Assembly: GCA_016432425.1 (NCBI GenBank)
Contig: CP066688.1
Location: forward strand, 343,398 to 407,397
Length of the DNA stretch: 64,000 nucleotides
Origin: Candidatus Daviesbacteria bacterium
Lineage (GTDB): Bacteria; Patescibacteriota; Microgenomatia; Daviesbacterales; UBA10151
Direction of reading: 5' to 3'
Part shown: positions 1-64,000 of the stretch, piece by piece
How positions within the stretch are numbered: position 1 is the stretch's first letter
Layout of the letters: each line of letters starts with the position of its first letter
Translations under genes and position numbers: made by a program
Notes under the pieces: generated by a model
What the model saw: the letters and a program-made list of their open reading frames with translations, nothing else
The model's database searches: none
Told to the model about the DNA's origin: nothing

Positions 1-1
1 T

Positions 2-250
2 CCGGTTTGGGCAGACCGGGGACATTTACATCACCATCTGTTAAATTTAAAGTTATCCCATCAGCAAATTGCTCTTTTCTATATGATCGGCGGAGTAATT
101 TTAGGAACAGTTGCCTTAAATTTAAATAGCACCCAAAAGTTGTTTACAGCTGTGGGTTTGGGTACAATTATCTTAGGCGGCATTTTATGGTTGAATTTAT
201 TTGGGGGTTTATCAGAGCACTCAGACCCAGACAATGGGTAAAAAACTTCG
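2..250 (+). CDS. partial ORF (C-terminal end of a membrane protein, 5' truncated by window edge); overlaps start of next gene
   Basis: Open frame from window edge to stop at 250; hydrophobic Gly-rich translation (…MIGGVILGTVALNLN…GLGTIILGGILWL…); no family recognised. Confidence 0.2.
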
Positions 251-1119
251 CTCTTTTTGCGGCTTTAATTTTTGCCGGAGAATTATTTGACCCTCTTAAC
301 CAATTTAGAGCCCTGCAAGCTTTCTTACTTTTCTGTGGATTTTCTTCTGCCAGTTATTTATTAAACGATGTTTTCGATATCGAAAGAGACAAACTCCATC
401 CTTTCAAAAAAAGACGACCCGTAGCCTCCGGGCTTATCCCGCCTCTGGTGGCAGTAGCAGCAGCTCTGGGTTTGATCGTGGTACTTTTGCCTACCGCCTA
501 TAATTTATCAGTCGCTTTCTTTTTGGCTTCAGTGTCATATTTAATTTTGCAACTGTTTTATTCTGCTTACCTTAAACAAGTTATTCTACTGGATATTATG
601 GCCATTGCCGCCGGTTTTGTCTTGCGGGTTTATGCCGGAGTCTGGGCCATTGATGCTCATTTAAATGTCTGGTTCCTGCTTTCCGTCTCCTCTTTTGCCC
701 TTTTTTTGGCTATTGGGAAAAGGCGCTCGGAGCTAACTTTAATGCAGTCCCAAGCTTCCCGACACCGGGAAACACTACTCCATTATCCGGAAAGTTTGTT
801 GGATATTTTAACTTCCATGTTTGCCAACTCAGCTTGGTTAACCTATGCTTTTTTTGCTTTTTTACAACCCCCCATAATTACCCGCCATACCATTACTCTA
901 TTTTTAGGAGGATTAAACTTACCTTTTGGTCAAGCTAAATTTTTAATGGCCACTGTCCCCATAGTTATTTACGGGGTGATGCGTTATCTCTATATTATCT
1001 ATGAGAAAAAAGAGGGTGAATCGCCGGAGCGCGTTTTGGTCACTGACCGACCCTTACTTATTTCTGTTATTGTTTGGCTGGTTTTCGTCATCGGGATTAT
1101 TTATTACTTAGGGGTGTGA
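187..1119 (+). CDS. UbiA-family prenyltransferase (decaprenyl-phosphate phosphoribosyltransferase-like)
   Basis: N-terminal RPRQWVKN and Asp-rich NDVFDIERDK motif typical of UbiA superfamily; multiple TM segments. Confidence 0.65.
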   Translation: MVEFIWGFIRALRPRQWVKNFALFAALIFAGELFDPLNQFRALQAFLLFCGFSSASYLLNDVFDIERDKLHPFKKRRPVASGLIPPLVAVAAALGLIVVLLPTAYNLSVAFFLASVSYLILQLFYSAYLKQVILLDIMAIAAGFVLRVYAGVWAIDAHLNVWFLLSVSSFALFLAIGKRRSELTLMQSQASRHRETLLHYPESLLDILTSMFANSAWLTYAFFAFLQPPIITRHTITLFLGGLNLPFGQAKFLMATVPIVIYGVMRYLYIIYEKKEGESPERVLVTDRPLLISVIVWLVFVIGIIYYLGV

Positions 1120-1127
1120 GGATATTA

Positions 1128-1922
1128 CTATTTCTTTTCCACATAAGTTTTGGAAACATACCCTTCCAGGCCGGTACTGGTTTTAATCTTATCCCAGCTA
1201 GTGCTTTCTTCTACTGCCTCCAACTCATCTCCGGTATTGACTCGGCCGATTTCTTGTCCTTGTAAAGATGGTTTATCTCGCACCCGCAAAAATCCCGTGG
1301 GGGTAGTTAAAACTTTTAGCTTGATTGCCGGAGGGCTGGTGGAAACAGTGGTATTACTGACCAGATTAGTTTCTTCCAATTTTAAATCCACACTTAAAAT
1401 TAAATTAAATCTCTGGGGAACATTAGCTCGAATAGTTCTGGGCTGGTAATTTTCCTGACTAATCACAAAAGTGTGCTCTCCAGAGGGCAAATCTAGTTTT
1501 AAGGGCGTTGGCCCCACCTTTTTACCATCAATTTCCACCTGTGAAATAGTCGGAGAGGCGATTATTGTCACTCCCCGACCTTCTTCCAGAGTCAAAATTT
1601 CTCCTGCCTCACTGTCTTTATTTAACTGTCGATTAATTACTGTCAAAGTACCTGAAGTTAATTTAACTCTTCTCTGCCAGCTAGCTTCTCCCTCTTCAAT
1701 TTTGATTAAATAATCTCCGGCAGATAGATTTGTTTCTTCGTATGGACTTTCACCTTTTTTTTGATCATTGATATAAACTGTGGCTTTTTCCGGGCTAGAG
1801 AGCACTTTAACCCCAGATTTGGCCTGGAGATTAGCTACTGACAAAAAAGCTGGCCACAAAAAACGCCAAGAGACTACTAAAAAACTTAAAGTTATTAACA
1901 GCACAAAAAAAGTTTTCTTCAT
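1128..1922 (-). CDS. secreted PEGA-domain protein
   Basis: N-terminal signal/TM (FFVLLITLSFLVV); two PEGA-like repeats (…VEIDGKKVGPTPLKLDLPSGEHTF…, …VYINDQKKGESPYEETNLSAGDYLIKI…). Confidence 0.5.
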   Translation of the reverse strand: MKKTFFVLLITLSFLVVSWRFLWPAFLSVANLQAKSGVKVLSSPEKATVYINDQKKGESPYEETNLSAGDYLIKIEEGEASWQRRVKLTSGTLTVINRQLNKDSEAGEILTLEEGRGVTIIASPTISQVEIDGKKVGPTPLKLDLPSGEHTFVISQENYQPRTIRANVPQRFNLILSVDLKLEETNLVSNTTVSTSPPAIKLKVLTTPTGFLRVRDKPSLQGQEIGRVNTGDELEAVEESTSWDKIKTSTGLEGYVSKTYVEKK

Positions 1923-2024
1923 TTAATGATTATACCCCAATTTTTAGGGTTTATATTTTGACTTTTGGGCATTTTTTTGCTATAATACGCCCTTGTTTGT
2001 ACTTACATTAAGCACAAACACACT

Positions 2025-2759
2025 TTGAAAATTTTGAGGCATAACCTGCTGCCTAAGAAACTTACAGATAGGGATGCCCTAACTCTGAAGTTTTCTAACA
2101 TCAAGCCAAGGTTTACATTCAAGGGGTTTAAGCGGCTTAATAATATTAAAATTAAATTACCAATTACAGGAACACTATTAGTCCTTTTTTTATTGGGTTA
2201 TTTCCCCACTCCCACTTTTCCGCCCACTATCAAACAGGCTAGTGTTTTGGCCCAAAATTCTCAAACCGCTCAAGTATTGCCCGCCCAGCTGCCTTTTAGT
2301 GTACAACTGCCTCATCCAGGATATTTATCTACTAGATTTTCTCGCTACCACCCGGGTATTGATTTGGCCACCGGTTATGGTATGCCCATTCATTCCATTG
2401 GTGAAGGACTGGTCATTGAGGCCAATTTTTCTTTCTGGGGCTATGGGAACCATGTGGTCATTTCTCATCCAGGTGGTTATAAATCACTTTATGCCCATTT
2501 GGCCAAAATTTATGTCAACTCAGGCCAGCAGGTGGACCAAAACAGTATTTTAGGGCTGGTGGGATTAACCGGCCACACCAGTGGTTCCCATACCCATCTG
2601 GAGGTAACTAAAGACAGTCAGTACTTGGATCCTTTAACTATCTTACCGCCGGTGCAGGATTATCCTTCAATAGAATTTTTAGAGTCAGTGGGAGGAAATG
2701 TCATGGATGTTCCAGACCAAAACAAACCCTTGAGCAAAAACCTACAACCTGAATTTTAA
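2025..2759 (+). CDS. M23/LytM family metallopeptidase
   Basis: HPGIDLA (HxxxD) and HTHLEV (HxH) motifs, GYGNHVVISH…YAHL core; N-terminal TM anchor. Confidence 0.8.
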   Translation: MKILRHNLLPKKLTDRDALTLKFSNIKPRFTFKGFKRLNNIKIKLPITGTLLVLFLLGYFPTPTFPPTIKQASVLAQNSQTAQVLPAQLPFSVQLPHPGYLSTRFSRYHPGIDLATGYGMPIHSIGEGLVIEANFSFWGYGNHVVISHPGGYKSLYAHLAKIYVNSGQQVDQNSILGLVGLTGHTSGSHTHLEVTKDSQYLDPLTILPPVQDYPSIEFLESVGGNVMDVPDQNKPLSKNLQPEF

Positions 2760-3349
2760 TCTAAAATTTCACCTTCCACAGCGGAAACTGACACCGACCT
2801 CAAACCTAAACCTTCCCGCTCCCGGTTAATCAGCCGCTCCAGTAAATTTTTTATTTCCAGCGGGTAATCAACGCTTTCCAAAATAATTTCGCCTTTGTTT
2901 AATCCAGCCGTATTAATAATAATATTGCCGTGGTGCAGGAGAATCCGGTCAATAAAAGATTGGTCCACCTCCAGGTGAGTAATTTTATCAAATAAAGCAG
3001 CAGTTAATTTGACATTAAATAAACCCTTTTTAATAATTACTCTTTTGGTAGTTAAAAGATAGCGGTGGGAATGGTACAAATGTATGCTGTGAAGTAGCGT
3101 GACCAGCAAATCTACCATTATTCCGGCAATAACAGCCAGTATTTTATCAACCCCTAAGATCATGACTGCCCCGGCCCCGGCAGCTAGAAATAAAATTCCG
3201 GGGAATAAAAAGAAAACCAGGAATTTATTTCGCAAGTAAGCGTTGGATAACCCCGTTACTAACACTAATTCTTCATCTTCTGATAAATAAGGGGCAAAAG
3301 CCTTTTTTTGACCGAAGGTAGGTGACTCGCGGTAATGAAACTTGGCCAT
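2756..3349 (-). CDS. membrane protein with bacterial PH domain (bPH_2/YdbS-like)
   Basis: Two N-terminal TM helices followed by YLLTTKRVIIKKGLF…ITHLEVDQSFIDRILLHHGNIIINTAG pattern typical of DUF304/bPH_2. Confidence 0.5.
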   Translation of the reverse strand: MAKFHYRESPTFGQKKAFAPYLSEDEELVLVTGLSNAYLRNKFLVFFLFPGILFLAAGAGAVMILGVDKILAVIAGIMVDLLVTLLHSIHLYHSHRYLLTTKRVIIKKGLFNVKLTAALFDKITHLEVDQSFIDRILLHHGNIIINTAGLNKGEIILESVDYPLEIKNLLERLINREREGLGLRSVSVSAVEGEILD

Positions 3350-3377
3350 TAAAAATATTGTAACAGATATTTAGTCT

Positions 3378-5434
<2,057 letters not shown>

Positions 5435-5630
5435 ATTTTTATCCTTTTTTACCTTGTCATTCCTGCGAATGCAGGAATCTAATTAAAATCCTATCTCAAA
5501 TAGTTTATTGGATCCCGACATTCGTCGGGATGACAGATAACGTCATTCCAATATTGCCATTAAGTCTTCAATCCTTCGATTTCACTCAGGATGACAATTT
5601 GTGTTGGCAATTTTACACAAATTGTCAACT
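5435..5630. repeat. cluster of short inverted repeats/hairpins in groES-groEL spacer
   Basis: attcctgc-gaat-gcaggaat (8-bp stem), tcccgac-attc-gtcggga (7-bp stem), acaatttgtgt…acacaaattgt (11-bp stem); repeated gtcattcc / ggatgaca words. Confidence 0.5.
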
Positions 5631-5918
5631 TCATTCAATTATTGCCATGAGATCATCGAATTTCACTAACTTATATTCCACCCCATCTATTTTTATCTCA
5701 TCTCCACCCCATTTTTTATAAATTACTACCTCCCCTACCCTGACCGGAGAATTTTCTGCCACTGCCAAAACTTTTCCCTGGGCGGGTTTTTCTTGAGCTG
5801 ATTCAGGCAGAATGATACCAGAGGTAGTTTGAGTCTCTGCCTCCAATGGCTCTACCAAACAATAACCCATTAAAGGTCTCACTTTAATTTTAGTCTCTAT
5901 TTTTTTTGTTTTTGGCAT
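5631..5918 (-). CDS. groS: co-chaperonin GroES (10 kDa)
   Basis: IKVRPLMGYCLVEPLEAETQTTSGIILPESAQEKPAQGKVLAV…; start probably MPKTKK (track ORF to 5948). Confidence 0.9.
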   Translation of the reverse strand: MPKTKKIETKIKVRPLMGYCLVEPLEAETQTTSGIILPESAQEKPAQGKVLAVAENSPVRVGEVVIYKKWGGDEIKIDGVEYKLVKFDDLMAIIE

Positions 5919-6029
5919 GAACTTAAATCGGGGTAGCCCTTCGGCCATAAAATATACCCAAATTAGTTAGTAAAGTCAAGTAGTAGCCTAAGCTGACAAA
6001 TAAGTATTGATCTAGTATGATAAGCCCAC

Positions 6030-7724
6030 ATGAAATTCAAATTAGCAGCCGCCCTGGCAGGGCTTTTAATAATCACTTATGAGGTAATTTTTGCTGACAA
6101 ATTTTATCCCCGTACTTTTGTAGGGGAGGTGGAAATTACCGGTCGGACTGTGCCCCAAGTCCAGCAACTTTTATCAGAGCATCTTGAGTCCCGATTAAAT
6201 AATAAATTAGATTTTGTTTACCAGAATAAAACTTACAGTGTCGATTTAGCCAAAGCCGCAGTCAGCCTTAACTCTCAACAGTTGATGGAAGAAATTTCTC
6301 CCCTTGGCCACCAAGGTTCATTTTGGCAGCGTCTCAGCTTCCAACTGCTAAATTTAGTTCAACCGACCAAATATCAACCCCAACTTTCTTTGTCTATTGA
6401 TGACCAAGTAAACCTAATTGGGGGGCAAATTTATCAAGCCCCAATACAAATCCAACTTAACTTAAATGACGCCAATCAAATAGAAATTAAAGCCGGCCAA
6501 GACGGCTTAAGTTTAGACCGGGAGCAGCTAATTTTTCAAATCACCCGTTATTTAATCTCCGGAAATTATGACAACAATTTGCCGGTAAAAACTCTGCCTC
6601 CGGACTTATCCACTCGAAAGGCCGAGCAGTTAAAAAATTTATTAGAAAACTTAAAGGAAAATCCCCTGATCTTAACTTTTGAAAAACTGACTTGGAAACT
6701 GGACCAAAAAACCATTTTTTCTTTACTTGATTTATCATCCTCTGAAGATTTGCTTAATCCGGATAAGTTGAAAATTTATCTGTCTAATGAGGTGGCTAAA
6801 AAAATTGACCAGCCAGTCATCGAAGCCCTTTTTAGTTTTGATGTTCAAAGCCGCCGGGTGACCGCTTTTAAGCCAGCCCAAAATGGGCAACTATTGGACC
6901 AAAAACAGACCGGACAGTTGATTGTTTTGGCTCTGCAAAATATCCGCCCCCATACCATCAGCTTACCGGTCACTATCACCACTCCGAAAATTACTACCAG
7001 TGATGTTAACGACTTGGGGATTAAGCAGTTGATCGGCCAAGGAGTCTCCCATTTTGGAGGTTCTATCCCCAACCGGATTTATAATGTTAATTTAACTGCC
7101 AATAAATTAAACGGAGCCCTAATCCCCCCCGGCCAAATTTTTTCTTTTAACCAAACTGTCGGCGATATCACCGCTGCCACCGGTTTTAAACAAGCTTATG
7201 TGATCAAAGAGGGGAGGACTGTTTTGGATGATGGCGGAGGAGTTTGCCAGGATTCTACTACTCTTTTTCGGGCAGTCTTAAATGCCGGCCTGCCGGTGAT
7301 TAAAAGAACTGCCCATGCTTACCGGGTGGGTTATTATGAGCAGGGTTTCCCTCCTGGATTGGATGCGACGGTTTTTTACCCCAGCGTGGATTTTCAGTTT
7401 AAAAATGACACTCCGGGATACATTTTAATCCAGGCTTATACTCAGGGTTTAACTTTATATGTGGATTTATATGGCAGTTCTGATGGCCGAATAGCCAGTT
7501 TGTCTACCCCGGTCATTACCAACCAAACCCCACCACCACCGGAACTGCGCCAAGATGACCATACTTTACCCAAGGGCACAGTTAAACAGGTAGACTGGTC
7601 CGCTTGGGGAGCAACTGTCACCTTTGGCAGGACTGTTACCAGAAATGGGGTCATTATCATTAATGAAACTTGGAAATCCAACTATAAAACCTGGCAGGCA
7701 GTTTATCTTGTGGGAACCCAATAA
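6030..7724 (+). CDS. VanW-family protein with N-terminal TM anchor and C-terminal G5-like domain
   Basis: VanW core …IPPGQIFSFNQTVGDITAATGFKQAYVIKEGRTVLDDGGGVCQDSTTLFRAVLNAGLPV…. Confidence 0.7.
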   Translation: MKFKLAAALAGLLIITYEVIFADKFYPRTFVGEVEITGRTVPQVQQLLSEHLESRLNNKLDFVYQNKTYSVDLAKAAVSLNSQQLMEEISPLGHQGSFWQRLSFQLLNLVQPTKYQPQLSLSIDDQVNLIGGQIYQAPIQIQLNLNDANQIEIKAGQDGLSLDREQLIFQITRYLISGNYDNNLPVKTLPPDLSTRKAEQLKNLLENLKENPLILTFEKLTWKLDQKTIFSLLDLSSSEDLLNPDKLKIYLSNEVAKKIDQPVIEALFSFDVQSRRVTAFKPAQNGQLLDQKQTGQLIVLALQNIRPHTISLPVTITTPKITTSDVNDLGIKQLIGQGVSHFGGSIPNRIYNVNLTANKLNGALIPPGQIFSFNQTVGDITAATGFKQAYVIKEGRTVLDDGGGVCQDSTTLFRAVLNAGLPVIKRTAHAYRVGYYEQGFPPGLDATVFYPSVDFQFKNDTPGYILIQAYTQGLTLYVDLYGSSDGRIASLSTPVITNQTPPPPELRQDDHTLPKGTVKQVDWSAWGATVTFGRTVTRNGVIIINETWKSNYKTWQAVYLVGTQ

Positions 7725-7762
7725 AATTGGCAATCTCTTGGTTTATAAGTTCAATGAGTTAT

Positions 7763-10210
7763 TTACTTTTTAATTACACCCTCTTGTTCCAAATGCTGCC
7801 TCATGTGCTGGTCTAAAACCTCCCTCTCCTGCGGAGTTAACTCCAGTTCAGCTAGGCTGGGCTGGCCAGGGGCTACCAAAACTCGTTTTACACCTGGTTG
7901 GTAACTAACCAAAGCAGAAAAAGGTAAAGTAATTATGGCTGTATCCTTTTGTCCTTGGGAGTAAAGATAATTAAGATAAGAACGGGTAATTGTGGTATAT
8001 CTAGTATCACTTCCTCTAGTAACCCTCAAGAAGGCTGAGTATCCAACACCATTTCTATTGAAAATACTGCTGGCCTTTCCTAACCATATTTCACCCATTT
8101 GATCAGTTGAACCCACCAATGGATTGGAGTTAGGAATAATAAATCTGCTGTTAGATTTATCCCAGGTCTGGGAAAAAACCTCTACAGTAATACCTTTTAG
8201 GGGTGAATTTGTGACGGAGTCTACAATTTTTAACCTAATCTCGGTAGGAACATATTGAATTGGTTGCTTCTCAAAATCTAAATAGGTACTGATAGGTATT
8301 TTAGTAACACCATTAGTATAAATCGGAGATATTAAGGAAAATTGAGAATATAGTAGATTAACCCACATCACATCCTTGATATAAGCTGTTATACCAATAT
8401 GAACTGGCTGTTTGGTTTTTGGATCTAATACATAATTAAAATTAGGATCAATATCTTCCCAATAATAATCCGGCAGATTAAAAATGTGACCTAACTCATG
8501 AGTTAACAACTGTTCATCCAGTTGAGAAAAAGGTTCACTGTTTAATCCAGGATAGGCTGGTAAGGTTATTAAAACTCTACCCTCATTCGGAAATGCTCTG
8601 CCCCCCTGGAAAAAAGCGTCTCTGGGATTAAATAACCAAACCTTAATTTTGCCGTCTTTACTGATACACCTAGTACTATCAGAATAGGTTCTTTTCTCTG
8701 TACCTGCAGGACAATTCTCTATGTTTTTAAGATAAGAATTATTCGTAAAAATTTTATCAACTTTCAGTCTTTCAGTAATACCAGCACCGGCAAAACGGTC
8801 ATTAACATAGTTATTAATTGTGTCTTTAACCCATACAGCTGTTTCCTCCTGATTAGATAAACCTTGATCAATAAAAACATCTACTAAAAATTCATTTTTA
8901 CTGGCAGGAGTCTGACTTTCTGTAGGACGGATTAGAGTAATATCTGCAGTAGCATCTTTAAAACTATCCCCACCATCAGAAAAAGTCACTCTTACGCTAC
9001 GCTTAACACTAGCCTGATCTGTACCTAACTCATTCAGCCGCCAAGGGATTAAAGTTGTAATATATGTACCAAGATTATTTTCAACATGAAGAGGGTCTAA
9101 ACCTCCCCTACTATTATCCTCATCGTCATTTTTAATATCTATACTTTGTAAGACAGGCCTAACCGAAATACTGGTCTGACACTCCCAATTATAATTTGGG
9201 TCTTGTTTGCTGGTGGCTGTAAATTTGACAGAATGATCACCTCCTGCTGTATATGTGTGAACGGAATTACCTCTAAAATCAAGGGCTCCTGTCTCCTTCT
9301 TAGTCCCATCACCATAATCTATATTCCATACAGCATCCCCAGGGTGATTAACAATATCTTTTGTCGGAGAAACAGAAAAAGTAATATTCAAAGGGGCTTT
9401 ACCAGAATTAGGATTGGCTGTTAAAGTACAACTTTTAGCCATTGCTGCTCGATTTGGTAAATTGGTAGCAGAATTGGCGCAGGAATTACATTTATAACTA
9501 TTCAAACCGCTGCAGTAGGGATTATCCTTAGCATAGCAATTAAAAGTGGTCTCGGAGGTAGCTCCCGGCTGCCGGCAAGGACTTAAATCACAAGTATCAT
9601 AGGTTTGCTGATCACAAGTAGGCACTGCTGGACACTCACCACAGCTATCTTTGCAACTGGGCGCTGACTGTAAAGTAGTACCGCTTTTGGCCGGGCAATC
9701 ATAATTAAAATCATTGCTATCTCTACCACTAATACAAGTATTCTCAGCTCTTGAGTAAAAACAACGGAATTTAGTGCCACCTGTTTTACACAAAGTATTA
9801 TCTAAGTTACTACCTCCAGCATTATCAATACACCGATCATAGGTAGTGCTACCAAAAGTTACTGTAGTACCATCTCCAGATTGTGGGCATACTTCCTGGG
9901 CATAGACTTCTTTTACTATTCCCTGGCTGGGATAAGATGATGGTAGTTCCCAGCTATCTGGCAGTCTTATTTTTAAATAAACATTAGGATCAGTTGTTTG
10001 AGTAATCTTATTACCATCTTTATCTACAATTTGGATATAGTTTGTCTCGGAGGCCTTAGGTAATAAATTAGTCCTGTTTTGGACTAACCAAACCCCGGCT
10101 ACTATCCCACCCAAAAGAAGCAGTAAGGGGATAATTTGGATAATACCTAACTGGTTATTTTTAAATTTAAAAAATTTCGTAGTACTTTTACTATGGAATA
10201 GTAGGCGCAA
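7763..10210 (-). CDS. large membrane-anchored Cys-rich secreted zinc metalloprotease (metzincin/snapalysin-like HExxHxxxxxD) with PKD-like domain
   Basis: N-terminal TM; ~40 Cys in mid region; PKD-like NITFSVSP…WNIDYGDGT; HELGHIFNLPDYY resembling M7 snapalysin HETGHVLGLPDHY. Confidence 0.5.
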   Translation of the reverse strand: MRLLFHSKSTTKFFKFKNNQLGIIQIIPLLLLLGGIVAGVWLVQNRTNLLPKASETNYIQIVDKDGNKITQTTDPNVYLKIRLPDSWELPSSYPSQGIVKEVYAQEVCPQSGDGTTVTFGSTTYDRCIDNAGGSNLDNTLCKTGGTKFRCFYSRAENTCISGRDSNDFNYDCPAKSGTTLQSAPSCKDSCGECPAVPTCDQQTYDTCDLSPCRQPGATSETTFNCYAKDNPYCSGLNSYKCNSCANSATNLPNRAAMAKSCTLTANPNSGKAPLNITFSVSPTKDIVNHPGDAVWNIDYGDGTKKETGALDFRGNSVHTYTAGGDHSVKFTATSKQDPNYNWECQTSISVRPVLQSIDIKNDDEDNSRGGLDPLHVENNLGTYITTLIPWRLNELGTDQASVKRSVRVTFSDGGDSFKDATADITLIRPTESQTPASKNEFLVDVFIDQGLSNQEETAVWVKDTINNYVNDRFAGAGITERLKVDKIFTNNSYLKNIENCPAGTEKRTYSDSTRCISKDGKIKVWLFNPRDAFFQGGRAFPNEGRVLITLPAYPGLNSEPFSQLDEQLLTHELGHIFNLPDYYWEDIDPNFNYVLDPKTKQPVHIGITAYIKDVMWVNLLYSQFSLISPIYTNGVTKIPISTYLDFEKQPIQYVPTEIRLKIVDSVTNSPLKGITVEVFSQTWDKSNSRFIIPNSNPLVGSTDQMGEIWLGKASSIFNRNGVGYSAFLRVTRGSDTRYTTITRSYLNYLYSQGQKDTAIITLPFSALVSYQPGVKRVLVAPGQPSLAELELTPQEREVLDQHMRQHLEQEGVIKK

Positions 10211-10259
10211 GTTGTCAAATAATTTTGACTGTCACAATATTATAGGTTATAATGTAGTT

Positions 10260-11060
10260 ATGTCTAGGGAGTATTTAATGTATCTGGGGATGGCTGCAAT
10301 TTTAACTTTTAGTGGTTGCGGCCCTAACCAGGAATCCGCCAAAGCAACAGCAACTGCTATAACCCCTCAATTTAAACCTGAGGTTGATTCATATTATCCT
10401 GAGCTAAAAGCCTTACCATTATATGCAAGCGGAGAGTTCTATACTCAGAAAACTACTAAATGGCTTAACTTTACCCGAAGAAATTTTGATCCAGCAATTG
10501 CACAAATGATCTTCAATTTTTTTGAAAAATTGGCAAATACCCAAAAAGTCCTTGAGTATAAAATAGGCGATCAGACAATACCGTTTTTCCTTGATCAAAG
10601 AGCTAGAAATCAAAGAGTATTTTTTATAGTACCTGAAAACGCCCCTCCCCCTAGCTGGCCGAATGTAACGCCTGAGGCTTCAACAACAGGTATATTTGAA
10701 AATGGCCCCTATGTAAGTATGACAAGAGTGCATAACTTAGTGAACACCTTACCTCCAAGCAGAGCATTTACAACTATTGAGACTGCTTTTAATAAATCTT
10801 TCAGCACAGAAAGCTGTCAGAGTTCATTATTAGTTCGTTCTGTATCTACAGATGCTGCCAATTTAGGACAAGAAATTATCTGCAACTCATATGGCGCTGC
10901 TTTTACTATCAGGCAAATGAGAATTCCTTACCAGGATTATCAAGATTGGGCTAAAGGTGTAAAAATCAGCAAAAATCCTTCATCTCCTTCTTATCCTCTA
11001 TATGTTCTTTCTATTGAAGACTACAACGAGATACCAATTACAGGATTAATTCTACACTAA
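10260..11060 (+). CDS. hypothetical lipoprotein
   Basis: Lipobox ILTFSGC near N-terminus; no known domain. Confidence 0.4.
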   Translation: MSREYLMYLGMAAILTFSGCGPNQESAKATATAITPQFKPEVDSYYPELKALPLYASGEFYTQKTTKWLNFTRRNFDPAIAQMIFNFFEKLANTQKVLEYKIGDQTIPFFLDQRARNQRVFFIVPENAPPPSWPNVTPEASTTGIFENGPYVSMTRVHNLVNTLPPSRAFTTIETAFNKSFSTESCQSSLLVRSVSTDAANLGQEIICNSYGAAFTIRQMRIPYQDYQDWAKGVKISKNPSSPSYPLYVLSIEDYNEIPITGLILH

Positions 11061-11269
11061 TTTAAAGCTTTGATGGTGAGCAACTTTATAGCTTTACTCT
11101 ATTGCTTCTACATCGGGGCGCATACACTTCCACCCTTGGGGTGGAATAAGCAGAGCTTGCCATCTGGTGATGGTAAGCAAAGCTTGCCTTTTTCTGATGA
11201 AAAACATAAGAGGACACCTGTGGATTTCTACTAAGTTTAAACCTGCACTCCTGGTCTGCAGGTTCAAGT

Positions 11270-12592
11270 TTAGAGATGAAGATAAACTTGCTCAACTTGA
11301 GCAAATCTATGGTAACCATTACGAGAATTCAAAGCTGCTGCTATTGATTCAGCGCAAATTCTTTTTCTAACTGCCATTTCTTCAGGTGGGAATGGGTCTG
11401 AGGGCCGCGTTAATAAGACCCCTTCGGTGCCTTCAACTATTCCACCAGATCCATTGGCCACAGCAGCATAAACAGTTAGAAAGCTTTGACCAGTTTTTTT
11501 ATCAAAGCGCATTGCCAAAGCATAAGCTAAACCATTTTTCAAACCAACAGCAGGGCCTTCTTCTTCCGGTAATATTCTATTTGCTCTATTTCTAAGGTAG
11601 TTTATCGTTTCCTCTGGATATTTCCCCGCTAAGCCTTCAATATTTCTTAAGCGTCTATCTGCAGAATAAAGGTTAGGCACTCTGGTTAAAAATTTCAAAA
11701 TAGCCTGTCTTTGCTCTGGACTCATATTAGGAGTGGTCATCGCCTCCTCTATTTGCCGATCACATTCCTCTGTGTCTTGATCAGTAAAAGTCCTAGTCAT
11801 ATCCACCGCGGTTTGATCTAAAATTTTAGCTAAAGGCTGAATCACCTCCGCATGAATACCAGGAAATCGCAGTGTCTCATCCAAAGGTTTTTTCAAAGGC
11901 ATCCTGGTACCTTTAAAACCTACTTTTGTTTGCTCTATATCCACTAAATTATCAAAAACCTGTCTATCTCCCTCAAAACCTTCTTTTATTCTATGCATCA
12001 GAATCCGACCTAGCTCAATATTATAAAATCCTCCCACCACTGAAGCTAATACTAAAGGCTGTTCTCTCTTTAAAATCTTTCTATTTGCATATTGCAAGTA
12101 ATCATCAGACAAATTTGCAAGATTAGGTAAGCCGAATTCTTGGTAGTGCAACCTGGGAATGCTTTGATAACCACTTTGCCCCCAGGAGCGGGGTGACCAG
12201 TTGTAACCAATAATAACTATTTCATTTTCCGGATCCTCCATCATCACGCTGGCAATATTCCCACAAATAAACATTACCGCCTCCCCTTCTTCTTTTGGCA
12301 ACCTTTCCGGCCCTGGGATAGCCCGATCATCCCAAGGCATAATAGTAAACTGTGAACCTCGGGTGTAACCGTTAATAGGCACAAAAAACATCCAGGGAGC
12401 CCCAGCGCAACGCATTAAAAAAGCAGCATTGGGAGCAATATTATCTCTTACATATGGACCACATAGAGTTTCTTCTGAAGTTAATTTATGCATCCTATCT
12501 GGGTTTGGGTCAAAAGGTTGAAAGGGCACGATTAACTTGGGGATCATCTGCTCTCGATGACCTGAAACTTCAGCAGTTGTCTCTAATAACAT
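11270..12592 (-). CDS. hypothetical protein (440 aa), no recognisable domain
   Basis: Long uninterrupted ORF convergent with lipoprotein gene; composition richer in CG codons than surroundings. Confidence 0.35.
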   Translation of the reverse strand: MLLETTAEVSGHREQMIPKLIVPFQPFDPNPDRMHKLTSEETLCGPYVRDNIAPNAAFLMRCAGAPWMFFVPINGYTRGSQFTIMPWDDRAIPGPERLPKEEGEAVMFICGNIASVMMEDPENEIVIIGYNWSPRSWGQSGYQSIPRLHYQEFGLPNLANLSDDYLQYANRKILKREQPLVLASVVGGFYNIELGRILMHRIKEGFEGDRQVFDNLVDIEQTKVGFKGTRMPLKKPLDETLRFPGIHAEVIQPLAKILDQTAVDMTRTFTDQDTEECDRQIEEAMTTPNMSPEQRQAILKFLTRVPNLYSADRRLRNIEGLAGKYPEETINYLRNRANRILPEEEGPAVGLKNGLAYALAMRFDKKTGQSFLTVYAAVANGSGGIVEGTEGVLLTRPSDPFPPEEMAVRKRICAESIAAALNSRNGYHRFAQVEQVYLHL

Positions 12593-12722
12593 ATTTTATG
12601 GGCCTTTTATATCTAAAACCTTTTTGGGGCGCCTGTCAAGTCAACTAGAGTATGTGGGGTATAATTAAGATATGAGGTTTTTTACCATTCAAAGAATGGC
12701 AAAGAATCGCATATAATTTTTT

Positions 12723-13292
12723 ATGCGATTCTTTATCGCCCTGGAAATTCCGAGTGAGAATAGGCTGCAGTTTCAAGCTATACAAGCCAAACTGCATACA
12801 TTAATTCCTCAAGCCAGACTTACTGATTTGAGTAAAATTCACCTCACTTTGGCCTTTGTGGGGGAACAACCGAATGAGCTAAAAACCCAACTGGTAGAGA
12901 TTCTTCAACAAGCAGGACAAAATATTTCTCCTTTTGAGGCAGTCCCTGCTTATATTGATGGATTTCCCAGTTTACATCATCCTCAAGTGCTGTGGGTGGG
13001 AGTCAAAGGTGATATAGATAAAATCTTGCTGATTAGGGAAAGAGTTAAGGATGGGTTGACAGACTTACATCTACCTATTGATGAAAGAAGGTTTGTCCCC
13101 CATATTTCCATTGCTAAATTAAACAGTGATTTTTATATAGACAGAAATTTGGAGGTGGAGCTGGAAAAACTTATGGCCATCTCATTTGATCCTATCAAAA
13201 TTACCTCCATCAAACTTTTTGAATCCATTCCCTCCGGGGGTTTCCATAAACACAATACCCTGGCAGAAATTAAACTAAAAAGTAACTATTGA
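12723..13292 (+). CDS. thpR: RNA 2',3'-cyclic phosphodiesterase / 2'-5' RNA ligase (2H phosphoesterase)
   Basis: Two H-x-T/S-x motifs: IHLTLAFVG and PHISIAKL, ~189 aa. Confidence 0.75.
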   Translation: MRFFIALEIPSENRLQFQAIQAKLHTLIPQARLTDLSKIHLTLAFVGEQPNELKTQLVEILQQAGQNISPFEAVPAYIDGFPSLHHPQVLWVGVKGDIDKILLIRERVKDGLTDLHLPIDERRFVPHISIAKLNSDFYIDRNLEVELEKLMAISFDPIKITSIKLFESIPSGGFHKHNTLAEIKLKSNY

Positions 13293-13319
13293 CTAAAAGG
13301 GATATAATAAACTTAAGAT

Positions 13320-13553
13320 ATGAAAGAGCATGTTTTTGAAGACGGTCCTTCAGAACAAGAATGGCCATCTGAAAGAATTATTAAGGCTTTAGAGCAAGGC
13401 TTTAATAGTTTAAGAGTTACCCTGGCCAGAATGCGGGAATATTTTTCCATACCTAGGCCTTCTGATGAATTTTTAGACCAGCAGCCAACTCTACCAAACT
13501 CCGGTCAACCAAATCCAGACACTCCTCTTGACAAAAAGCCTAACTTATCTTAA
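13320..13553 (+). CDS. hypothetical small protein
   Basis: ORF only. Confidence 0.2.
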   Translation: MKEHVFEDGPSEQEWPSERIIKALEQGFNSLRVTLARMREYFSIPRPSDEFLDQQPTLPNSGQPNPDTPLDKKPNLS

Positions 13554-13567
13554 TTTAATATTATCCT

Positions 13568-13783
13568 ATGAATAAAGACCGTGAGCCAAAAAGGTTAACA
13601 GACACACGACCACAAAGAAATCATGGCACAGGCAGAGTATTACCTACCTATAATTTACTATCTCGAGGTGAAGGCCCGAAGCCTACCGAAAAATCTGTGG
13701 ACCCAGAAACATTAGTAGAAGAGATTCGTTCTCTGGCCGGAATAAAATTTGCTTTTGCCAAACATCCTGGCAGAAAAGGCTAA
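13568..13783 (+). CDS. hypothetical small basic protein
   Basis: ORF only. Confidence 0.2.
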   Translation: MNKDREPKRLTDTRPQRNHGTGRVLPTYNLLSRGEGPKPTEKSVDPETLVEEIRSLAGIKFAFAKHPGRKG

Positions 13784-14322
13784 ACCAGGTGGATTTCTTT
13801 TCCTCCTCTTCTTAAAAACCAATCAAGCAAGGATGAGGTACTTCCTGTGGACTTAATTTTCATGGCCTCAACAAATTCATCCCTTTTTTGCATATTCCAT
13901 ACCTCCACTCTTTTACCCACCCCCAAAACTAAAGTTCTATCTCCTGGTTTTAGACCAGCATAGGCTAATAACTGAGGAGGTATCAAAAACCTACCCATCT
14001 TATCAATTTTAGAGCTGGCAGTATGGTCAGCAGCCAAACTTTCTACTTCAATTAAGGAAAGATGCTTCATTTCTGTTTCAGTTAAACGGGCCATGATTTC
14101 CAGCCAGTCTTCAGGCCTGCACAGTGTCAGTGAATAACCAATCCACTCCCTAACTACTACCACCTGACTAAACCAGGGCCTAAAAAGTGGCGGCAGGACT
14201 AGTCTGCTTCTGTAATCAAGTGTTCTATAATAGCTCCCGAACAAATAAGGGCCTTTTGGTTCTTCTGGAATAGCCTGCGGAAATCCATATACCTGATCTG
14301 CTTCTGTCATAATTGAGTGCAA
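13780..14322 (-). CDS. mraZ: transcriptional regulator MraZ (with N-terminal extension)
   Basis: Two DxxxR repeats LDYRSRLVLP and IDKMGRFLIP matching MraZ duplicated motif; not followed by rsmH/fts genes. Confidence 0.6.
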   Translation of the reverse strand: MHSIMTEADQVYGFPQAIPEEPKGPYLFGSYYRTLDYRSRLVLPPLFRPWFSQVVVVREWIGYSLTLCRPEDWLEIMARLTETEMKHLSLIEVESLAADHTASSKIDKMGRFLIPPQLLAYAGLKPGDRTLVLGVGKRVEVWNMQKRDEFVEAMKIKSTGSTSSLLDWFLRRGGKEIHLV

Positions 14323-14332
14323 ATTATAACAC

Positions 14333-15175
14333 CTAGGGAAATTTATTTAAATAATATACATCTTTCTTAAACCTAAAATCTGAGAATTGAAATTCCCCTT
14401 GACCATCTTTTAAAGCCTGGTAAATTTGACATTCATTACATATATCTTCCATCTCATTTTTAATACACACCCACTGCCCTTTCTCTACTGCCTTTTTCAC
14501 CTCCTGCCCTTTTTCTTGTAGCCACTGTACTTGTCCCTCTAGCGGCTCCAGCACAACAGGACTGGGACTGCTTTCCCGATCCAAATACCAAAATGAAGCT
14601 TGAGTCACTTTTTTGCCAAAATTATTTTCTGCCAAAATAGCATACAGATAAAGCTGCAGGGGGTCTTTTTTATCGGTTACTCCGGTTTTAAAATCCACTA
14701 CCCACAAAGTCCCATCTTTTTTTTCTCCCACAAAATCAAAATTGCCGGTTAATACCACATTTTCTACTAAATTATATTTAGGGAAATTAATATGGGGGGC
14801 ACTTTTACCTAAAATTTGCCAGTTTTTATAAAAATTTTCCATCATTAACAAACCTCTTTTGCCAAAAACAGCTTCTTCTTCGCGAGAAGCAAACCCCCCT
14901 CTTTTACCGGTAAATTTAAGCCATAAGTTGCGGTATTTTTTAATTAGTTGGTCCAAGTTAGCTTGCCCTTGTATCTCCAAAAACCACTTGATGGCATCAT
15001 GGACAGTGGAACCCAAAGATAAATAAGGGGAGGCTATTTGTAACCGGTGACCAGATTTGGGGTCCCGGTAGAGATTTTTTAAATAAAAAGAATGGGGGCA
15101 TTTTAAAAAATCCGACAAAGAAGTATAGGAAAGAAAAAGGGCATTTTTAATATATTTATTGTTTGAGGAAACCAT
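14333..15175 (-). CDS. Cas4-like PD-(D/E)xK nuclease with Fe-S cysteine cluster (standalone)
   Basis: N-terminal CPHSF Cys, VVDFKTG (D-x-K), QLYLYAIL (QxxxY), C-terminal C-x9-C-x2-C; no cas genes nearby. Confidence 0.55.
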   Translation of the reverse strand: MVSSNNKYIKNALFLSYTSLSDFLKCPHSFYLKNLYRDPKSGHRLQIASPYLSLGSTVHDAIKWFLEIQGQANLDQLIKKYRNLWLKFTGKRGGFASREEEAVFGKRGLLMMENFYKNWQILGKSAPHINFPKYNLVENVVLTGNFDFVGEKKDGTLWVVDFKTGVTDKKDPLQLYLYAILAENNFGKKVTQASFWYLDRESSPSPVVLEPLEGQVQWLQEKGQEVKKAVEKGQWVCIKNEMEDICNECQIYQALKDGQGEFQFSDFRFKKDVYYLNKFP

Positions 15176-15257
15176 TATCTTTTAACATAGACATAAATTA
15201 AATTAAAAAACAACAGGGAAGGCTTAGTAATTTTTTAATTTTTGGTAGAATATCCTC

Positions 15258-16271
15258 ATGGTAATTTTAGGTATTGAAACATCCTGTGACGAAACAGCTG
15301 CTGCTATCTTACTAAGAGATAAAAAATGTATACATATTTTATCCAATGTAGTGGCATCATCTGCAGCTTTGCAGGCTAAATATGGAGGAGTCATTCCTGA
15401 ACAAGCAGCCAGGGAGCAGATCAAAAGTATTATTCCGGTGATAGAAACCGCGATTAATAATTCACGATTAATGATTAGTGATATAGATGCAATCGCTGTT
15501 ACCTATGGCCCGGGGTTAATTGGTTCTTTGCTGGTGGGAGTAGAGACAGCCAAAACTTTAAATTTGGTTTGGAATAAACCGCTTATTCCTGTCAATCATC
15601 TGCTTGGTCATTTTTATGCAAATTGGATTGATACCACACCTCCCACTTTCCCTTGTTTAGGTCTGCTTGTTTCTGGGGGTCACACTGATCTAGTATTATT
15701 TAAAAACCATCACGAATATGAGTACCTGGGTGGAACTAGAGATGATGCAGCTGGAGAATGTTTTGATAAATGCGCCCGCCTTTTAGGTCTTCCTTATCCT
15801 GGTGGCCCGGAAATATCCAAATTAGCCTCGCAAGGCGATGCCTTGAGCTTCAAACTCCCTGTTCCCATGAAAGGGAGTAAAAATTTGGACTTTTCCTATT
15901 CAGGGCTTAAAACTGCGGTGGCAAGAATAGTTGACAGTGAACAGGCTATAGGCGACAATGGCCAAGCTGATCTGGCTGCCTCTATTGAAGAAACTATTGT
16001 TAAATCTTTAGTCGATAAAACCATTCTGGCAATCCAAAAGTACCAAGTTAAGCAAATCATGGTGGCAGGTGGAGTAGCAGCCAATCGAAAACTAAAAGAG
16101 AATTTAGAATCAAGAATTAAGGATCAAGATTTCAATATCAAGCTGCACATACCGCCTCCCCAACTCTGCACCGATAACGCAGCCATGATTGCCGCTCGGG
16201 CTTTTTTTGAAAAACCTTTATCTAGCCCTCTAACCTTACAGGTAAACCCCAATCTTTCCTTGTCCTATTAA
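15258..16271 (+). CDS. tsaD: tRNA N6-adenosine threonylcarbamoyltransferase
   Basis: MVILGIETSCDETAAAI start, Kae1/TsaD fold motifs (GGVAANR…). Confidence 0.9.
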   Translation: MVILGIETSCDETAAAILLRDKKCIHILSNVVASSAALQAKYGGVIPEQAAREQIKSIIPVIETAINNSRLMISDIDAIAVTYGPGLIGSLLVGVETAKTLNLVWNKPLIPVNHLLGHFYANWIDTTPPTFPCLGLLVSGGHTDLVLFKNHHEYEYLGGTRDDAAGECFDKCARLLGLPYPGGPEISKLASQGDALSFKLPVPMKGSKNLDFSYSGLKTAVARIVDSEQAIGDNGQADLAASIEETIVKSLVDKTILAIQKYQVKQIMVAGGVAANRKLKENLESRIKDQDFNIKLHIPPPQLCTDNAAMIAARAFFEKPLSSPLTLQVNPNLSLSY

Positions 16272-16311
16272 TTAGGTTGACCCTTACCCAAAATTAAAAT
16301 ATACTTTCTGC

Positions 16312-18438
16312 ATGGACAAAACTTATAATCAAAAAATAGTTGAAGAAAAATGGTATAAATTTTGGGAAGAAAAAGGCTTCTTTAAGCCTGAAATTAACCC
16401 TGATGGTCAACCCTATACCATTATTCTTCCCCCACCCAATGCCAACGCCCCTTTGCATTTTGGCCATGCCATGTATGTGGTGGAAGATATTTTAATCAGA
16501 TATCACCGCATGCTCGGAGAGGCTACTTTGTGGCTGCCAGGCTCCGATCATGCCGGGTTCGAAACTCAGGTGGTGTTTGAAAAAAAACTGGAAAAGATGG
16601 GTAAATCCAGATTTGATTATGACCGAGATACTTTATATCAGATGATTTGGGACTTTGTACAGGATAACAAGGGCGCCATGGAAGGACAACTGCGCAGATT
16701 GGGTTTTTCCCTAGACTGGTCCAGAATGAAATTCACCCTTGATCCGGAGATTGTCAAAATTGTTTATAAAACCTTTAAAAAACTATTCGACGATGGGTTG
16801 TTATATCGGGCAGAAAGATTAGTCAATTACTGTACCACCAATGGAACTTCATTTTCTGATCTGGAAGTAATTTATGAAGAAAGGAATGATAAATTTTATT
16901 ATTTGAAATATCCCCTGGCTGATTCAAAAGATTATATAATTATTGCCACCACCAGGCCAGAAACCATGCTTGGGGATACTGCTGTAGCTGTTAATCCAGA
17001 GGATAAACGCTATAAACACTTAATAAGTAAAAAGGTTAGACTTCCCCTAACAGACAGAGAAATTCCCATTATCGCTGATGATGCAATTGATACAGAACTG
17101 GGAACAGGAGCAGAAAAAGTAACTCCAGCCCATGATCCAGCAGATTTTGAACTGGGTCAAAAACACCATCTGGATCAAATATCAGTTATTAATTTTGATG
17201 GCACTATGGCTCAAAATACCGGTAAGTATGCCGGCACCACTTTAAAGGAGGCCAGGCAAGCTATTTTAGAAGATTTAGAAGCACAAGGATTGGTGGAAAA
17301 AATTGCAGACTATAGTCATAGGGTAGCTGTTTGTTATAAATGTGGTACTCCTATTCAACCACTTTTAAAAGAACAGTGGTTTATTAATATTCAGGATTTG
17401 GCCCAAAAAGCGGTTGAGGTGGTTAAAATTGGAGACATCAAAATTTATCCCCAAAATTGGGAAACTACTTATTTCCATTGGCTGGAAAATATTAAAGACT
17501 GGAATATCTCCCGGCAGATTGTCTGGGGGATACAAATTCCTGCCTGGCATTGTCAAGACTGTCATGAATGGACAGTCACAGACGGTATCACACCCCCAAG
17601 GTGTGATAAATGCAGTTCTCTAAATTTAGAGAAAGACTCTGATGTTTTTGATACCTGGTTTTCCTCTGGGCAATGGCCTTTTGCTACCCTACAATCTACC
17701 AAAGAAGGGGATTTTGAAAAGTTTTACCCAACTTCGGTCATAGAAACAATGTATGATATTTTGCTTTTTTGGGTGGCCAGAATGGTGATGCTGGGAATTT
17801 ATACTACTAATCAAGTTCCTTTTAAAAACATAGTTTTACATGGCAAGGTGTTAGATCCATTAGGGCAAAAAATGAGCAAATCCAAAGGCAATGTGGTTAA
17901 CCCCATGGAAATAGTAGATCAGTATGGGGCAGATGCGGCCAGAATGGCTTTAGTGTATGGCACTGCTTTTGGCCATGACCAGGCTTTATCTCACCCCAAA
18001 TTGCAAGCCATGAGGAATTTTACCAATAAGCTGTGGAATATAGGCAGGTTTATTTTGATGTATTATCAAAACCCAGAAGCGAGAGCTTCGCTAGTGGACA
18101 AACATATCACGGCCGTACAAAGTTTGTCCAATTCAAATGATAAAGTTATTCTGGAAAAATTAAATCAAACCTCAGAAGCAGTTACCAAAGCTTTGGATGC
18201 TTATAGATTCCATGATGCCGCTGAAGTCTTATATGAGTTTATCTGGCATCAGTTTGCTGACAAATACATTGAAAGCGCCAAAGATAGACGGGCTGAGGCC
18301 CAACCTATCTTAGAATATGTATTTAGAACCAGTTTAGAACTACTGCATCCCTTTATGCCTTTTATTACTGAGGAATTATGGCAAAAACTGCCTCACAAAG
18401 GGGACAGTATCATGATAAACGAGTGGCCTCGTGCCTAA
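16312..18438 (+). CDS. valS: valine--tRNA ligase (short form, lacks C-terminal coiled coil)
   Basis: PPPNANAPLHFGHA (HIGH), RYHRMLGEATLWLPGSDHAGFETQ, KMSKSKGN; 708 aa. Confidence 0.65.
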   Translation: MDKTYNQKIVEEKWYKFWEEKGFFKPEINPDGQPYTIILPPPNANAPLHFGHAMYVVEDILIRYHRMLGEATLWLPGSDHAGFETQVVFEKKLEKMGKSRFDYDRDTLYQMIWDFVQDNKGAMEGQLRRLGFSLDWSRMKFTLDPEIVKIVYKTFKKLFDDGLLYRAERLVNYCTTNGTSFSDLEVIYEERNDKFYYLKYPLADSKDYIIIATTRPETMLGDTAVAVNPEDKRYKHLISKKVRLPLTDREIPIIADDAIDTELGTGAEKVTPAHDPADFELGQKHHLDQISVINFDGTMAQNTGKYAGTTLKEARQAILEDLEAQGLVEKIADYSHRVAVCYKCGTPIQPLLKEQWFINIQDLAQKAVEVVKIGDIKIYPQNWETTYFHWLENIKDWNISRQIVWGIQIPAWHCQDCHEWTVTDGITPPRCDKCSSLNLEKDSDVFDTWFSSGQWPFATLQSTKEGDFEKFYPTSVIETMYDILLFWVARMVMLGIYTTNQVPFKNIVLHGKVLDPLGQKMSKSKGNVVNPMEIVDQYGADAARMALVYGTAFGHDQALSHPKLQAMRNFTNKLWNIGRFILMYYQNPEARASLVDKHITAVQSLSNSNDKVILEKLNQTSEAVTKALDAYRFHDAAEVLYEFIWHQFADKYIESAKDRRAEAQPILEYVFRTSLELLHPFMPFITEELWQKLPHKGDSIMINEWPRA

Positions 18439-18478
18439 ATTTAACGCAAATTCACCGCAAAATTGACGCAAAAAGAAA

Positions 18479-19234
18479 TTACTCTCCTTTATCTTCTTTA
18501 TTTTCTTTTGGAGTTTCAGGAGCAGCTTCTCCCTCAGAGGGAGCCTCACCCTTGCCCGCTATAGCTTCAGTGGAGGCGGGCTCACCCTCTTCACCTTCTG
18601 CCCCCTCTTCTGCCTCAGTTGCAGCTGCCTGCTCCGCCGCTTGCTCCTCCAATAGCTCTTGAGTTTCCGCTGAAACTGCCGGAGCCAGTTTAACTACGAT
18701 TTCTTCTGGACCTGCCAGAATGGTTAATTTTTCTTTATCATAATTTAAATCTGCTATAGTGATGGCATCATTAATTTGTTTTAAGTTAACTTGGTCAACT
18801 TCCAGGCGTTCCACTAAATCAGTTGGCAAAGCTTCTACTTCCACCTCATTTAAGGTTTGCAGTACAATGGCCTCCCCTAAATGCACAGCTTCCGGCTCTT
18901 CCCCTACTAAAACTATTGGCACCGGCACTCGTACTTTCTCACTTAAATTAACTTGATAAAAATCAATATGCATGGGGGTTCCTTGAACAGGGTCATATTG
19001 GACATCTCTGACTAAAACCGGACGCACTTTTTCCTGACCAATTTTTAGGTCAATTAAACCAGTTTCACCTGCTAGATGGAAAATTTTTAAAAAATCACTT
19101 TCAGCAACAGTGACGGACTCGTTTTCCACTGCCTTACCATAGACATGGGCCGGCAGCAGGCCGTCTCTTCTTAATTTTTTGACTTTTTTGCCTAAGATTT
19201 TTCGCTCAGTAGCATGTAATGACAATCTGTCCAT
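18479..19234 (-). CDS. rplY: ribosomal protein bL25 (Ctc form) with long acidic Ala/Glu-rich C-terminal tail
   Basis: MDRLSLHATERKILGKKVKKLRRDGLLPAHVYGK N-terminus; ~70-aa EEQAAEQAAATEAEEGAEGEEGE… tail. Confidence 0.8.
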   Translation of the reverse strand: MDRLSLHATERKILGKKVKKLRRDGLLPAHVYGKAVENESVTVAESDFLKIFHLAGETGLIDLKIGQEKVRPVLVRDVQYDPVQGTPMHIDFYQVNLSEKVRVPVPIVLVGEEPEAVHLGEAIVLQTLNEVEVEALPTDLVERLEVDQVNLKQINDAITIADLNYDKEKLTILAGPEEIVVKLAPAVSAETQELLEEQAAEQAAATEAEEGAEGEEGEPASTEAIAGKGEAPSEGEAAPETPKENKEDKGE

Positions 19235-19309
19235 AAAGGGTAATCTACCATAAATTGATCTCTAACACAAGGCTGCCTAAACATGACCAAAATTATCTCA
19301 CGCGCGACT

Positions 19310-20125
19310 TTAAAATCCCGCTTTTCTGGCCTCTTCACAAATAGCAGCAATTCCCATAAGTAAAGTTAACTGCTGAACTGGATTGTCCACATTATGTGGA
19401 CTTAAATTATAACCTTTGCCTGGCTGGTCATGGTAATCGCTGGGATCTAAGCCGCAAGCATCCCCCGGCACGCTTAAATTAACCCATTTGGGTTGCCTAA
19501 ACCAAACTCTAAAATCACGAGGGCTAAAAATATCACTGTATCCAAACATATGTTCATGGGTTGATTTCATCACAATCTCAATATCTTTATTATCAGATTC
19601 ATCTGGTTGATCAGACAACCAGGGCATTAATGATTTGGCTAATATCACAGATAATGACCCTCCATGCATTCCCTTTTTGGTAAATAAATTAACATGGGCT
19701 AATTGATAATATTTATTGTCAGGAATTTCTACACAATCTAAAGCCAGTAAAGTAAATAAGACATTGAGGGTGGCTGAAGTAGCAAAAGCTGGCTGCCAAT
19801 TGGGCTCTTCATTAAGATCATCAGCATTTTTCTTGACCACTGGCAAAGGACATTCCAACATTGAATACTCCTCTCTTTGTGGGGGCAAACTACCAAGTAC
19901 AGGACCGAACCCCCACCATGGCCACTCTGAGCTGGGTCTCATAAATGCTGGTAAGCTCAAGTCGTGTTGCAAAAACTCGACCACAGGAATAGTCGGGTTA
20001 GCTAGAAGGTCTTGTAGATTCTCCAGGGCTTGACTGTGAATAGTAATAGTTAAATTTTTACCATCCTTACCCACTCCCAAATCATAAACTGTTGGTCTAT
20101 TTCCCTCTTTGATGTTGTATTCCAT
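19310..20125 (-). CDS. hypothetical protein
   Basis: 271-aa ORF, no recognisable motifs. Confidence 0.3.
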   Translation of the reverse strand: MEYNIKEGNRPTVYDLGVGKDGKNLTITIHSQALENLQDLLANPTIPVVEFLQHDLSLPAFMRPSSEWPWWGFGPVLGSLPPQREEYSMLECPLPVVKKNADDLNEEPNWQPAFATSATLNVLFTLLALDCVEIPDNKYYQLAHVNLFTKKGMHGGSLSVILAKSLMPWLSDQPDESDNKDIEIVMKSTHEHMFGYSDIFSPRDFRVWFRQPKWVNLSVPGDACGLDPSDYHDQPGKGYNLSPHNVDNPVQQLTLLMGIAAICEEARKAGF

Positions 20126-20163
20126 AGGAAAATTTATAGTCTATTTACTAAGTAGTTGTCAAA

Positions 20164-22968
20164 TTATTTAATAAAAGTGGCACTTAAGGTTTGATCACTT
20201 TTCATCTCCAGAGTAGTTTCCTGCTGCCCGGCACTTCCCTGCTCCCCTACCAGTTGAAAATTAATTGGATAATTTAATTTCCACTTAAGCTGGTAATTTA
20301 CTCCTGATTGTTTGACTAAGCTTAATTGGTATTTAGCGCCTTTTTCCCCAAACTCTAATTTATGGGGCAAAACATAATTTATGACCAATGATTTAGTTTC
20401 TTGGGGAGCCAAAGTAATGGTGGCTGAGAGCCCGGAGCGGCCATAATCAGAAAAATTGCTGGCCAATTTCAAAATATCCTCACTACCCCAATATAAACTA
20501 TTAACTTTAACTCCAAAAGGCAGGTAAAAGCGTAAATTGTTTTTATAAACTCCGGCCGGATAAACCTCATTTTGGCTATCATTTTTATAATCAATGGTTA
20601 ATTTCTGCTCGATTTCCCCACTGGAGCCAATAGTTGTTTGCAGCTGTCGGTTTTGGCTGACAAAATAATTAGCTTTATTCCCTCCCAAATTTGCCTCCAT
20701 AGTGGCCAGAAAATCCTTCAATACTCCCTTGGTAATAGCCGGCCTTGGTAATACTCCTGCCCAACCTTGAGTAATCAAAAGAGATAATAATTTTGTATCA
20801 TCTAAATACAAGGTCATGTTTTTATTAGTTAAACTCCGGTCCATCACTGTCAACACCCCTGGCCAATTCAAATCTTGAGGAGTTAAGAGTTTATTAAAAA
20901 CGCCGGTCAGTAGGGCAGAATAAAAATTATATTGACTGCCGCTCAAAGCTTGAGCAATTAAATTATCGCTGGTGATCTCACTGCTGTCGGCGATTTTGAC
21001 CGGACCAGTAACCTGCAAAATCTCCTTGAGGGTCAGCACGTCTAGCCCCGCTACCCCATCTATTTTTTGGCCTGTTTCCTGGTTAAAAAACCATATTACC
21101 TGGCGGGCACTGGTGGGAAAATCCCCCTCCCAATTAGCATTGGCTAAATTCCATGTTTTTAAACCCAAGTCTAATTTTAATTCTCTGGGCGGCTCTACTG
21201 TGGCAGTTAGTTTCTTGTCTAAGTCTTGGGGATTTAAAACAGAAAAAGTTTTTAGTTGGCCGCCGATAAAATCCAGTTTTGTTAGTCCCACAATTAACCC
21301 CCCAGTTGGCCTCAATTCCGACTGATCCTGCAAAACTACTAAATAACTCTTTTTAGTGTTCGCTGTTGTAAGAGAGGAAATTAAACTGGCTATCCCAGAG
21401 GCTTTACCGGTTAATTTTTGGCCATAATCTAGACGGTCTTGTAAATTGCGGACCCGACCTTGTAAAATGGCCGGCAGACGTTTTTTAAAACTGTCACTAC
21501 CTAAAATTGCTTGAGCCTGGGAAAAATGATCATCCGCACCAGCCAGTTGCAACTGGGCACCAGCTAAATTATCCGCTAATTCAGCCTTATCTTGACCCAA
21601 GATTATTTTTAAGATTTGGTAAAGAGATTTAGCACCTCTGGCCGCCTCTTTCGTCCCCTCTGCCACCAGTTGGGCAGATTTAATTAAATCATCAGCCAGC
21701 CCGAACTGCTCCCCAAACCAACCATTACTTCTGGCTACCTGGACTGAAGAAATTAAAAAACTGGCTGACTGAATACTCTCCTGGGCTGCCTCAACCAAAC
21801 TTATACTGGTTTCATAGTCCCCTTTTTCCAGCGCCTGCGAGGCAGTCACCAAGCGGTTTTTATAATTTAATACCCCCACCCCCACCGAGATAAACGGATA
21901 AAAGAGCGCATAAAAAATTAAGATTAACAGCCCCACCCAAATTAATTGTTTTCCCCAGCCATAACTTTTGATGGGACGATCTTCTTTAATTTCTAGTGGG
22001 CTCCCCTCTTTGGCCTTGGGGCCCTCCTCATCTACCCATAAACTGATTTTATGGGTAGGTTTAGAAGTAGTCATTTGGGCAATTGGCACTTCTGCTTCTT
22101 TAAAATAGCTCAAAGTCGATTTCAAATATTTGACAATACTAGCGTCCGGTTGCCAATTCAAAGTCTTGATGGTTTTTTCCAAATTAGGAGTGTTCCAGGG
22201 AGGCAACTCTGTTGGTTTGAATCCCCTATTCTCATACCAAACCGGATCCAGCAGCACCTGCTTAATCTCTGTCAATTGAATTGGCTCTGACATGGCTCCA
22301 TCAAAAATTTTTAAGGCAGTTGAGCCGGCAAACATGCTTTTAATGATTAAACTAACCGCCTCTCCCACAAAAATGGCCCGGGTAGAAAATTGCTGAGTTA
22401 GAGAATGCTTTTGCAGCTCTCCTAAAAGAGTCGCTTTAATCAACTCTATTAAACCATCTTCATTTCGAAAATGCATGCGGGGACCATAAATTGTAGCGAG
22501 CCTGACTACCCGGGCATTTAAGTTATGATCAGCGGCAAATTGGGCAATTTTCCGCTCTCCTGTTTTAAACCATTCTAAGCCAGAGGCACTGTCTTTGTTA
22601 TACAACTCAATTGAGGAGACAAAGACAATTTTAGAATGATGTTTTTCTGCCAGCTCCAAAATATTGGTTAAATCCCATCCCCCCTCTGCCACTATAAACA
22701 AATAATCCAAACGTGGTAACTCTAAATTAAAATCCCCCGCATTCTCCACAAAAAAGTGAAAGTTTTTATTTTTAGTGGCATCAGTTAAATACTGTTTAAA
22801 ACCAGAGGATAAATCATCAACAACTAAAACCTGGAGATTCTTTTTTAACAGCTCCTCTACCAGATGAGAGCCTAAAAAACCTGCTCCCCCTATCACGAGG
22901 GCCACTGGGGTGTTGCGGGCAATCAAAATACGCTCTTTTGAGTTACTAGGATCGGCAGTTTCTGGCAC
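20164..22968 (-). CDS. fusion protein: N-terminal NAD-dependent epimerase/dehydratase domain + TM + large extracytoplasmic domain of unknown function (DUF4012-like)
   Basis: VIGGAGFLGSHLVEEL Rossmann motif; central TM LIWVGLLILIFYALFYPFISV; ~570-aa C-terminal domain. Confidence 0.45.
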   Translation of the reverse strand: MPETADPSNSKERILIARNTPVALVIGGAGFLGSHLVEELLKKNLQVLVVDDLSSGFKQYLTDATKNKNFHFFVENAGDFNLELPRLDYLFIVAEGGWDLTNILELAEKHHSKIVFVSSIELYNKDSASGLEWFKTGERKIAQFAADHNLNARVVRLATIYGPRMHFRNEDGLIELIKATLLGELQKHSLTQQFSTRAIFVGEAVSLIIKSMFAGSTALKIFDGAMSEPIQLTEIKQVLLDPVWYENRGFKPTELPPWNTPNLEKTIKTLNWQPDASIVKYLKSTLSYFKEAEVPIAQMTTSKPTHKISLWVDEEGPKAKEGSPLEIKEDRPIKSYGWGKQLIWVGLLILIFYALFYPFISVGVGVLNYKNRLVTASQALEKGDYETSISLVEAAQESIQSASFLISSVQVARSNGWFGEQFGLADDLIKSAQLVAEGTKEAARGAKSLYQILKIILGQDKAELADNLAGAQLQLAGADDHFSQAQAILGSDSFKKRLPAILQGRVRNLQDRLDYGQKLTGKASGIASLISSLTTANTKKSYLVVLQDQSELRPTGGLIVGLTKLDFIGGQLKTFSVLNPQDLDKKLTATVEPPRELKLDLGLKTWNLANANWEGDFPTSARQVIWFFNQETGQKIDGVAGLDVLTLKEILQVTGPVKIADSSEITSDNLIAQALSGSQYNFYSALLTGVFNKLLTPQDLNWPGVLTVMDRSLTNKNMTLYLDDTKLLSLLITQGWAGVLPRPAITKGVLKDFLATMEANLGGNKANYFVSQNRQLQTTIGSSGEIEQKLTIDYKNDSQNEVYPAGVYKNNLRFYLPFGVKVNSLYWGSEDILKLASNFSDYGRSGLSATITLAPQETKSLVINYVLPHKLEFGEKGAKYQLSLVKQSGVNYQLKWKLNYPINFQLVGEQGSAGQQETTLEMKSDQTLSATFIK

Positions 22969-23067
22969 GCGTAAATCGTACCACTGTTAACAAAAATTTA
23001 AAAGAAGGATGATTATTGTTTTAACTTGAGGGAAATTAGCTCCAACGCGGAGAATTTTTAAAAAAAT

Positions 23068-23472
23068 TTAGCGGCGGTCAATTCCTAGATTTGCCAGTTT
23101 ATCGGCAGTTTTATTTTGCTCCCGCCTGACATGGGTATAAGTTACCTGACTCAAGTTTTCTTCTAGGCTTTTAATTTGTAAAAACAACTCCCGCAGATGC
23201 AGGCTTTTAATTTTAAATCTGCCGGAAAGCTGTTCTATAATTAAACGGGAGTCAGCAAAAACCTCTATTTGATGTTGGTCTTTAAAATTATCTTTGATGA
23301 ACTTAAAAGCCTCCAGTACTGCGGTATATTCAGCCACATTATTGGTAGTTTCCCCTAAAAAACCATAGCCTTTTTTAATAACCTGTCCATTCTCGCCGGT
23401 AATGACAAAACCAAAACCAGCCAGTCCCGGATTGCCGCGGGAGGCTCCATCAGTAAAAACCGTTAATTTCAT
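23068..23472 (-). CDS. rnhA: ribonuclease HI
   Basis: MKLTVFTDGASRGNPGLAGFGFVI… RNase H catalytic D/E residues. Confidence 0.8.
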   Translation of the reverse strand: MKLTVFTDGASRGNPGLAGFGFVITGENGQVIKKGYGFLGETTNNVAEYTAVLEAFKFIKDNFKDQHQIEVFADSRLIIEQLSGRFKIKSLHLRELFLQIKSLEENLSQVTYTHVRREQNKTADKLANLGIDRR

Positions 23473-24707
23473 ATCCTTAAACCCTTAATGAACAACAAAC
23501 TAACAAGTTGCAGCGCCAATATCAAGTACTCAGAAATTACTGTGACCCAAGATGCAGCTATAAAAGAGCCTTGGGGAATAAATAACAGATTAGCTATCAG
23601 ATTAAAAATTAAGCCCAGGCTGTAAATTAGCAGAGTTAATTTATAATAGTTTTTGGCAATAAAGTACCAAATCAGCAAAGCTGTGACAAAAAAGGCCGGG
23701 AAACCTAAGGATAAAACCTGCAAAGACTCGCTAGCTCCGGCAAAACCTCCTCCTGTTAAGGTTTGCATGATCCAGGGAGACAGAAGGTAAGTAGTAATAG
23801 TTGATAAAAGGGCCAGGCCTAAAAGAGAAACTGCAGCCAGTTTAATTTGCTTAAGGAAACTACCCATTTGAGCCTTTAAAGAAGTTAACATTAAGGGATA
23901 GTAAGAGTTCATAATAAAAGCTGGCAAAACCAAAACAGTCTGAAAAACCTGGTAAGCGCTGTTATAGATACCTACATCAGAGGGACCTTTAAAATAAGAG
24001 ATAATAAAAGCGTCGGAGCGGAAATAGATAATATTTAATCCTAAAGTCGCGGCAATTGGCCAAGAGTCTTTCAAGAGCCCCCCAAAATAGTTTAAATCAA
24101 ATAATGGAGTAATATTCTTGAGAAACTTTTTTAAAAGCAGGAGGGCCAAAAAGGAAGTAGCTAACCATTGCAAGCCCTGGGCTAAAAGGAGTGTGGGGGA
24201 GGACAGTTTAAGGTTAGCCCACCAGATAATCAACCCCAAATAAGCTAAAGCCCCCAAGGAAGAGGCAATTACCACCCGCTCATAAGCTAACTTGGACTGA
24301 AAAACTAAATTAGTGCTGGTAAAAATCCCAAAACCCACAATGGAGATGCTGCCTAAAATAACTGCCCGGCTAAACTCAGGAGTGGCAAAGGGCCAAAAAG
24401 GAAGTAGGCCAACAGCTAAAATAATGAGTAGTAAAGCCCAAACTAACCTGACCCCTAAAAGTTTTCTTACTTCTTTCAAGCGCTCACTACTACCATGGAC
24501 TTGCCCTAAAAGATGGGCATTAAAACCAAAATCCACCAGCTGGAAAAATATAGCCAAATAAGTTAAAGCCAGAGTAAAAAGCCCGGTGCCGGACTCACCA
24601 TAATTTCTGGCCACAATCCCTAAAACAACAAAAGTAGAAACCGAGGCAACTAACTTACCAATTAATTGCCAGAAAGTTTGTTGGGAAATTTTCAGTAAGC
24701 TTTGCAC
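23469..24707 (-). CDS. polysaccharide biosynthesis protein / Wzx-like flippase (MOP superfamily)
   Basis: ~12 predicted TM helices, N-terminal pattern of PST-family transporters. Confidence 0.5.
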   Translation of the reverse strand: MQSLLKISQQTFWQLIGKLVASVSTFVVLGIVARNYGESGTGLFTLALTYLAIFFQLVDFGFNAHLLGQVHGSSERLKEVRKLLGVRLVWALLLIILAVGLLPFWPFATPEFSRAVILGSISIVGFGIFTSTNLVFQSKLAYERVVIASSLGALAYLGLIIWWANLKLSSPTLLLAQGLQWLATSFLALLLLKKFLKNITPLFDLNYFGGLLKDSWPIAATLGLNIIYFRSDAFIISYFKGPSDVGIYNSAYQVFQTVLVLPAFIMNSYYPLMLTSLKAQMGSFLKQIKLAAVSLLGLALLSTITTYLLSPWIMQTLTGGGFAGASESLQVLSLGFPAFFVTALLIWYFIAKNYYKLTLLIYSLGLIFNLIANLLFIPQGSFIAASWVTVISEYLILALQLVSLLFIKGLRI

Positions 24708-24709
24708 TC

Positions 24710-25162
24710 TTAGATTTTAGCAGGTTTAATGACTAAATGACGTTCTTTGCCTTCTCCCACACTTTCAGTCTCTATCCCTTTTAAGTCTTGTAGGGCTAAA
24801 TGGACAATCCTTCGCTGCCAAGGGGACATGGGCTCCAATTCCATGGCTTCTCCATTGGAGATGACTTGATCCGCCCATCTCTGCGCCTGTTGAGCTAAAT
24901 TTTCCTCTTTTTGTTTCCTCCAACCCGCCACATCCAGAATCACTCTTTTGATTTTAGCGTCCGGGTTTTTCTTTAACATCATTAAACTAATTAAAAGTTG
25001 CAAACCCTCTAAGGACTCACCCTTAAAACCAATTAATCTGCCGGCATCTGGGGTAGCAATTTCCACCCGCAGCTGCTCATCATTTTCCTCAATATCATAA
25101 GACCCTTCCAACAAGAGTAACCCTAAAATATTATCTAAAATTTCCGATACTTGCTCTTGCAT
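24710..25162 (-). CDS. jag: Jag/KhpB-like RNA-binding protein (KH + R3H)
   Basis: R3H-like C-terminus (…QRRIVHLALQDLKGIETESVGEG…), conserved position downstream of yidC. Confidence 0.7.
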   Translation of the reverse strand: MQEQVSEILDNILGLLLLEGSYDIEENDEQLRVEIATPDAGRLIGFKGESLEGLQLLISLMMLKKNPDAKIKRVILDVAGWRKQKEENLAQQAQRWADQVISNGEAMELEPMSPWQRRIVHLALQDLKGIETESVGEGKERHLVIKPAKI

Positions 25163-25241
25163 ATTTTGTTTTGGACAATTCTGCCTAACTATTTCTATTA
25201 TTTAGTCCTGTTACCGAATTGCCCAGTCGTAATATAATCTT

Positions 25242-26069
25242 TTATTGTAGTTTCTTTTTAATGGAGGCTATAATGTCTTCCAGGCTGCCCCAGCCAGAAA
25301 CTTTATGCTGTTGGATAATACCGAGTATTGTATAGACATTTAAATAAATTGCAAGCCCGAGAGGAAATTGATAGGCAAAATAAGCCATCATCATTGGCAT
25401 CAAAAAAACCATTTGGCCCTGAATTGCCCCTAAACTTTCTTCCATGGTTTCTTTTTCTTTAGCTTCTTTAGGAGTATCTGTTTTATAAACCTTAACTGGT
25501 TTAGGTAAACTCATTTTAGCTTGGGCAAAAGCTAACAACGCTGTAAAGAGTGGAATAGCTATCAAATTAAAACCTTGGGAGCCGGGGGATACCCCTAAAT
25601 TAAGCCCAAAAAAACTTGGCTCAGGTAAATTATCTAAATGTAAAAATGGAAAATAAAACAGGGAATTAACCCAACCTAAATTAGCACTGGGACTGGGCAA
25701 AAGGTGCAAAATAGCCTGGTACAATCCCCAAAAAAGCGGCAGCTGGATCAAAGCCGGCAGACAACCGGCTGCCGGGTTAACTCCGTGCTGCTTATATAGT
25801 TGTGATTGAGCTAAAGCTAAGGATTGCCTGTCAGTATGTTTCTTCTTCAACGCATCCACTTGTGGTTTTAGCTCAGCAATAATTTTGGCGCTTCTTAGCT
25901 GGCCATGCATGGCCGGCCAAACCGACAATCTTACTAGTAGGGTAAATAAGGCAATGGCCCAACCAAAAGCACCAGGCAACCCCAGATTATGGAGCATTAA
26001 ATAAATTGCCACCAATAAATTAATTAAGGGTTGTAAAAAAAGGGCAATAAAAATATCACCAACATTCAT
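25242..26069 (-). CDS. yidC: membrane protein insertase YidC (short Gram-positive-type)
   Basis: GCLPALIQLPLFWGLYQAI core, 275 aa. Confidence 0.85.
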   Translation of the reverse strand: MNVGDIFIALFLQPLINLLVAIYLMLHNLGLPGAFGWAIALFTLLVRLSVWPAMHGQLRSAKIIAELKPQVDALKKKHTDRQSLALAQSQLYKQHGVNPAAGCLPALIQLPLFWGLYQAILHLLPSPSANLGWVNSLFYFPFLHLDNLPEPSFFGLNLGVSPGSQGFNLIAIPLFTALLAFAQAKMSLPKPVKVYKTDTPKEAKEKETMEESLGAIQGQMVFLMPMMMAYFAYQFPLGLAIYLNVYTILGIIQQHKVSGWGSLEDIIASIKKKLQ

Positions 26070-26270
26070 TTAGCGGCACCTCCACAATCTTTGCACTGTC
26101 AACCATAAACCTTTGGCTACTCCATATTTTTGGATCATCTGTTTAGAATACTGCGAACAACTAACCGGATACCTACAAGCTCCTCCGGGAGCAAAGTAGG
26201 AGAGTATTCCTTGGTCAAAAGATAAAAAGATTTGATAAAAAGAAATTAATTTAATGAATAATGTTTTCAT
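26070..26270 (-). CDS. yidD: membrane protein insertion efficiency factor YidD
   Basis: ISFYQIFLS…GGACRYPVSCSQY haemolytic-domain motif. Confidence 0.8.
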   Translation of the reverse strand: MKTLFIKLISFYQIFLSFDQGILSYFAPGGACRYPVSCSQYSKQMIQKYGVAKGLWLTVQRLWRCR

Positions 26271-26571
26271 ATTCTTTTAAAAGCTCCTCTGATTTTACCT
26301 TAAGTACCTCCGCGTTGGGAACTACCAAAATATTAATATTGGCCGGCAGTTTTACTAACATCTTTTCAAAAGCGGCTGAGATTACTCTTTTGGCTCTATT
26401 TCTCTCATGGGCTTTTTTAAAAACTTTAGTGGTCAGGGCAACCCCAATCTTAGGCTTATTATTATCTCCATATTTTAGATACACATTACCAAACTTATGA
26501 GATACTTTTCCCCCTGTTATTACCTCTTTGAATTGGAATTTCAAATTTAACCGGTTAAGTTTGGGTAGCAT
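26251..26571 (-). CDS. rnpA: ribonuclease P protein component
   Basis: KLNRLNLKFQFKEV… basic small protein, position between rpmH and yidD. Confidence 0.8.
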   Translation of the reverse strand: MLPKLNRLNLKFQFKEVITGGKVSHKFGNVYLKYGDNNKPKIGVALTTKVFKKAHERNRAKRVISAAFEKMLVKLPANINILVVPNAEVLKVKSEELLKEYENIIH

Positions 26572-26709
26572 TTAAACAGCCAGGCGAGTCCGACCCTTGG
26601 CCCGGCGGGCAGATAACACTGCCCGGCCATCTTTAGTGGCCATCCTGGCTCGAAATCCATGCTTTCTTGCTCTCTTAAGTTTTTTAGGCTGGTAAGTTCT
26701 TTTTGGCAT
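26572..26709 (-). CDS. rpmH: ribosomal protein bL34
   Basis: Manual translation of minus strand: [45 protein letters not shown]; below ORF-track size cutoff. Confidence 0.85.
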
Positions 26710-26805
26710 AACTTCAAGTTATTGTAACAAAAAAATAATTTCCTGTATAGTTAGAAATAATTGATATACTTATTTACAGTTTCGCCATCTTGTTTGATTA
26801 TTTCT

Positions 26806-26844
26806 TGTGGATAAAATTGTGGATAAGATTCATTTTGTGGATAA
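26806..26844. promoter_or_regulatory. three perfect DnaA boxes (TGTGGATAA = TTATCCACA complement) upstream of dnaA
   Basis: tgtggataa at 26806-26814, 26818-26826, 26836-26844; followed by 9-bp-stem palindrome tgatccgtc-aaa-gacggatca at 26846-26866. Confidence 0.7.
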
Positions 26845-26882
26845 CTGATCCGTCAAAGACGGATCATGTCAAAGGATCTCGT

Positions 26883-28205
26883 ATGGAAAAACTAAAGCTG
26901 TGGCAAAAAATTACGGTTGAAATAAAACACGAGCTGGACCAGGCTAATTTTAAAACCTGGTTTGGCAACTGTTTTTTAAAGGAAGTTGTGGATGATATTT
27001 TGGTTATAACCGCTCCCTCAGCCTTTATTAAAGAACAGGTCACTCTACGCTACTTAGACCTTTTAACTGAGGCCGCAGAAAAAATTCTGGGGAAAAAAGT
27101 TAAAATCGAGTTGGTAGTAGAGTCAAATAACAACCACAAAACTGTACCAGTAGAGGAAATTTTTGAAGCTCCGGCTCCCTCTCAAATCAATATACTAAAC
27201 CCCAAATATACCTTGGAAAATTTCGTGGTGGGGATGTCTAATAATGTAGCCTTTGCGGCTGCCCAGGCAGTGGTACAAAATCCCGGTATTTCCTACAATC
27301 CTTTATTTATTTATGGTGGAACCGGGGTGGGCAAAACCCATTTAATGTTAGGTATTGGCCATGCTATCTTAAAGAAAAACCCCGCCTTAAAAGTGATTTA
27401 TTGCTCTTCTGAACAGTTCACTAATGATTTTGTCAGTGCCATTCAAAACCATCGCATGGGGGACTTACGGGCCAAATACCGCTTAGCTCAACTTTTACTA
27501 ATTGACGATATCCAATTTTTCTCCGGCCGGGAAGGTACTCAGGAAGAATTTTTCCATACCTTTAATGAGCTGCAAAGTAAAAATTCCCAAATGATTATTA
27601 CCTCCGACCGATCTCCCCATGAGATTGCTAAACTGGAAGATCGTCTCCGCAGCCGTTTTGCCGGCGGTTTAATGGTGGATATCCAACCGCCGGATTTTGA
27701 TACCCGGGTGGCCATTTTAAAAGCTAAAGCCAATGAGTGGGGGACTACTCTACCAGAAGAAGCTTTAAAATTAATTGCCGCCTCTTCTGAGGTTAGCATC
27801 AGGGAGTTGGAAGGAAAACTCCTGCAAATTATCCAGGTTTTAAAAGCCCAAAATTTACCTACCACTACAGAAAATATTACCCTATTTTTAAATAAAACTC
27901 CCAAAAAACTACCTGCTTTATCTCACCAACAAGTACTAACTATTATTTGTCATTATTTTAATTTGGCCAACAAGGATTTAATTGGCCCCAAAAGACAAAA
28001 AGAGTTGGTTTTACCGCGTCATTTGGCCATGTATATTCTCTCCGAAGAGTTGGGGATGACTGTGGAGCGGATTGGTCAAATACTGGGTGGTAGAGACCAT
28101 ACCACTGTTATGCACGCCCGGGATAAGATTAAAAACTTGATCACTAAAGATAAGGAAATGCAACAAATTTTTATAGAGATTAAACAAGAGTTATCCACCA
28201 ATTAA
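26883..28205 (+). CDS. dnaA: chromosomal replication initiator DnaA
   Basis: AAA+ GGTGVGKTHL, DnaA box-binding C-terminus; start likely MEKLKLWQ (track ORF from 26790 spans the DnaA boxes). Confidence 0.95.
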   Translation: MEKLKLWQKITVEIKHELDQANFKTWFGNCFLKEVVDDILVITAPSAFIKEQVTLRYLDLLTEAAEKILGKKVKIELVVESNNNHKTVPVEEIFEAPAPSQINILNPKYTLENFVVGMSNNVAFAAAQAVVQNPGISYNPLFIYGGTGVGKTHLMLGIGHAILKKNPALKVIYCSSEQFTNDFVSAIQNHRMGDLRAKYRLAQLLLIDDIQFFSGREGTQEEFFHTFNELQSKNSQMIITSDRSPHEIAKLEDRLRSRFAGGLMVDIQPPDFDTRVAILKAKANEWGTTLPEEALKLIAASSEVSIRELEGKLLQIIQVLKAQNLPTTTENITLFLNKTPKKLPALSHQQVLTIICHYFNLANKDLIGPKRQKELVLPRHLAMYILSEELGMTVERIGQILGGRDHTTVMHARDKIKNLITKDKEMQQIFIEIKQELSTN

Positions 28206-28367
28206 CATAACTTTTCCACTAATTATCCACCAAAAATCCACCACTTATGAACACGAAAAAAGAAAGAAACTTGAACTTAAATTTTTTAACTTTACACATA
28301 TCCACCATATCTTCTAATATTACTACTAGTTTAAAATATATTGTATAATCTAATGACTTGTTGAAAA
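28206..28367. promoter_or_regulatory. AT-rich dnaA-dnaN spacer with DnaA-box-like 9-mers (candidate oriC/DUE)
   Basis: ttatccacc (28223-28231), aaatccacc, atatccacc variants plus AT-rich tract ttaaaatatattgtataatc. Confidence 0.4.
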
Positions 28368-28826
28368 ATGGCGGATTTAAATTGGGCTACCATCGGTATT
28401 ATAGGATTAGTTATTATTATTGCTTATCTTCTGGGAAGGTTGCAAAGCAGAAAATCAACCAATATCCCCACTGATGTCATTGACTTGTATAAAGGAGTAC
28501 AAGACTTACCAAGTAAAGTTTTACAGGTTATCCAAGGATCAATTAACCCCCAAAAAGGGAAAATGGCAGAGCTTTTAACTTATGCTGAGCTGCGTTATGA
28601 TTACGACCGGATTATTCCTTTAGGTTGGCCAATTGATTTTATTGGAATTAAAAATAATGAGCGGGTAGATTTTATTGAAGTAAAATCAGGACAGTTTTCC
28701 ACCTTGACAGATGAGGAAAAACATATTAAAAACCTAATAAGTAAAGGTCAAGTTTATTTTCGCTTGATTAAAGTAACAGAAGAAGAGGTGCATAAGTTTA
28801 TTAGTTCAACTTCTGCCCAAAGGTAA
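28368..28826 (+). CDS. membrane-anchored PD-(D/E)xK nuclease-like protein (YraN/Hjc-like)
   Basis: N-terminal TM (WATIGIIGLVIIIAYLLG), PIDFIGI…ERVDFIEVKSG matching P-D…E-x-K of YraN/Hjc endonucleases. Confidence 0.4.
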   Translation: MADLNWATIGIIGLVIIIAYLLGRLQSRKSTNIPTDVIDLYKGVQDLPSKVLQVIQGSINPQKGKMAELLTYAELRYDYDRIIPLGWPIDFIGIKNNERVDFIEVKSGQFSTLTDEEKHIKNLISKGQVYFRLIKVTEEEVHKFISSTSAQR

Positions 28827-28832
28827 TTTGAT

Positions 28833-29924
28833 ATGAAATTTTCCATTTTACAACAGGATTTATTGCCAGCCCTGCAAGCAGTCTCCCGCTGTGTTAATCC
28901 TCATGCCAGTTTACCGGTTTTAGCCAATATTTATTTATCTGCCCAAGGGCAAGAGATTAGGTTGGCGGCCACTAATTTAGAAATCGGTATTTTTAAAACT
29001 TTTAAAGCAGAAATTATTGAGGAAGGGGAAATTACTGTGCCGGCCAGGATGTTTTTAGATTTAATCAGCTCTTTACCGGGGACAAAATTAGATTTTGAAA
29101 CCAGCCAGGATATTTTATTATTAAAAAGCGGTAAATTTAAAGCTCAAATTAATGGTTTATCAGCCAGCGAGTTCCCCGTCATTCCTTTACCTCAAGATCA
29201 TCAAATTGATTTTCCATCAGAGGTTTTTAGGACATCACAGTCAATTTTGTTTGCGGCAGCCACAGATGAGGGACGCCCTACCTTAACCGGTATTTTAGTT
29301 TTTACTAAAGGAGATAATTTAAACTTTGTGGCCACTGACGGTTTTCGCTTGGCTTTTAAAGAGGTCAAGTTAACAAAAACGCAGGAGTTTAAATTTTTAG
29401 TACCCAGGCGAACTTTTGAAGAAGTACTGCGCTTATTGGATGAGGAAGAAGTAGACAATCTAAAGGTGACCAGTTCCCCAAACCAGGTAGTCTTTGCTTT
29501 TAGCAAAACCATTCTTTCCTCCCGGTTGATAGAGGGCTCTTTTCCGGCCTGGGAAAAAATTATTCCAACGGAAATAAAGACTCGTTTAATTATTAATAAA
29601 GAAGAGTTGTTGAAAGCTTTAAAAATAGCCTCAGTTTTTGCCAAAAATGAAGCCAATATTATTAATTTGGATTTAAAAAAAGAGGGGTTGATAGTCAAAT
29701 CCGCTTCCCGTCAACTTGGTTCTCAGGAAATGGAAGTAGAGGGACAAATAGAAGGGGAGGAGTTGTTGGTAGCTTTTAATGCTAAATTTTTACTTGATGC
29801 CGTCAGCAACTTACCTACCAGCCAGGCTATGTTGGAATTTTCCGGGGAACTAACTCCCTGTCTGGCCAAACCAGTAGGCATGGAGGGATTGCAGTACGTG
29901 GTCATGCCGATGGGGAGAAGTTAA
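28833..29924 (+). CDS. dnaN: DNA polymerase III beta sliding clamp
   Basis: 363 aa, three-domain beta-clamp pattern, immediately downstream of dnaA. Confidence 0.9.
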   Translation: MKFSILQQDLLPALQAVSRCVNPHASLPVLANIYLSAQGQEIRLAATNLEIGIFKTFKAEIIEEGEITVPARMFLDLISSLPGTKLDFETSQDILLLKSGKFKAQINGLSASEFPVIPLPQDHQIDFPSEVFRTSQSILFAAATDEGRPTLTGILVFTKGDNLNFVATDGFRLAFKEVKLTKTQEFKFLVPRRTFEEVLRLLDEEEVDNLKVTSSPNQVVFAFSKTILSSRLIEGSFPAWEKIIPTEIKTRLIINKEELLKALKIASVFAKNEANIINLDLKKEGLIVKSASRQLGSQEMEVEGQIEGEELLVAFNAKFLLDAVSNLPTSQAMLEFSGELTPCLAKPVGMEGLQYVVMPMGRS

Positions 29925-30376
29925 ACTCCTTGATAGCTAATGGTTTTAATATGATAAATAAACTCTTGATCCAGCTTAATTCCATCCTCAGTATGGGTGT
30001 TGGGTAGAATAAATAAAGTCAAACCGCTACCCAATTGTAATGGTTTTTTAAATTTAAACCTAAAAGTCTGGCCATAACTAGTGTTTATGCCATTAAGGAC
30101 TTCCAGATCATATTCTAGAGTCTCCGGGTCAAATTTATGTTTCACCTCTGATTTCATCACAGGCATATTAAAAGTAATTTCAATATCCTGGGTAGGCAAA
30201 ATAATGGCATTATCTAAAGGGTTAGGCTTAGTGGAAACTATTTTTAGTTGCTTTTCCTGGGTAGCTTCTTTTTGTGGGTTCTGTTGTCCAATAGAAAGAC
30301 TATCTTTAAACAGAAAAAAACCCATCAAAAGAAATAATATAGTTAAGGATACTTTATATTTATTTAACAAATTCAT
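29921..30376 (-). CDS. small secreted protein (last gene of T4SS-like operon)
   Basis: Signal peptide KVSLTILFLLMGFFLF; no domain. Confidence 0.35.
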   Translation of the reverse strand: MNLLNKYKVSLTILFLLMGFFLFKDSLSIGQQNPQKEATQEKQLKIVSTKPNPLDNAIILPTQDIEITFNMPVMKSEVKHKFDPETLEYDLEVLNGINTSYGQTFRFKFKKPLQLGSGLTLFILPNTHTEDGIKLDQEFIYHIKTISYQGV

Positions 30377-30380
30377 ATCT

Positions 30381-32408
30381 TTATTTTACTAAAAGTTCCC
30401 GTGCAAATTGTTGATGCAAAGGTTTGCTGCGCTGGTAAGGATTATTGGGAATAGCGGGTTCACAGGCGGCTCCAATTCCCAAGCTTTGCTCTGGAAACTC
30501 TAAGTTTAAAAAATAAGTTATCGTCTCTGCATAATCTTCGCTAAGGTTATTAATTCCTCCAATGCAACTGTTCCCGTTTTGGGAATAACTAGTCAAATAA
30601 CCTTCTTGACTAATTACCGATTGCAACTCGTTTTTCTTAGCAGTTTGTGGGTAGCAGTTTTCTATAATATGGGAAAGTTCATGGATAAAGACCACCTTAA
30701 ATAACCCTTCTGAGTAAGGTTGTTTAGTAGAAGAGCTAACTCCACTCATAGTTAAAGAATTACAAGAAATTTGTTCATTAAATCCGCGATCTAGTCTTCT
30801 AATATTAATAATATTATGGTTGGGATTAACTAAGTTTAAAAATTTAGTGTTAGAGATACCCCACAACTTCTCCCAGGCCCATTTTAAGTAGTTGTAACCA
30901 AAAGCAGTATCCATGTTAATGCCGAAAGCGTTTAAAATGTCGTCATGTAATTTTTGTTGATCAGTACTAGGCGGAGGTGCGTTAACAGAAACAGGCCGAC
31001 AGTTTTGCAGGCTGTTCCATAAATCATCCCCATAGTTATATGGTCCGGCGCATCTAGTAGTACCGCTGGCTGTTTTTTCAGATGTACCATATTCCAAGCA
31101 ACCATAATATCCTTCTGCGACTCTGTTTATGATAGTCTGATCACTGGTCCAGGAAGGATTCCACTCAACAGCACCTAATTTACTTAAGATCAAACCAGCT
31201 GAGAGGATAATACTACCTCTGGGGTCACAAAAATCTGCCTGAGTAAGCTGGTCGACGGTTTTATTTAAAAAACTGGCCCCTTTTTCTACCCCGCTAGCAG
31301 AATAAGCTGCTGCCAGCCCCCAAGGTGGTTGAATTTGCATAATACCTAAAGCCCCGGTCGGGTTAATAGGACACTTCTCAGCTCCCAGAGTTGGCAGATC
31401 AGCATCAGCGACTTTGGTAACAGAAGGAGTTTCCACCCTGGCAATGGCTGCCAAAAGGGTTGATGGTACTGAAGTTAATGTTTCAGCTTCTTGGAAGTAA
31501 CTTAAAAGTAGTGGACTTTGATAACTTTCAGCTTGAGGGTTTCGATCTCCCCGATAAAACTGGCAAGAGTTAATATTGCCAATTCCGCCAGCTTCAGCTT
31601 TCTGATAAGGGGGGATGAAACTGCCGCTTTCTAAGATGTTAAAAATAAGCGGTCCTATAAAAATGACTGCCACCACAATTAAAACTGCCACCACAATGGG
31701 CCAACCTACACTGGCTACGGCTGCTCCTCCGGCCATCACTGCTCCCCTGGCTGCCCCCTGGGTTAACATGCCTCCTGCCCGGCCCGCTCCCCCCAGTCCC
31801 TGGAATAATCCTGACCCCACCCCCCGGACCAGGGAACCAGCACCTCTAAGGGTATTTTCTCCCAGCCGGCGGGTTAAAATTTGCCCATGAGAGGAAAAAT
31901 CTTTAAAACTAGAGGGTATTTCCCATTTGGGTCGGGGAATATTAGGTGGGGAGGGGGTTTGAGGAGGTGGCCCTCCCTCAGTAGGTGTTTTACTAATTTC
32001 CTGCTGGACTCTTTTTAAAGCAGCTTCTTCGACTTTCCCCTCTAGTTTATTAAGCCATTTGTTTAAATTGTCCTCTTTTTGGTCAGGATCACTTAACTTA
32101 TCCTTTAAAGCTGTTTCCAACTCTGTGGCTTGTTGTTCGTTTAAGACTGGGGGGGCAGCCGGGTTAATTAATCTTCTTAAATTTAAATCTACTTTTTTGT
32201 TGGCATACAATTTTTCTACCAGCTCATTATCTTCTTGATAAACCCGATAAGCAGGCAATAAATGGCGGACCAGGCGCAAGATAGGTTTTTTAGCAATAAA
32301 ATATCCTCTAATGACCACAAAATGGCGGTCCGGTTTTTCTTTGAATTGGTCAATGGCCCCTCGAGGCTCAAAAAGCAATCTAAAAATTCTGGCGTCTTGT
32401 TGGGCCAT
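30381..32408 (-). CDS. T4SS-associated cell-wall hydrolase: TM protein with lytic transglycosylase (SLT) domain and C-terminal HExxH metallopeptidase-like domain
   Basis: TM AVMAGGAAVASVGWPIVVAVLIVVAVIFIG; SLT-like AIARVETPS…ALGIMQIQPPWG; FIHELSHIIEN; adjacent to VirB4. Confidence 0.5.
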   Translation of the reverse strand: MAQQDARIFRLLFEPRGAIDQFKEKPDRHFVVIRGYFIAKKPILRLVRHLLPAYRVYQEDNELVEKLYANKKVDLNLRRLINPAAPPVLNEQQATELETALKDKLSDPDQKEDNLNKWLNKLEGKVEEAALKRVQQEISKTPTEGGPPPQTPSPPNIPRPKWEIPSSFKDFSSHGQILTRRLGENTLRGAGSLVRGVGSGLFQGLGGAGRAGGMLTQGAARGAVMAGGAAVASVGWPIVVAVLIVVAVIFIGPLIFNILESGSFIPPYQKAEAGGIGNINSCQFYRGDRNPQAESYQSPLLLSYFQEAETLTSVPSTLLAAIARVETPSVTKVADADLPTLGAEKCPINPTGALGIMQIQPPWGLAAAYSASGVEKGASFLNKTVDQLTQADFCDPRGSIILSAGLILSKLGAVEWNPSWTSDQTIINRVAEGYYGCLEYGTSEKTASGTTRCAGPYNYGDDLWNSLQNCRPVSVNAPPPSTDQQKLHDDILNAFGINMDTAFGYNYLKWAWEKLWGISNTKFLNLVNPNHNIINIRRLDRGFNEQISCNSLTMSGVSSSTKQPYSEGLFKVVFIHELSHIIENCYPQTAKKNELQSVISQEGYLTSYSQNGNSCIGGINNLSEDYAETITYFLNLEFPEQSLGIGAACEPAIPNNPYQRSKPLHQQFARELLVK

Positions 32409-32430
32409 GGCAGTAATTTGATTCTACACT

Positions 32431-34146
32431 TTAACCTTGCTGGCGAGCAAGGATCTCGGCCGGGTTGGAGGTAATTAACTGGTGTTCCTCGGGGGAGGCC
32501 ACTACCCTCATGGCCACATGAGTATTGCCGGCAAAAAAGAGCCCCTGGCCCACTCCGGCAGCCAGCAGCAGACGCTGTTCACCTTCTGATAGATAAAAGA
32601 CTTGGGCCACTTTTTCTATTGAAGCCGGGGCTTGTTTTAGTAGTACCTGGATGGAGGAGTTGGAGATAATTTCTTTGCCCCGGTCAGTCCCCAAAAAATC
32701 TTCCACATCCTGGGTAATGGTGGTCAGCCCCAAATAATATTTGCGGGCCCTTTTGGCCATATCGACCAAGAAATCAGCGCTATCTTGGTTTTGCATTAAA
32801 TACCAGGCCTCATCCACCACCAAAAGGCGTTTTTTGAGTTTAGAGCGCACTTTGGTCCAGATGTACTCCAAAATAATATACATGGCCAAAGGACGCAGTT
32901 GGTCAGGCAGGTCACGCAGGGAAAAGACAGTAAAAGAGTTGCTGATATCAATATTGGAGGGTTGAGAAAAAATACCTGCCAAGGATCCTTTGACAAAGCG
33001 TTCCAGCCGGGCAGAGAGACTGGTGGCAATAGCATCTTCCATACCCATTAAAACTTTGTATAAATCTTCCATTAGAGGGGCGGGGCGGTTTTGGGTTTTG
33101 GGGTCATCAGTAATACCAAAACTGGCATAAGTTTGTTTTAAGCTTCTGTCTAAGATGGCTGCCTCTTGGGGGGAGAGTTGCCCTAAAACCAGTTTTAAAA
33201 AGCCAGTCAAAGACAAAATTTTTCGTCCCAACTCATTTTCTCCTGGATCGCCACTTAAAGATAGGTCAAAAGGGTTGATTTTAACTGCTGAATTAACTGA
33301 AAAGTTTAGATATTCTCCGCCAATAGCTTTGCACAAATTTAAATATTCCTGCTCCGGGTCAATCACCAAAATTTCCGTGCCAAACATTAAAGAACGCAAG
33401 GCTTCCAGCTTAACAAAATACGACTTCCCTGCTCCGGATTTGGCAAAAACTACCGAGTTGGCATTTTCCAAAGAAAAACGGTCGAATAAAATTAATGAAT
33501 CATTGTGTTCGTTAATCCCATACATAATGCCACTGTTGGAAGTTAACTCTGAGGAGGCAAAAGGAAACATGGAAGCCAGTGAAGTAGTGTCCATATTATG
33601 AGTAAAATTAAGCAAATCTTCCCCTAAAGGGAGGCTGGATTTAAAACCTGCCTCCATTTGCAGGGTGGTGGGTCTGGCCGTCATCGACAAAGAGGCCAGA
33701 GTAGATTCTACCAGTTTAGAGGTATTAGCTAACTCTTCTTTATTGTCCGTGGGCAGGGTGACATAAAGGGAATACTGGAAAAACCGCTCGGTGCCCCGCA
33801 CCAATTGATCTTGTAGGGCCCGGGCATCTTCTAAGGCCACTTCCACCGCCGGGTTAACTTGCTGCCCCCGTTCTAAGTCAGTTTGGATGGTGGCTTCCAT
33901 TTCAGCAATTTTCCTTTTTAGATCATTTAAGACTCCACTGGGCTGTTGTGGATAAATAAACATGGATAGATACAGCGAGTGGTCAAAAGAAATGACTGGT
34001 TCCAGCCAATTTAAGTCGACAAATCTGGGGTAAGCAGACACAAAATAGGTGCGATAAAAGGTTTGGTTAATCCGTAAATGGTTAAAATCCACCTCCATTT
34101 CCGCCGGGGCAATCAAATCAACTAAATTTAAATTATGGGGGTTCAT
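32431..34146 (-). CDS. type IV secretion ATPase VirB4/TrbE/PrgJ family (C-terminal ATPase portion)
   Basis: Walker A VVFAKSGAGKSYFVK, Walker B LLVVDEAWYLM, GLTTITQ; overall VirB4-like pattern. Confidence 0.75.
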   Translation of the reverse strand: MNPHNLNLVDLIAPAEMEVDFNHLRINQTFYRTYFVSAYPRFVDLNWLEPVISFDHSLYLSMFIYPQQPSGVLNDLKRKIAEMEATIQTDLERGQQVNPAVEVALEDARALQDQLVRGTERFFQYSLYVTLPTDNKEELANTSKLVESTLASLSMTARPTTLQMEAGFKSSLPLGEDLLNFTHNMDTTSLASMFPFASSELTSNSGIMYGINEHNDSLILFDRFSLENANSVVFAKSGAGKSYFVKLEALRSLMFGTEILVIDPEQEYLNLCKAIGGEYLNFSVNSAVKINPFDLSLSGDPGENELGRKILSLTGFLKLVLGQLSPQEAAILDRSLKQTYASFGITDDPKTQNRPAPLMEDLYKVLMGMEDAIATSLSARLERFVKGSLAGIFSQPSNIDISNSFTVFSLRDLPDQLRPLAMYIILEYIWTKVRSKLKKRLLVVDEAWYLMQNQDSADFLVDMAKRARKYYLGLTTITQDVEDFLGTDRGKEIISNSSIQVLLKQAPASIEKVAQVFYLSEGEQRLLLAAGVGQGLFFAGNTHVAMRVVASPEEHQLITSNPAEILARQQG

Positions 34147-34889
34147 ATATTATCTCCTAACTCTTCTACGACAAAAGGATGGGTTTTGGCCCGGGCCAAA
34201 TTGGGAAAAAAATTGCTGGTCGGAGTAATTGGAATGGGAGTTGGCTTTGGCTGGGTGGGAAAGGGAGTAGCAGCTACTTGGGGAGCTGCTAATTTAACAG
34301 GGGGAACCTGCACCGGAGTAACTATTTTAGTACTAATAGTTTGGTTATAGATATTAAAAAATAATTTGACCAGCTGGGCATTTTTCAACTGCTCTGCCTT
34401 GATGCCGGCCCGGGAGAGCTGGCGGATAATTTGATCGCGCCGGGGTAAAATAATGGCCTTAATTTTAGGCAACTGAGATAGGGAGTTAGGTTTTAAAGAC
34501 AGCCCCAGTTCCAGCGAGGAAACATTGATGGCAATATAGAAATTTTTATCCAACACTTCGTTTTCTTTGATGGTTTGTTGAATAAAATTGCGGTAGCGGG
34601 TCATCATAGCAGAAAGCAGAGGATTGTTTTGTAGTTTTTGGGCGCTATCCAATAAAGTTAAATATGAGCTAATATCTAACTTGATTGACTGGATAATAAT
34701 TTGGATGGGAAAAGATAAAGAGTTGAGCAGTTGGGCAAAGCTGTCGACAATGGCCAGTTGTTCTTTTTGGGAAAGCAGCCCAAAATTGACTGCCCCCACT
34801 TTTAATACTAAGGTGGCACCGCCGTCTTTTAAAAGTAGTAAGTCGCTGTTGATATCTTGAACTGTTAAGCTATTTTGAGTTTTGGTCAT
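34143..34889 (-). CDS. hypothetical protein, possibly detached N-terminal domain of VirB4 (ATGA overlap with downstream ATPase), Pro/Thr-rich tail
   Basis: 248 aa + 571 aa roughly equals typical VirB4 length; 4-nt overlap; no motif of its own. Confidence 0.3.
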   Translation of the reverse strand: MTKTQNSLTVQDINSDLLLLKDGGATLVLKVGAVNFGLLSQKEQLAIVDSFAQLLNSLSFPIQIIIQSIKLDISSYLTLLDSAQKLQNNPLLSAMMTRYRNFIQQTIKENEVLDKNFYIAINVSSLELGLSLKPNSLSQLPKIKAIILPRRDQIIRQLSRAGIKAEQLKNAQLVKLFFNIYNQTISTKIVTPVQVPPVKLAAPQVAATPFPTQPKPTPIPITPTSNFFPNLARAKTHPFVVEELGDNI

Positions 34890-35743
34890 ATTAATTTTTT
34901 AGCTGATACCGTTAAAGGTGATAAGGTCGTACCTTTTAAATTAATCTGAATTTTGTCAAAGGATAAACTCTCTTTTTCCAACTCAATCAGATAAGTACCA
35001 TTGGGTAGGGGGGTGGAACCGGAAAACTGGCCCAATTTGTTAGTTTTTAAGGCTCGAACAGGCAGCCCTGTTTTGTCGTAAATAATCACTACCACTCCTT
35101 CTAAATAATTGCCGGCTGCATCGGTAATAATGCCATTGATCACATTTGGTATGGTGGTCAGCACTAACTGGCCGGGTTTGATTTTACTAGCCGGGACCAC
35201 TTTAATAGGTTCATTTTTAACCATTGGTGGAAGATCCACTGGAGTTGGAGTAGGAGTGGGGGTAACTGGTGGAGTCGGGGTCACAACTGGCGCAGCAGTA
35301 GGAGTGGGCTGAGCAGGGATGATAGTAGCAGTTTGGGTGGGAGGGGTGATTTTGGCAATCACCGGTGGAGTAGCTGTTTCTAGGCTGGCCACCACTTGAG
35401 AAATAATGGACCCGCGCTGGCTAAAAAGGGCCGTTTGCTCCCAGGAATGGTCATTTTTGGACCATACCCACTGAGTAGGAGAATAAACTGCTTTTAAGAA
35501 AGCTTTCACCCAATAATCCAGCGGGCGGTCGGCAATGGGCATAAAAGCCAGCGCGACCCCCACCAGAGCAAAAAAGGTAATCAGCGGCCAGGCTAAAAAT
35601 CCCAGAATAGGAAGCAAAAAGACAAAGATTAAATAAGCTGTTCCCATTCCGAAAGATAAGTATAAAAACTGTTTTAAAGTCATGTCCCCCACTAATCTAA
35701 ATTCAAAAGCAGTGACGTTTTGTGGGATAGGATGGGCTTCCAT
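34886..35743 (-). CDS. VirB3/PrgI-like 2-TM protein fused to Pro/Thr linker and CnaB/carboxypeptidase-regulatory-like beta domain
   Basis: N-terminal YLSFGMGTAYLIFVFLLPILGFLAWPLITFFALVGVALAF; linker TPTPPVTPTPTPTPV; C-terminal GIITDAAGNYLEGVVVIIYDKTGLPV…GTYLIEL. Confidence 0.4.
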   Translation of the reverse strand: MEAHPIPQNVTAFEFRLVGDMTLKQFLYLSFGMGTAYLIFVFLLPILGFLAWPLITFFALVGVALAFMPIADRPLDYWVKAFLKAVYSPTQWVWSKNDHSWEQTALFSQRGSIISQVVASLETATPPVIAKITPPTQTATIIPAQPTPTAAPVVTPTPPVTPTPTPTPVDLPPMVKNEPIKVVPASKIKPGQLVLTTIPNVINGIITDAAGNYLEGVVVIIYDKTGLPVRALKTNKLGQFSGSTPLPNGTYLIELEKESLSFDKIQINLKGTTLSPLTVSAKKLI

Positions 35744-35919
35744 TTAAGAAGGATCATATAGTGTGAAAAAAATGTATGCAAGGGTTTAAAAGTGGATCAT
35801 TTTGGAGCAAACCTATATGAATTTCCTCCTTGCCAATACTAAATATTGAGTGTACATTAAAGGCGTGGTGTATCGTCCTGAGTACTTAAGGGAAATCGAA
35901 GTATCGAAGGGGAAGATAC

Positions 35920-36058
35920 AAAAAAGGGAATGGGGTGCCTCGCCTCGCTGAGCGGGCGAAGCGGGAAATCCCCAACTGTGCCGCAACGGTGATTCTGAAA
36001 AGATAAGTCCGGAGACCGACCACTCCGCCAGCTGGCGGATCAATCCCGAGCCAGGAAA
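35920..36058 (-). ncRNA. candidate structured GC-rich RNA with terminator-like 3' end (unclassified)
   Basis: GC-rich island in AT-rich DNA; perfect palindrome ccgccagctggcgg; nested hairpins cgcc-tcgctgagcg-ggcg enclosed by gggg…cccc followed on minus strand by UUUUUU (forward A-run 35920-35925). Confidence 0.3.
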
Positions 36059-36961
36059 ATGATTACTCAAGAACAAGAATGTATACAATTTATCGCTAAT
36101 TGGAGGAAAGCATCTCCCCAAAATCGTCCTCAAATAGTCCAAGAAATCGCTTCGTGGCATCGGGAAAGTAATCGCCAAATTGCCAAAGGAATAGATTTTT
36201 ATTGGTACGAGGTGGATGAGGAAGGTGATTTTGTCTCCCCAACCAATGGTGAAAAAATCACCGCCAGTATTAATCAAGAGTGCGGTTTGGGACAGATAGA
36301 AACTGGGGTAGTAAAGGAGTTGCAAAGACAAAAAAAATTAGGCGAGGAGCTTTTTATCTGGATTAGTCCGCCATACCCAAATACCTATGTTGATTTAAAA
36401 TTGACTATTACCAATCGGGTAGTTGATAAAGGGAGGGAGTGTTTTGCCAATAGGGCCATCCTTTTTGACTGTGATGAAACGCAAAGCTTGCAGTTGGCTC
36501 GAAAGGTTGCTGAAATCAGTAAAAACCGGCCACTTTTGTCCTCACTGGAGGAAATTAGACGAACTCCGCTAGTGTTAGATCGCAGTTTAGATTGGATAGA
36601 AGTTTTAACCAAAATAACTGGTGATAGTAAGTTGGGAGAAATTATTAACAGTGGAGAAGACCAACAAGCTAAAACTGAAGCAGTGAAGCAGGCTAGTCAG
36701 TTTTATGATGATTTATTGGGGGAGCCAACAATAGAATTGAAGGTAGAAAATATAAATTTTGCCCGCGATTATGGCTTGGGGGATAGTTTAAGCTCTTGTC
36801 CGGTGATTATGGGTGGTTTAACAGCCCCAGAAAACTCTTTTTCTTGCCCCAAATGTCACAGACCAATTCCTTATGGTAGAGGAATGACAGTTTGCCCTAA
36901 TAAAGACTCTTTTGGTAATAGATGTGGAGCTAAAAAAGAAGACTACGGAAATTGTAATTAA
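36059..36961 (+). CDS. hypothetical protein with C-terminal Cys-rich zinc-ribbon-like tail
   Basis: …SCPVIMGG…CPKCHRPIPYGRGMTVCPNKDSFGNRCGAKKEDYGNCN; no other motif. Confidence 0.35.
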   Translation: MITQEQECIQFIANWRKASPQNRPQIVQEIASWHRESNRQIAKGIDFYWYEVDEEGDFVSPTNGEKITASINQECGLGQIETGVVKELQRQKKLGEELFIWISPPYPNTYVDLKLTITNRVVDKGRECFANRAILFDCDETQSLQLARKVAEISKNRPLLSSLEEIRRTPLVLDRSLDWIEVLTKITGDSKLGEIINSGEDQQAKTEAVKQASQFYDDLLGEPTIELKVENINFARDYGLGDSLSSCPVIMGGLTAPENSFSCPKCHRPIPYGRGMTVCPNKDSFGNRCGAKKEDYGNCN

Positions 36962-36997
36962 TTTGATTTTAAATTTTTAGAGGTTTAAACTTAACTT

Positions 36998-38839
36998 ATG
37001 AGCGAAACTGATCCTTTGATAGAGCAGGAGTTGGGTTCAACAGTGATGGTAGCTGAGAAACCAGAGACACTTAAATCTCAACCTCTTAACCCTTATTCCA
37101 AGCAGCATATTTTTCCAGAAGAATATGCAGAAGAATATGCAAAAGATCATTTTTTGCCTCCTCCTGAGACAAAAGAGAATCATCAATTTGACTTTACAGA
37201 AATGGTGAGAAAGCTAATAACTCAAAAGACTTATCCTATTAGAGGAATTTCTCCTGACTTTAATCCCGCAAAAGCGAGCTTTTATAAAATTGAGCGTCAT
37301 GGTAGTGGCGGATTGGGAGCTAATCTGGTTAATGATCAAGGGGAGACAGTGGCGGTGATGCCTTTTTGGACTGAGGAATACAGTGACCAAGAAAAATACA
37401 TCATTAAACCAGATGGTCCTTATGATGTTCATTATGATCAAAGTGGCCGAGAAGTGATGCGGCTTCTGCGCCAAGAGGGAGGGGCAGGAGTAGTACCTGA
37501 TCCAGAGCCAGCAGATGTGGTGAGCTCAGATGCCGCGAGGGCCTGGTTAGAAAGACAGCTGAGATCTTATGAAGGGTTAGGGAGTGAAATAGATATGTCG
37601 ATAGTGAGCAGTTTGCTGTCTACTATTTCCGGAAGAATTCCTGATGCTTTGGGGGTGAAGAGGGAGTTATTAATCAGAACCCGGGCTCGTATTTTTTATC
37701 ATAATGCTGCTATTAGAGCCAGATTCAGATTAGGGGACTTAATGGAGGTATTTGGACAATTGCAGCTGCCAGAACACCAAGAGATTTTGGGTACCCCCGG
37801 CGTTAGGGAATCGATAGTAGCTTTAATAAACAATGATGGTGAGTTTTTTAGATTAGGTGGTGCAGCAGCTGATGCAGAGAGGACTAATATTAAAAACAAT
37901 CTTCAGGTTGGATTGGGTCTGGCTCCAGATAGAGCAATTTTAGCTTTGGAACTCGCCGAGAAATTTGCCCAAATGACTGGTGAAGCCAGTTACTATGATG
38001 GTATCAGGGATTTAACTGGTAATTGGCAACATTTTGAGGTCGGGGCAACCGGAGAAACAGACTATCAGGCTTATGCTGATTATTTAGCCGAGCATTGGGA
38101 CGATATTGACCAGGCTAATTCCTTACAAGGGCAAGGTTCAGCTAACATGCGAAGGGCCTTTTTTTATCCAGTTTTTTTACAAAAACCTGCTACTGATAAT
38201 AGGGGTCGGGCTGAATATTTAAGGAGATATGCTTATTTGTGGGTAAATTCAGCCGTACATTTTCGCAATCCTGCTTTCAATGCAGAAATGAATTTGTTAG
38301 ATTTCGCCGATCATATTGACAGTCAGTGGATAAAATGGATTGTTTGGGCCGGGAAAGTCTCTAAAGCTCATGGTAATGCCGGCCAATTAAATGAAAAAGG
38401 AGCAGAAAGTATTTTAAATGTACCCTTAATCGAGCCTAATAACTTAAAACAAGACACAAGTGAACAAACTATCAATGGAGTGATGGATAACTACAAAAAG
38501 GCTATTGCCGTTTTTGGCCACCTTAATTATCCTGAAGAAGTTCAGCGGTCCATGACCCATCTATTAAGAGGGGTGATGGAATATGTATCCGAAAGACATA
38601 TTAATCAAGCCCGGGCAGAAGGTTTTATTACTTGGTTGGGTATCAATCAAGATCAAGTTTTTAGTGTCTTAAGATGGGCTGCTAAAATTGGTGCCGTTAC
38701 TTATGTCCAAGCAGAAGGTTTGCGCCATCAACTAGATTTGACTTTATTTAGAGTGGCGGCTGAGGCTGCGGCGCCACATTTGGGCCAAGGTATCTGGGCT
38801 GGAATCAGGGGGTTTTGGGGCGCCATTACTGGTAAATAA
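36998..38839 (+). CDS. hypothetical soluble protein (613 aa)
   Basis: Long ORF, no TM, no recognised domain. Confidence 0.35.
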   Translation: MSETDPLIEQELGSTVMVAEKPETLKSQPLNPYSKQHIFPEEYAEEYAKDHFLPPPETKENHQFDFTEMVRKLITQKTYPIRGISPDFNPAKASFYKIERHGSGGLGANLVNDQGETVAVMPFWTEEYSDQEKYIIKPDGPYDVHYDQSGREVMRLLRQEGGAGVVPDPEPADVVSSDAARAWLERQLRSYEGLGSEIDMSIVSSLLSTISGRIPDALGVKRELLIRTRARIFYHNAAIRARFRLGDLMEVFGQLQLPEHQEILGTPGVRESIVALINNDGEFFRLGGAAADAERTNIKNNLQVGLGLAPDRAILALELAEKFAQMTGEASYYDGIRDLTGNWQHFEVGATGETDYQAYADYLAEHWDDIDQANSLQGQGSANMRRAFFYPVFLQKPATDNRGRAEYLRRYAYLWVNSAVHFRNPAFNAEMNLLDFADHIDSQWIKWIVWAGKVSKAHGNAGQLNEKGAESILNVPLIEPNNLKQDTSEQTINGVMDNYKKAIAVFGHLNYPEEVQRSMTHLLRGVMEYVSERHINQARAEGFITWLGINQDQVFSVLRWAAKIGAVTYVQAEGLRHQLDLTLFRVAAEAAAPHLGQGIWAGIRGFWGAITGK

Positions 38840-38845
38840 GTTAGC

Positions 38846-40522
38846 TTATCGGCGTGGCGGTTGAGATAATTGGCCCAGTCTATTTGTAAAGGAAGTTAAC
38901 CAGCGCGGCGCTCCAGGAGCGGTTGCTCTTTCTTCTAATAATCTAGATCCCGCTGCAGCTGCTCCTCTGCCAAAACTAGGTGCTGCTGCTGTCACCACAG
39001 TTTGCCCCCGGCCCAATCCTGCCATGGCCTCTTGGGGAATACCGGCAATATCTTTAACCCCAAAAGCGTTTTTGACCATATCAGGGATGGCTGGAGTGCC
39101 TAAAATTAAGCCGTAGGCAATAATTAATCTCAACAACTCGATACTTAAACCGCCAAAAAGTGGGGGTGAGGCTACCCAAGACTTTGAGTCAGTTTGCAAG
39201 ATCATACCGGCAAACAAAAAAGCGGCAAAAACAGCCGGGAAAACTAAAGCATTAGCTAAAATTGTTTTCCACCATAAATTTAAAGAGCCTCCCTTGCCGG
39301 GAATAGAGGAATATAAAATAATAAATGGTGAGAGGATAGTGGAAACCAGCAGGGCAATGTAGGCCCCGATTAATTTCCACAGCAACCTAAAAAATTGGAT
39401 CAATAAAGCAATCACTAAAATTAAAGGGACAATCAATCCCACAATGCCGGTGAAGGCTGCTCCCGCTCCTGCTCCCAGGGCAGTGCCTGCTCCCAAACCC
39501 AGAAGTGTACCTGCTCCCGGAAAAACAATAGTGCCCACAATGGTTCCGATAATGGCCGGCAACCCAATGGCTAAAGCTGCTCCTCCCCTTTCACCGCCTA
39601 CAGTTGAAGATAGGGTCCCAAAAAGCCCTTTAGTGACATCATGGATATTTTCCGGAATCCTAAAAGTTGACACAAACATATTGAAAACATTGGAACTATT
39701 GGCTAAATCCTGAACCTGTAAAACATTAGGGGTGGCCAAAAAAATCTGGGCTACTGCTTGGACCCCGACAAAAGAAGTGTCAATTAACAGAGCAGAGAAA
39801 AAATAACTAAAGGTCACTAAAACTATACCTATGACCAGTCCAGGCAAGGCAGCCTGGGCGGAAATAACAGTTTGAGGATTAATTTTAGAGCGGAACATGA
39901 TCATAAAACCAATGGCAATAAAAACAAAAGTAAAAATAAAATAGGCCAAGTTTCTGCTAATTAGCCAAAGTTGCCTAACTGGTTCAATAATGCCCGCTCC
40001 TGACCCGCCCACCTGGGCATAGGCAGGTTTGGCTAAAAAATTATTTCCTACAGAGGCTAAGTATTGGACAGTAGAAGTAGGTGGGTTGGTATACATGGCC
40101 ACAAAAATATTAGTCACTCCTGCTAAAGCCCCCCCACTTTGGCCAGGACTGTAAAGGACAATTTTGCGCTCTTTGCCAAGGGTAATTCCCAAACATTCGT
40201 CCACCGGGCTCATCCCGGCCAGTTCACAAAACATGCTGTGTTCTAAATTTAAAATAGTGTAATTAGAATGTTGGGGAGCCTTATAATTTTCCTGGGTAAC
40301 TGATTTAGGTGTAGGCTTAGGAGAAGGGGAAGGAGAGGTTTGGATACCAGTATTATCTCCTGGAGCTTGAACGGATTTGGAGGTATTAACTGGATCATTA
40401 GTGATTTCAGCCTGGACATTAGTAGCCAGTAGTAAACAGTAAACAGTAAACAGTAAAAATAAAATTATGGCTTTACTGACAACTGACAACTGACGGCTGA
40501 AAGCTGAAATTAGGGCAGACAT
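38846..40522 (-). CDS. VirB6/TrbL-like polytopic membrane protein with signal peptide and Pro/Ser-rich N-terminal region
   Basis: Multiple Gly/Ala-rich TM helices (…GAGTLLGLGAGTALGAGAGAAFTGIVGLIVPLILVIALLIQFF…); located in T4SS cluster. Confidence 0.5.
   Translation of the reverse strand: MSALISAFSRQLSVVSKAIILFLLFTVYCLLLATNVQAEITNDPVNTSKSVQAPGDNTGIQTSPSPSPKPTPKSVTQENYKAPQHSNYTILNLEHSMFCELAGMSPVDECLGITLGKERKIVLYSPGQSGGALAGVTNIFVAMYTNPPTSTVQYLASVGNNFLAKPAYAQVGGSGAGIIEPVRQLWLISRNLAYFIFTFVFIAIGFMIMFRSKINPQTVISAQAALPGLVIGIVLVTFSYFFSALLIDTSFVGVQAVAQIFLATPNVLQVQDLANSSNVFNMFVSTFRIPENIHDVTKGLFGTLSSTVGGERGGAALAIGLPAIIGTIVGTIVFPGAGTLLGLGAGTALGAGAGAAFTGIVGLIVPLILVIALLIQFFRLLWKLIGAYIALLVSTILSPFIILYSSIPGKGGSLNLWWKTILANALVFPAVFAAFLFAGMILQTDSKSWVASPPLFGGLSIELLRLIIAYGLILGTPAIPDMVKNAFGVKDIAGIPQEAMAGLGRGQTVVTAAAPSFGRGAAAAGSRLLEERATAPGAPRWLTSFTNRLGQLSQPPRR
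40431..40508. repeat. two heptanucleotide repeat tracts inside 5' coding region of VirB6-like gene
   Basis: agtaaac x3 plus agtaaaa (40431-40458); tactgac/aactgac/aactgac/ggctgaa/agctgaa (40474-40508). Confidence 0.7.
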
Positions 40523-40569
40523 AATTTAAGATTAAATCAAAGTAGCTTATTTATCAACAGTGTGGCCAG

Positions 40570-41142
40570 TCACTGTTCAGTAACTGGTTTAACTCCCTCC
40601 GGGAAATTAGCCTGCTGGTAGGTTTCCTCATAATCTTTAACCTTTTCGACTCCTGGAAGAGTTGGCAAATCTGTGCCATAAACCCCAGTGGGTCCCCTTA
40701 AAAAGCTCTTTAGTTGTTCTATGGGGGTACCTTGTAACTTGACATCTGGAGGGGTTTGAGTTTGCTGAATAGTTTCTGATTGGACAAAAAACTTTTCTAT
40801 ATTAAGGGTTTGCCCGGCTTTACTTACTAATTCTGAGAAAAAATTACCTATTCCACTCAAAATCTGGCTTACTAAATCCTGATTAGGTAATTTATCTTTA
40901 ACTGCCTCCGGGGCCAATAAATTCTGGTTCAAATTATAAACAGCCTGTTCCTCAGAATTTATGGTAATAGCCTGAATAGGAGTAGCCAGTAGTAAGTAGC
41001 CAACAGTAAACAGTAAAAATATAATTGTTATCTTATTAACAATTAATTTAGGGGCAGACATAGTTTTAAAATTTACAGGTTCCGTTATAAACACTACTTT
41101 TAAGTGAAGCAATATTTCCCCCACCAACTCTGGCTGGTCCAC
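40570..41142 (-). CDS. small secreted/membrane protein with N-terminus paralogous to VirB6-like protein
   Basis: ITIIFLLFTVGYLLLATPIQAI vs IILFLLFTVYCLLLATNVQAEI; underlying DNA also heptamer-periodic (agtagcc agtagta agtagcc aacagta aacagta). Confidence 0.35.
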   Translation of the reverse strand: MDQPELVGEILLHLKVVFITEPVNFKTMSAPKLIVNKITIIFLLFTVGYLLLATPIQAITINSEEQAVYNLNQNLLAPEAVKDKLPNQDLVSQILSGIGNFFSELVSKAGQTLNIEKFFVQSETIQQTQTPPDVKLQGTPIEQLKSFLRGPTGVYGTDLPTLPGVEKVKDYEETYQQANFPEGVKPVTEQ

Positions 41143-42997
41143 GGGTACTAAAAGTATATTTACTTCCTGGCGGCATCTTTCTATTTACAAGAAGATTATC
41201 ATAAGGATTTTTCAGTTCTCCATAACGACCAATAGCATAACCTACTACTTTACCTCGGTTATCATATCCCACCTGGATAATTACAGCTCCTCTGTAGAAG
41301 GTATCAAGTGTTAAATCTCCTTTATTAATGACCACCCCACTTCCCACCATGAATCTTTGATCAGGAGCAAGATTTAATGATGAAGATTCAAATTCCACCA
41401 TACCGTAATCTCTGGGATAAGTAGAGACTGGATTGGTGGGTTGCTCTGAAAGTTCGACACTAGCACGGTCTATATTACCGGCGGCTAAAGAGGCTGTCAT
41501 AATATTATGAGGTCCAGCATCAAAAGTGGCGCCTACATAATCCTTATTAGGATTCATACAATAGAAGCTTATTTCAGTTGTTTTTGCCACTGGAGAATTA
41601 TTTCTGGTCAGAAATTGAGGAGTAAAACTTAAATATTGTCTCCAAAAATTAGGCATAGTTAATTCCCACACTGCATGGATACGGTTTTCTCGGCAGTTAC
41701 GTTCAGTAGGATTATTAATACAATCCCATGAAGGTCCTTCAAAAATCTGTACGTCTTTAAATACTACTTTAGTAGAGGTAATCACACCTGTAGGTTTTTC
41801 TAAAGTAGGGGTAATTGGTGTATAAGTAGGTGAATATATTTGGTTCAACGGTCTTTGTCGTAGATAATCTTGAACTGCCCAATTACCATCACTTAACTGC
41901 CACCATAAATAACCATCAGTATAAACCGGACCTCCGGTAACAAAAACTGAGCTACCCTCTTTTTCGCAGCGTTGCACTCTACTGTTGGTGGAAGGTTGTT
42001 CCCTAATATTTAAACAGCTGCCGGTCCCGGAAATGACGGCTTGATCTTTAAGAGTAAAAGCAGGGGTGGGAGTAGGTTGAGGAATTTCGGTAGGGGTAGG
42101 GATGACGGTAGGAACAACTAATGGGGAAATATCTGGGGGTGGGTTTTTGGTTAAATAAACCGGGTTAAAATCAATATAATTAATGGTACCCTCACAATCC
42201 TTAGAGTTTCTACTTTCCTCCCTGCACCAACTGGTATTAGCTACCCTAGGTTCTTCTCCTGATTTAGCGAGGATACCATTGCGGTCACCGGGTAAACTTT
42301 TGTGTGCCCAGCCGGCAATGGGTTGGGATTCATCAAAAGGAACTGGTTGGTCACCTTTGTACAAGGCTACATCTACATGAGGGCCGCTATTAAAATGGTC
42401 GGGGCTATGTTCACAAGAAGTAAAACCCAATTCGCTGGTGTAGGCGACTTTGTCTCCTGGTTGTACTTTGATTTCACCCAAATGTTCATATTCGCTGCTG
42501 TAACCATTAGGATGGTCAATTCTGACCATACTGTGCCGTGGGTCGTTGGGATTATTTTCCTTCCCCACCCAAGCTACTACTCCCGGGGCCATTGGCCTGA
42601 TAGGTATAGTGCGGATGATTAATGTTTTTTCTGGCTCACATAAGCCGGCAGCCACGGAAAAGTCTAAATGCCCGCTATGGGCCCCACCGCCTCCGCCGGT
42701 AAAATAACCCCGGCCCCAAAAAGGGAACTGCCAGCCCAAGTTTTGTGCCCCTTGGTCTGGCTGACTGACTATTGGTGAGCTGTCTAATGGCTGATCAGGT
42801 GAAGAAGGTGTGGTCCCACAACCGACAAGAGCCAAACCAGCCAGTGGTAATAGTAAATTTAAATTGGAGTTTGAGGGGTGGTTAGAATCTAAAAAATAAT
42901 TAACGCGAAGTTCGTCTGCCAGAGATGGTCCAATTACTCCTTTACCCCAATCTCTGGAGCCATCATCCAAATAAGTGTAGCCTAATTCTTTACTCAT
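41066..42997 (-). CDS. lipoprotein with M23/LytM-like peptidase domain (HxH degenerated to HVD) plus additional beta-rich domains
   Basis: Lipobox LALVGCG; GAHSGHLDFSVAAG; RIDHPNGYSSEYEHLGEIKVQPGDKV; GPHVDVALYK in place of GPHLHFE. Confidence 0.45.
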   Translation of the reverse strand: MSKELGYTYLDDGSRDWGKGVIGPSLADELRVNYFLDSNHPSNSNLNLLLPLAGLALVGCGTTPSSPDQPLDSSPIVSQPDQGAQNLGWQFPFWGRGYFTGGGGGAHSGHLDFSVAAGLCEPEKTLIIRTIPIRPMAPGVVAWVGKENNPNDPRHSMVRIDHPNGYSSEYEHLGEIKVQPGDKVAYTSELGFTSCEHSPDHFNSGPHVDVALYKGDQPVPFDESQPIAGWAHKSLPGDRNGILAKSGEEPRVANTSWCREESRNSKDCEGTINYIDFNPVYLTKNPPPDISPLVVPTVIPTPTEIPQPTPTPAFTLKDQAVISGTGSCLNIREQPSTNSRVQRCEKEGSSVFVTGGPVYTDGYLWWQLSDGNWAVQDYLRQRPLNQIYSPTYTPITPTLEKPTGVITSTKVVFKDVQIFEGPSWDCINNPTERNCRENRIHAVWELTMPNFWRQYLSFTPQFLTRNNSPVAKTTEISFYCMNPNKDYVGATFDAGPHNIMTASLAAGNIDRASVELSEQPTNPVSTYPRDYGMVEFESSSLNLAPDQRFMVGSGVVINKGDLTLDTFYRGAVIIQVGYDNRGKVVGYAIGRYGELKNPYDNLLVNRKMPPGSKYTFSTRGPARVGGGNIASLKSSVYNGTCKF

Positions 42998-43009
42998 TGT
43001 TTATTTAAA

Positions 43010-43342
43010 TTAAGGACACCAATTAGTTCCGCCAACATTACACAAAGTTTTAATGTCAAAAGTTTTTAAGCCTTCTAAGCCGGTAAAGGCCGCAACCAGC
43101 TGCAATACCAGCCAGGCAATGACCAAAAACAGTATTCCTAAAAGGGCCCAGGTGACTGTCATGGAGGCTGACTGGATGGCTTTGGCATCTCCCCCGGAAG
43201 TTAAGTACCTAATTCCTGCCCACACTAATACCATCACCAAAGCTACAAAAGCCGCGGCTACTGACAAATTAATGATTCTGCCAAAAAGCGCTTCCAGTTG
43301 GGTCAGGCCGGCTGCATCGCTGACTACATTGGCGGGGGTCAT
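43010..43342 (-). CDS. T4SS pilin-like protein (VirB2/TrbC-like, 2 TM), paralog 1
   Basis: Two hydrophobic helices flanking SGGDAKAIQSASMTVTWA motif. Confidence 0.5.
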   Translation of the reverse strand: MTPANVVSDAAGLTQLEALFGRIINLSVAAAFVALVMVLVWAGIRYLTSGGDAKAIQSASMTVTWALLGILFLVIAWLVLQLVAAFTGLEGLKTFDIKTLCNVGGTNWCP

Positions 43343-43379
43343 AATTTAAAATTATCACTCGGATAAGCCCAGGTCAAGC

Positions 43380-43805
43380 TCAGCGTGATAAAGAGGGGGT
43401 GGGGTTTTGTGGTGAAGGAATAGTGAATTCTCTTAACAGATCAACTCCTAAGAATCCTCCGGCCAGTTGGACTATGGCAAAAGCTACTGCCAAAATGGCC
43501 AGCCCCACTAGGGCATGGATAATTCTACCTCTGGCATTGCCAATGGCATCTTTATTACCCCCGGATAAAATCCACTCCACTGCCCCCCAGACTAACATCA
43601 CTAAGGCAATAATTAAAGCAATAATAAAAATTAGCCTAATTCCGGCATTTAAAAAATCAGAGATATTAGCAAAACCTACGTCAGGTTTTTTGATTTGGAT
43701 GGTGGTATCTGCGGCCCACACTCCCACCGGATTTAAAAGTGCTGTTGCGGAGGCGGTTAAGATAGATAGTTTTTTCATTTCTAATTTAATAGTATGCAAC
43801 CCCAA
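43380..43805 (-). CDS. T4SS pilin-like protein, paralog 2 (signal peptide + 2 TM)
   Basis: MKKLSILTASATALL signal; WILSGGNKDAIGNARGRIIHA motif. Confidence 0.5.
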   Translation of the reverse strand: MGLHTIKLEMKKLSILTASATALLNPVGVWAADTTIQIKKPDVGFANISDFLNAGIRLIFIIALIIALVMLVWGAVEWILSGGNKDAIGNARGRIIHALVGLAILAVAFAIVQLAGGFLGVDLLREFTIPSPQNPTPSLSR

Positions 43806-43813
43806 TTAGTTTG

Positions 43814-44149
43814 TCAAGTTTTAAAGAAAGTAAATCCGGTAAAGATTCCCACTAGGTTTAAAATAGCAAAAGTAATACCCAAAAGAATAATGCCGATAAT
43901 AGCATGAGTAATTCTACCTCTGGCATTGCCAATGGCGTCTTTATTGCCGCCTGACATAATCCACTCAAAAGCTCCCCATACCAGCATAAAAACAAAAATA
44001 ACAGCTGCGATTTCATAAATTAAAATTATCAAGTTGCTTAAAAATAAGCTAATTCCGCCGGCTCCGGTCGGGTCTTTTTCTACAAAAGGCTGCAAGGGAA
44101 GAGGGGGAGTAATTTTACCAAAGACATCTTCTACGGCTGCCAGTTTCAT
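43814..44149 (-). CDS. T4SS pilin-like protein, paralog 3
   Basis: WIMSGGNKDAIGNARGRITHA; ~85% nt identity to paralog 2 across motif region. Confidence 0.5.
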   Translation of the reverse strand: MKLAAVEDVFGKITPPLPLQPFVEKDPTGAGGISLFLSNLIILIYEIAAVIFVFMLVWGAFEWIMSGGNKDAIGNARGRITHAIIGIILLGITFAILNLVGIFTGFTFFKT

Positions 44150-44469
44150 TGGCCTCCTTTAATAATTTGGAAATTGGGAATATCAAATAAAGCAGACAAA
44201 ACAAACTGTAAAATTAAAAAGGCCATCATTAAGATTATAAACCCAATCATAGCATGGGTCATCATCCCCCGGCCGGAATTCAATGCTTCTTTGTCTGATC
44301 CGGCAGTTAAAAACTTAAAAGCCCCAAAGATAAAATAAAATACTACCAGCCCTGCCGCAATGGAAAAGGTGGGAGCGACTAACCGGTCAACGCCTTGGCC
44401 CAGCGAGGAAATTTCTCCAAAAGCAAACTCATCTTTTAATTTCACTTCAGCAATTAAATTATTTATCAT
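44146..44469 (-). CDS. T4SS pilin-like protein, paralog 4
   Basis: FLTAGSDKEALNSGRGMMTHA flanked by two TM helices. Confidence 0.5.
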   Translation of the reverse strand: MINNLIAEVKLKDEFAFGEISSLGQGVDRLVAPTFSIAAGLVVFYFIFGAFKFLTAGSDKEALNSGRGMMTHAMIGFIILMMAFLILQFVLSALFDIPNFQIIKGGQ

Positions 44470-44789
44470 ATTGGTATGACTACTTTGCTATTTGGTTGCA
44501 AAATTTCCTTGGCAAATTGGGCGACAGCGAAGGCCAGGGCAATCATAATCAAACCAACGATGGCCCAAATAATTCTGGATCTGGCTTGAGCCAATTTTTG
44601 CTTATCCCCACCGGCCGCAATGTATTGAAAAGCAGCCCAGACAATCCAAAAAAAAGCTAAAAAAGCCGCCAAATAAAAGGTCATGTTCAACAGCCCGGAG
44701 ATAACATCTCCCAAATTATTAAATTTGCCTGGACCGGTTCCCCCAACCGGAGATGTGTCCCAAATTTTTGGTAAATCCTTAAATTCCAT
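44466..44789 (-). CDS. T4SS pilin-like protein, paralog 5
   Basis: YIAAGGDKQKLAQARSRIIWA flanked by two TM helices. Confidence 0.5.
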   Translation of the reverse strand: MEFKDLPKIWDTSPVGGTGPGKFNNLGDVISGLLNMTFYLAAFLAFFWIVWAAFQYIAAGGDKQKLAQARSRIIWAIVGLIMIALAFAVAQFAKEILQPNSKVVIPI

Positions 44790-44791
44790 AA

Positions 44792-45913
44792 TTATACTTC
44801 AGGTAGTATTCCTAGTATATCAACTCCGATAATTTGCATAAAGAGGACGGAAAAGACGACAAATAAAATACCAATAATAGCACTGGCAAAACGGTCATGG
44901 CCGGCTTTTAACCTTTCCGGGCTGCCGGCAGAGGTGATCATCTCCAGTACCCCAATTAACATCAGCAAAAAGGCAACCCCGCCCCCAATACCCAGGCTAA
45001 AACGGAAAAGATCTGTAATTAAAGCTAAAGGTTTAGTGTGGACACAACCAATGGCGGTAGCTACACCCTCTCCACTGTCACAAGCAATGCCGGATGAAGA
45101 AGTACAACCAGGAGTGCCGGGAGTACAAGGAGGGGGAATGGAAGAAGAAAAAGTATGACCCTTCTTATCAGTGGTTATTACTAAATTGGCGGTAGTAAAA
45201 ATATTTTTATTGTCTGGAGTTAAGATTTGAGCTTGGATATTGTATGATCCAGCCGCTAAATCAGCTACTCGATTGGAGATGTTAATACTAGAAGTACCTG
45301 AATTATCAGTTGAGCCTTGTCCAATTGGTCTCCCTTCTAAATTAGTAATCTTCAATTGAATAAAAGCTTTTTCTATCGGACTCCCATCGTTTTTTTTCAA
45401 AGTAGTATTTGCTGTAAAATTTTCTCCTGCTTTACCGCTAGAAGGGTTAATCGATAAAGTTGATTGATAATCAGATTGGGCTGGCTGAACAGTAAATTTG
45501 ATGGTATGACTGGTTTTTTGTAGTTTCCAACTACAAAAAGCTCTATTACCTAAGACGTCAATATTGCATGACTCTTTGTATACTCTGGCAAAGACTTCAT
45601 AGTTACCAGTTGTTTGGGGATCTATTCCATAACTACCCTCAGGATTCCTTGCTAAAAGAGAATCATAACTGCGGCTATCTGTATAACATTGGCTATCGGC
45701 TCTAGAGCCAGTAAATATTAAATCAGCGGCATCCTTTTTAAAATAAATAACTAAACATGTCCCAACATCAATTCCGTCATAAGAAATAAGCAAGTTATCT
45801 TGGGCAGTAGGAGAAGCAGGAGAGAGAGTTATAGAAAGAGAGGCTGAATAAATCTCCAATGGTATTAAGAGAGATATTAAAAGAATACTTAAAAAAGTAA
45901 CTATTTTGGGCAT
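44792..45913 (-). CDS. secreted Ser/Thr-rich protein with C-terminal pilin-like 2-TM domain (candidate tip/adhesin pilin)
   Basis: Signal peptide; ~280-aa extracellular region; C-terminal MITSAGSPERLKAGHDRFASAIIG between two TM helices. Confidence 0.45.
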   Translation of the reverse strand: MPKIVTFLSILLISLLIPLEIYSASLSITLSPASPTAQDNLLISYDGIDVGTCLVIYFKKDAADLIFTGSRADSQCYTDSRSYDSLLARNPEGSYGIDPQTTGNYEVFARVYKESCNIDVLGNRAFCSWKLQKTSHTIKFTVQPAQSDYQSTLSINPSSGKAGENFTANTTLKKNDGSPIEKAFIQLKITNLEGRPIGQGSTDNSGTSSINISNRVADLAAGSYNIQAQILTPDNKNIFTTANLVITTDKKGHTFSSSIPPPCTPGTPGCTSSSGIACDSGEGVATAIGCVHTKPLALITDLFRFSLGIGGGVAFLLMLIGVLEMITSAGSPERLKAGHDRFASAIIGILFVVFSVLFMQIIGVDILGILPEV

Positions 45914-45988
45914 TAACCCTAGATTAGCACATGGGTAGGGTACAGTTCAAAGCGTTTCACAAAGTTGTGTTAAAATTAAACTTACTGC

Positions 45989-47707
45989 ATGCGAAAATTT
46001 ATCCTGTTACTGCTCTCGTTGTTTTTTCTATTTACTGTGCCCTTAATGATATTCACTATTAAAGCTGATGAAATTGAGGATTTACAAAAGCAAATTGATC
46101 AACTAAATGCAGCCAGACAGCTATCAATTGCTGCCACTAAACCTTTGGAAGGACAACTCTCTGCCCTAGAGCGCCAACTGGCTCAAATTCAAGCCTCCTT
46201 AGATAATTTAGCTGCTGCCATTAAGAGAAAACAAAATGATTTGGACTTACGAGAAGAAAAAATTGTTCAGGAGCAGGTGACTTTAGAGGCCAGCATTAAG
46301 TCTTATTATATTAGCTCCTTTCAGGCTGCCCCCCTGCTGGTGCTGCTATCTTCCGCCCACCCCAGTGATTTATTCCGGGAGTTGTCCTTTCAACTGAACT
46401 CTGCCAAACAAAACCGCCAGACAATTATTAATATTACCAACGAAATTTTAGATTTACTAAAACAAAAAGATAAACTGGAAAAAGACAAAGCCGGGCTGGC
46501 TTCCCTGCAAGCTCAGGCAGATACCAATGCCCAATTTATTGGCGGGGAAGTAAAAAAAGCTAAAGCTTACCAGGCGGATTTAACTTCTAAAATTGTGGCT
46601 TTAACTGCCAAACAGCAGCAGATTTTATCCCAGAGACTGGCCAGTTTAAACATTTCCCGCTCAGCTGCTTCCATTGGGGCTTGTAGCGATGATCGGCACA
46701 TTGATCCGGGATTTTCTCCCCGGCTGGCTTTTTTTACCTATGGGGTACCCAATAGAACTGGGCTTAACCAATATGGGGCAGACGGCAGGGGTAGGGCCGG
46801 ACAAAATGTCGAGCAAATTTTAAATGCTTACTATACTAATTTTGAACTTAAAAAAGATTACCGGACTGATATCAATATTAATGTGGAAGGACATGGAGCG
46901 TTTAATATTGAAGATTATGTCAAAAGGATTTATGAAATGCCTGCTAGTTTTCATCCTGAGGCTCTCAAAGCCCAAGCTGTGGCGGCCCGATCTTATGCCC
47001 TTTCTTACACCAACAATGGGGCAGGTTCCATTTGTACCACAGAGCGGTGTCAGGTTTTTAAACCTGAGCCCAAAGGTGGGGTTTGGGAAGAGGCAGTTAA
47101 TGCCACCCGTGGCTGGGTGATGGTACAGGGAGGCAGCCCAGTGAAAGCTTGGTATTCTTCTACCCATGGGGGATATATTTTGTCCTCCGGGGAGATCGGC
47201 TGGTCTGATACTTCTTGGACCAAACACGGGGTAGATACAGTTGTCGGCAGTGCTAGTGGATTTACTGATTTACAGGCTGGAGCTTATGATAAAGGTTCCC
47301 CCTGGTTTTATTGTGACTGGGGTTTCCGCAAGGAGTTCAGTAAAACCGCCTGGCTAGAACCCTCAGAAGTAGTAGATATTATTAATACTTTACTTTTAAC
47401 TCAGGCAGACTCTTCCACCGGTGAGCATCTTTACCAAACTGATAAACCCAATCCGGCTGGGACAGATAATTGGGACGAGGAAAAAGTCAAACAGGAGTTG
47501 CGAAATAAAGGCCTAACTCCTTACAATAATATTTCCAGTGTCTCAATTTCAGCAGATTTTGGCAGTGGGAGAACTGCTTCTGTTAATGTCTCTGGTGATG
47601 GTGGGTCCAGAAGCTTCTCCGGGGCAGATTTTAAAAATAGATTTAATTTGCGGGCTCCGGCTAATTTACAAATTGTGGGACCGCTGTTTAATGTAGAACA
47701 AAAATAA
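45989..47707 (+). CDS. SpoIID/LytB-domain protein with N-terminal coiled coil
   Basis: …ALKAQAVAARSYALSYTNNGAGSICTTERCQVF…WYSSTHGGY… typical SpoIID/LytB core. Confidence 0.65.
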   Translation: MRKFILLLLSLFFLFTVPLMIFTIKADEIEDLQKQIDQLNAARQLSIAATKPLEGQLSALERQLAQIQASLDNLAAAIKRKQNDLDLREEKIVQEQVTLEASIKSYYISSFQAAPLLVLLSSAHPSDLFRELSFQLNSAKQNRQTIINITNEILDLLKQKDKLEKDKAGLASLQAQADTNAQFIGGEVKKAKAYQADLTSKIVALTAKQQQILSQRLASLNISRSAASIGACSDDRHIDPGFSPRLAFFTYGVPNRTGLNQYGADGRGRAGQNVEQILNAYYTNFELKKDYRTDININVEGHGAFNIEDYVKRIYEMPASFHPEALKAQAVAARSYALSYTNNGAGSICTTERCQVFKPEPKGGVWEEAVNATRGWVMVQGGSPVKAWYSSTHGGYILSSGEIGWSDTSWTKHGVDTVVGSASGFTDLQAGAYDKGSPWFYCDWGFRKEFSKTAWLEPSEVVDIINTLLLTQADSSTGEHLYQTDKPNPAGTDNWDEEKVKQELRNKGLTPYNNISSVSISADFGSGRTASVNVSGDGGSRSFSGADFKNRFNLRAPANLQIVGPLFNVEQK

Positions 47708-47724
47708 GTTATACTGCTTAAAGA

Positions 47725-48270
47725 ATGTTCCCTACGAGTTTGATAGAAAATCCCACTAATTACCGTTTTGAGGGCCAGGACGGCGATGAGGATATTCTCC
47801 TTTTGGTTAGGGCTCACCCCATTACTAATTTAGGTTGGATTCTTTGGGCCGTAGTAGTTTTTTTCTTACCGTTTTTAGCGCCCGCAGTAGTATCTTTATT
47901 TGGTTTTGACCTGGCTGTTATTCCGGAAAAATATCTGCTGGCTTTTTCTGTAATTGATTATTTGTTGGTGCTGGTGATTGTTTTTGAAGGATTTTTAGGC
48001 TGGTATTTTAATGTCAGTATTTTAACCAACAAAAGGGTACTAGATATTGATTTCCATTCAACCTTAGCTAAAGATGTAGATATAGCTTTGCTGCAGGATG
48101 TGCAGGAGGCCAAAACCAGTATGGGAGGAGTGTGGGGGTTAATTTTTAATTACGGTGATGTGGCTGTCCAAACTGCTGCTGCCAAAGTAGAAGTTGATGC
48201 CAAAAGCGTGCCGCAGCCAAATTTAGTAGCTGACCGGATTATGGATGCTGCCGAAAGGGTGGGAATATGA
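47725..48270 (+). CDS. membrane protein with bacterial PH (bPH_2/YdbT-like) domain
   Basis: 2 TM then SILTNKRVLDIDFHST…GDVAVQTAAA pattern. Confidence 0.45.
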   Translation: MFPTSLIENPTNYRFEGQDGDEDILLLVRAHPITNLGWILWAVVVFFLPFLAPAVVSLFGFDLAVIPEKYLLAFSVIDYLLVLVIVFEGFLGWYFNVSILTNKRVLDIDFHSTLAKDVDIALLQDVQEAKTSMGGVWGLIFNYGDVAVQTAAAKVEVDAKSVPQPNLVADRIMDAAERVGI

Positions 48271-48500
48271 TGGTAGAGCCGGGAGTAATTTTAGGTTTTT
48301 TTAATTTAAATGATTTTTTAAAAGGAGTAATTCTCTTGATATTGGTTTTTTATGCCATTTTTGCTTTTGTGGTAGTTAGGCAAGTTGATTTAATGAGCAA
48401 AACTTTGATTACTCCGGTTTCTCCCTTGGTGAAGGCAATTGGTTTATTTAATTTTGGTTTTAGCCTGGGACTGATAGTCTTGGTTGTTGGGATACTTTAA
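48267..48500 (+). CDS. small membrane protein
   Basis: 77 aa, two hydrophobic helices; overlapping start with upstream gene. Confidence 0.3.
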   Translation: MMVEPGVILGFFNLNDFLKGVILLILVFYAIFAFVVVRQVDLMSKTLITPVSPLVKAIGLFNFGFSLGLIVLVVGIL

Positions 48501-48535
48501 AATTGAAATAGCGGGAGGTATAATCGTTTCGTTAA

Positions 48536-50323
48536 ATGAAATTTGCAGTTGCCAAAGCTACCGGTTTAAATTCAGATCAACAAGCAGCCCTTGTTAACTG
48601 TGCGGAACAAAATGGACAGTTATTTGTAGGGTTGGTCAGGCTTGCTGGCGATGATGCCTTTACCAGGGGCAGGCAACTTTTAAGTGAATTATCTGATTTG
48701 TTTTGGGAGGAAGAAGGCTCAATCGGGGAAAAATTAACCAAAGTTTTCGCCGAAGCCAAGCTTAAATTAACTGGTGTTTCATCAGCAGAGATTTTACTGG
48801 CCGCGCTTTCAGGTAAAGTGTTGTATTTAATCAGCCAAGGAGAGGGAGCAGCTTATCTTAAAAGAGAGGGAAAATTATCTGTTTTGACCGGTGACGGAGA
48901 GGGACAGCTCGTCTCCGGTTTCCTCCAGCCTGGTGACCGGGTTCTTTTTGCCACCACTTCACTATTAAAATTCTTGGGTGATAATTTAACTAAATCTTTG
49001 GAGCTTAGCTTACCTGATTGGGAAGAAGAAATTGGCAGCAGGATCAATAGTGCGGAATTTGAGGAGCATGGTTTAGCAGGGTTAGTACTCTCGGTAGAGG
49101 AAGAAGAAGTGCCGGCTGAGATGTCGCCCACCTCACCAATTGCCAATTTTGACCAAACGCCATCTCCCCCCGGGTCTGGCTGGCGTTTTAATCCCGGGCC
49201 GGTTTTTAAAAATATCATTCCCGAAAGCTCCCGGGGTAAATTAATTTTGGCCGCTTTCTTGCTGCTGGTGATTTTGGCAGGAATTGGCTGGCAATACAAA
49301 AAGACTAAAGATGGTGAGAGTAACCGTTTATTTGCAGGTTTTCTTCAAGCTGCCCAAGCTGATTTTGAGTCAGCCTCTTCTTTGCAATCCCTCAACCCGC
49401 CGGAAGCTAAAAATAAACTTAACTTTGCCAAAGATAATTTAGCGAAGGCGTTGGCTGTTAAACCCAAAGATGCTGCGGCTTTGGAGCTGCAGAACAAAAT
49501 TAACTTAAGCGCTGATAGCATCCTGCAGCAATTTAAAGGGGTTAATTTTGACAGTTTCTTGGATTTAAATCTGGTGAAAAAGGATTTTCGCCCTACTCAG
49601 ATGAGTTTGTCTGTGGGCAAGCTTTTGCTTTTAGACAAGGATAGTAATACTTTGGTGACTATTGATTTGGGTAAAAAGCAACAACAAATTCAAGCTGGAG
49701 GAGGTAGTTTGGGGCAGTCACAAAAAGCTTCTCTCAACGGCAGTAATGCTTTTGTTTACGCAAAAGATAAAGGGGTGGTAAAAGTTGATACCACCAACCA
49801 AAAAACCTCCACTGTTGCCAAAATGGATGATGAATGGGGAGAGATTGTGGATTTGGCAGGATTTTCCGGCAATGTTTATTTATTGGATGCTGGTAAAGGG
49901 CAAGTCTGGAAATATGTGCCAACTACAGCTGGGTTTTCTAATAAACAAACTTATTTCACCAAGGATACTAAAGCTGATCTTGCCGGCGCCCAAAAAATGC
50001 AAATTGAATCCTCGGTTTATGTCTTAAAATCCGGTGGTGATATTTTGCGCTTTACCAGAGGAGCCAGTGACTTTTTCTCAGTGGGCGGGTTAGATCAACC
50101 TATTAAAAGCATTAGCAGTATTTTTACCTCTTCTGAGGTAGAAAATTTTTATATTTTGGACTCGGGAAATTCCCGGCTGGTGGTGACCACTAAAACCGGA
50201 GCCTATAAATCCCAGTACCAGGGTGATAAGTTCGGCACTGCCGCTGATTTGGCGGTGGACGAAAAAGGCAAAAAAGCATATTTGCTGGATAGTGGCAAAA
50301 TTTACACCATGGATTTAAAATGA
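48536..50323 (+). CDS. hypothetical membrane-anchored protein (N-terminal cytoplasmic domain, central TM, C-terminal beta-rich domain)
   Basis: TM LILAAFLLLVILAGIGW; no confident family. Confidence 0.3.
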   Translation: MKFAVAKATGLNSDQQAALVNCAEQNGQLFVGLVRLAGDDAFTRGRQLLSELSDLFWEEEGSIGEKLTKVFAEAKLKLTGVSSAEILLAALSGKVLYLISQGEGAAYLKREGKLSVLTGDGEGQLVSGFLQPGDRVLFATTSLLKFLGDNLTKSLELSLPDWEEEIGSRINSAEFEEHGLAGLVLSVEEEEVPAEMSPTSPIANFDQTPSPPGSGWRFNPGPVFKNIIPESSRGKLILAAFLLLVILAGIGWQYKKTKDGESNRLFAGFLQAAQADFESASSLQSLNPPEAKNKLNFAKDNLAKALAVKPKDAAALELQNKINLSADSILQQFKGVNFDSFLDLNLVKKDFRPTQMSLSVGKLLLLDKDSNTLVTIDLGKKQQQIQAGGGSLGQSQKASLNGSNAFVYAKDKGVVKVDTTNQKTSTVAKMDDEWGEIVDLAGFSGNVYLLDAGKGQVWKYVPTTAGFSNKQTYFTKDTKADLAGAQKMQIESSVYVLKSGGDILRFTRGASDFFSVGGLDQPIKSISSIFTSSEVENFYILDSGNSRLVVTTKTGAYKSQYQGDKFGTAADLAVDEKGKKAYLLDSGKIYTMDLK

Positions 50324-50329
50324 CGCTTC

Positions 50330-50770
50330 ATGAAGATTCTCAATAAAAAAGCTCTTCACAACTATTATATTCTGGAATCTATTGAAGCTGGAATTTCACT
50401 TTTGGGTAGTGAGGTTAAATCACTGCGGCAAGGTCGAGCTGACTTAGGGGAAGCTTATGTGAGGGTAATTAATAACGAGGTGTTCTTGATTAATGCCAAT
50501 ATTCCCCGTTACAGCCAAACTGCAGCTCGGGATTATGACCCTCTTCGATCCCGCAAGCTGCTGTTACACAAGGGTCAAATCCACTCCTTGCTGGGTAAAA
50601 TTTCCGGTCAAGCCACCACTTTGGTGCCGGTGTCAGTTTATGAGAAAAATAACCGCTTTAAGGTTCAAGTAGGACTGGCCAGAAGCAAAAAACAATTTGA
50701 TAAAAGGGCTGCCATTAAAGCTCGCGACCAAGCTCGCCGCATTGAACAAGAGCTGCGAGGTAAAGAATAA
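50330..50770 (+). CDS. smpB: SsrA-binding protein
   Basis: Typical SmpB sequence (…GSEVKSLRQGRADLGEAYV…), adjacent to tmRNA. Confidence 0.9.
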   Translation: MKILNKKALHNYYILESIEAGISLLGSEVKSLRQGRADLGEAYVRVINNEVFLINANIPRYSQTAARDYDPLRSRKLLLHKGQIHSLLGKISGQATTLVPVSVYEKNNRFKVQVGLARSKKQFDKRAAIKARDQARRIEQELRGKE

Positions 50771-50777
50771 TCCAAGT

Positions 50778-50806
50778 TTGCTTTTGAGTTTAAAATCTGC
50801 TAAAAT
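50778..50806 (+). promoter_or_regulatory. candidate sigma70 promoter for tmRNA
   Basis: TTGCTT -17 nt- TAAAAT, ~9 nt upstream of tmRNA 5' GGGG. Confidence 0.35.
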
Positions 50807-50815
50807 TTGAATATT

Positions 50816-51181
50816 GGGGATGTTTAGTTTTCGACAGGTTAGCTCTTTAAAAACTGCAAGCCGCTAAAGAAATCTTAAGCGTAAAATATGGTTTCAAAAT
50901 TTAAACGGCAATAATAATGTCCGTTATGCATACGCCTAATTTAGGCCGGTAGCATTATCTTAAGATAATTTCTTCAAAGCGGATTACTTAAGGTATATAC
51001 AAAGCTTTGATGCAATAATTTTAGTGTTGGTTGATCTAAAATTATTTAAGACAACTCAATCAAGTTTTAGTTTTCCTGCTAGTTTGGTTACAACTAAGAC
51101 TTAAAAATATGCTAGCTAAGCTTGTAGAAGTTTTTGAGGAAACTTTCCCGGACGAGGGTGCAATTCCCTCCATCTCCACCA
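50816..51181 (+). ncRNA. ssrA: tmRNA (transfer-messenger RNA)
   Basis: 5' GGGGAUGUUUAGUUUUCGACAGG and 3' GGACGAGGGUGCAAUUCCCUCCAUCUCCACCA tRNA-like ends, G3:U wobble in acceptor stem, T-arm GAGGG-UGCAAUU-CCCUC; downstream of smpB. Confidence 0.8.
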
Positions 51182-51237
51182 AAGGTTAACTTAATTATTA
51201 CATTTTTTTACCTCCTTTCTTAACTTTTCCCTGTATT

Positions 51238-51501
51238 ATGGGTGGCAACATGAGCATAATTGCCTGGGTTCTATTCGGACTGGTAGCAGGAGTTATTACT
51301 AACTTAATTGACCCCGCCCCTTCCAGAGGAGGACTTTTAGGAGCAATAGTTTTGGGAATTGTGGGAGCTTTGGTGGGAGGGTTTTTAGCCAGTTTAGTGT
51401 TTAGAGTAGGCATAGCCGGGTTTGATACTTCTTCCTTGATAGTGGCAGTTTTGGGTTCGCTCTTGGTGTTGTGGGTTTCCCGGTCGCTGCGGAGAGTTTA
51501 A
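51238..51501 (+). CDS. GlsB/YeaQ/YmgE-family transglycosylase-associated small membrane protein
   Basis: IIAWVLFGLVAGVITNLI…GAIVLGIVGALVGGFLASLVF. Confidence 0.7.
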   Translation: MGGNMSIIAWVLFGLVAGVITNLIDPAPSRGGLLGAIVLGIVGALVGGFLASLVFRVGIAGFDTSSLIVAVLGSLLVLWVSRSLRRV

Positions 51502-51920
51502 ATTATGAATCCAACTATATTACAGGCTAGTCCATTACCAATTATTAACGTTATTAGATTTAAAAATATCATGAGATGGTTAAAAACACTGCTCAAAGAA
51601 AATTTTATTTATGCGCTACTGACTGCCCCAGTAGCTTAAAAATTATCTAACTATGAAAAAAACTATCCCCCCTAATTTAAAACCGTCAGGAGTTATTACA
51701 GTATCCCAGATTTTGGTTAATATCATCAAAATGCAGGCCACCTCTTTTAATGGCCGCCTTAAAATAGCCAGCTAAATTTGTAAATTTAAGATTATTCCTT
51801 ACCTACTCTTTGCAGAAATTTTACCCAACTCTTACTGATTACTTAGATAATGCTCTCTAAGGCGAAAATTTTGTTAAATTTTGTTTTTATCAATTAAAGT
51901 GCTAACATATTAGATCATTT

Positions 51921-53078
51921 ATGAATAATATTTTAGAAAAAATCTATAAATCAGCTGCTAAATTTCTCGTACCACTAACATTAGAAGATATGTACGCTTT
52001 AATAGTCAAAGAAGCAATTAAACTGGTGGGAGCAAATTATGGTTCTGTTGTTTTATATCAGAATGGTCAACTAAAAAGAGTTTATACTTCTTACCCAGTT
52101 TTAAATCAAATTAAGCCTCGTCCCCAAGGATTTACTTATCGAGCATTTAAAAGCCGCCAAACTACTATTATAGATGTAGCAAAAGCTGCTAAAATTCACC
52201 CCTTGGTCAAAAATTCTCAAATTCAATCCATTGTGATGATCCCCTTGTCATACCGCAATAAATCCATTGGAGTATTAACGATTGATTTCCACCATAAAGA
52301 GCAATTTAACCAAGAGCAATTAAATGTGCTGAAATTATTTGGTTCCCTTGCCACTCTAGCGATTAGAAAAACTCAATTATATGATGAAATTAGGCAAGCC
52401 GTAGAAGCGCGTGATTTATTTATCTCAATGGCGGCCCACGAGTTCCGTACACCCCTAACTACCATTAATGGTTATGTTCAACTGTTATGTTCAAAATTGT
52501 CAAATGCCAATTCTATAGAAGCGCGTTGGGCAGAAGAATTGCTAGCAGAAACCAAGAGGTTAACTGTGCTTATTAATGAGTTGTTAGAGGTAGAGCGGAT
52601 TAAAAATAGTAATTTTAGTTATAAGTTGCATATCAATTCATTAAGAGAGGTAATCAGAAGGGCAGTCACTAATTTTCATTTTATGCATCCCAACCGTCGG
52701 TTGGTTTTTACTGATAATTTGGGGAAGGATGATACTGTGATTGGTGATTTTGATAAATTGATTCAAACCCTGAATAATTTGTTGGATAATGCGGTTAAAT
52801 TTTCTCCTGAAGGAAAAGATATTGAACTAACTTTAGGATATCATACACCTTATTTCACTGTGGCAGTGAAAGATTACGGTAAAGGAGTGGCCGAGCAAGA
52901 CCTTAAGAAAATTTTTGATAAGTATCAGCGAGGCTCCAATCATTCTGCAGAAGGGATGGGTATTGGTTTATATTTAGCCAAGAATATCATCGAGAGCCAT
53001 CAAGGCAAAATTAAGTTATTCTCCAGAGAAAACCAGGGGACTATTGTAGAAATTAAATTGCCCAAGATAAAAAAATGA
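51921..53078 (+). CDS. cytoplasmic GAF-domain sensor histidine kinase
   Basis: H-box ISMAAHEFRTPLTTINGYVQLL; N/G-box LLDNAVKFSP…GMGIGLYLAK; no TM. Confidence 0.8.
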   Translation: MNNILEKIYKSAAKFLVPLTLEDMYALIVKEAIKLVGANYGSVVLYQNGQLKRVYTSYPVLNQIKPRPQGFTYRAFKSRQTTIIDVAKAAKIHPLVKNSQIQSIVMIPLSYRNKSIGVLTIDFHHKEQFNQEQLNVLKLFGSLATLAIRKTQLYDEIRQAVEARDLFISMAAHEFRTPLTTINGYVQLLCSKLSNANSIEARWAEELLAETKRLTVLINELLEVERIKNSNFSYKLHINSLREVIRRAVTNFHFMHPNRRLVFTDNLGKDDTVIGDFDKLIQTLNNLLDNAVKFSPEGKDIELTLGYHTPYFTVAVKDYGKGVAEQDLKKIFDKYQRGSNHSAEGMGIGLYLAKNIIESHQGKIKLFSRENQGTIVEIKLPKIKK

Positions 53079-53998
53079 CAGAAGCTGATCCGCAGTTAAA
53101 TACTGAAGTTTTGGATAGTACTCGCGATTTAGAGGGGAAGTTAGCTGGTCCAACTGTCCTGGAGATGGTAGATTCTCCTGAAACTAGACTGTTAATTTTG
53201 TGCGGTGAACCGGGTATTGGTAAAAGTATTTTTTTGGGACAGTTACACAAGAGGAGCCGGCGTGGCTTTAAGCTGGTGACTTTTGACGGGAAATTAGCTA
53301 AAGCGCAAAGACTGTTAAAGAAAGATCGGTCTCGGTGGGGACAAGTAGAATGGGATCGTTTTTCCGAGATTATGTTGATTGATATCAACAAAGAGTGCGA
53401 CAGGATGGAGCGAGCACAGTCACTTGAGCTGCTGGCAGTAGAGACGGTTTCTATAGGCATGGTGGGTGGTTTTAATCGGGCGATGTCTGTTTTGGAAACC
53501 TTAGCAAGTGAAAAAGGTGTGAGAGTGTTGGGAGCAGTACCGGACCCCCGTACCCAGAGACAAGCCAGCGATATAAGAGTGCTGTTTACTGATCCGGATT
53601 ACCCCATTCCTGATGAAGAAGTTCGCCGCAAGCTAGACGAGGATTATAATGTGGTGGCGGTTGGATATGGTGATGATGCTAGCTCCGGCAGAAAATTGAA
53701 GCGTAGATTAGGCAGAATGGCCCGTCCCGACAAACTAGAGCAATTTAGCAATGAAATGTTACATGAGGCTCAAAGGCTAAGGTTGGTTGATGAGGAAAGG
53801 ATTAGTGGGATGGTTTATCAGGCGTTTGAATCTCCTAATAGCCTGTTGTTGCCTTTTTCTCTTAGATTAAGGTATGCCTATAAAGCAGTCTGGATGGAAT
53901 ATTATCTAGGAGAAAATCTGCATTTAAATAATGGTCAAGGTTTAGGAATTTTTATTCCCTTTTTGGAAAACCGGAAGATTTATTGGTATACTACATAA
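53075..53998 (+). CDS. P-loop NTPase-like hypothetical protein
   Basis: LILCGEPGIGKSIF Walker A, MLIDINKE Walker-B-like; overlaps HK stop and OMT start. Confidence 0.35.
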   Translation: MTEADPQLNTEVLDSTRDLEGKLAGPTVLEMVDSPETRLLILCGEPGIGKSIFLGQLHKRSRRGFKLVTFDGKLAKAQRLLKKDRSRWGQVEWDRFSEIMLIDINKECDRMERAQSLELLAVETVSIGMVGGFNRAMSVLETLASEKGVRVLGAVPDPRTQRQASDIRVLFTDPDYPIPDEEVRRKLDEDYNVVAVGYGDDASSGRKLKRRLGRMARPDKLEQFSNEMLHEAQRLRLVDEERISGMVYQAFESPNSLLLPFSLRLRYAYKAVWMEYYLGENLHLNNGQGLGIFIPFLENRKIYWYTT

Positions 53999-54654
53999 AT
54001 TATATGGGTAGAGAATTTACTGAGCAAAATTTCTTAAGAGTCTCCGATGAATTGGAAGAGATTAATAGGGTTTTTGAGGAAGATATCGATGAGGTATTGG
54101 TTGATAATCCAGATTATCCTCGAATATGGCTTCCTCCTGATCGTAAAATCCGATTATGGTCGGTACCCAGGACAACGGCAGAATTTTTAAGAACACAAGT
54201 TTTAATCAAGAGGCCGCCAACCATCTTAGAATTGGGGACTTCAGCTGGTTATTCTGCTTTATGGATGGCAGCAGGAGCTAGGGAATATGGGGGAAAAGTT
54301 TATACAGTGGAAGTAGCTAGGCCTAAAAGCGATTGGGCAGCGGAAAATTTTGAAGAGGCTAGATTGGGTCAGACAATTTTCCAATATGTTGGTTGGGCAG
54401 AAGACATTTTGCGCAGAAGTTGGAGAGGGGATACTGATTTTGTTTTCTTAGATGCTGATAAACCCAATTACCTTAAGTACATGCAACTACTGGAGCCTTA
54501 TTTAACTGAAGGGGCAGTGATTATTGCTGACAATGCGCTAGATTATGGGGATTTAATGCAAGATTATTTAAACTATATAACGACTAGCCCCGACTATTAC
54601 AGTTATTTATTAAGAATAGACCATGGGTTGATGATTTCAGTGAAGCTGCGTTAA
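53983..54654 (+). CDS. class I SAM-dependent O-methyltransferase (catechol/caffeoyl-CoA OMT family 3-like)
   Basis: ILELGTSAGYSALWMA, DFVFLDADKPNYLKY, AVIIADNAL motifs. Confidence 0.7.
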   Translation: MVYYINYMGREFTEQNFLRVSDELEEINRVFEEDIDEVLVDNPDYPRIWLPPDRKIRLWSVPRTTAEFLRTQVLIKRPPTILELGTSAGYSALWMAAGAREYGGKVYTVEVARPKSDWAAENFEEARLGQTIFQYVGWAEDILRRSWRGDTDFVFLDADKPNYLKYMQLLEPYLTEGAVIIADNALDYGDLMQDYLNYITTSPDYYSYLLRIDHGLMISVKLR

Positions 54655-54657
54655 AGG

Positions 54658-55332
54658 TTACTCTTTAATAGTATAACCAAAGCCGCGGATGGAGTGAATT
54701 AATTTTTGGTCAAAACCATTATCAATTTTTTTCCTTAGATAACCCATATAGACATCTACCACCCTGGTTTCAATATCAGGGGAGTAAAGCCAGACCCGAT
54801 TTAAAATCATCTCTCTGGTTAAAATCCGGCCCTGATTAGTCATTAAATATTGCAGCAGTTTAAACTCTTGGGGAGTCAATTGAATAAGTTTCCCTTTGCG
54901 TTTAACCTCTAGTTTTTCACTATCCAATTCTAAATCTCCCACCTTCATCAAAGAGCGGTTGTTATTACTTTTACCTCTTAGTTGGACCCTAATTCTGGCT
55001 AAAAGCTCAGTGGCCACAAATGGTTTGCTCATATAATCATCAGCCCCCAGTTCCAGCCCCTGGATTACATCAGAGGGAGAGTCTTTAGCAGTCAGCACTA
55101 TAATTGGTAAATCAGGATGTTTTTTTCTGGCTTCAATGATAACTGTTTCTCCGCTCATGGTAGGTAGCCCTAAATCTAAAATAATTATATCCGGAGGTAA
55201 TTTGTTGATGGTATTTAAAGCAGCTACCCCATCAGAGACTGTGGTGACAGAATAATCGTTTTGCTGCAAAAACTCCTTTAAATATTTTTGCAGAGCAAAA
55301 TCATCTTCTACTACTAAAACTTTTGGTATCAT
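54658..55332 (-). CDS. OmpR-family response regulator (REC + winged helix)
   Basis: VLVVEDDFAL…DIIILDLGLP…KPF; C-terminal trans_reg_C pattern …YLRKKID…. Confidence 0.85.
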   Translation of the reverse strand: MIPKVLVVEDDFALQKYLKEFLQQNDYSVTTVSDGVAALNTINKLPPDIIILDLGLPTMSGETVIIEARKKHPDLPIIVLTAKDSPSDVIQGLELGADDYMSKPFVATELLARIRVQLRGKSNNNRSLMKVGDLELDSEKLEVKRKGKLIQLTPQEFKLLQYLMTNQGRILTREMILNRVWLYSPDIETRVVDVYMGYLRKKIDNGFDQKLIHSIRGFGYTIKE

Positions 55333-55652
55333 TTTTTTAAACCCTTACCTTTTACATACTAGATTTTAGTTTTATTTTTAAAAAATCTTGTTATCATGCC
55401 GTTAAATCAGGTTTGGGGGTAAGATGCCAGACGCCATCTTGAAGTGAGAGAATTTGAAAATCTACTTCCTTAAGTCTCGTCTTTACCCCACAACTGATTT
55501 TTTTGTCTTTAAATTTTCCCCATTTTACCATATTAAGTTAAATTTTGTTCAAAATTAGTTGGGTAGGTTTTAAAGGCGGATCTTTCTATTTTATGCAAGA
55601 TGATCTAAAATTAGTATGGGCTAAATTTATAAGGACTAATTAAGTTTAATGT

Positions 55653-55730
55653 AAGAATTTCGTTAAAACGAAATTCTTGAAACTTAATCGTTTAAAGAAT
55701 CCCGTTAAAACGAGTTTTTTATAAAGAGAA
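55653..55730 (+). promoter_or_regulatory. hairpin plus direct repeats (cgttaaaacga x2) and T-run upstream of comFC / divergent from response regulator
   Basis: aagaatttcg-ttaaaa-cgaaattctt 10-bp stem hairpin (55653-55678); second copy of cgttaaaacga followed by tttttt. Confidence 0.35.
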
Positions 55731-55732
55731 GT

Positions 55733-56425
55733 ATGTTGTTAGATTTGCTATTTCCCAAAAAATGTGTCAGCTGTGCCAGGGTAGGGAGTTACTTATGTCA
55801 GGGATGTATTAATAATTTAAACCAATCAGATTTGGTTTGCCCTAAATGTGAAAGGTTGTCTTTGGGAGGGCAAACTCATCCCATCTGCTGGCGTAAATTT
55901 GGTCTGGATGGACTATGGTTTTTAGGAGTTTATCAGGATCCGCTCAAGAAGGTTATCCAAGTTTTTAAATATAAATTTGTTAAGGGATTAGGGGATTTAT
56001 TGGTAGAACTTATTTTGGAATATTGGGCCCGGTATCAACCTTTTGTTTTAGACCGTATCAAAGCGGACCAGGGTAAAAACTGGCTGGTGGTATCGGTACC
56101 GCTTCATTGGTATAGGCAAAATTGGCGGGATTTTAACCAGGCAGAGATTATCGGAAAAAATTTATCCCAAAAATTAGGATTGGGTTTTGCTGACGCTTTA
56201 ATTAGAAATCGTTATACTAAACCTCAAGCCAGATTAAAAGCCGCTGATAGAAAATCAAATATTTTTGGGGCTTTTTCAATTAAAAATTCTTCACTCTTAT
56301 CCTCTCACCCTAATATCCTCCTCATTGATGATGTCTGGACCACAGGTTCTACCCTAAAAGAATGTGGTTATATCTTAAAAAGAAATGGAGCCAAAGAAGT
56401 CTGGGCGTTGACTTTAGCTCGTTAG
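55733..56425 (+). CDS. comFC: ComF-family protein (phosphoribosyltransferase domain, competence-associated)
   Basis: N-terminal CxxC…CxxC zinc finger, C-terminal LLIDDVWTTGSTL PRTase motif. Confidence 0.75.
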   Translation: MLLDLLFPKKCVSCARVGSYLCQGCINNLNQSDLVCPKCERLSLGGQTHPICWRKFGLDGLWFLGVYQDPLKKVIQVFKYKFVKGLGDLLVELILEYWARYQPFVLDRIKADQGKNWLVVSVPLHWYRQNWRDFNQAEIIGKNLSQKLGLGFADALIRNRYTKPQARLKAADRKSNIFGAFSIKNSSLLSSHPNILLIDDVWTTGSTLKECGYILKRNGAKEVWALTLAR

Positions 56426-56586
56426 CGCCGTCGTACCAGATAAAAAATATTGTGTAGTAGAAGGTATGGAGAGTTAGCATTTCAAGTGTAAATTTGGTAA
56501 AATATCTTATCCAGTTGGAGTACCAAATTGGGTTTGGGATAATTCTGAGTATATTAAGGCATGTGTTATGTGATTAAGAAAATACT

Positions 56587-56677
56587 GGAGGAGGGACCGG
56601 ACGGTAAGGTAGCGGTTTGCTAAACCGTACACGAGCTTAAAACCCGTGAGTGGGTTCGACTCCCACCTCCTCCGCCA
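56587..56677 (+). tRNA. tRNA-Ser (anticodon GCU), CCA encoded
   Basis: Manual fold: acceptor GGAGGAG/CTCCTCC, anticodon stem GCGGT/ACCGT loop TTGCTAA, long variable arm, T-arm GTGGG-TTCGACT-CCCAC. Confidence 0.8.
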
Positions 56678-56678
56678 G

Positions 56679-56765
56679 GGTGGGGTGCTGGAGCGGTTTA
56701 ACAGGATAGTCTTGAAAACTATTGTGGCTGAAAGGTCACCGTGAGTTCGAATCTCACCCCCACCG
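56679..56765 (+). tRNA. tRNA-Ser (anticodon UGA)
   Basis: Acceptor GGTGGGG/CCCCACC, anticodon stem ATAGT/ACTAT loop CTTGAAA, long variable arm, T-arm GTGAG-TTCGAAT-CTCAC. Confidence 0.8.
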
Positions 56766-56791
56766 CAAAGTGTTGTATAATAAACATAGCT

Positions 56792-57187
56792 ATGAATGAG
56801 AATATTCCTTCATCAGAAAAGCCAAGATTTACAAGAGAGCAGGTGGTCGATGCTTTTAGAAAATTTCCACCAAAGGGCATTGCTAGCCCCGATGACCTTC
56901 CTCTTAATGATCCTGAAGTAATCTCTGCTAATGCAGTACTTCAAGTATGGGATAATCAGCAAAAGGCCGAGGTACAAAGACTAGGTACTCAAGAAGCCAA
57001 TCTTGAATATACATTAAGCAGAAGTACTATCCATGTTGACGCCGGGTTCTCAGACCCTGATTATCTTGATGAAGTTGCTAATGATTGGTTGGCACAAGAT
57101 TTACAAGAAGCAGAAGATGCAGGACTAACAGAAACAGCTAGAAAAATTCAGGCAAAAATAGACGAGATTGAAACAAAGTTAGCATAG
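56792..57187 (+). CDS. hypothetical acidic protein
   Basis: ORF; start placed at MNENIPS after tRNA (track ORF from 56741 overlaps tRNA). Confidence 0.3.
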   Translation: MNENIPSSEKPRFTREQVVDAFRKFPPKGIASPDDLPLNDPEVISANAVLQVWDNQQKAEVQRLGTQEANLEYTLSRSTIHVDAGFSDPDYLDEVANDWLAQDLQEAEDAGLTETARKIQAKIDEIETKLA

Positions 57188-57261
57188 TAGGTTCCAACAT
57201 AGTCAACCAGGCGCCGCCACTTTACACTTGCCTCAGAAAACTTTAAACTATAACCACTACT

Positions 57262-57834
57262 ATGCCCAAAGTTTTTCAACCAACTAAAGAATCTGTTGAA
57301 CCCTCTCCAGTAGAAGAGTTTACCCCTAAAATATCAGAAGCAAGAGAGATTAAAACTTTACTGGAATGGGTTGCTCCGGCCCGGCCTTATCGCAAAAAAG
57401 ATCGTTCCTACTATACTACCATTGCTGTTTTGGTTATTTTGTTAATTTTAATTGCCATTTTAATAAGGGAATTTTTGTTAATTGGAGTACTGCTGTCTTT
57501 GGCTTTTGTCTCTTATGTCCTGGCCTTTGTCCCACCAAATGATATTGGCTATAAAATTTCTACCCAGGGAATTACTATTGGAGACCATTTTTATTTCTGG
57601 CATGAGTTGGAATCATTTTGGTTTAAAGTTAAAGAAGGGCAGGCAGTTTTATTTGTCCAAACCAGACTGAGGTTTCCCGGGCAGCTAATGTTGGTTTTAA
57701 AGATTGACCAGGAAATAGTTAAAAAAGAAGTGGCTAAATTCTTGCCTTTTCATGAAATTCCCAGAGAAACAATCATGGACCGCTGGTCTGAAAGTTTACA
57801 AAAACATTTTCCTCTGGAAAAAACCCATTTTTAA
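57262..57834 (+). CDS. hypothetical membrane protein (2 TM)
   Basis: YYTTIAVLVILLILIAILIREFLLIGVLLSLAFVSYVLAFV. Confidence 0.3.
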   Translation: MPKVFQPTKESVEPSPVEEFTPKISEAREIKTLLEWVAPARPYRKKDRSYYTTIAVLVILLILIAILIREFLLIGVLLSLAFVSYVLAFVPPNDIGYKISTQGITIGDHFYFWHELESFWFKVKEGQAVLFVQTRLRFPGQLMLVLKIDQEIVKKEVAKFLPFHEIPRETIMDRWSESLQKHFPLEKTHF

Positions 57835-57874
57835 GTTAGTTTTTAAACCTAATTTGCGGTACAATACTCAAGAT

Positions 57875-57947
57875 GCGCCTGTAGCTTAATGGATAGAGCA
57901 TTGGATTGCGGATCCAAAGGTTGTGGGTTCGACTCCCGCCGGGCGCG
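57875..57947 (+). tRNA. tRNA-Arg (anticodon GCG)
   Basis: Acceptor GCGCCTG/CGGGCGC, anticodon stem TTGGA/TCCAA loop TTGCGGA, T-arm GTGGG-TTCGACT-CCCGC. Confidence 0.75.
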
Positions 57948-57952
57948 CTCAA

Positions 57953-58034
57953 GGAGGGTTGGCAGAACGGTAATGCAATGGTTTCGAAAACCATCGGGTG
58001 AAAGCCCTAGCAGGTTCGACTCCTGCACCCTCCG
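57953..58034 (+). tRNA. tRNA-Ser (anticodon CGA)
   Basis: Acceptor GGAGGGT/ACCCTCC, anticodon stem ATGGT/ACCAT loop TTCGAAA, long variable arm, T-arm GCAGG-TTCGACT-CCTGC. Confidence 0.75.
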
Positions 58035-58109
58035 CCGCTAGAGAGGTTCGTTCATAGTATCCTTTGGATGCTATGCTTACTTGTTAACATCCTCCTCCCA
58101 CCGCCTGTC

Positions 58110-58466
58110 TCATTCCCAGGAGACTTGTTGGATGTTGGCGCTTTCCAGATTATTCATCCCTAAGTAATTCATCACTGCATTTTTGGCCACTTCCTGGTCA
58201 TAGGGTTTACAGGAAAAGATATCCACCAAAACTTGTTTGTGGTCAGTAAAAGTATGGATGGAAATGTGAGAAAAATCAATGATGACAAAGCCGGACAGCC
58301 CGGGGTTTTCCGGAATACCGGAGGTGATTACCGGCCCTTTTAAAACAGTCATACCAATAGTACCAGGGAGAGTGTTTAAAAAGGTGTTTAATTTTTCCTC
58401 ATCAGAAAGGACAGAATCAGGCACATTATTAACGTCAATAATTATATGAAACCGACCGGCAGCCAT
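58110..58466 (-). CDS. speH: pyruvoyl-dependent decarboxylase of the SpeH family (S-adenosylmethionine decarboxylase proenzyme-like)
   Basis: IIDFSHISIHTFTD…VDIFSCK matching SpeH self-cleavage/core motif (ESHxxxHTWPE…DxFTCG). Confidence 0.65.
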   Translation of the reverse strand: MAAGRFHIIIDVNNVPDSVLSDEEKLNTFLNTLPGTIGMTVLKGPVITSGIPENPGLSGFVIIDFSHISIHTFTDHKQVLVDIFSCKPYDQEVAKNAVMNYLGMNNLESANIQQVSWE

Positions 58467-58600
58467 CGCATAAATACATAGTAAAATTACTATGTATATT
58501 GAGTATTGGAATATTTTTTATCATTTGTCAACCCCATTACTTTAAATCTGTTAAGCAAGCTTGCCTGTTTGCTGGGCAAAGGGTAAAATCAGTTAATCTT

Positions 58601-58673
58601 GCGCCTGTAGCTTAATGGATAGAGCATTGGATTCCGGATCCAAAGGTTGGAGGTTCGAATCCTCTCAGGCGCG
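58601..58673 (+). tRNA. tRNA-Arg (anticodon CCG)
   Basis: First 33 nt identical to tRNA-Arg(GCG) copy; anticodon loop TTCCGGA; T-arm GGAGG-TTCGAAT-CCTCT; acceptor GCGCCTG/CAGGCGC. Confidence 0.75.
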
Positions 58674-58895
58674 CATAGTCTCGTCCTTTCGGGAGGGGTG
58701 AAAGTATCCTCCTTCGTTTGAAAACTTCAGCGGGACAGGCCTTACTGCTAGGGAGCCCTTCGACTTCGCTCAGGTCATCGACTCTGAGGCTTTCAGCCTC
58801 ATCGCTCAGACTCGAAGAGGTAAACTATTTTGGTGATTCACTTTGGCCATAGGGATCGCAATTTTACCCTTAATTTTTATGCTATTATTTGATGT

Positions 58896-59225
58896 ATGGC
58901 TTGGAAAGTGAAATTCTTTCAAACTGCAAGAGGTAATTTTCCAGTAAAGGAATTTATGCAGGATCAGGATAAGACAACGTATATGAAACTTATCCATGCA
59001 ATAGAACTTTTAGAAAGTGGTGGTCCTTATTTAAAACCTCCCTACATAAAAAAACTTAAAGATAAGTTATATGAACTTCGGATATCTGGAAAAGTCGCCA
59101 CTAGAATCTTTTATACTGTCGTCAACGGAGAATATTACTTACTGCATGCCTTCAAAAAGAAAAGTCAAAAAACTCCCAGTAAGGAATTTAAAATAGCCCT
59201 TGACAGAATGAGAGAGATAGTATAG
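58896..59225 (+). CDS. higB: type II toxin HigB/RelE-ParE superfamily (Gp49-like)
   Basis: WKVKFFQTARGNFPVKEFM…YELRISGKVATRIFYTVVNGEYYLLHAFKKKSQKTP pattern of HigB/Gp49 toxins; toxin-first order. Confidence 0.65.
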   Translation: MAWKVKFFQTARGNFPVKEFMQDQDKTTYMKLIHAIELLESGGPYLKPPYIKKLKDKLYELRISGKVATRIFYTVVNGEYYLLHAFKKKSQKTPSKEFKIALDRMREIV

Positions 59226-59281
59226 CATATATGCTATAATTTAATCGACGGGAGGAAGATTAAATTTCAAGCTTTGCTTAT

Positions 59282-59578
59282 ATGATTAAACCTAAGAATA
59301 GAAAACATTTAGATTTTTCCGTGTGGAAAAAAGAGGTATTGAAAGATCCAGAACTGAGGGTAGAATATAACCGCCTGCAGCCAGAATATGCTGTCATTCA
59401 AGCTATACTTGATGCGAGGATTAAAAAGGGAGTAACCCAAAAAGAACTGGCTCAAAGGATTGGCACCAAACAATCAGTCATTTCAAGACTCGAGTCCGGC
59501 CATGCTAATCCATCAGTCGCCTTCTTAAAAAAATTAGCTCAGGCTTTAAATTCTCACTTGGAAATCAGGTTTAGATAA
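59282..59578 (+). CDS. higA: HTH XRE-family antitoxin HigA
   Basis: …ARIKKGVTQKELAQRIGTKQSVISRLESGHANPSVAFLKKLAQAL helix-turn-helix. Confidence 0.7.
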   Translation: MIKPKNRKHLDFSVWKKEVLKDPELRVEYNRLQPEYAVIQAILDARIKKGVTQKELAQRIGTKQSVISRLESGHANPSVAFLKKLAQALNSHLEIRFR

Positions 59579-59753
59579 TAAAAATTACTAAAGAATAATC
59601 TAATATGCATACTTATACATTTTTTAGACCTAAAGCATAAGCAGAGCTTGATTTCTCGCAAGCTCGAAATTAGACTAAATCTGGTAATAGGCCGTTAGAC
59701 AGGAACAATCTTATGAATTCTGGCAGTCTGGCTAATATCACGTCAGGCGCGCT

Positions 59754-59969
59754 TTAAGCTTTTTTAACTTGCCTTTGGAAGAATTTAAGATAAACAGCCG
59801 GTAAAATACCGGCAGAGTTAATAACAAGCAGGGCAATAAACCAGTTGCGTTGGTTATTCCTGGCTGCATGCCACATACCAATCCCACGCAAAATTACATC
59901 TACAATACCCAGTAAAACAATTAAGAAATTAAATTGTCCCAAGTCCCAGTTATAAATTCCCTGTCCCAT
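59754..59969 (-). CDS. small membrane protein
   Basis: 71 aa, two hydrophobic helices. Confidence 0.3.
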   Translation of the reverse strand: MGQGIYNWDLGQFNFLIVLLGIVDVILRGIGMWHAARNNQRNWFIALLVINSAGILPAVYLKFFQRQVKKA

Positions 59970-60057
59970 ATTAACAGTATAACAAATTTGAGCGAAGAGG
60001 GAGGGATGTTCGCCTTTGGCGTAGCATAGTCTAGCGACTATGAACGAACCTACTTAG

Positions 60058-60141
60058 CGGAGGAGGTGGGATTCGAACCCACGTGAGCTTGCGCTCGTAC
60101 GCTTTCCAAGCGTATGGAATGAACCGCTATCCGACTCCTCC
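60058..60141 (-). tRNA. tRNA-Ser (anticodon GGA)
   Basis: Minus-strand fold: acceptor GGAGGAG/CTCCTCC, anticodon stem TACGC/GCGTA loop TTGGAAA, variable-arm GAGC-GCAA-GCTC, T-arm GTGGG-TTCGAAT-CCCAC. Confidence 0.8.
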
Positions 60142-60236
60142 AAACTTTCCTATTATACTTTACTTCGGGGAAATTTTGGAGTATAATCCAGGCACAATCT
60201 CTTACAGCCTCGTCCGCCAGCTAGCGGAGCGGGCCG

Positions 60237-62027
60237 TTGGATGACTGTTTAACTATGGATGATATCGAATTAATCAAACAAAAGATTAATATTGTTGATC
60301 TTGCTCAAGAGTATTTACCCTTAAAAAAATCCGGCATTAATTTTAAAGCCAATTGTCCTTTCCATAACGAAAAAACTCCCTCCTTTTTTATCTCTCCCGA
60401 ACGGGGAATTTTCCGCTGTTTTGGCTGTGGCAAATCCGGAGATATTTTTACTTTTTTAATGGAAAAAGAAGGTTGGGAATTTAAGGAAGCACTAGAAGTT
60501 TTAGCCAAACGGGCCGGAGTGATTTTAAAAAAAACTGCCCACAAAAAGGATACTAAAGATAAATTATATGAGCTCAATCTCAAAGCCCAGGAATTTTTCC
60601 ATTACCTGCTGCTCAAACATTCTTTGGGTAAAAACGCCGCTGAGTATTTAAAAAAACGGGGTCTAACTGATGAGTCAATGACCCAGTTTCAATTGGGTTA
60701 TGCCCCTAATTCTTGGGATTCCCTGACCAAGTTTTTGGGCAAAAAAGGCTTTAGCGTAGCAGAAATTATTGAAAGCGGCCTGGGAGTAGTTTCCCAAAAT
60801 GGCTGCTATGATCGTTTCCGGGGCCGTGTTATTTTCCCCCTGATTGACACCAGAGACAGAACAGTGGGTTTTGCCGGACGGATTATTTACCAGGGTGAGC
60901 CTAAATATATTAACAACCCTCAAACCCCAATTTTTGATAAAAGTAATTTTCTGTTTGGTTTAAATAAAGCCAAATCTGCTATTAAATCAGCTGATATGGC
61001 AGTTTTAGTGGAGGGAGAGATGGATGTGATTTTGTCTCATCAGGCCGGCATCAAAAACATGGTGGCTTCTAAAGGAACAGCTCTAACCGGCGGGCAGTTG
61101 GATTTAATTAAAAAATATACCAGCAACTTATCCTTAGGGTTTGATATGGACTTAGCCGGGGATAGCGCCTCCCGCCGGGGGATTGAACTGGCAGATAAAA
61201 TGGGATTAAACATTAAAGTGGTGGAATTACCCTCAGGTAAAGATGCAGCCGAGTTGGCCAGTCAAGATGCCCCGGCGCTAGAGCAAGCCATAACCCAAGC
61301 TCTTCCCGTCTATGATTATTACCTTAACTCAGTCAGCAAAAGATTTAATTTAACAGACCCCAGTTCACTTAAAAAAATTGGCGAGGAGCTAGTCCCTATT
61401 TGGTCCAAAATTAATGATGATATTGTCCGGGAACATTATATCCAAAAATTGGCTGCCCTCCTGCGGGTGGATGAGGTGCTTATTAGAAACAGGGTTGAAA
61501 AAGAAAAATCTGCACCTGTGCCCAATTTTCAACAGGCGCTAAAACAAACCAAAAAAGACGACCGACTCTCCACTCTCTCCCGCCGCAGCTTGCTGGAAGA
61601 ATATCTGATGTCGCTCTTGCTACATATTCCCGCTGATTTAGTCTTTGTCCCCCAATTTCCGGAGACCCTATTTTTAGAAGAAAAATGGCGGGAACTTTAT
61701 GTACTTTTGGTATTATATTTAGACTCGATTTCTTTCAAAGGCCGCGCCTTTGACATTAATGAATTCCTCAAAGGAGTACCAAGAGAGCTGGTAGAAGAAG
61801 TGGATAGGCTGTATTTGGTAGAAATAGATGAGCGTTTCCAAAATTCCCGCCATTGGCAAGAGGAATTGGAAGTGGTAGTATCACAGCTTAAAAAGGAGTT
61901 GGTTAAAGCTTCGCTGGAGCGGTTGTCTTTGGAGATTAAAAATGCGGAAAGCTTTGGTAAGATAGAGTTAGTGGGAACTTTGACTAAAAGATTTAGAGAC
62001 TTATCAGTAAAACTAAAAAATCTCTAG
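60237..62027 (+). CDS. dnaG: DNA primase
   Basis: Zinc-binding [42 protein letters not shown]…. Confidence 0.9.
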
Positions 62028-62040
62028 TCTAGAAATAATT

Positions 62041-63141
62041 ATGGCAAAAACTGGAACGCGCAGTAAAAAACCAATTAATTTGGATAATAAAAAATTGTTA
62101 AAACTCGGCCGCGAGCGGGGTTTTGTCACCCAAGAAGAAATTTTGCAAATCTTCCCCCAACCGGAAGATCATCTGGAAGAATTGGATAAATTCTATGCTG
62201 ATTTAATTAATGCGGGGATTGATGTTTTTGAAACTACTGCTGAGGATCTGGAAGAGCCCGAATCAGTCAGTGAACTGGAAAAAGAGTTGGAGGTGTTGAC
62301 CACTTTAGAGGAAGGTTCAGTGACTGACCCGGTGCGCCAATACCTGCGGGACATTGGTAAGGTGTCGCTGCTAACTGCCGCGGAAGAAATTGAGCTGGCC
62401 AAAAAAGCAGAAAAAGGGGAGAAGCAAGCCCGAGATAAGCTGACCAGCGCCAATTTGCGTTTAGTAGTTTCTATTGCCAAAAAATATGTGGGGCGAGGTA
62501 TGAGTCTTTTGGATTTAATCGAGGAAGGCAACATTGGTTTAATGCGGGCAGTAGATAAATATGATTGGAGGAGAGGTTTTAAGTTTTCCACCTACGCCAC
62601 CTGGTGGATCAGGCAAGCTATCACCCGGGCCATTGCAGATCAAGCCCGCACCATCCGTATCCCTGTTCATATGGTGGAGACAATTAACCGTTTTAATCGG
62701 ACCCAGCGTCAGCTAATGCAGGAGCTGGGACGGGAACCAACTCCGGAGGAGGTGGCAGCTGTTTTGGGAATTGATCCAGTTAAAGCCAGGGAGATTATTA
62801 AAGTTTCTCAAGAGCCAACTTCGCTGGAGACTCCGGTGGGGGATGAAGGAGATTCCCATTTGGGGGATTTTATTGAAGACCAAGGGTTGCAACCAGACGA
62901 ACAAGCGACTCGTGAGCTTCTTAAAAGTCACTTGGATGAAGTATTAGATTCACTCTCGCCCCGGGAAAAAAGGGTGTTGCAGTTGCGGTTTGGCTTGGAA
63001 GATGGTAAACAAAGAACTTTGGAGGAAGTAGGCAAAGAGTTTGGAGTAACCAGAGAGAGGATTAGACAAATTGAAGCCAAAGCCATTAGAAAACTCAAAC
63101 ATCCCACCAGAGCGAAAAAATTAAGAGACTACCTGGAGTAA
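62041..63141 (+). CDS. rpoD: RNA polymerase sigma-70 factor RpoD
   Basis: Regions 1.2-4.2 (…[22 protein letters not shown]…, …[28 protein letters not shown]…, …[27 protein letters not shown]…), directly after dnaG. Confidence 0.9.
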
Positions 63142-64000
63142 ATTTTCTTTTTGGAGTTTGGGTAAGACACAAATCTTCTTCGGTTCACTACCTTTAATAA
63201 AATATTCCAACAAGCCGCTGCTAGAAGCCTCTTTCAACAGCAGGCCATTTTGGCGGCAGATCCACACTTGGCTAATGTTGGCAGGCGGGCTAAATTTTTC
63301 TACTGGTGTCTCGGTTAAAAAATTTTCCATTAAGCTTTTCCAAATAGGGGCGGCTCCCAAAGAACCGGCTATCTGGTCCATAGGGGTGCCGTCACTATTT
63401 CCCACCCAAGCTCCCACCACCAATGAAGGGGTATAACCCAAAGTTAAGGAGTCGCGAAAATCCTCCGTAGTGCCGGTTTTAACAGCGGCCGGGCGGGAGA
63501 TGTTTAAGATATTGCCAAATACTTCTGCCCGACTGTTGGCATCAGACAAAATAGAAGAAATTAAAAAAGCCTGCTCTGGCTCCAGCACTTTTTGAGGGGT
63601 AGGTTGGTAAGAAAAAATTTTCCGGCCCAATTTATCATTAATTTCTAAGATGGTGGTGGGTTCAATCTTAATCCCATCATTGGCAAAAACTCCATAAACA
63701 GAAGTTAGCTCTAAAAGCTTAACTTCGCCTGCTCCCAGCACTAAGGATAGCCCATATTGAGCAGGCTCCTCTAGGTTAGTAATGCCCAGCCGTTTAGCCA
63801 TCTCTAAGACGGTAGGTACTCCCACTTTGGACATAACTTCCACGGAGGGGACATTGAGAGAGTTGGCCAGAGCCCGTCTGGCTAAAACCGGACCGCGGAA
63901 TTTGCGGTCAAAATTGACTGGTTTGTAGGGGGGAGAGCCGGGCAGATTGTAGGTTGTAGGTGTATCCTTTAAGAGAGTGGCCGGGGTAATAAGATTTTGC
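63121..64000 (-). CDS. penicillin-binding protein, transpeptidase domain (C-terminal part; gene continues beyond window)
   Basis: [34 protein letters not shown] (KTG motif); ORF open to window edge. Confidence 0.7.

Follow-up and report, generated by a model that had tools for sequence, protein, structure and literature searches.

The DNA analysed here (64 kb, hereafter the window) comes from an uncultured, ultra-small Daviesbacteria bacterium of the CPR, and the gene on which the analysis centres is part of a secretion-system cluster. CPR/Patescibacteria are uncultured and host-dependent, and their pili are considered central to attachment and DNA uptake. The relevant features are the following.

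32431-34146, minus strand: VirB4/TraG-type P-loop ATPase gene (Pfam).
34886-35743, minus strand: PrgI (VirB3-like) family gene (Pfam).
38846-40522, minus strand: 558-aa VirB6-like gene with an N-terminal signal peptide, bearer of tracts 1 and 2 (ORF).
40422-40457, minus strand: tract 2, the 7-nt-periodic h-region, encoding LFLLFTVYCLLLAT (residues ~22-34; TRF and lag-7 scan).
40475-40509, minus strand: tract 1, in the n-region, five 7-nt units encoding ISAFSRQLSVVS (residues 5-16; TRF and lag-7 scan).
40523-40557, minus strand: promoter-like TTGATA (40552-40557), a 17-nt spacer, TAATCT (40529-40534), 6 nt, then the ATG (sequence).
40570-41061, minus strand: 163-aa secreted-protein gene, directly upstream of the 558-aa gene (ORF and Logan contigs).
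40982-41016, minus strand: h-region of the 163-aa gene, degenerate and 7-nt-periodic (TRF at periods 14 and 7; direct repeat).
41066-42997, minus strand: M23 peptidase gene, upstream in the cluster (Pfam).
41066-45913, minus strand: upstream genes as a whole, namely the M23 peptidase and five T4SS_pilin-family genes, six in one count (Pfam).

The 558-aa gene starts with an ATG at 40522 on the minus strand. Homologues of its product numbered 476, and their sources give them the name Candidatus Daviesbacteria. Neither this protein nor the 163-aa one matched any Pfam family (E <= 0.01), hence there was no match to the TrbL/VirB6 profile. The AlphaFold model of the 558-aa protein (pLDDT 71) was mainly helical, with many long helices, and its best Foldseek matches in the PDB were to TrwI/VirB6 of R388 (8rtd_L, 7o3v_G/F, 8rt9_F), at weak scores (E 0.08-0.4, TM 0.15-0.39). 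It is a polytopic membrane protein encoded amid T4SS genes (VirB3-like, VirB4/TraG-type, M23 and T4SS_pilin neighbours), and we consider it a putative component, VirB6-like, of a T4SS-like pilus apparatus.

No Shine-Dalgarno sequence precedes the 558-aa gene. The promoter-like arrangement that adjoins its ATG follows a layout (TTGNHH-N16-19-TAnnnT-N5-8-ATG) that was found in 68 of 132 dereplicated homologues, against a mean of 1.1 in shuffles, and SD-like 4-mers were present in 4 of the same 132. The minus-strand candidate went undetected in a generic sigma-70 scan of the window. Conservation of the layout from locus to locus suggests that the transcript is probably leaderless.

A first-pass annotation of the window, made from its letters, had reported tandem 7-nt units at the 5' end of the VirB6-like gene. 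TRF, a lag-7 self-match scan and 200 shuffles bore this out. Tract 1 reads TTTCAGC TTTCAGC CGTCAGT TGTCAGT TGTCAGT on the coding strand and ACTGACA ACTGACA ACTGACG GCTGAAA GCTGAAA on the plus strand (40475-40509, lag-7 scan); TRF gave it as (ACTGACA)x2.9 at 40475-94, with 100% matches, and the lag-7 scan brought it to five units. The core of tract 2 is (TTTACTG)x3.9 on the coding strand, reported by TRF as (AGTAAAC)x3.9 at 40431-40457 (100% matches, score 54), and with two flanking units the tract reads AGTAGCC AGTAGTA AACAGTA AACAGTA AACAGTA on the plus strand. Lag-7 scores were 20 for tract 2 and 16 for tract 1, whereas in second-order Markov shuffles of the window (n = 200) the best score had a mean of 7.9 and a maximum of 13. 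At a TRF score of at least 40, no other period-7 array occurred in the 64 kb. The repeats are therefore genuine heptanucleotide SSRs in a 5' coding region, that of a gene for a cell-surface apparatus. They have few copies (3.9 perfect units in tract 2, five imperfect units in tract 1), below the length of high slippage, a possibility that the annotation had raised.

The small neighbouring gene had been described as a downstream, 190-aa, paralogous secreted protein with a homologous 7-nt-periodic N-terminus. The homology to tract 2 is real (74 nt, 40969-41042 vs 40409-40482, 78% match), though the tract itself, AGTAGCC AGTAGTA AGTAGCC AACAGTA AACAGTA on the plus strand (40982-41016), is degenerate and weak taken alone (TRF period 14, 86%; lag-7 score 9). 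The rest of the description needs correction. With respect to transcription the gene lies upstream; translation most probably begins at the ATG at 41061, which gives the 163 aa called on Logan contigs, and not at the GTG of the 190-aa version; and only the leader peptide is shared (BLASTP, residues 7-31 vs 14-38, 16/25 identities), with no significant match between the two proteins outside it, so that the mature protein is not paralogous.

Recurrence of the periodicity was examined in 130 dereplicated homologues from Daviesbacteria and related Microgenomates, with a cut-off at a lag-7 score of at least 10. Such scores were reached within nt 0-200 in 54 of the 130, and in none at nt 400-600, 700-900 or 1000-1200. 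Likewise, 42 of 123 homologues had tracts in their first 200 nt and 0 of 123 in their last 200 nt. When lags were compared over the first 150 nt in 75 homologues, lag 7 came out best in 33 of them and lag 14 in 12, the scores reaching 29, and no other lag scored above 8. Over 665 kb from the first 80 homologous loci, 94 tracts had period 7, against one to six for each other period between 4 and 12. The repeat units vary by species (AGTTCAG, CAATTCA, GTTGTCG, TTACTTG, CTACCAA and others), and also between tracts and between genes within one genome, while period and position are conserved. Across the family, the mode was about 4.1-4.6 units.

The remaining tracts of the family loci were chiefly in T4SS pilin genes, where they lie in the part that codes for the leader peptide. 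All seven neighbouring tract-bearing ORFs tested were PF18895 T4SS pilins. A tract was present in 71 of the 501 ORFs whose N-terminus is hydrophobic, but in only 3 of the other 276 (Fisher p = 2e-11). In the window, the upstream M23 and T4SS_pilin genes are devoid of tracts, which are present in their homologues from other species. Most tracts are translated, only about 8 of the 94 being intergenic. Non-coding examples include an array of (AGATTAA)x9 at locus L063, after the promoter-like site and before the ATG; a further one lies in the 5' leader at L027, and others just upstream of promoter-like sites at L036, L054 and L056. Because some tracts are non-coding, a frameshift role is insufficient to account for every one of them.

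Tracts 1 and 2 of the window are partly complementary (CAGTAAA/TTTACTG), and the first 120 nt of the 558-aa gene have a folding energy of -27.9 kcal/mol (z = -2.9). Over the family, 5'-end folding had a mean z of -0.5 with tracts vs 0.0 without. A general RNA hairpin pairing the n-region and h-region tracts was thus rejected, since the folding is significant in the window but not family-wide.

Comparison of the two leaders of the window revealed a 21-nt gap in tract 1, which is three units longer than the homologous leader in the 163-aa gene, and one swapped unit in tract 2, the h-region tracts being of equal length. Elsewhere, L060 and L079 carry an identical substitution in adjacent units, and the lengths of perfect lag-7 runs show a maximum at 22-25 nt and a dip at 17-21 nt. 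In interspecies comparisons, tracts tended to be of two kinds, those without any difference (7 of 16 cases, with flanks 3-24% diverged) and those with greater divergence and often with gaps. The pooled mismatch rate was equal in tracts and flanks (0.161 vs 0.160); only the spread is informative, and the definition of tracts carries an ascertainment bias. In diverged 5' regions, global pairwise alignments were too gappy for 7-nt indels to be read. The 21-nt and unit-swap differences between the leaders indicate that frame-preserving turnover has taken place.

The annotation had proposed that a change of one unit shifts the frame and switches the gene off. In silico this is the case: one unit gained or lost in either tract gives a product that stops after 16-88 aa. 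As to rescue from a downstream in-frame start, which it had also raised, the next in-frame Met is residue 97, without a signal peptide. No OFF allele was present among about 160 loci, where every gene of the family had an intact frame, a start codon and a signal peptide; these loci had been retrieved by similarity to the protein body, hence without bias toward ON alleles. Similarly, there was no clear case of a frameshifted pilin gene among about 400. Many of the pilin genes that seemed to lack an ATG, and so to be OFF alleles, proved to fall into a leaderless pilin subtype or to combine AGGAGG with a start at ATT, TTG or CTG.

As for repeat-number heterogeneity in related strains, another expectation of the annotation, none was seen. 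At the level of consensus sequence, five further SRA assemblies of the same species were 100% identical across the tracts, the N-terminus did not vary within protein clusters at 90% identity (about 15-20 contigs each), and the near-identical pairs L047/L104 and L054/L064 had no tract-length change despite SNPs. Minority OFF cells are invisible in such data, because assemblies give the majority allele alone. The copy number in the window is at or under the lowest of the range for proven heptanucleotide or pentanucleotide switches. The claim of a contingency locus thus stands in part: the type of SSR unit, its position, the effect of a unit change and the footprints of turnover all agree with it, whereas an OFF allele, polymorphism or a long tract did not turn up. 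The potential for phase variation of the 558-aa gene is present; actual switching is hypothetical.

The closest precedents are Opa and neuO. In the opa genes of Neisseria, CTCTT coding repeats lie in the signal-peptide region; copies number about 7-28, OFF alleles are frequent and strains vary. As in opa, the unit here is not a multiple of three and sits within the hydrophobic core of the leader-coding sequence of surface proteins, T-rich units give hydrophobic residues in all frames, and several paralogues each have their own tract (here, the pilin paralogues of related species). Unlike opa, the unit is of 7 and not 5 nt, copies number about 4-5, each gene has two or three separate tracts, and neither OFF alleles nor polymorphism were seen. 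Haemophilus influenzae hmw1A/hmw2A have 7-bp promoter repeats that act on transcription, and dca of Neisseria has 7-nt repeats. These too are heptanucleotide SSRs, which control surface or competence functions through slippage, but their arrays are longer and polymorphic, and those of hmw are located in the promoter.

In E. coli K1, neuO has an AAGACTC heptanucleotide repeat in its 5' coding region, with 3-53 copies, 20 being the commonest; 65.6% of complete genomes have it in the OFF state, and a single culture contains minority lengths that can be measured (PMC13001214). The window tracts share with it the heptanucleotide unit, the 5' coding position and full-length translation only at frame-keeping lengths. 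They differ in that neuO has one fixed unit sequence, in a repeat that lies outside any signal peptide. Two further types of array are short: TAACTGA direct repeats in Beggiatoaceae, Cyanobacteria and Bacteroidetes, with 2-6 copies (PMC4679880), and GGGNATC heptamers in Xanthomonas and Nostoc, with a preference for four units (PMC4692102). The likeness lies in short 7-nt arrays beside translation starts without a Shine-Dalgarno sequence, and in the over-representation of the heptamer class in the genome. However, in those systems a genome reuses a single conserved heptamer, for the most part between genes, and TAACTGA contains stops in every frame, whereas the present tracts have diverse units and are translated into leader peptide. 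Assignment to this fixed-heptamer, intergenic type (TAACTGA/STRR) was therefore rejected, as units differ by tract, gene and species and most tracts are translated.

We propose that the tracts are heptanucleotide microsatellites that arose by slippage and could act as switches, in the leader-coding 5' end of the VirB6-like gene, which is fixed ON where sampled; our belief in this explanation and our doubt about it are evenly balanced. Precedents for it are neuO and the abundance of heptanucleotide SSRs described by Mrazek 2007 (cited below). Polymerase slippage would create the repeats in the 5' end of a probably leaderless transcript, and each tract would be a mechanical frameshift switch, a change of one unit removing the VirB6-like protein. 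Over evolution, units would be gained, lost and replaced, with only the frame-preserving outcomes lasting (a net change of 0 units, or of 3, equal to 21 nt and 7 aa), so that the n- and h-regions would be quickly remodelled. Any contingency switching would be of low frequency, limited by a tract of only about 4-5 units, unlike the fast switch of the neuO or opa type. We infer, further, that slippage may be ongoing, that OFF intermediates may be viable and that switching may have a fitness value.

A non-adaptive origin is the most serious alternative, although we judge it rather unlikely. A lineage-specific bias to 7-nt tandem duplication would leave by-products that survive in tolerant leaders at frame-preserving lengths, with no regulatory role. 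Such a bias would fit the fact that every allele is ON and that copy number is stable, as well as the quantisation of run lengths near +21 nt and the non-coding nature of the longest array (nine units, L063), which is free of frame constraint. A heptanucleotide excess is moreover known in other bacteria and ascribed to the polymerase (PMC4692102); according to Mrazek 2007, as related in PMC4679880, heptanucleotides are the most abundant among long SSRs with units of 5-11 nt in most genomes examined, and polymerase slippage was proposed. Yet tolerance alone leaves the restriction to the 5' end unexplained, the 3' tail being poorly conserved and free of tracts (0/123 vs 42/123), and few tracts are intergenic. 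Coding DNA would accommodate units of 3, 6 or 9 nt more readily, yet these are rare. Finally, a stepwise gain of three units crosses frameshifted intermediates, which in itself amounts to reversible switching.

It is more doubtful still that the heptamer arrays are cis-acting nucleic-acid elements, which would act near the 5' end on translation initiation, on mRNA stability or localisation, or on transcription, the frame being irrelevant. The leaderless-type promoter conserved next to the ATG (68/132), the near absence of SD-like motifs, the tracts in 5' leaders (L063, L027) or upstream of promoter-like sites (L036, L054, L056), and the complementarity and 5' fold of the window tracts are all in keeping with such a role, which would resemble the one proposed for the Beggiatoaceae TAACTGA repeats upstream of start codons. 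The variation of unit sequences by gene and species, however, argues against a sequence-specific binding factor, the structure is not general, and a period of exactly 7 is left unaccounted for.

Coincidence, in which the codon usage of Leu/Phe/Thr-rich signal peptides creates the periodicity and a local duplication the leader similarity, had, as regards codon usage, been named by the annotation as what would undo its proposal and can draw on the low complexity and T-richness of signal peptides and on the weak tract of the 163-aa gene, but it is ruled out for practical purposes, because period 7 recurs at the same position (54/130 homologues) while the unit sequence changes, both window scores exceed those of all 200 shuffles, the enrichment is confined to period 7, and the n-region tracts are neither hydrophobic nor T-rich.

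Slippage-generated microsatellites with switch potential are thus the reading that we retain for the VirB6-like gene. A broader version, which we advance tentatively and with more doubt than belief, is a lineage-wide heptanucleotide system in the leaders, and sometimes the promoters or 5' leaders, of the VirB6-like gene and of many pilin paralogues in Daviesbacteria and related Microgenomates, for the stochastic switching or reshuffling of pili. No link between SSRs or phase variation and CPR/Patescibacteria was found in the literature searched. The 7-nt excess is striking, and its confinement to the first ~200 nt of genes of the pilus apparatus makes this a concrete hypothesis. If there is no switching, the puzzle is why exactly period 7 is kept in translated leaders, where 3n-nt repeats would be harmless. 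If the hypothesis is true, episymbiotic cells would switch or reshuffle components of their pili, for example against phage or at a change of host, and the Candidate Phyla Radiation would have its first described contingency-locus system, an unusual one with several short tracts per gene.

Heptanucleotide periodicity in the 5' coding region of the VirB6-like gene (558 aa), proposed by the first-pass annotation, was confirmed by the tandem-repeat finder TRF, which reported two tracts at the start of the ORF:

38846–40522, minus strand: 558-aa ORF, ATG at 40522
40475–40494: (ACTGACA)x2.9, 100% matches (TRF), within tract 1 (40475–40509); coding-strand units of the whole tract TTTCAGC TTTCAGC CGTCAGT TGTCAGT TGTCAGT, giving the n-region ISAFSRQLSVVS
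40431–40457: tract 2, (AGTAAAC)x3.9, 100% matches (TRF); coding-strand core (TTTACTG)x3.9, giving the hydrophobic core LFLLFTVYCLLLAT

A self-match scan at period 7 (lag-7 score) extended the ACTGACA tract to five units (40475–40509). Tract 2 scored 20 and tract 1 scored 16, whereas the 64-kb window, shuffled 200 times with a second-order Markov model, gave best scores of 7.9 on average and 13 at most. No other period-7 array was found in the window at a TRF score of at least 40. An NVQA|E cleavage-type site follows the hydrophobic core of tract 2.

A small neighbour, described earlier as a downstream 190-aa gene, proved to lie upstream in transcription. Its start is likely the ATG at 41061, also picked by gene callers on Logan contigs (163 aa), and the two proteins are alike in the leader peptide only. 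The two genes have in common a 74-nt leader module (40969–41042 versus 40409–40482, 78% identity). The h-regions are equally long, with units A B C C C in the 558-aa gene but A B A C C in the 163-aa gene, whereas pairwise alignment gives the n-region of the 558-aa gene an extra 21 nt, exactly three units. Both differences, in n-region length and in the one swapped unit, show turnover in the evolutionary record.

The protein sources name the organism as Candidatus Daviesbacteria, which belongs to the CPR/Patescibacteria. The T4SS-like cluster around the 558-aa gene comprises a PrgI/VirB3-like protein, a VirB4/TraG-type ATPase, an M23 peptidase and five or six PF18895 T4SS pilin genes. A Pfam search with the 558-aa protein returned no match. 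Its AlphaFold model is polytopic and helical (pLDDT 71), and the best PDB fold matches, TrwI/VirB6 of plasmid R388, are weak (E 0.08–0.4). The name VirB6-like, taken from gene context, is therefore reasonable but not established. Two further genes are located within a few kb of the cluster:

26790–28205: dnaA
28833–29924: dnaN

Repeats with DnaA-box-like TTATCCAC motifs are present at 26805–26830 and 28183–28225, and the cumulative GC skew has its minimum near 28 kb. The replication origin is therefore probably within the window, ~5–18 kb from the T4SS-like cluster.

Homologous loci (L numbers) were retrieved by similarity to the conserved protein body: 80 came from genomes representing species, the other 80 from metagenomes. 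N-termini among the homologues show 7-residue-periodic peptides, as a heptanucleotide repeat read in three phases would give (IFNFQFSIFS, QFTIHNLQFTIY, SEFRVQ..., LVIGYWLLVIS). When 75 homologues were scanned over their first 150 nt, 33 matched themselves best at lag 7 and 12 at lag 14 (top score 29); other lags never scored above 8. A lag-7 score of at least 10 was reached in nt 0–200 by 54 of 130 dereplicated genes, and at nt 400–600, 700–900 and 1000–1200 by none of the 130. Similarly, 42 of 123 family genes had a tract in the first 200 nt and 0 of 123 in the last 200. The first 80 loci (665 kb) held 94 period-7 tracts (score at least 12), and only 1–6 for each other period from 4 to 12. 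Unit sequences were not conserved (AGTTCAG, CAATTCA, GTTGTCG, TTACTTG, TTTTTAC, CTACCAA, CTATACC and others), and tracts recurred at three sites: the n-region, the h-region and directly past the cleavage site. In three loci (L044:3287–3400, L103:1285–1400, L107:2917–2950) the leader peptide contains in-frame inserts translating as HSE(A/R)...RMT, the peptide pattern by which a small repeated element, frequent in CPR genomes, is recognised.

Of 132 dereplicated homologues, 68 have the motif TTGNHH-N16-19-TAnnnT-N5-8 next to the ATG (shuffle mean 1.1), and in 53 of the 68 the distance to the ATG is exactly 6 nt; in the 558-aa gene it reads TTGATA-17-TAATCT-6-ATG. SD-like 4-mers were found in only 4 of the 132. 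This conservation suggests that the family mRNAs are probably leaderless, with repeats starting ~10–20 nt from the 5' end. TTTACTG, the unit of tract 2 (40431–40457), is also the core of a conserved −10 region (TTTTACTGTTAA) 5' of many homologues. Much of the family starts with ATG-NCT-GCC-C, conserved as DNA (M-S/T/P-A-L/Q/R), as does the otherwise unrelated 163-aa gene (41059–41061; 558-aa gene, 40520–40522), which may reflect a requirement of leaderless initiation or N-terminal processing.

Nearly all of the 54 tracts outside the family-gene start were in the first ~100 nt of adjacent secreted-protein genes. Among ORFs whose N-terminus is hydrophobic, 71 of 501 bore a tract, versus 3 of 276 among the others (Fisher p = 2e-11), and all seven neighbouring tract-bearing ORFs tested were T4SS pilins. 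At L051:821–1930, two adjacent, otherwise different pilin genes have an identical 38-nt n-region tract (AATTTCAAATTTCCAATTTCAAATTTCAAATGTCAAAT) and both start with MNFKFPISNFKCQI; leader modules thus appear duplicated or converted between neighbours, likewise in the two window genes. Another pilin class, with mature start ...IGEKFGFGDITSLG, seemingly uses AGGAGG and an ATT, TTG or CTG start. Its leader ranges from ~9 to ~45 residues, the long forms being made of heptamer tracts (L054:2186, L079:2300, L044:484, L056:2429, L114:1119 and L036:2190 compared with L107:93, L113:61, L067:1832, L038:2050 and L052:2088).

A few tracts were non-coding. The longest array seen, (AGATTAA)x9 at L063:1690–1790, has stop codons in all frames and occupies the stretch from a promoter-like TTGCAA-N17-TACTGT to the ATG of the VirB6-like homologue. 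Further non-coding tracts lie directly 5' of promoter-like sites: at L036:321–352, L056:513–545 and L054:733–757 they immediately precede an extended −10-like TGGTAAGYT-N7-ATG that belongs to a different secreted-protein gene. Two of these are (CCCTAAA)-like, similar to plant telomere repeats, and the third is CTACNAA. (AGAGTCT)n stands 5' of a four-helix-bundle (rRNA-IVS-type) protein gene at L047:1620–1800, L049:52–130 and L038:1355–1384, and could form a hairpin in L047 and L049, where an inverted copy (GACTCTAGACTCT) follows.

In silico, lengthening or shortening either tract of the 558-aa gene by one unit gave a product of 16–88 aa. The tracts cannot compensate each other, because both shifted frames run into stops after tract 1, and no further in-frame Met occurs before residue 97. 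Mechanically, the tracts would work as a frameshift switch. Perfect lag-7 run lengths peak at 22–25 nt with a trough at 17–21, as expected if persisting net changes are three units, and L060 and L079 have the same substitution in adjacent units. Between species, 7 of 16 tracts were unchanged despite flanks 3–24% different; the others were more diverged and often gapped, and the pooled mismatch rate equalled that of the flanks.

No out-of-frame family gene was found in the ~160 loci, all with start codon and signal peptide; since retrieval relied on the protein body, ON alleles were not favoured. N-termini were identical within 90% clusters drawn from many independent contigs. Repeat-number heterogeneity was not found in related strains: near-identical locus pairs differed by SNPs with the same tract length, and five further SRA runs of the window species were 100% identical across 2.9–6.5 kb. 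Copy numbers were low, and the loci lacked the signature that a contingency locus leaves in populations. Of the slipped-strand phase variation first proposed, the switch potential and the evolutionary footprints stand, but variation was not demonstrated. In neuO, a proven 5'-coding heptanucleotide switch, there are 3–53 copies, 65.6% of genomes are OFF and minority lengths are present within one culture (PMC13001214). neuO and Opa-type leader-peptide repeats are the nearest precedents, from which the present loci differ by their short multi-tract design and the lack of observed polymorphism. A literature search found no paper tying CPR bacteria to SSRs or phase variation.

A neutral model, mutational bias plus tolerance only, fits the all-ON loci and agrees with the over-representation of heptameric SSRs that has been reported for several bacteria and that may stem from the polymerase (Mrazek 2007, summarised in PMC4679880; also PMC4692102). 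However, it leaves unexplained the tract-free, equally unconstrained 3' tail, the scarcity of intergenic tracts and the rarity of 3n-nt repeats. A sequence-specific cis-element is unlikely, because units vary even inside one genome. For nt 1–120 of the mRNA of the 558-aa gene (40403–40522, minus strand), the predicted fold is −27.9 kcal/mol (z = −2.9), with tract 1 pairing to tract 2 (CAGTAAA and TTTACTG are reverse complements) in a stem whose arms, both 7-nt periodic, could also pair in other registers. Although this 5' end folds unusually well, a general RNA hairpin was not supported (mean z −0.5 for tract-bearing 5' ends versus 0.0 for those without). Coincidence, including one of codon usage, was excluded by the shuffles, the period-7 specificity in 665 kb and the recurrence in 54 of 130 homologues. 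The best reading is that the tracts are slippage microsatellites that would act as frame-constrained, low-frequency frameshift switches, possibly adaptive ones, and that drive the remodelling of leader peptides.

Follow-up and report, generated by a model that had tools for sequence, protein, structure and literature searches.

The locus described here raises the question of whether neighbouring genes that share one two-helix module encode interchangeable variants of a single pilin-like protein or distinct parts of one structure. Six such genes lie consecutively on the minus strand between positions 43,010 and 45,913 of a 64,000-nucleotide stretch of Candidatus Daviesbacteria DNA, referred to below as the window, and they are named B, s1, s2, s3, s4 and s5 in array order. 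Tandem VirB2-like arrays have already been published for Patescibacteria, so the existence of an array is not new. A survey recorded 441 pilin arrays of 2-11 genes (Quinonero-Coronel 2025 Microb Genom, PMC12102498), and Microgenomatia, the class to which this window belongs, are said to have them particularly often. T4SS genes including the pilin array are reported as essential for epibiotic life in the one species tested, Southlakia epibionticum, in which all six genes of the array SEML1_0014-0019 are individually essential and the array sits within an essential T4SS cluster (Wang 2023 Cell, PMC10633639). A 2024 PNAS perspective (PMC11665869) called what the T4SS does in Saccharibacteria "completely unknown". 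What is new here concerns individual subunits, namely the signal-peptide-like N-terminus, private conserved promoter and amplified class of s4, and the contrast between the ectodomain and the anchor of B. In the passages of Wang 2023 and Quinonero-Coronel 2025 that were searched, we found no mention of positional orthology, a subunit-specific promoter, class-restricted amplification or an Ig-like ectodomain fused to the module.

All six genes encode the two-helix module, as judged from their open reading frames and the PF18895 (T4SS_pilin) profile. The reading frames lie where the preliminary description had placed them, and every motif that it quoted is present. Each protein reaches the curated whole-protein gathering score of PF18895 (26.6 bits; Table 1), which is the top and sole above-threshold family for all six, other Pfam matches falling far under their cutoffs; the term "pilin" as used here rests on this family name. 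Signal peptides and topology were assessed by hydropathy, charge and inspection. Kyte-Doolittle profiles give two hydrophobic segments in every small protein, arranged as a hairpin with a short charged loop, while B has a signal-like N-terminal segment followed by two C-terminal hydrophobic segments. AlphaFold models predict such hairpins in s4 (helices 39-71 and 76-109) and in B (295-327 and 332-367), in keeping with the two-transmembrane layout first described. The loops of the small subunits are net positive (+0.8 to +2.5), and this charge bias, together with extracytoplasmic cysteine pairs, is consistent with a topology in which the N- and C-termini face outward and the loop is cytoplasmic. 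A search of the 64-kb window with an HMM made from the six modules yielded no further copy.

Table 1. Positions of the array genes, their internal features and the neighbouring genes in the window
Feature	Coordinates	Strand	Details
Gene B	44792..45913	-	373 aa; NCBI HYW45_01960; first gene of array; PF18895 27.7 bits
s1, small subunit class 1	44466..44789	-	107 aa; loop AGGDKQKLAQARSRI; PF18895 40.7 bits
s2, small subunit class 2	44146..44469	-	107 aa; loop AGSDKEALNSGRG; PF18895 29.5 bits
s3, small subunit class 3	43814..44149	-	111 aa; loop SGGNKDAIGNARGRI; PF18895 31.6 bits
s4, small subunit class 4	43380..43778	-	132 aa from ATG; NCBI HYW45_01940; loop SGGNKDAIGNARGRI; Pro-rich C-tail; PF18895 33.1 bits
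s5, small subunit class 5	43010..43342	-	110 aa; loop SGGDAKAIQSAS; PF18895 26.7 bits
Sigma-70-type promoter-like site, s3-s4 junction	43789..43817	-	TTGACA, 17 nt, TACTAT; 10/12 in consensus scan
Shared-loop segment, s4 side	43521..43565	-	45 nt coding the 15-aa motif SGGNKDAIGNARGRI
Shared-loop segment, s3 side	43910..43954	-	45 nt; partner of 43521-43565
M23-family peptidase	41066..42997	-	643 aa; PF01551 37.8 bits; 12 nt downstream of s5
Polytopic membrane protein	38846..40522	-	558 aa; several hydrophobic segments; signal-like N-terminus
PrgI-family (VirB3-like) protein	34886..35743	-	PF12666 32.5 bits
TrsD-like protein	34143..34889	-	NF041427 TrsD E 1.8e-4; TraC_F_IV weak
VirB4-type ATPase, monoderm CD1110 family	32431..34146	-	NF045971 386.7 bits vs cutoff 325; P-loop_TraG 88.3
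SpoIID-domain protein	45989..47707	+	PF08486 63.4 bits; divergent; peptidoglycan lytic transglycosylase family

The surrounding genes place the array beside a secretion system. A VirB4 of the monoderm clade, TrsD and PrgI/VirB3 together mark a monoderm MPF-FATA-type T4SS; this cluster lies about 9 kb from the array, and dnaA about 15 kb from it, with dnaA and dnaN at 26.8-29.9 kb of the window. The TrsD-like protein is akin to the N-terminal part of VirB4, and its gene overlaps the start of virB4 by 4 nt. The 558-aa membrane protein, which has no Pfam or NCBIfam match, is a candidate VirB6-like channel subunit, and the M23 peptidase is a probable cell-wall remodelling partner. A gene of 589-648 aa also follows the array in the related loci L001 and L003, where the SpoIID gene keeps the same position beside the array, and the synteny of the array with SpoIID, M23, PrgI and VirB4 is kept across species. 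An ORF with a lytic-transglycosylase-like motif also flanks the array. No relaxase or coupling protein (T4CP) domain was detected among the window ORFs scanned, within 64 kb, and the eight family-less ORFs checked lack a Walker A motif. It is scarcely credible that these are small membrane proteins of some unrelated two-helix kind (holins, toxin/immunity pairs, bacteriocin-like peptides) that happen to lie near a T4SS. The hairpin is a generic fold, and a structural search gave nothing specific for it, but all six proteins pass PF18895 with no holin or other family close, their synteny extends across species, and a homologous array lies inside the Southlakia cluster as reported. The holin or chance-neighbour identity is refuted by the PF18895 scores and the synteny in L001 and L003.

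Classical T4SSs have one pilin and a separate VirB5 tip protein; the window system differs in that it has six hairpin proteins, lacks VirB5 and belongs to a monoderm. The remark that such an expansion is unusual for a T4SS holds against classical systems but not within Patescibacteria, where arrays are the published norm (PMC12102498, PMC10633639, PMC12857230). With six tandem pilin-profile genes, where two suffice, and a Patescibacteria-type VirB4 in the same genome, the locus is a Patescibacterial VirB2-like pilin array. Like the published arrays, it consists of tandem PF18895 genes in or beside a relaxase-less monoderm-type VirB4/TrsD/PrgI cluster near dnaA, and it shares with Southlakia the number of six genes and the low identity between copies. 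Fourteen of the 15 pairs within the window are 19-39% identical; s3 and s4, at 57-60% in local alignment, slightly exceed the published maximum of 54% (mean 25%; Quinonero-Coronel 2025; Wang 2023). The largest Southlakia member is reported to have its domain at residues 115-180, whereas B adds a large Ig-like ectodomain.

In VirB2-type pilins the two termini lie outside and the loop is cytoplasmic. The window proteins resemble VirB2, TrbC and TraA in being small, with two long hydrophobic helices and a short basic loop, in being encoded with a VirB4 ATPase, in the cleavable-looking leader of s4 and in a predicted topology that puts both ends outside. They differ in that comparisons of sequence, profile and fold revealed no link. 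PF04956 (VirB2/TrbC) gave no match at E<=0.1 for the six proteins, and a profile search of PDB sequences matched no pilin. A Foldseek search of the PDB with the s4 model returned nothing at E<=0.001, only non-specific helical matches, a bare hairpin discriminating little. When class-1 and class-4 alignments were compared with 32 VirB2 sequences by hhalign, the probability was <1%; that VirB2 profile is narrow (Rhizobiales/Agrobacterium type), which leaves room for distant homology. The designation as T4SS pilins stands for the PF18895 match and the position beside a T4SS, but canonical VirB2 homology was not detected.

This last point favours a different reading, in which the six proteins would form a membrane-embedded translocon ring or channel lining with VirB3-/VirB6-like partners, never leaving the membrane, and the ectodomain of B would be a wall-spanning or host-contact domain on a hairpin anchor. 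We regard it as rather unlikely. It draws support from s1, which reaches 39.8 bits (cutoff 40) over 73/80 positions of NF045849, the Mycoplasma ICE Mbov_0395 "pilin-like conjugal transfer protein" model. Lower scores were obtained for s5 (18.0), s2 (17.7) and s4 (11.4) and no match for s3 and B; among class-1 orthologs, 42 of 43 reach the model with E<=0.001. On these sequence scores s1 is a relative, not a member, of NF045849, and no closer relative is known here from outside Patescibacteria. The Mbov_0395/MMCAP2_0565 family is, like s1, encoded near a monoderm-type VirB4, but the Mycoplasma ICEs are conjugative, encode a coupling protein and inhabit wall-less hosts. To our knowledge, mycoplasmas have no pilus. 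From locus-tag order beside the VirB4 gene, we infer that Mbov_0395 is CDS13 or CDS15, and these small mycoplasma ICE membrane proteins are termed VirB3-like by some authors (PMC12857230). The fixed, stoichiometric-looking composition of the array and the reported absence of a pilus from classical Gram-positive T4SSs (PMC12102498) also fit a translocon. Against it, the cluster already has a PrgI/VirB3 gene of its own, the helices are predicted to span 33-34 residues, exceeding the need of a bilayer, and two Southlakia array members also match Pfam TrbC/VirB2 (PF04956) in Table S2 of Wang 2023.

The comparison of related loci bears directly on the question of interchangeability. A copy-number survey of the kind proposed at the outset covered 61 untruncated related arrays, of which 46 have six modules, and the order B-1-2-3-4-5 is found in 44 of the 61. 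In the 46 six-module loci, which are species-level, tested with the window sequences only as queries, each paralog best matches its own ordinal position in 43-45 loci (s1 in 43, s2 and s4 in 44, s3 and s5 in 45). Orthologs are 51-58% identical and paralogs 25-37%, or 46% for s3/s4, and every class can be told by a conserved consensus, a signal peptide or a Cys pattern peculiar to it. By these sequence comparisons, the six classes are ancient and position-orthologous across dozens of species. Gottesmanbacteria and Levybacteria loci have fewer modules that are harder to classify, so orthology between the six of the window and those of Southlakia need not hold. Arrays of 7-11 modules occur in some genomes, the extra copies being nearly always class 4 and sometimes class 3; two "7-module" arrays are split ORFs.

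These results weigh against the array being a set of recently expanded, interchangeable pilin variants that would give one filament antigenic or host-range variation. The idea was aired by Bartonella/Anaplasma analogy in the discussion of PMC12102498, and both the larger arrays and a conversion-like patch joining s3 and s4 could be read in its favour. Positional orthology, the wide gap in identity between orthologs and paralogs, class-specific signatures and the reported individual essentiality of all six homologous-family genes in Southlakia oppose it. We consider it improbable and, where the entire array is concerned, for the most part refuted; the antigenic diversification suggested in the preliminary description is not borne out, the composition being fixed.

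The s3/s4 patch is a local matter. The 15-aa loop motif of the two proteins is identical, as first noted, and its coding sequences agree at 41/45 nt (91%, not about 85%), including a 28-nt exact run; given the same amino acids and the codon usage of this genome, 34.2 +/- 2.2 identical bases are expected (P ~0.002). The patch lies in a direct repeat of 121 nt, at 43513-43633 and again at 43902-44022, that is 74% identical, compared with 58% nucleotide identity for the whole genes. A loop identical at 15/15 positions occurs in this window and L059 only, of 47 genomes. The 28-nt patch, the sole one of its kind in the array, looks like gene conversion at the sequence level. Across genomes s3 is the closest paralog of s4, with a mean identity of 46% that rises to 60% in this window, and the likeness is an old clade trait that a short tract of apparent gene conversion has accentuated here. 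Of the earlier alternative, recent duplication or gene conversion, the second part is retained for this patch and the first is given up, the classes being ancient and orthologous by position.

Within the fixed order, s4 is set apart by its predicted expression signals. B, s1, s2 and s3 are tightly packed: s1 starts 2 nt past the stop of B, and the stops of s1 and s2 are each overlapped by the next start (ATGA). At the s3-s4 junction, a promoter-like consensus match has the s3 stop codon inside its -35 box and a -10 box separated from the s4 ATG by 10 nt, so that the leader would be very short if there is one at all. Of 44 related loci, 36 have an equivalent site scoring at least 10/12 between s3 and s4, compared with 1-3 for any of the other junctions and 3 of 45 for the region upstream of B; TTGACA is invariant among the aligned hexamers of the loci carrying the site, which was not found in more divergent variant arrays. 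The conserved site stands immediately 5' of ATG 43778, and the reading frame first given as 141 aa most likely starts there, in agreement with the NCBI annotation. With this start, the size range of the five small genes is 107-132 aa rather than 107-141. Only s4 and B, among the six, have a signal-like N-terminus; that of s4 is MKKLSILTASATALLNPVGVWA/AD, the ortholog consensus retains MKKLAA...AFAQ, and 41 orthologs share this signal-like segment. Because its class is the one amplified in variant arrays, s4 is the candidate major subunit. A private strong promoter and amplification of that class only would suit a bulk polymer better than a translocon.

The other distinctive member is B, whose C-terminus was correctly described as the same module, on both the PF18895 match and the predicted hairpin. 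AlphaFold predicts that residues from about 27 to 143 and from about 149 to 248 form two Ig-like beta-sandwich domains, with a fold that matches adhesin-type Ig-like domains, then a four-cysteine linker (C263, C270, C278, C290) and the PF18895 helical hairpin at 295-367. A Cys pair precedes helix 1 of B in 46/46 loci, and 55 of 56 homologs match PF18895. Across orthologs the ectodomain is 17% identical against 65% for the hairpin anchor, so the exposed part is fast-evolving. With this rapidly diverging Ig-like part joined to a conserved anchor, B is a candidate tip or contact subunit. The ectodomain-plus-anchor family comprises 2,552 clusters at E<=1e-30; it is very large and previously unremarked, and is a candidate host-contact determinant. 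The set of major pilin, minor pilins and tip adhesin first envisaged is supported indirectly, by the promoter and signal peptide of s4 and by this ectodomain, and the roles are candidates, assigned from the conserved promoter, from the order of the genes and by analogy.

The analogy is with type IV pilus and type II secretion initiation complexes, in which GspH-I-J-K act with GspG and TcpB/CofB-type minor pilins carry bulky domains. Both would combine one abundant subunit with several single-copy, divergent, conserved paralogs encoded together, one of which carries an additional large, beta-rich domain, presumably placed at the tip. Fold and machinery are unrelated, the assembly ATPase of the window being VirB4 and not of the PilB/GspE type; none of the six N-termini has a class III signal peptide or a G/FxxxE (Glu5) prepilin motif, and none of the six proteins matches a type IV pilin Pfam family.

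The explanation that we favour, with a little better than even confidence, is that the region is a pilin-like subunit operon of a chromosomal, origin-proximal monoderm-type T4SS, in which six non-redundant PF18895 subunits are kept in fixed order, and that it works as follows. Once in the membrane, the subunits would have their two ends on the outside and their basic loop in the cytoplasm, and the VirB4 machine would assemble them into an ordered, wall-crossing, pilus-like structure. Its bulk would be supplied by separately transcribed s4, while B, probably with co-translated s1-s3, would form a low-copy initiating or tip complex that shows a variable ectodomain to the host cell. The wall would be opened by the flanking peptidoglycan hydrolases (SpoIID, M23 and the ORF with the lytic-transglycosylase-like motif). 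More tentatively, and with doubt prevailing, a heteromeric wall-crossing filament can be drawn with B as Ig-like tip, s1-s3 priming, leaderless and separately promoted s4 as shaft and s5 closing or anchoring it. We know of no Patescibacterium in which a filament has been seen. If the scheme is true, the filament would be a T4SS counterpart of the type IV pilus and type II secretion minor-pilin initiation complexes, with no equivalent among characterised T4SSs, and the link between class 1 and the Mycoplasma ICEs would make the hairpin subunit native to monoderm T4SSs, not Gram-negative-derived. Comparative anatomy replaces a loosely defined "series of pilins" with roles that are specific and can be checked: a candidate shaft class with promoter and signal peptide, four single-copy classes and a candidate host-contact ectodomain family. 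These predictions could steer work in tractable Saccharibacteria and metagenome host-range analyses.

Two smaller features concern the ends of the array. The last subunit, s5, carries a C-terminal Cys pair (CNVGGTNWCP), and at least two cysteines follow helix 2 in 33 of 46 s5 orthologs. The first, B, had been called Ser/Thr-rich; the enrichment is modest, with an S+T content of 19.3% against a background of 12.6%.

Six consecutive open reading frames on the minus strand fill the region 43010-45913, and all six products belong to the T4SS_pilin family (PF18895). The preliminary description had named them correctly at the family level, and the six-gene array and all the loop motifs it quoted are present in the sequence. 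The five small subunits, s1 to s5 (classes 1-5), have two strongly hydrophobic segments apiece, and the larger protein, B, combines a signal-like N-terminal segment with two C-terminal hydrophobic segments. Three finer points needed adjustment, one of them the nucleotide identity of the shared s3/s4 motif treated below. An ORF giving the 141-aa size first proposed for s4 does exist from a TTG at 43805, but translation more likely begins at the ATG at 43778, which agrees with the NCBI model (132 aa) and lies 10 nt past a conserved -10 box. The term Ser/Thr-rich, applied to B, calls for a small correction, as its Ser+Thr content is 19.3%, compared with 12.6% in the background. The hypothetical proteins HYW45_01960 and HYW45_01940, from an 820,589-bp contig of one Candidatus Daviesbacteria metagenome-assembled genome, match B and s4, respectively, with 100% identity. 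One 2-nt gap and two ATGA overlaps make up the B-s1-s2-s3 junctions, a tight packing that suggests coupled, matched synthesis. No intrinsic terminator was found within the array on its coding strand, and an HMM made from the six proteins revealed no seventh copy in the 64-kb window.

Pilin-like array genes and neighbouring type IV secretion and replication genes in the window
Feature	Coordinates	Strand	Remarks
B	44792-45913	-	373 aa; first in transcription order
s1	44466-44789	-	107 aa; second
s2	44146-44469	-	107 aa; third
s3	43814-44149	-	111 aa; fourth
s4	43380-43778	-	132 aa counted from ATG; fifth
s5	43010-43342	-	110 aa; last
dnaA	26790-28205
dnaN	28833-29924
VirB4 ATPase, CD1110 family	32431-34146		386.7 bits vs cutoff 325
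TrsD-like ORF (separate) and PrgI/VirB3-family gene			both preceding virB4
558-aa polytopic membrane protein			VirB6 candidate; no family match
M23 peptidase gene			follows s5 after 12 nt
SpoIID-domain gene			upstream of B, divergent
675-aa ORF	30381-32408	-	just downstream of virB4

With one genome scanned per species, 80 loci with relatives of B came to light, mostly from Daviesbacteria, with a few from Gottesmanbacteria, Levybacteria and unclassified Microgenomates. Contig ends leave 61 arrays whole, and 46 of these have exactly six modules. Every window protein was compared with all six modules in those 46 loci, and for each paralog the best match occupied the same ordinal position in 43-45 of them. 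Orthologs at the same position share 51-58% identity with the window protein, whereas paralogs within a genome share on average 25-37%, with the exception of s3/s4 (46%), and the conserved consensus is distinct for each position. Class-specific HMMs recovered the order B-1-2-3-4-5 in 44 of the 61 untruncated loci. True expansions reach 11 modules, and the added copies belong almost only to class 4 or class 3; two seeming seven-module arrays result from split ORFs. The fixed order and positional orthology therefore indicate that the six subunits are old, specialised and non-interchangeable, which argues against the antigenic variation of the whole array proposed earlier.

Such arrays are also the published norm for the phylum and therefore not the unusual expansion they had first seemed. 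In the tables of Wang et al., SEML1_0014-0019 of Southlakia epibionticum appear as six PF18895 genes, each in the essential class, with an additional match to Pfam TrbC/VirB2 (PF04956) in two cases (PMC10633639); non-interchangeable subunits fit this classification. The survey of Quinonero-Coronel et al. (2025) counted 441 arrays, each with 2-11 pilin genes, across 383 assemblies; they are especially common in Microgenomatia and Saccharimonadia, and the mean identity is 25% and the maximum 54% (as given in PMC12102498). The pilin array is highlighted by a 2025 review as well (PMC12857230). The array type is thus already published; what is new is the comparative detail, which makes the roles of the subunits testable. 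With the class-specific HMMs, the modules of the Gottesmanbacteria and Levybacteria loci are fewer and ambiguous. This argues for a hexad fixed at the level of Daviesbacteria, whose genes need not correspond one-to-one to the Southlakia six.

Several irregularities were observed among the related loci. Two short or overlapping ORFs take the place of the class-4 gene in L034 (17263-17825) and likewise of the class-5 gene in L048 (4917-5521); these splits are frameshifts, pseudogenes or assembly errors, and they raise the apparent module count to seven. In several species (L015, L026, L033, L034 and L005), 2-5 kb of other genes interrupt the array, in every case at the boundary of class 2 and class 3. 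The class-3 ORF has an extra ~100-150 aa at its N-terminus in many loci, an extension lacking in s3 of the window. Among L009-L084, many metagenome-assembled genomes with a Daviesbacteria-type array bear the title 'uncultured Gammaproteobacteria bacterium' (binchicken and SRP co-assemblies), which looks like placeholder or wrong taxonomy.

The s3/s4 pair is the closest pair of paralogs in all genomes, and it had been attributed to recent duplication or gene conversion. Recent duplication is rejected because the pair forms part of the canonical arrangement in 44 of 61 related loci; what is recent is a patch in the loop only. The 15-residue loop is identical between s3 and s4 only in the window and in the related locus L059, among 47 genomes, and the residues N4, D6, I8 and N10 common to the two window loops differ from both class consensuses. 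At the nucleotide level, the motif is identical at 41 of 45 positions, rather than the ~85% first given, and includes an exact run of 28 nt. Given identical amino acids and the codon usage of the genome, 41 identical bases of 45 would arise with P ~0.002. This pattern is best read as a short gene-conversion tract, and on that point the earlier proposal was right.

The s4 gene differs from its neighbours in its upstream region. The s3-s4 junction of the window carries a sigma-70-type promoter-like site, TTGACA and TACTAT separated by 17 nt (43817-43789). The site is conserved: 36 of 44 canonical loci have one of at least 10/12 at the equivalent junction, where the -35 box is always TTGACA and the spacer 17-18 nt, and a comparable site occurs at each of the other four junctions in only 1-3 of 44 loci. 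In most loci the -10 box ends ~10 nt ahead of the s4 ATG, from which we infer that the leader is very short or absent. In addition, s4 alone among the small subunits begins with a conserved signal-peptide-like segment (MKKLAA...AFAQ as the consensus of 41 orthologs), and it is included in the class amplified in growing arrays. In the simplest reading, s4 would be the abundant subunit and the others its low-copy partners. The promoter does not accompany every extra class-4 copy of the expanded arrays, under the region definitions used. The -35 box (43812-43817) contains the TGA stop codon of s3 (43814-43816), so coding and promoter constraints overlap at this junction.

Upstream of B, a consensus -35/-10 promoter is absent as a rule (present in 3 of 45 loci), and only an extended -10-like TGTGCTAAGCT motif occurs. 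It lies 7-9 nt before the ATG of B and, in the window, takes the form TGTGCTAATCT at 45920-45935 (minus strand). Similar motifs were found in 18 of 45 loci, including L006, L010, L015, L016, L021, L025, L026, L029 and L035, against 7 of 920 control windows. Some loci have a second, inverted copy, which creates the palindrome TGTGCTAAGCCACA, possibly an operator common to B and the divergent SpoIID gene. B itself evolves unevenly, with identity across 56 homologs of 17% in the ectodomain, 44% in the Cys linker and 65% in the hairpin. Homologs range from 283 to 653 aa, and some contain Fn3 domains. When a profile was run against 1.84 billion cluster representatives, 6,242 clusters matched at E<=1e-10, and at the stricter E<=1e-30 there were 2,552; this ectodomain-on-a-hairpin family is therefore very large. 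It is not singled out in the searched passages of the Patescibacteria pilin-array papers (Wang, Quinonero-Coronel).

With its signal peptide, B would expose the ectodomain on the outside of the cell. The small subunits have loops of net positive charge, and Cys pairs occur on the N-side of B in 46 of 46 loci and on the C-side of s5 in 33 of 46. These features are consistent with a topology in which both termini lie outside and the loop inside, as they do in VirB2-type pilins. None of the six matched PF04956 (VirB2/TrbC) at E<=0.1. The class-4 alignment, used as a profile, retrieved no pilin from the PDB sequences, only phospholamban (E 0.32). In Foldseek, the s4 model matched nothing in the PDB but non-specific helical proteins (E of at least 2.5), a bare hairpin being an uninformative query. 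Alignment of class 4 or class 1 to VirB2 by hhalign (a single sequence, then 32 sequences) gave probabilities below 1%, with a narrow VirB2 profile that may miss distant homology. Since all these searches gave no match, homology to VirB2 is not claimed on these data.

A different relationship emerged for s1. On NF045849, the NCBIfam model of the Mycoplasma ICE 'Mbov_0395 pilin-like conjugal transfer protein', it scores 39.8 bits, 0.2 under the cutoff of 40, and the family is matched by 42 of 43 class-1 orthologs. This hints at a hairpin subunit native to monoderm T4SSs; the published discussion had left open its borrowing from Gram-negative systems (PMC12102498). The same match brings in a serious rival, if a rather unlikely one, namely that the six proteins have a purely membrane-embedded role: the NF045849 relatives come from mycoplasmas, which have no known pilus, and in one review (PMC12857230) the small mycoplasma ICE membrane proteins CDS13 and CDS15 count as VirB3-like.

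An ordered pilus-like assembly is the reading favoured here, and as a whole it is considered modestly probable. The six hairpin proteins would insert in the membrane with their ends outside, and the VirB4 machine, aided by the flanking wall hydrolases, would build an ordered, wall-crossing structure. Its bulk would be s4, and B with s1-s3 would form a low-copy initiating or distal complex that might display the fast-evolving Ig-like domain of B to the host cell. The comparisons show the family, genomic context and positional orthology of the six, the conserved promoter of s4, amplification restricted by class, and the domain architecture of B with its contrast in rate between ectodomain and anchor; the topology in the membrane, polymerisation and the place of each subunit are inferred from them.

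Judged by gene content, the surroundings are those of a monoderm-type T4SS near the replication origin, in an arrangement that agrees with one published for Patescibacteria (described in PMC12102498). No relaxase or coupling protein was seen among the scanned ORFs of the 64-kb window. The 675-aa ORF has no Pfam or NCBIfam match; by eye, it contains a Gly-rich segment, one membrane helix, an ARVETPS...GALGIMQIQ lytic-transglycosylase-like motif and an HELSH zinc-protease motif (HExxH), and may be a two-domain VirB1-like wall hydrolase missed by profile searches.

Other elements of the window were also recorded. The 815-aa protein encoded at 7763-10210 (minus strand) looks secreted, is very rich in Cys and carries an HELGH metalloprotease motif; it has no Pfam match and is unrelated to the array. 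Within the T4SS cluster lies a cobalamin riboswitch (35879-36038, plus strand; Rfam RF00174, 40.6 bits, gathering threshold 31.5), directly followed by two opposite-strand ORFs without a family match, 36059-36961 (300 aa, Cys-rich C-terminus) and 36998-38839 (613 aa). The same layout recurs in L003, a locus of a second Daviesbacteria species, with a riboswitch at 20662-20859 (minus strand, 43.9 bits) and then 311-aa and 1057-aa genes. The T4SS locus of this reduced genome would thus include B12-regulated genes. Finally, smpB (50330-50770, plus strand) is directly followed by a full-length tmRNA gene (50816-51181, plus strand, 123 bits), a neighbourhood that adjoins the pilin array in seven related loci too.

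Follow-up and report, generated by a model that had tools for sequence, protein, structure and literature searches.

A mobile higBA cassette between tRNA-Arg(CCG) and a 10-bp repeat of its 3′ end in a Candidatus Daviesbacteria genome

How did a toxin-antitoxin gene pair come to be enclosed by the 3′ end of a tRNA gene and an exact second copy of it? We studied this question in a 64,000-nucleotide stretch, hereafter the window, from the genome of a Candidatus Daviesbacteria (CPR) bacterium, whose closest relative is L001 (DnaG 84% identical). A sequence-only reading had taken the locus for a remnant of a tRNA-targeted integrative element that had lost its integrase, and had held that the bounding 10-mer was unlikely to recur by chance. 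The repeat is real: TCAGGCGCGC occurs exactly twice in 64 kb when both strands are searched, and both copies are exact (Table 1). Under a first-order Markov model it is expected 3e-4 times per 2 kb (0.01 times per 64 kb on one strand), in agreement with that reading, and a looser chance test, which took the final 25 nt of the tRNA and counted the recurrence of any run of 10 nt or more of them within 3 kb downstream, gave p = 0.023 for one tRNA. The far boundary of this tRNA-abutting islet thus carries a 10/10 direct repeat of the tRNA 3′ end. The interior between the repeats spans 1.07 kb (58675-59742) and its only ORFs are higB and higA, confirming the toxin-first HigB (Gp49)/HigA (XRE) pair that had been proposed there. 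On the far side, the convergent DUF5652 gene has its stop codon 1 nt past the distal repeat.

Table 1. Features of the tRNA-Arg(CCG) islet and its flanks (positions in the window).
Feature	Position	Strand	Evidence and remarks
AdoMet decarboxylase-like gene, left host flank	58110..58466	-	Pfam PF02675, E 3.7e-20; syntenic in L001, L038, L041
tRNA-Arg(CCG), intact	58601..58674	+	ARAGORN; Rfam tRNA model 58601-58673, 72.5 bits
Proximal repeat copy TCAGGCGCGC	58665..58674	+	acceptor 3′ strand, discriminator base and one further base
RNA-like element, conserved, 5′-truncated copy	58675..58868	+	alignments; covariance model R1, 120 bits
GC-rich hairpin insertion, 45 nt, window-specific	58765..58809	+	nested in RNA-like element; core hairpin 58785-58801; insert state in R1 alignment
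Extended -10 box TGCTATTAT, conserved	58880..58888	+	ends 7 nt before higB ATG
higB toxin gene, intact, 109 aa	58896..59225	+	Gp49/HigB family, RelE/ParE superfamily; PF05973, E 5.9e-23
Perfect 18-bp palindrome TATAGCATATATGCTATA	59221..59238	+	spans higB stop codon; conserved in all cassettes
Insertion, 43 nt, window-specific	59239..59281	+	between palindrome and higA start; junction comparison
higA antitoxin gene, XRE-type HTH, intact, 98 aa	59282..59578	+	PF01381 (HTH_3), E 3.7e-17
Cassette tail, conserved, with window-specific insertion of ~45 nt	59579..59742	+	alignments with L009, L011, L020, L021
Distal repeat copy TCAGGCGCGC	59743..59752	+	cassette tail ends here; L001 homology resumes at 59749
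DUF5652 gene, right host flank	59754..59969	-	PF18893, E 5.8e-21; syntenic in L001, L003

The classic HigBA example is higBA of Proteus vulgaris Rts1. Judged by sequence, the two window proteins belong to the HigB and HigA families. HigB scored 81.2 bits against PF05973 (cut-off 23.9) with 89/90 profile positions covered, and its best solved relative was 6af3_A 'HigB toxin' (E 1.6e-9, residues 5-102). Similarly, the best PDB match of HigA was 6af3_B 'HigA antitoxin' (E 1e-6), and 6af3_A and 6af3_B are two chains of one solved HigB-HigA complex. As in such type II systems (6af3), the toxin gene comes first, a Gp49/HigB toxin of about 110 aa being followed on the same strand by an XRE-HTH antitoxin of about 100 aa, and this pairing is kept in all cassette copies. 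Unlike the solved systems, the window proteins show low identity to solved members and the operon appears to be leaderless. The 622 HigB homologues recovered come mostly from Microgenomates. Compared with the copy in L009, the differences in higB by codon position are 12/5/36, and this third-position bias indicates purifying selection; HigA is 90-92% identical to HigA of L009, L011 and L019. HigB would act as a ribosome-dependent mRNA endonuclease, and we propose that loss of the islet would cost the cell, because HigA would neutralise HigB and repress the operon.

As the extended -10 box ends so close to the higB ATG, the higBA mRNA is probably leaderless. The block TTTATGCTA..ATTTGAT.TATGGC is kept in all five cassettes, and TGCTAATAT is the putative higBA promoter region. 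Moreover, the 18-bp palindrome TATAGCATATATGCTATA is a candidate HigA operator. Unlike in known HigBA systems, it is situated at the higB/higA junction and not only upstream. Autoregulation by HigA is described for other HigBA systems in PMC6987408, and the palindrome at the window operon is consistent with autoregulation of the kind described there. In the other cassettes higA starts directly after the palindrome; in the window the 43-nt insertion lies between them.

Upstream of higB, the sequence-only reading had pointed to a GC-rich, hairpin-containing stretch at 58674-58895. The higher GC content (0.45-0.535 at 58675-58895 versus 0.41 in the window) and the hairpin are both there, and the stretch turned out to be a truncated RNA-like element with a nested 45-nt insertion. 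An unusually stable structure was rejected, as folding was no better than that of shuffled sequence (z = +0.6 and +0.4). The element is about 95-290 nt long, and five further copies of the cassette, at unrelated loci, have it upstream of higBA. The window copy keeps the blocks GGTGAAAG (58697), CCTTACTGCTAGGG (58740) and GGCCATAGGGATCG (58845), and is without the promoter, the 5′ ACCGAATGATC block that includes the 5′ strand of the closing stem P1, and the downstream terminator hairpin. It is the left junction of the islet that cuts into the element and removes the promoter and this stem strand, indicating that the junction is not a natural element end. In full copies, the transcript is predicted to start at ACCGAAUGAUC and to end at the terminator hairpin. 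The closing stem is 96-100% paired, yet changes on both sides occur in only one pair; covariation support for an RNA structure was weak, shuffles doing equally well. No match to Rfam 15 was found in the window at E ≤1, the best copy (L036) gave no relevant Rfam match at E ≤10, and five loci gave none at gathering thresholds. An intergenic repeat at L011 8707-8762 is similar to the 45-nt insertion (blastn, 58 nt at 79% identity). The element also occurs on its own, in a prophage-like region and close to a brnTA pair. An unannotated, promoter-bearing RNA-like element absent from Rfam accompanies higBA in several Daviesbacteria.

We found the higBA cassette, with leader and tail, at unrelated loci of other Daviesbacteria at 76-84% DNA identity, in at least five contexts besides the window. 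The cassettes of L009 and L011 are 84% identical over 833 nt, whereas the adjoining CysRS proteins share only 37% identity, indicating that the cassette is mobile. Likewise, copies at unrelated loci share 86-92% identity with the window HigB and HigA, and their housekeeping neighbours are far more diverged; those housekeeping genes have no homologue in the window, which makes a direct benchmark against it impossible. One identical HigB protein occurs in two downstream contexts, and the two diverge immediately past the tail end GTCACAA. A 56-aa ORF occurs on both sides of the L009 region; a recent duplication was rejected, as the two copies are 83%-identical paralogues, and the ORFs of about 288 aa near cassettes in L001, L009 and L011 are mutually unrelated. 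The full cassette is best explained as a unit in which a promoter and a small RNA-like element are followed by an intrinsic terminator, then by a leaderless higB-higA operon and lastly by a conserved tail. The upstream RNA-like element and the conserved tail set it apart from known HigBA systems.

The distal repeat sits exactly at the end of this conserved tail, and the tail ends of other copies also resemble tRNA 3′ ends. In L009, the last 7 nt of the tail, GGCTCAC, are the 3′ end of a same-strand tRNA-Lys gene 5.3 kb upstream; the L020 tail end AGCCGGGTCAC matches the tRNA-Lys 3′ end AGCCGGCTCAC at 10/11 positions, and the L021 tail at 9/11. Same-strand tRNA-Lys genes lie upstream of the cassette in L009, L011 and L019. 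Rank tests that compared the tail end with the local tRNA end gave 0.003 for the window and 0.015 for L009, and were not significant for L011 (0.11) and L019 (0.34). The view that the whole tail is a decayed tRNA was unsupported (best Smith-Waterman p = 0.013, uncorrected, among 20 comparisons), and a tRNA model run on two tails found no match at E ≤10.

We then consider the position itself. L001 has the same flanks as the window, namely AdoMet_dc, tRNA-Arg(CCG) (92% identical), DUF5652 and DnaG, and holds between them a 286-aa ORF on the opposite strand that is unrelated to higBA and had no match in Pfam, NCBIfam or PADLOC. Because L001 keeps these flanks around a different, unrelated gene, the slot is variable. 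NUDIX and methyltransferase genes fill it in L041, and the entire segment from tRNA-Arg(CCG) to DUF5652 is absent from L038; all four relatives that share this neighbourhood have other content or none in the slot. The slot lies in a tRNA cluster next to dnaG-rpoD, a rearrangement-prone region whose gene content differs in every relative examined. L001 also has AGGCGCG directly before the DUF5652 stop codon. As it keeps this sequence although its own tRNA ends in CAAGCGCGC, the distal copy seems to be older than the split between the window and L001. The homology to L001 would end at the tRNA end and the gene end anyway, since intergenic DNA no longer aligns at such divergence, a point against site-specific integration.

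Integrated elements at tRNA genes are described to decay into att-flanked, integrase-less CIMEs (PMC5704250), and streptococcal ICE/IME sites, the tRNA-Lys site among them, offer examples of CIMEs and decayed elements at tRNA 3′ ends (PMC5704250). The reading we regard as best, to which we give about even confidence, is that 58675-59742 is a horizontally acquired, 5′-truncated higBA cassette whose repeat is a scar of tRNA-targeted recombination, the whole being a decayed, integrase-less remnant. The tRNA-3′-end-like tails, resembling tRNA-Lys elsewhere and tRNA-Arg exactly here, fit such a remnant. The cassette circulates among Daviesbacteria, and the window copy occupies the variable slot between the tRNA-Arg(CCG) 3′ end and the DUF5652 stop codon. 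The 10-bp repeat would most likely be the crossover scar (attL/attR core) of recombination at the tRNA 3′ end, and a circular or excised junction would read …AATATCACGTCAGGCGCGCATAGTCTCG…, in the order tail-TCAGGCGCGC-ATAGTCTCG. On this view, the islet would be the equivalent of a cis-mobilizable element. A later deletion may have taken whatever separated the tRNA from the central part of the RNA-like element.

Several results count against site-specific integration. No integrase or recombinase was found in the islet or its vicinity, nor within the six cassette copies, and no integrase, recombinase or transposase was found in the islet, among the window ORFs tested, or adjoining five of the six copies; ten other window ORFs had no recombinase domain. 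An intact or autonomous parent element was not found, the viral-contig scans with HigB (single protein, alignment) giving no relatives, and matches to the pattern CCTTACTGTTAGGGAG were in coding sequence only, by chance. The repeat, at 10 bp, is short for a tRNA att core, and 7/10 bases of the distal copy are already present at the homologous position of the L009 tail, in a cassette with no adjoining tRNA-Arg. Moreover, the left junction truncates the cassette and so is not a canonical element end. Of the sequence-only reading, therefore, the acquired and variable islet, with a mobile cassette, a repeat at the tail end and tRNA-end-like tails elsewhere, held up; an integrase was missing from every copy, an empty site from L001, L003, L038 and L041, and the short repeat and truncated left junction weaken the integrative part.

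The same results favour a rival without site-specific integration, which we regard as possible but doubtful: the cassette would have entered a fast-evolving intergenic slot by homologous recombination via the conserved flanks, or by illegitimate or microhomology-mediated joining, and the repeat would be microhomology, or partly coincidence on a tail that already read T.AGGC.C.C. The L009 tail bases, the truncation within the RNA-like element, the absence of an integrase from all copies and the rearrangement-prone tRNA cluster all agree with this, as does the looser chance test, at only p = 0.023 for one tRNA. However, the exact 10-mer is expected only 3e-4 times per 2 kb, the recurring likeness of the L009, L020 and L021 tails to tRNA 3′ ends is left unexplained, and L001 retains the distal AGGCGCG with different cargo.

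Alternatively, higBA may be ancestral at this position and vertically inherited, with loss or replacement in the relatives and a repeat unrelated to its origin. An empty site, predicted to read …CCTCTCAGGCGCGCTTTAAGC…, with the tRNA followed by T and the DUF5652 stop codon, was seen in none of the four relatives recovered (L001, L003, L038, L041), and both flanks and the distal AGGCGCG are common to L001, as this rival expects. Scans of genome contigs with DnaG peptides and with a degenerate tRNA-Arg(CCG) pattern found nothing, exact-sequence look-ups of HigB, DUF5652 and AdoMet_dc returned no record, and a metagenome scan with the tRNA pattern returned only L007, which was of insufficient length and too remote, and L008, a contig that shares with L001 a nearly identical length and its blastn matches against the window. 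We nevertheless consider vertical inheritance unlikely: the four relatives each hold something else or nothing, a remnant of the cassette tail in the L001 spacer was rejected (local alignment against five tails, p at least 0.19), and the high identity of HigB and HigA to copies at unrelated loci with far more diverged neighbours already suggests a HigBA phylogeny incongruent with the species tree.

In a further model, an IS256-type transposase would move the cassette as a non-autonomous transposon, with the repeat as target-site duplication. In its favour, the cassettes of L020-L022 and L029 have IS256-family (Transposase_mut) ORFs immediately upstream, and elements of this family make 8-9-bp duplications. 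We regard the model as very improbable and rejected it: terminal inverted repeats are missing at 58675 and 59742, the ends of the window insert, and the other cassettes have no flanking direct repeats of at least 8 nt. Moreover, the left end of the insert is truncated, and no homologue in the window was detected by tblastn when two serine recombinases and fragments of IS256 transposases served as queries.

Cassettes with higBA also occur in chromosomal integrons, such as the Vibrio superintegron. Like the toxin-antitoxin cassettes of integrons, the one studied here is a small promoter-bearing unit, about 1 kb long, that occurs in many genomic contexts; unlike them, it comes with no cassette array in the ORF list and no integron integrase among the ORFs examined. 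The likeness to CIMEs is that a short segment abuts a tRNA 3′ end, is bounded by a direct repeat and has no integration or transfer genes, and that the cargo of the site differs among relatives, a pattern that accretion and replacement at an att site would produce. It differs from them in that no autonomous relative was found that has an integrase and the same att, and in that the window repeat has just 10 bp and one end is truncated. The host also differs, being a CPR bacterium, a group in which such elements are uncharacterised in the literature searched.

A HigBA islet beside a tRNA is an ordinary, routine kind of genomic islet, and the conserved RNA-like element is undescribed. One could go further and see in these copies an as yet undescribed type of mobile cassette of CPR bacteria without an integrase, consisting of the RNA-like element, higBA and a tRNA-3′-end-like tail, which moves between tRNA 3′ ends (tRNA-Lys in most genomes, tRNA-Arg here) and in which the conserved RNA is a functional partner, for example in targeting, toxin regulation or defence, and not a passenger; we consider this improbable. 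Taken together, these results show that small toxin-antitoxin cassettes move horizontally among very small CPR genomes, and they mark a variable slot in the tRNA cluster next to dnaG-rpoD. They also give a testable hint that the cassettes may travel with a tRNA-3′-end-like terminus, and the candidate RNA-like element is the part that most deserves follow-up.

The final 10 nt of tRNA-Arg(CCG), TCAGGCGCGC, recur beyond higA, and a search of both strands of the 64-kb window returned these two exact copies only, the second ending 1 nt ahead of the stop codon of the convergent DUF5652 gene. With the window (GC 0.41) modelled as a first-order Markov chain, the expected count was 3e-4 per 2 kb, and a looser test, in which 10 or more consecutive nt of the tRNA's final 25 nt could recur up to 3 kb downstream, gave p = 0.023. 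On these grounds the repeat is real and unlikely to be due to chance, as the sequence-only reading had claimed, although not overwhelmingly so by the loose test. The positions that this reading assigned to the tRNA, the repeat and a toxin-first HigB (Gp49-like)/HigA (XRE HTH) pair between the two copies were likewise borne out. The closest solved structures for the two proteins were 6af3_A and 6af3_B, two chains of one HigB-HigA complex, and by sequence both conform to the HigBA family, systems of which have already been noted in Patescibacteria (PMC13059738). Judging from family membership, HigB would be an mRNA endonuclease toxin, as in characterised HigBA systems, and the HTH protein HigA would neutralise it and repress transcription. 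Window higB differed from that of L009, a cassette locus elsewhere, at 12/5/36 sites by codon position, which indicates purifying selection on higB. A perfect palindrome, kept in all cassettes, crosses the higB stop codon before the higA start and is a candidate operator. We also observed, in the window only, a 43-nt insertion between this palindrome and the higA start (59221-59281 region) that holds a hairpin and a GGGAGG Shine-Dalgarno-like sequence.

Positions of features in and around the islet (window coordinates unless a locus is named)
Feature	Position	Strand	Remark
tRNA-Arg(GCG)	57875-57948		89% identical paralogue of tRNA-Arg(CCG), 726 bp apart
~70-nt conserved element	58038-58107	+	right after tRNA-Ser(CGA)
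AdoMet-decarboxylase-like gene (AdoMet_dc)	58110-58466	minus	left flank
tRNA-Arg(CCG)	58601-58674		ARAGORN; Rfam tRNA model 72.5 bits
RNA-like element, window copy	58675-58868		
Nested GC-rich hairpin, 45 nt	58765-58809		resembles L011 intergenic repeat
HigB, 109 aa	58896-59225		Pfam Gp49/PF05973, E 5.9e-23
Promoter-like TTGACA-17-TAGCAT	59200-59228		
18-bp palindrome	59221-59238		TATAGCATATATGCTATA
HigA, 98 aa	59282-59578		HTH_3, E 3.7e-17
Repeat, second copy	59743-59752		
DUF5652 gene	59754-59969	minus	right flank
~70-nt conserved element, inverted	59989-60056		reverse complement; right after tRNA-Ser(GGA)
tRNA-Ser(GGA)	60057-60141		
DnaG ORF, mechanical call	60237-62027		TTG start 60237, 596 aa
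Stand-alone RNA-like element, L036	10515-10608	minus	R1; prophage-like IMG/VR contig
Stand-alone RNA-like element, L020	2928-3001	+	R1; 74-nt minimal version beside brnTA-like pair

Window DnaG was 100% identical to a Candidatus Daviesbacteria MAG protein of 590 aa, a length that fits an ATG at 60255. The next-best relatives were 82-84% identical and all remaining ones at most 68%; scans of a species-representative genome collection gave no match. The closest relative with usable flanks, the groundwater contig L001 (DnaG 84% identical), has the same order as the window: AdoMet_dc, tRNA-Arg(CCG), a variable slot, DUF5652, tRNA-Ser(GGA) and DnaG. Its slot (1229-2239) carries an unrelated ORF of 286 aa on the opposite strand, without a match in Pfam, NCBIfam or PADLOC. 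When the flanks were aligned, as the sequence-only reading had proposed, the blastn match broke off with the last tRNA base (window 58674, L001 1228) and restarted within the distal repeat (59749; L001 2240). Taken alone, this exact break is weak evidence, because the other intergenic spacer, 58532-58600, also fails to align at such divergence. L001 keeps AGGCGCG immediately before the DUF5652 stop codon despite a tRNA end of CAAGCGCGC; on this evidence the distal copy seems to predate the divergence of the two lineages. In more distant relatives, tRNA-Arg(CCG) is followed by NUDIX, FtsJ and then DUF5652 (L003-L006); AdoMet_dc (83% identical) occurs with NUDIX and a methyltransferase, without tRNA-Arg (L041); or AdoMet_dc (78% identical) adjoins tRNA-Ser(GGA) and DnaG directly (L038). 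The slot is thus variable and lies inside a rearrangement-prone tRNA cluster. The empty site suggested as a check, with tRNA-Arg followed directly by DUF5652, appeared in none of the relatives examined.

tRNA-Ser(GGA) in L001 (2506-2593) has the opposite strand relative to dnaG, while the window, L003 and L038 agree, marking a local tRNA gene inversion in L001. Between the two window tRNA-Arg genes lie tRNA-Ser(CGA) and AdoMet_dc; since the three tRNAs are contiguous in L003, AdoMet_dc appears to have entered the tRNA cluster by insertion in the window's lineage. The ~70-nt element following both tRNA-Ser genes (AGGTTCG, TTCATAGT, hairpins, then AACATCC(C/T)TCC…CCGC) resembles a second T-arm and acceptor 3' strand of tRNA-Ser, interrupted by a ~45-nt insert, and L041 has it too (~375-470), there with no tRNA. 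In the window, its two copies make up inverted repeats of 30 nt, 87% complementary, on either side of a 2-kb segment with AdoMet_dc, tRNA-Arg(CCG), higBA and DUF5652. In L003-L006 (DnaG 67% identical; ~12950-18150 in L003), tRNA-Asn, right after rpoD, marks the start of a block in which a large serine recombinase occurs together with a GP3_package-like gene and small ORFs, and behind which comes a type I restriction-modification system; the block is probably a prophage or island, and the corresponding site in the window's genome would fall just past the window end.

We detected 622 HigB homologues, mostly in Microgenomates, and examined the genomic contexts of the closest ones. These lay between a tRNA-Cys/CysRS pair and a 56-aa ORF (L009 and L010, HigB 86% identical), between a 288-aa ORF and Obg (L011-L018, 85%), at L019 (86%), and downstream of an IS256-type transposase with two different downstream contexts (L020-L029, 72%). 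DNA similarity to the window covered 58874-59573 (76-78% identity) and parts of the GC-rich stretch, and in the alignments all copies retained the sequence upstream of higB as well as ~110-170 nt beyond the end of higA. L009 and L011 share 84% DNA identity over 833 nt, whereas the CysRS proteins of the same loci are 37% identical, and one identical HigB protein occurs in two contexts that diverge straight after the tail end …GGGTCACAA. The cassette is therefore clearly mobile. In L020-L022 and L029 the upstream IS256-family (Transposase_mut) ORFs form two overlapping frames ending ~80 nt before the RNA-like element, and contigs break within them, which suggests that the IS is multicopy. A ~56-aa gene without a Pfam match also recurs near cassettes (L009 1821-2051 and 6847-7077, 83% identical paralogues; L011 2797-3016).

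The tail alignment runs through the repeat (window AATATCACGTCAGGCGCGC, L009 AATATCCCGTGAGGCTCAC), and 7/10 repeat bases are already present in L009, a cassette without a nearby tRNA-Arg. The tail ends of L020 (AGCCGGGTCAC) and L021 (AGCGGGGTCAC) match the Daviesbacteria tRNA-Lys(TTT) 3' end, AGCCGGCTCAC, at 10/11 and 9/11 positions, and that of L009, GGCTCAC, equals the final 7 nt of a same-strand tRNA-Lys gene located 5.3 kb upstream; L011 (2.3 kb) and L019 (3.5 kb) have an upstream same-strand tRNA-Lys as well. A rank test, in which the tail-end segment competed with all other locus segments for similarity to the 3' end of the local tRNA, gave 0.003 for the window, 0.015 for L009, 0.11 for L011 and 0.34 for L019, so that the matches are suggestive, short of conclusive. 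A decayed tRNA as the source of the entire tail found no support when tested, and no flanking repeats of at least 8 nt were found at other cassettes.

In the reading with the best support, to which we give about an even chance, the cassette belongs to elements recombining with tRNA 3' ends, with the islet as a decayed remnant. Such elements would usually use tRNA-Lys, and here tRNA-Arg(CCG), the 10-bp repeat would be the crossover scar, and decay would leave an att-flanked segment without an integrase, corresponding to cis-mobilizable elements (CIMEs) in the pathway described at tRNA sites, where new elements can also accrete at a retained att site (PMC5704250). Such accretion would account for the different cargo of L001 within the same boundaries. 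The islet shares three traits with a tRNA-targeted island, of which the sequence-only reading had taken it for a remnant: it abuts a tRNA, repeats that tRNA's end in direct orientation, and varies among relatives. Against this stand the short core and the truncated left end, and neither an empty site nor an intact parent element was found; no integrase was present in the islet or the cassette copies examined, a tblastn search of the window with two serine recombinases and with IS256 fragments had no hits, and ten further window ORFs lacked a recombinase domain. Since the integrase is missing, the proper term is remnant or CIME-like islet rather than integrative element. The main rival, possible though rather unlikely, is homologous or microhomology-mediated recombination that inserted the cassette or replaced the slot's content, where the tail already contained part of the repeat. 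Vertical inheritance with loss in relatives fits the data poorly and is improbable. IS256-type transposition, another poor fit, is very improbable.

The GC-rich hairpin-containing stretch of the sequence-only reading does carry a hairpin, nested in what proved to be a truncated RNA-like element. In other cassettes the region upstream of higB opens with a -10 box, which is present in 5/6 copies, TG-extended in three of them and joined in L036 by a TTGACA -35 box. The conserved start ACCGAATGATC follows this -10 box after 3-7 nt, and behind it come, in order, GGTGAAAG, CCTT…AGGG, GATTCATCT and GGCCACAGGGATCGAA. In L009, L011 and L020 a GC-rich hairpin and T-run that look like an intrinsic terminator come after these blocks, and TTTATGCTAATAT, an extended -10 box ending 7 nt before the higB ATG, comes next. 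MFE folds and RNAalifold alike predicted a long closing stem (GATCYYNGTGG / CCACARRGATC). It was 96-100% paired, but both-side changes occurred in one pair only and shuffles scored equally. Covariation support is weak, and we therefore call the element RNA-like and regard it as a candidate gene for a small RNA. Missing from the window copy are the promoter, the ACCGAATGATC block, the closing stem's 5' strand and the terminator; the cassette is thus cut short at its left junction with the tRNA, and this boundary is no natural end of an element. Short GC-rich hairpin repeats (TCGACTCTGAGG…CCTCAG…ACTCGAAGAG; GCCTCGCCCTTTGGGCGGG; CACTTCGGCAAG/CTCAGTGCAAGC) are scattered in Daviesbacteria intergenic DNA (also L011 8700-8900 and the L009 and L019 leaders), inserted at differing points of the RNA-like element, and behave like REP- or MITE-type elements.

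The covariance model R1 recovered all cassette copies and two stand-alone copies, and no family in Rfam 15 matched the element. Each stand-alone copy has a promoter to itself. The L036 copy overlaps a DUF3800-like ORF (assigned by its N-terminal motif only) at the ORF's 3' end; its contig also carries an XRE/ImmA-like pair, and a large serine recombinase there adjoins a tRNA. The L020 copy lies at the 3' end of the brnA-like gene, next to BrnT. The one less ordinary item here is this conserved RNA-like element of Daviesbacteria, which is absent from Rfam and occurs in mobile or toxin-antitoxin contexts.
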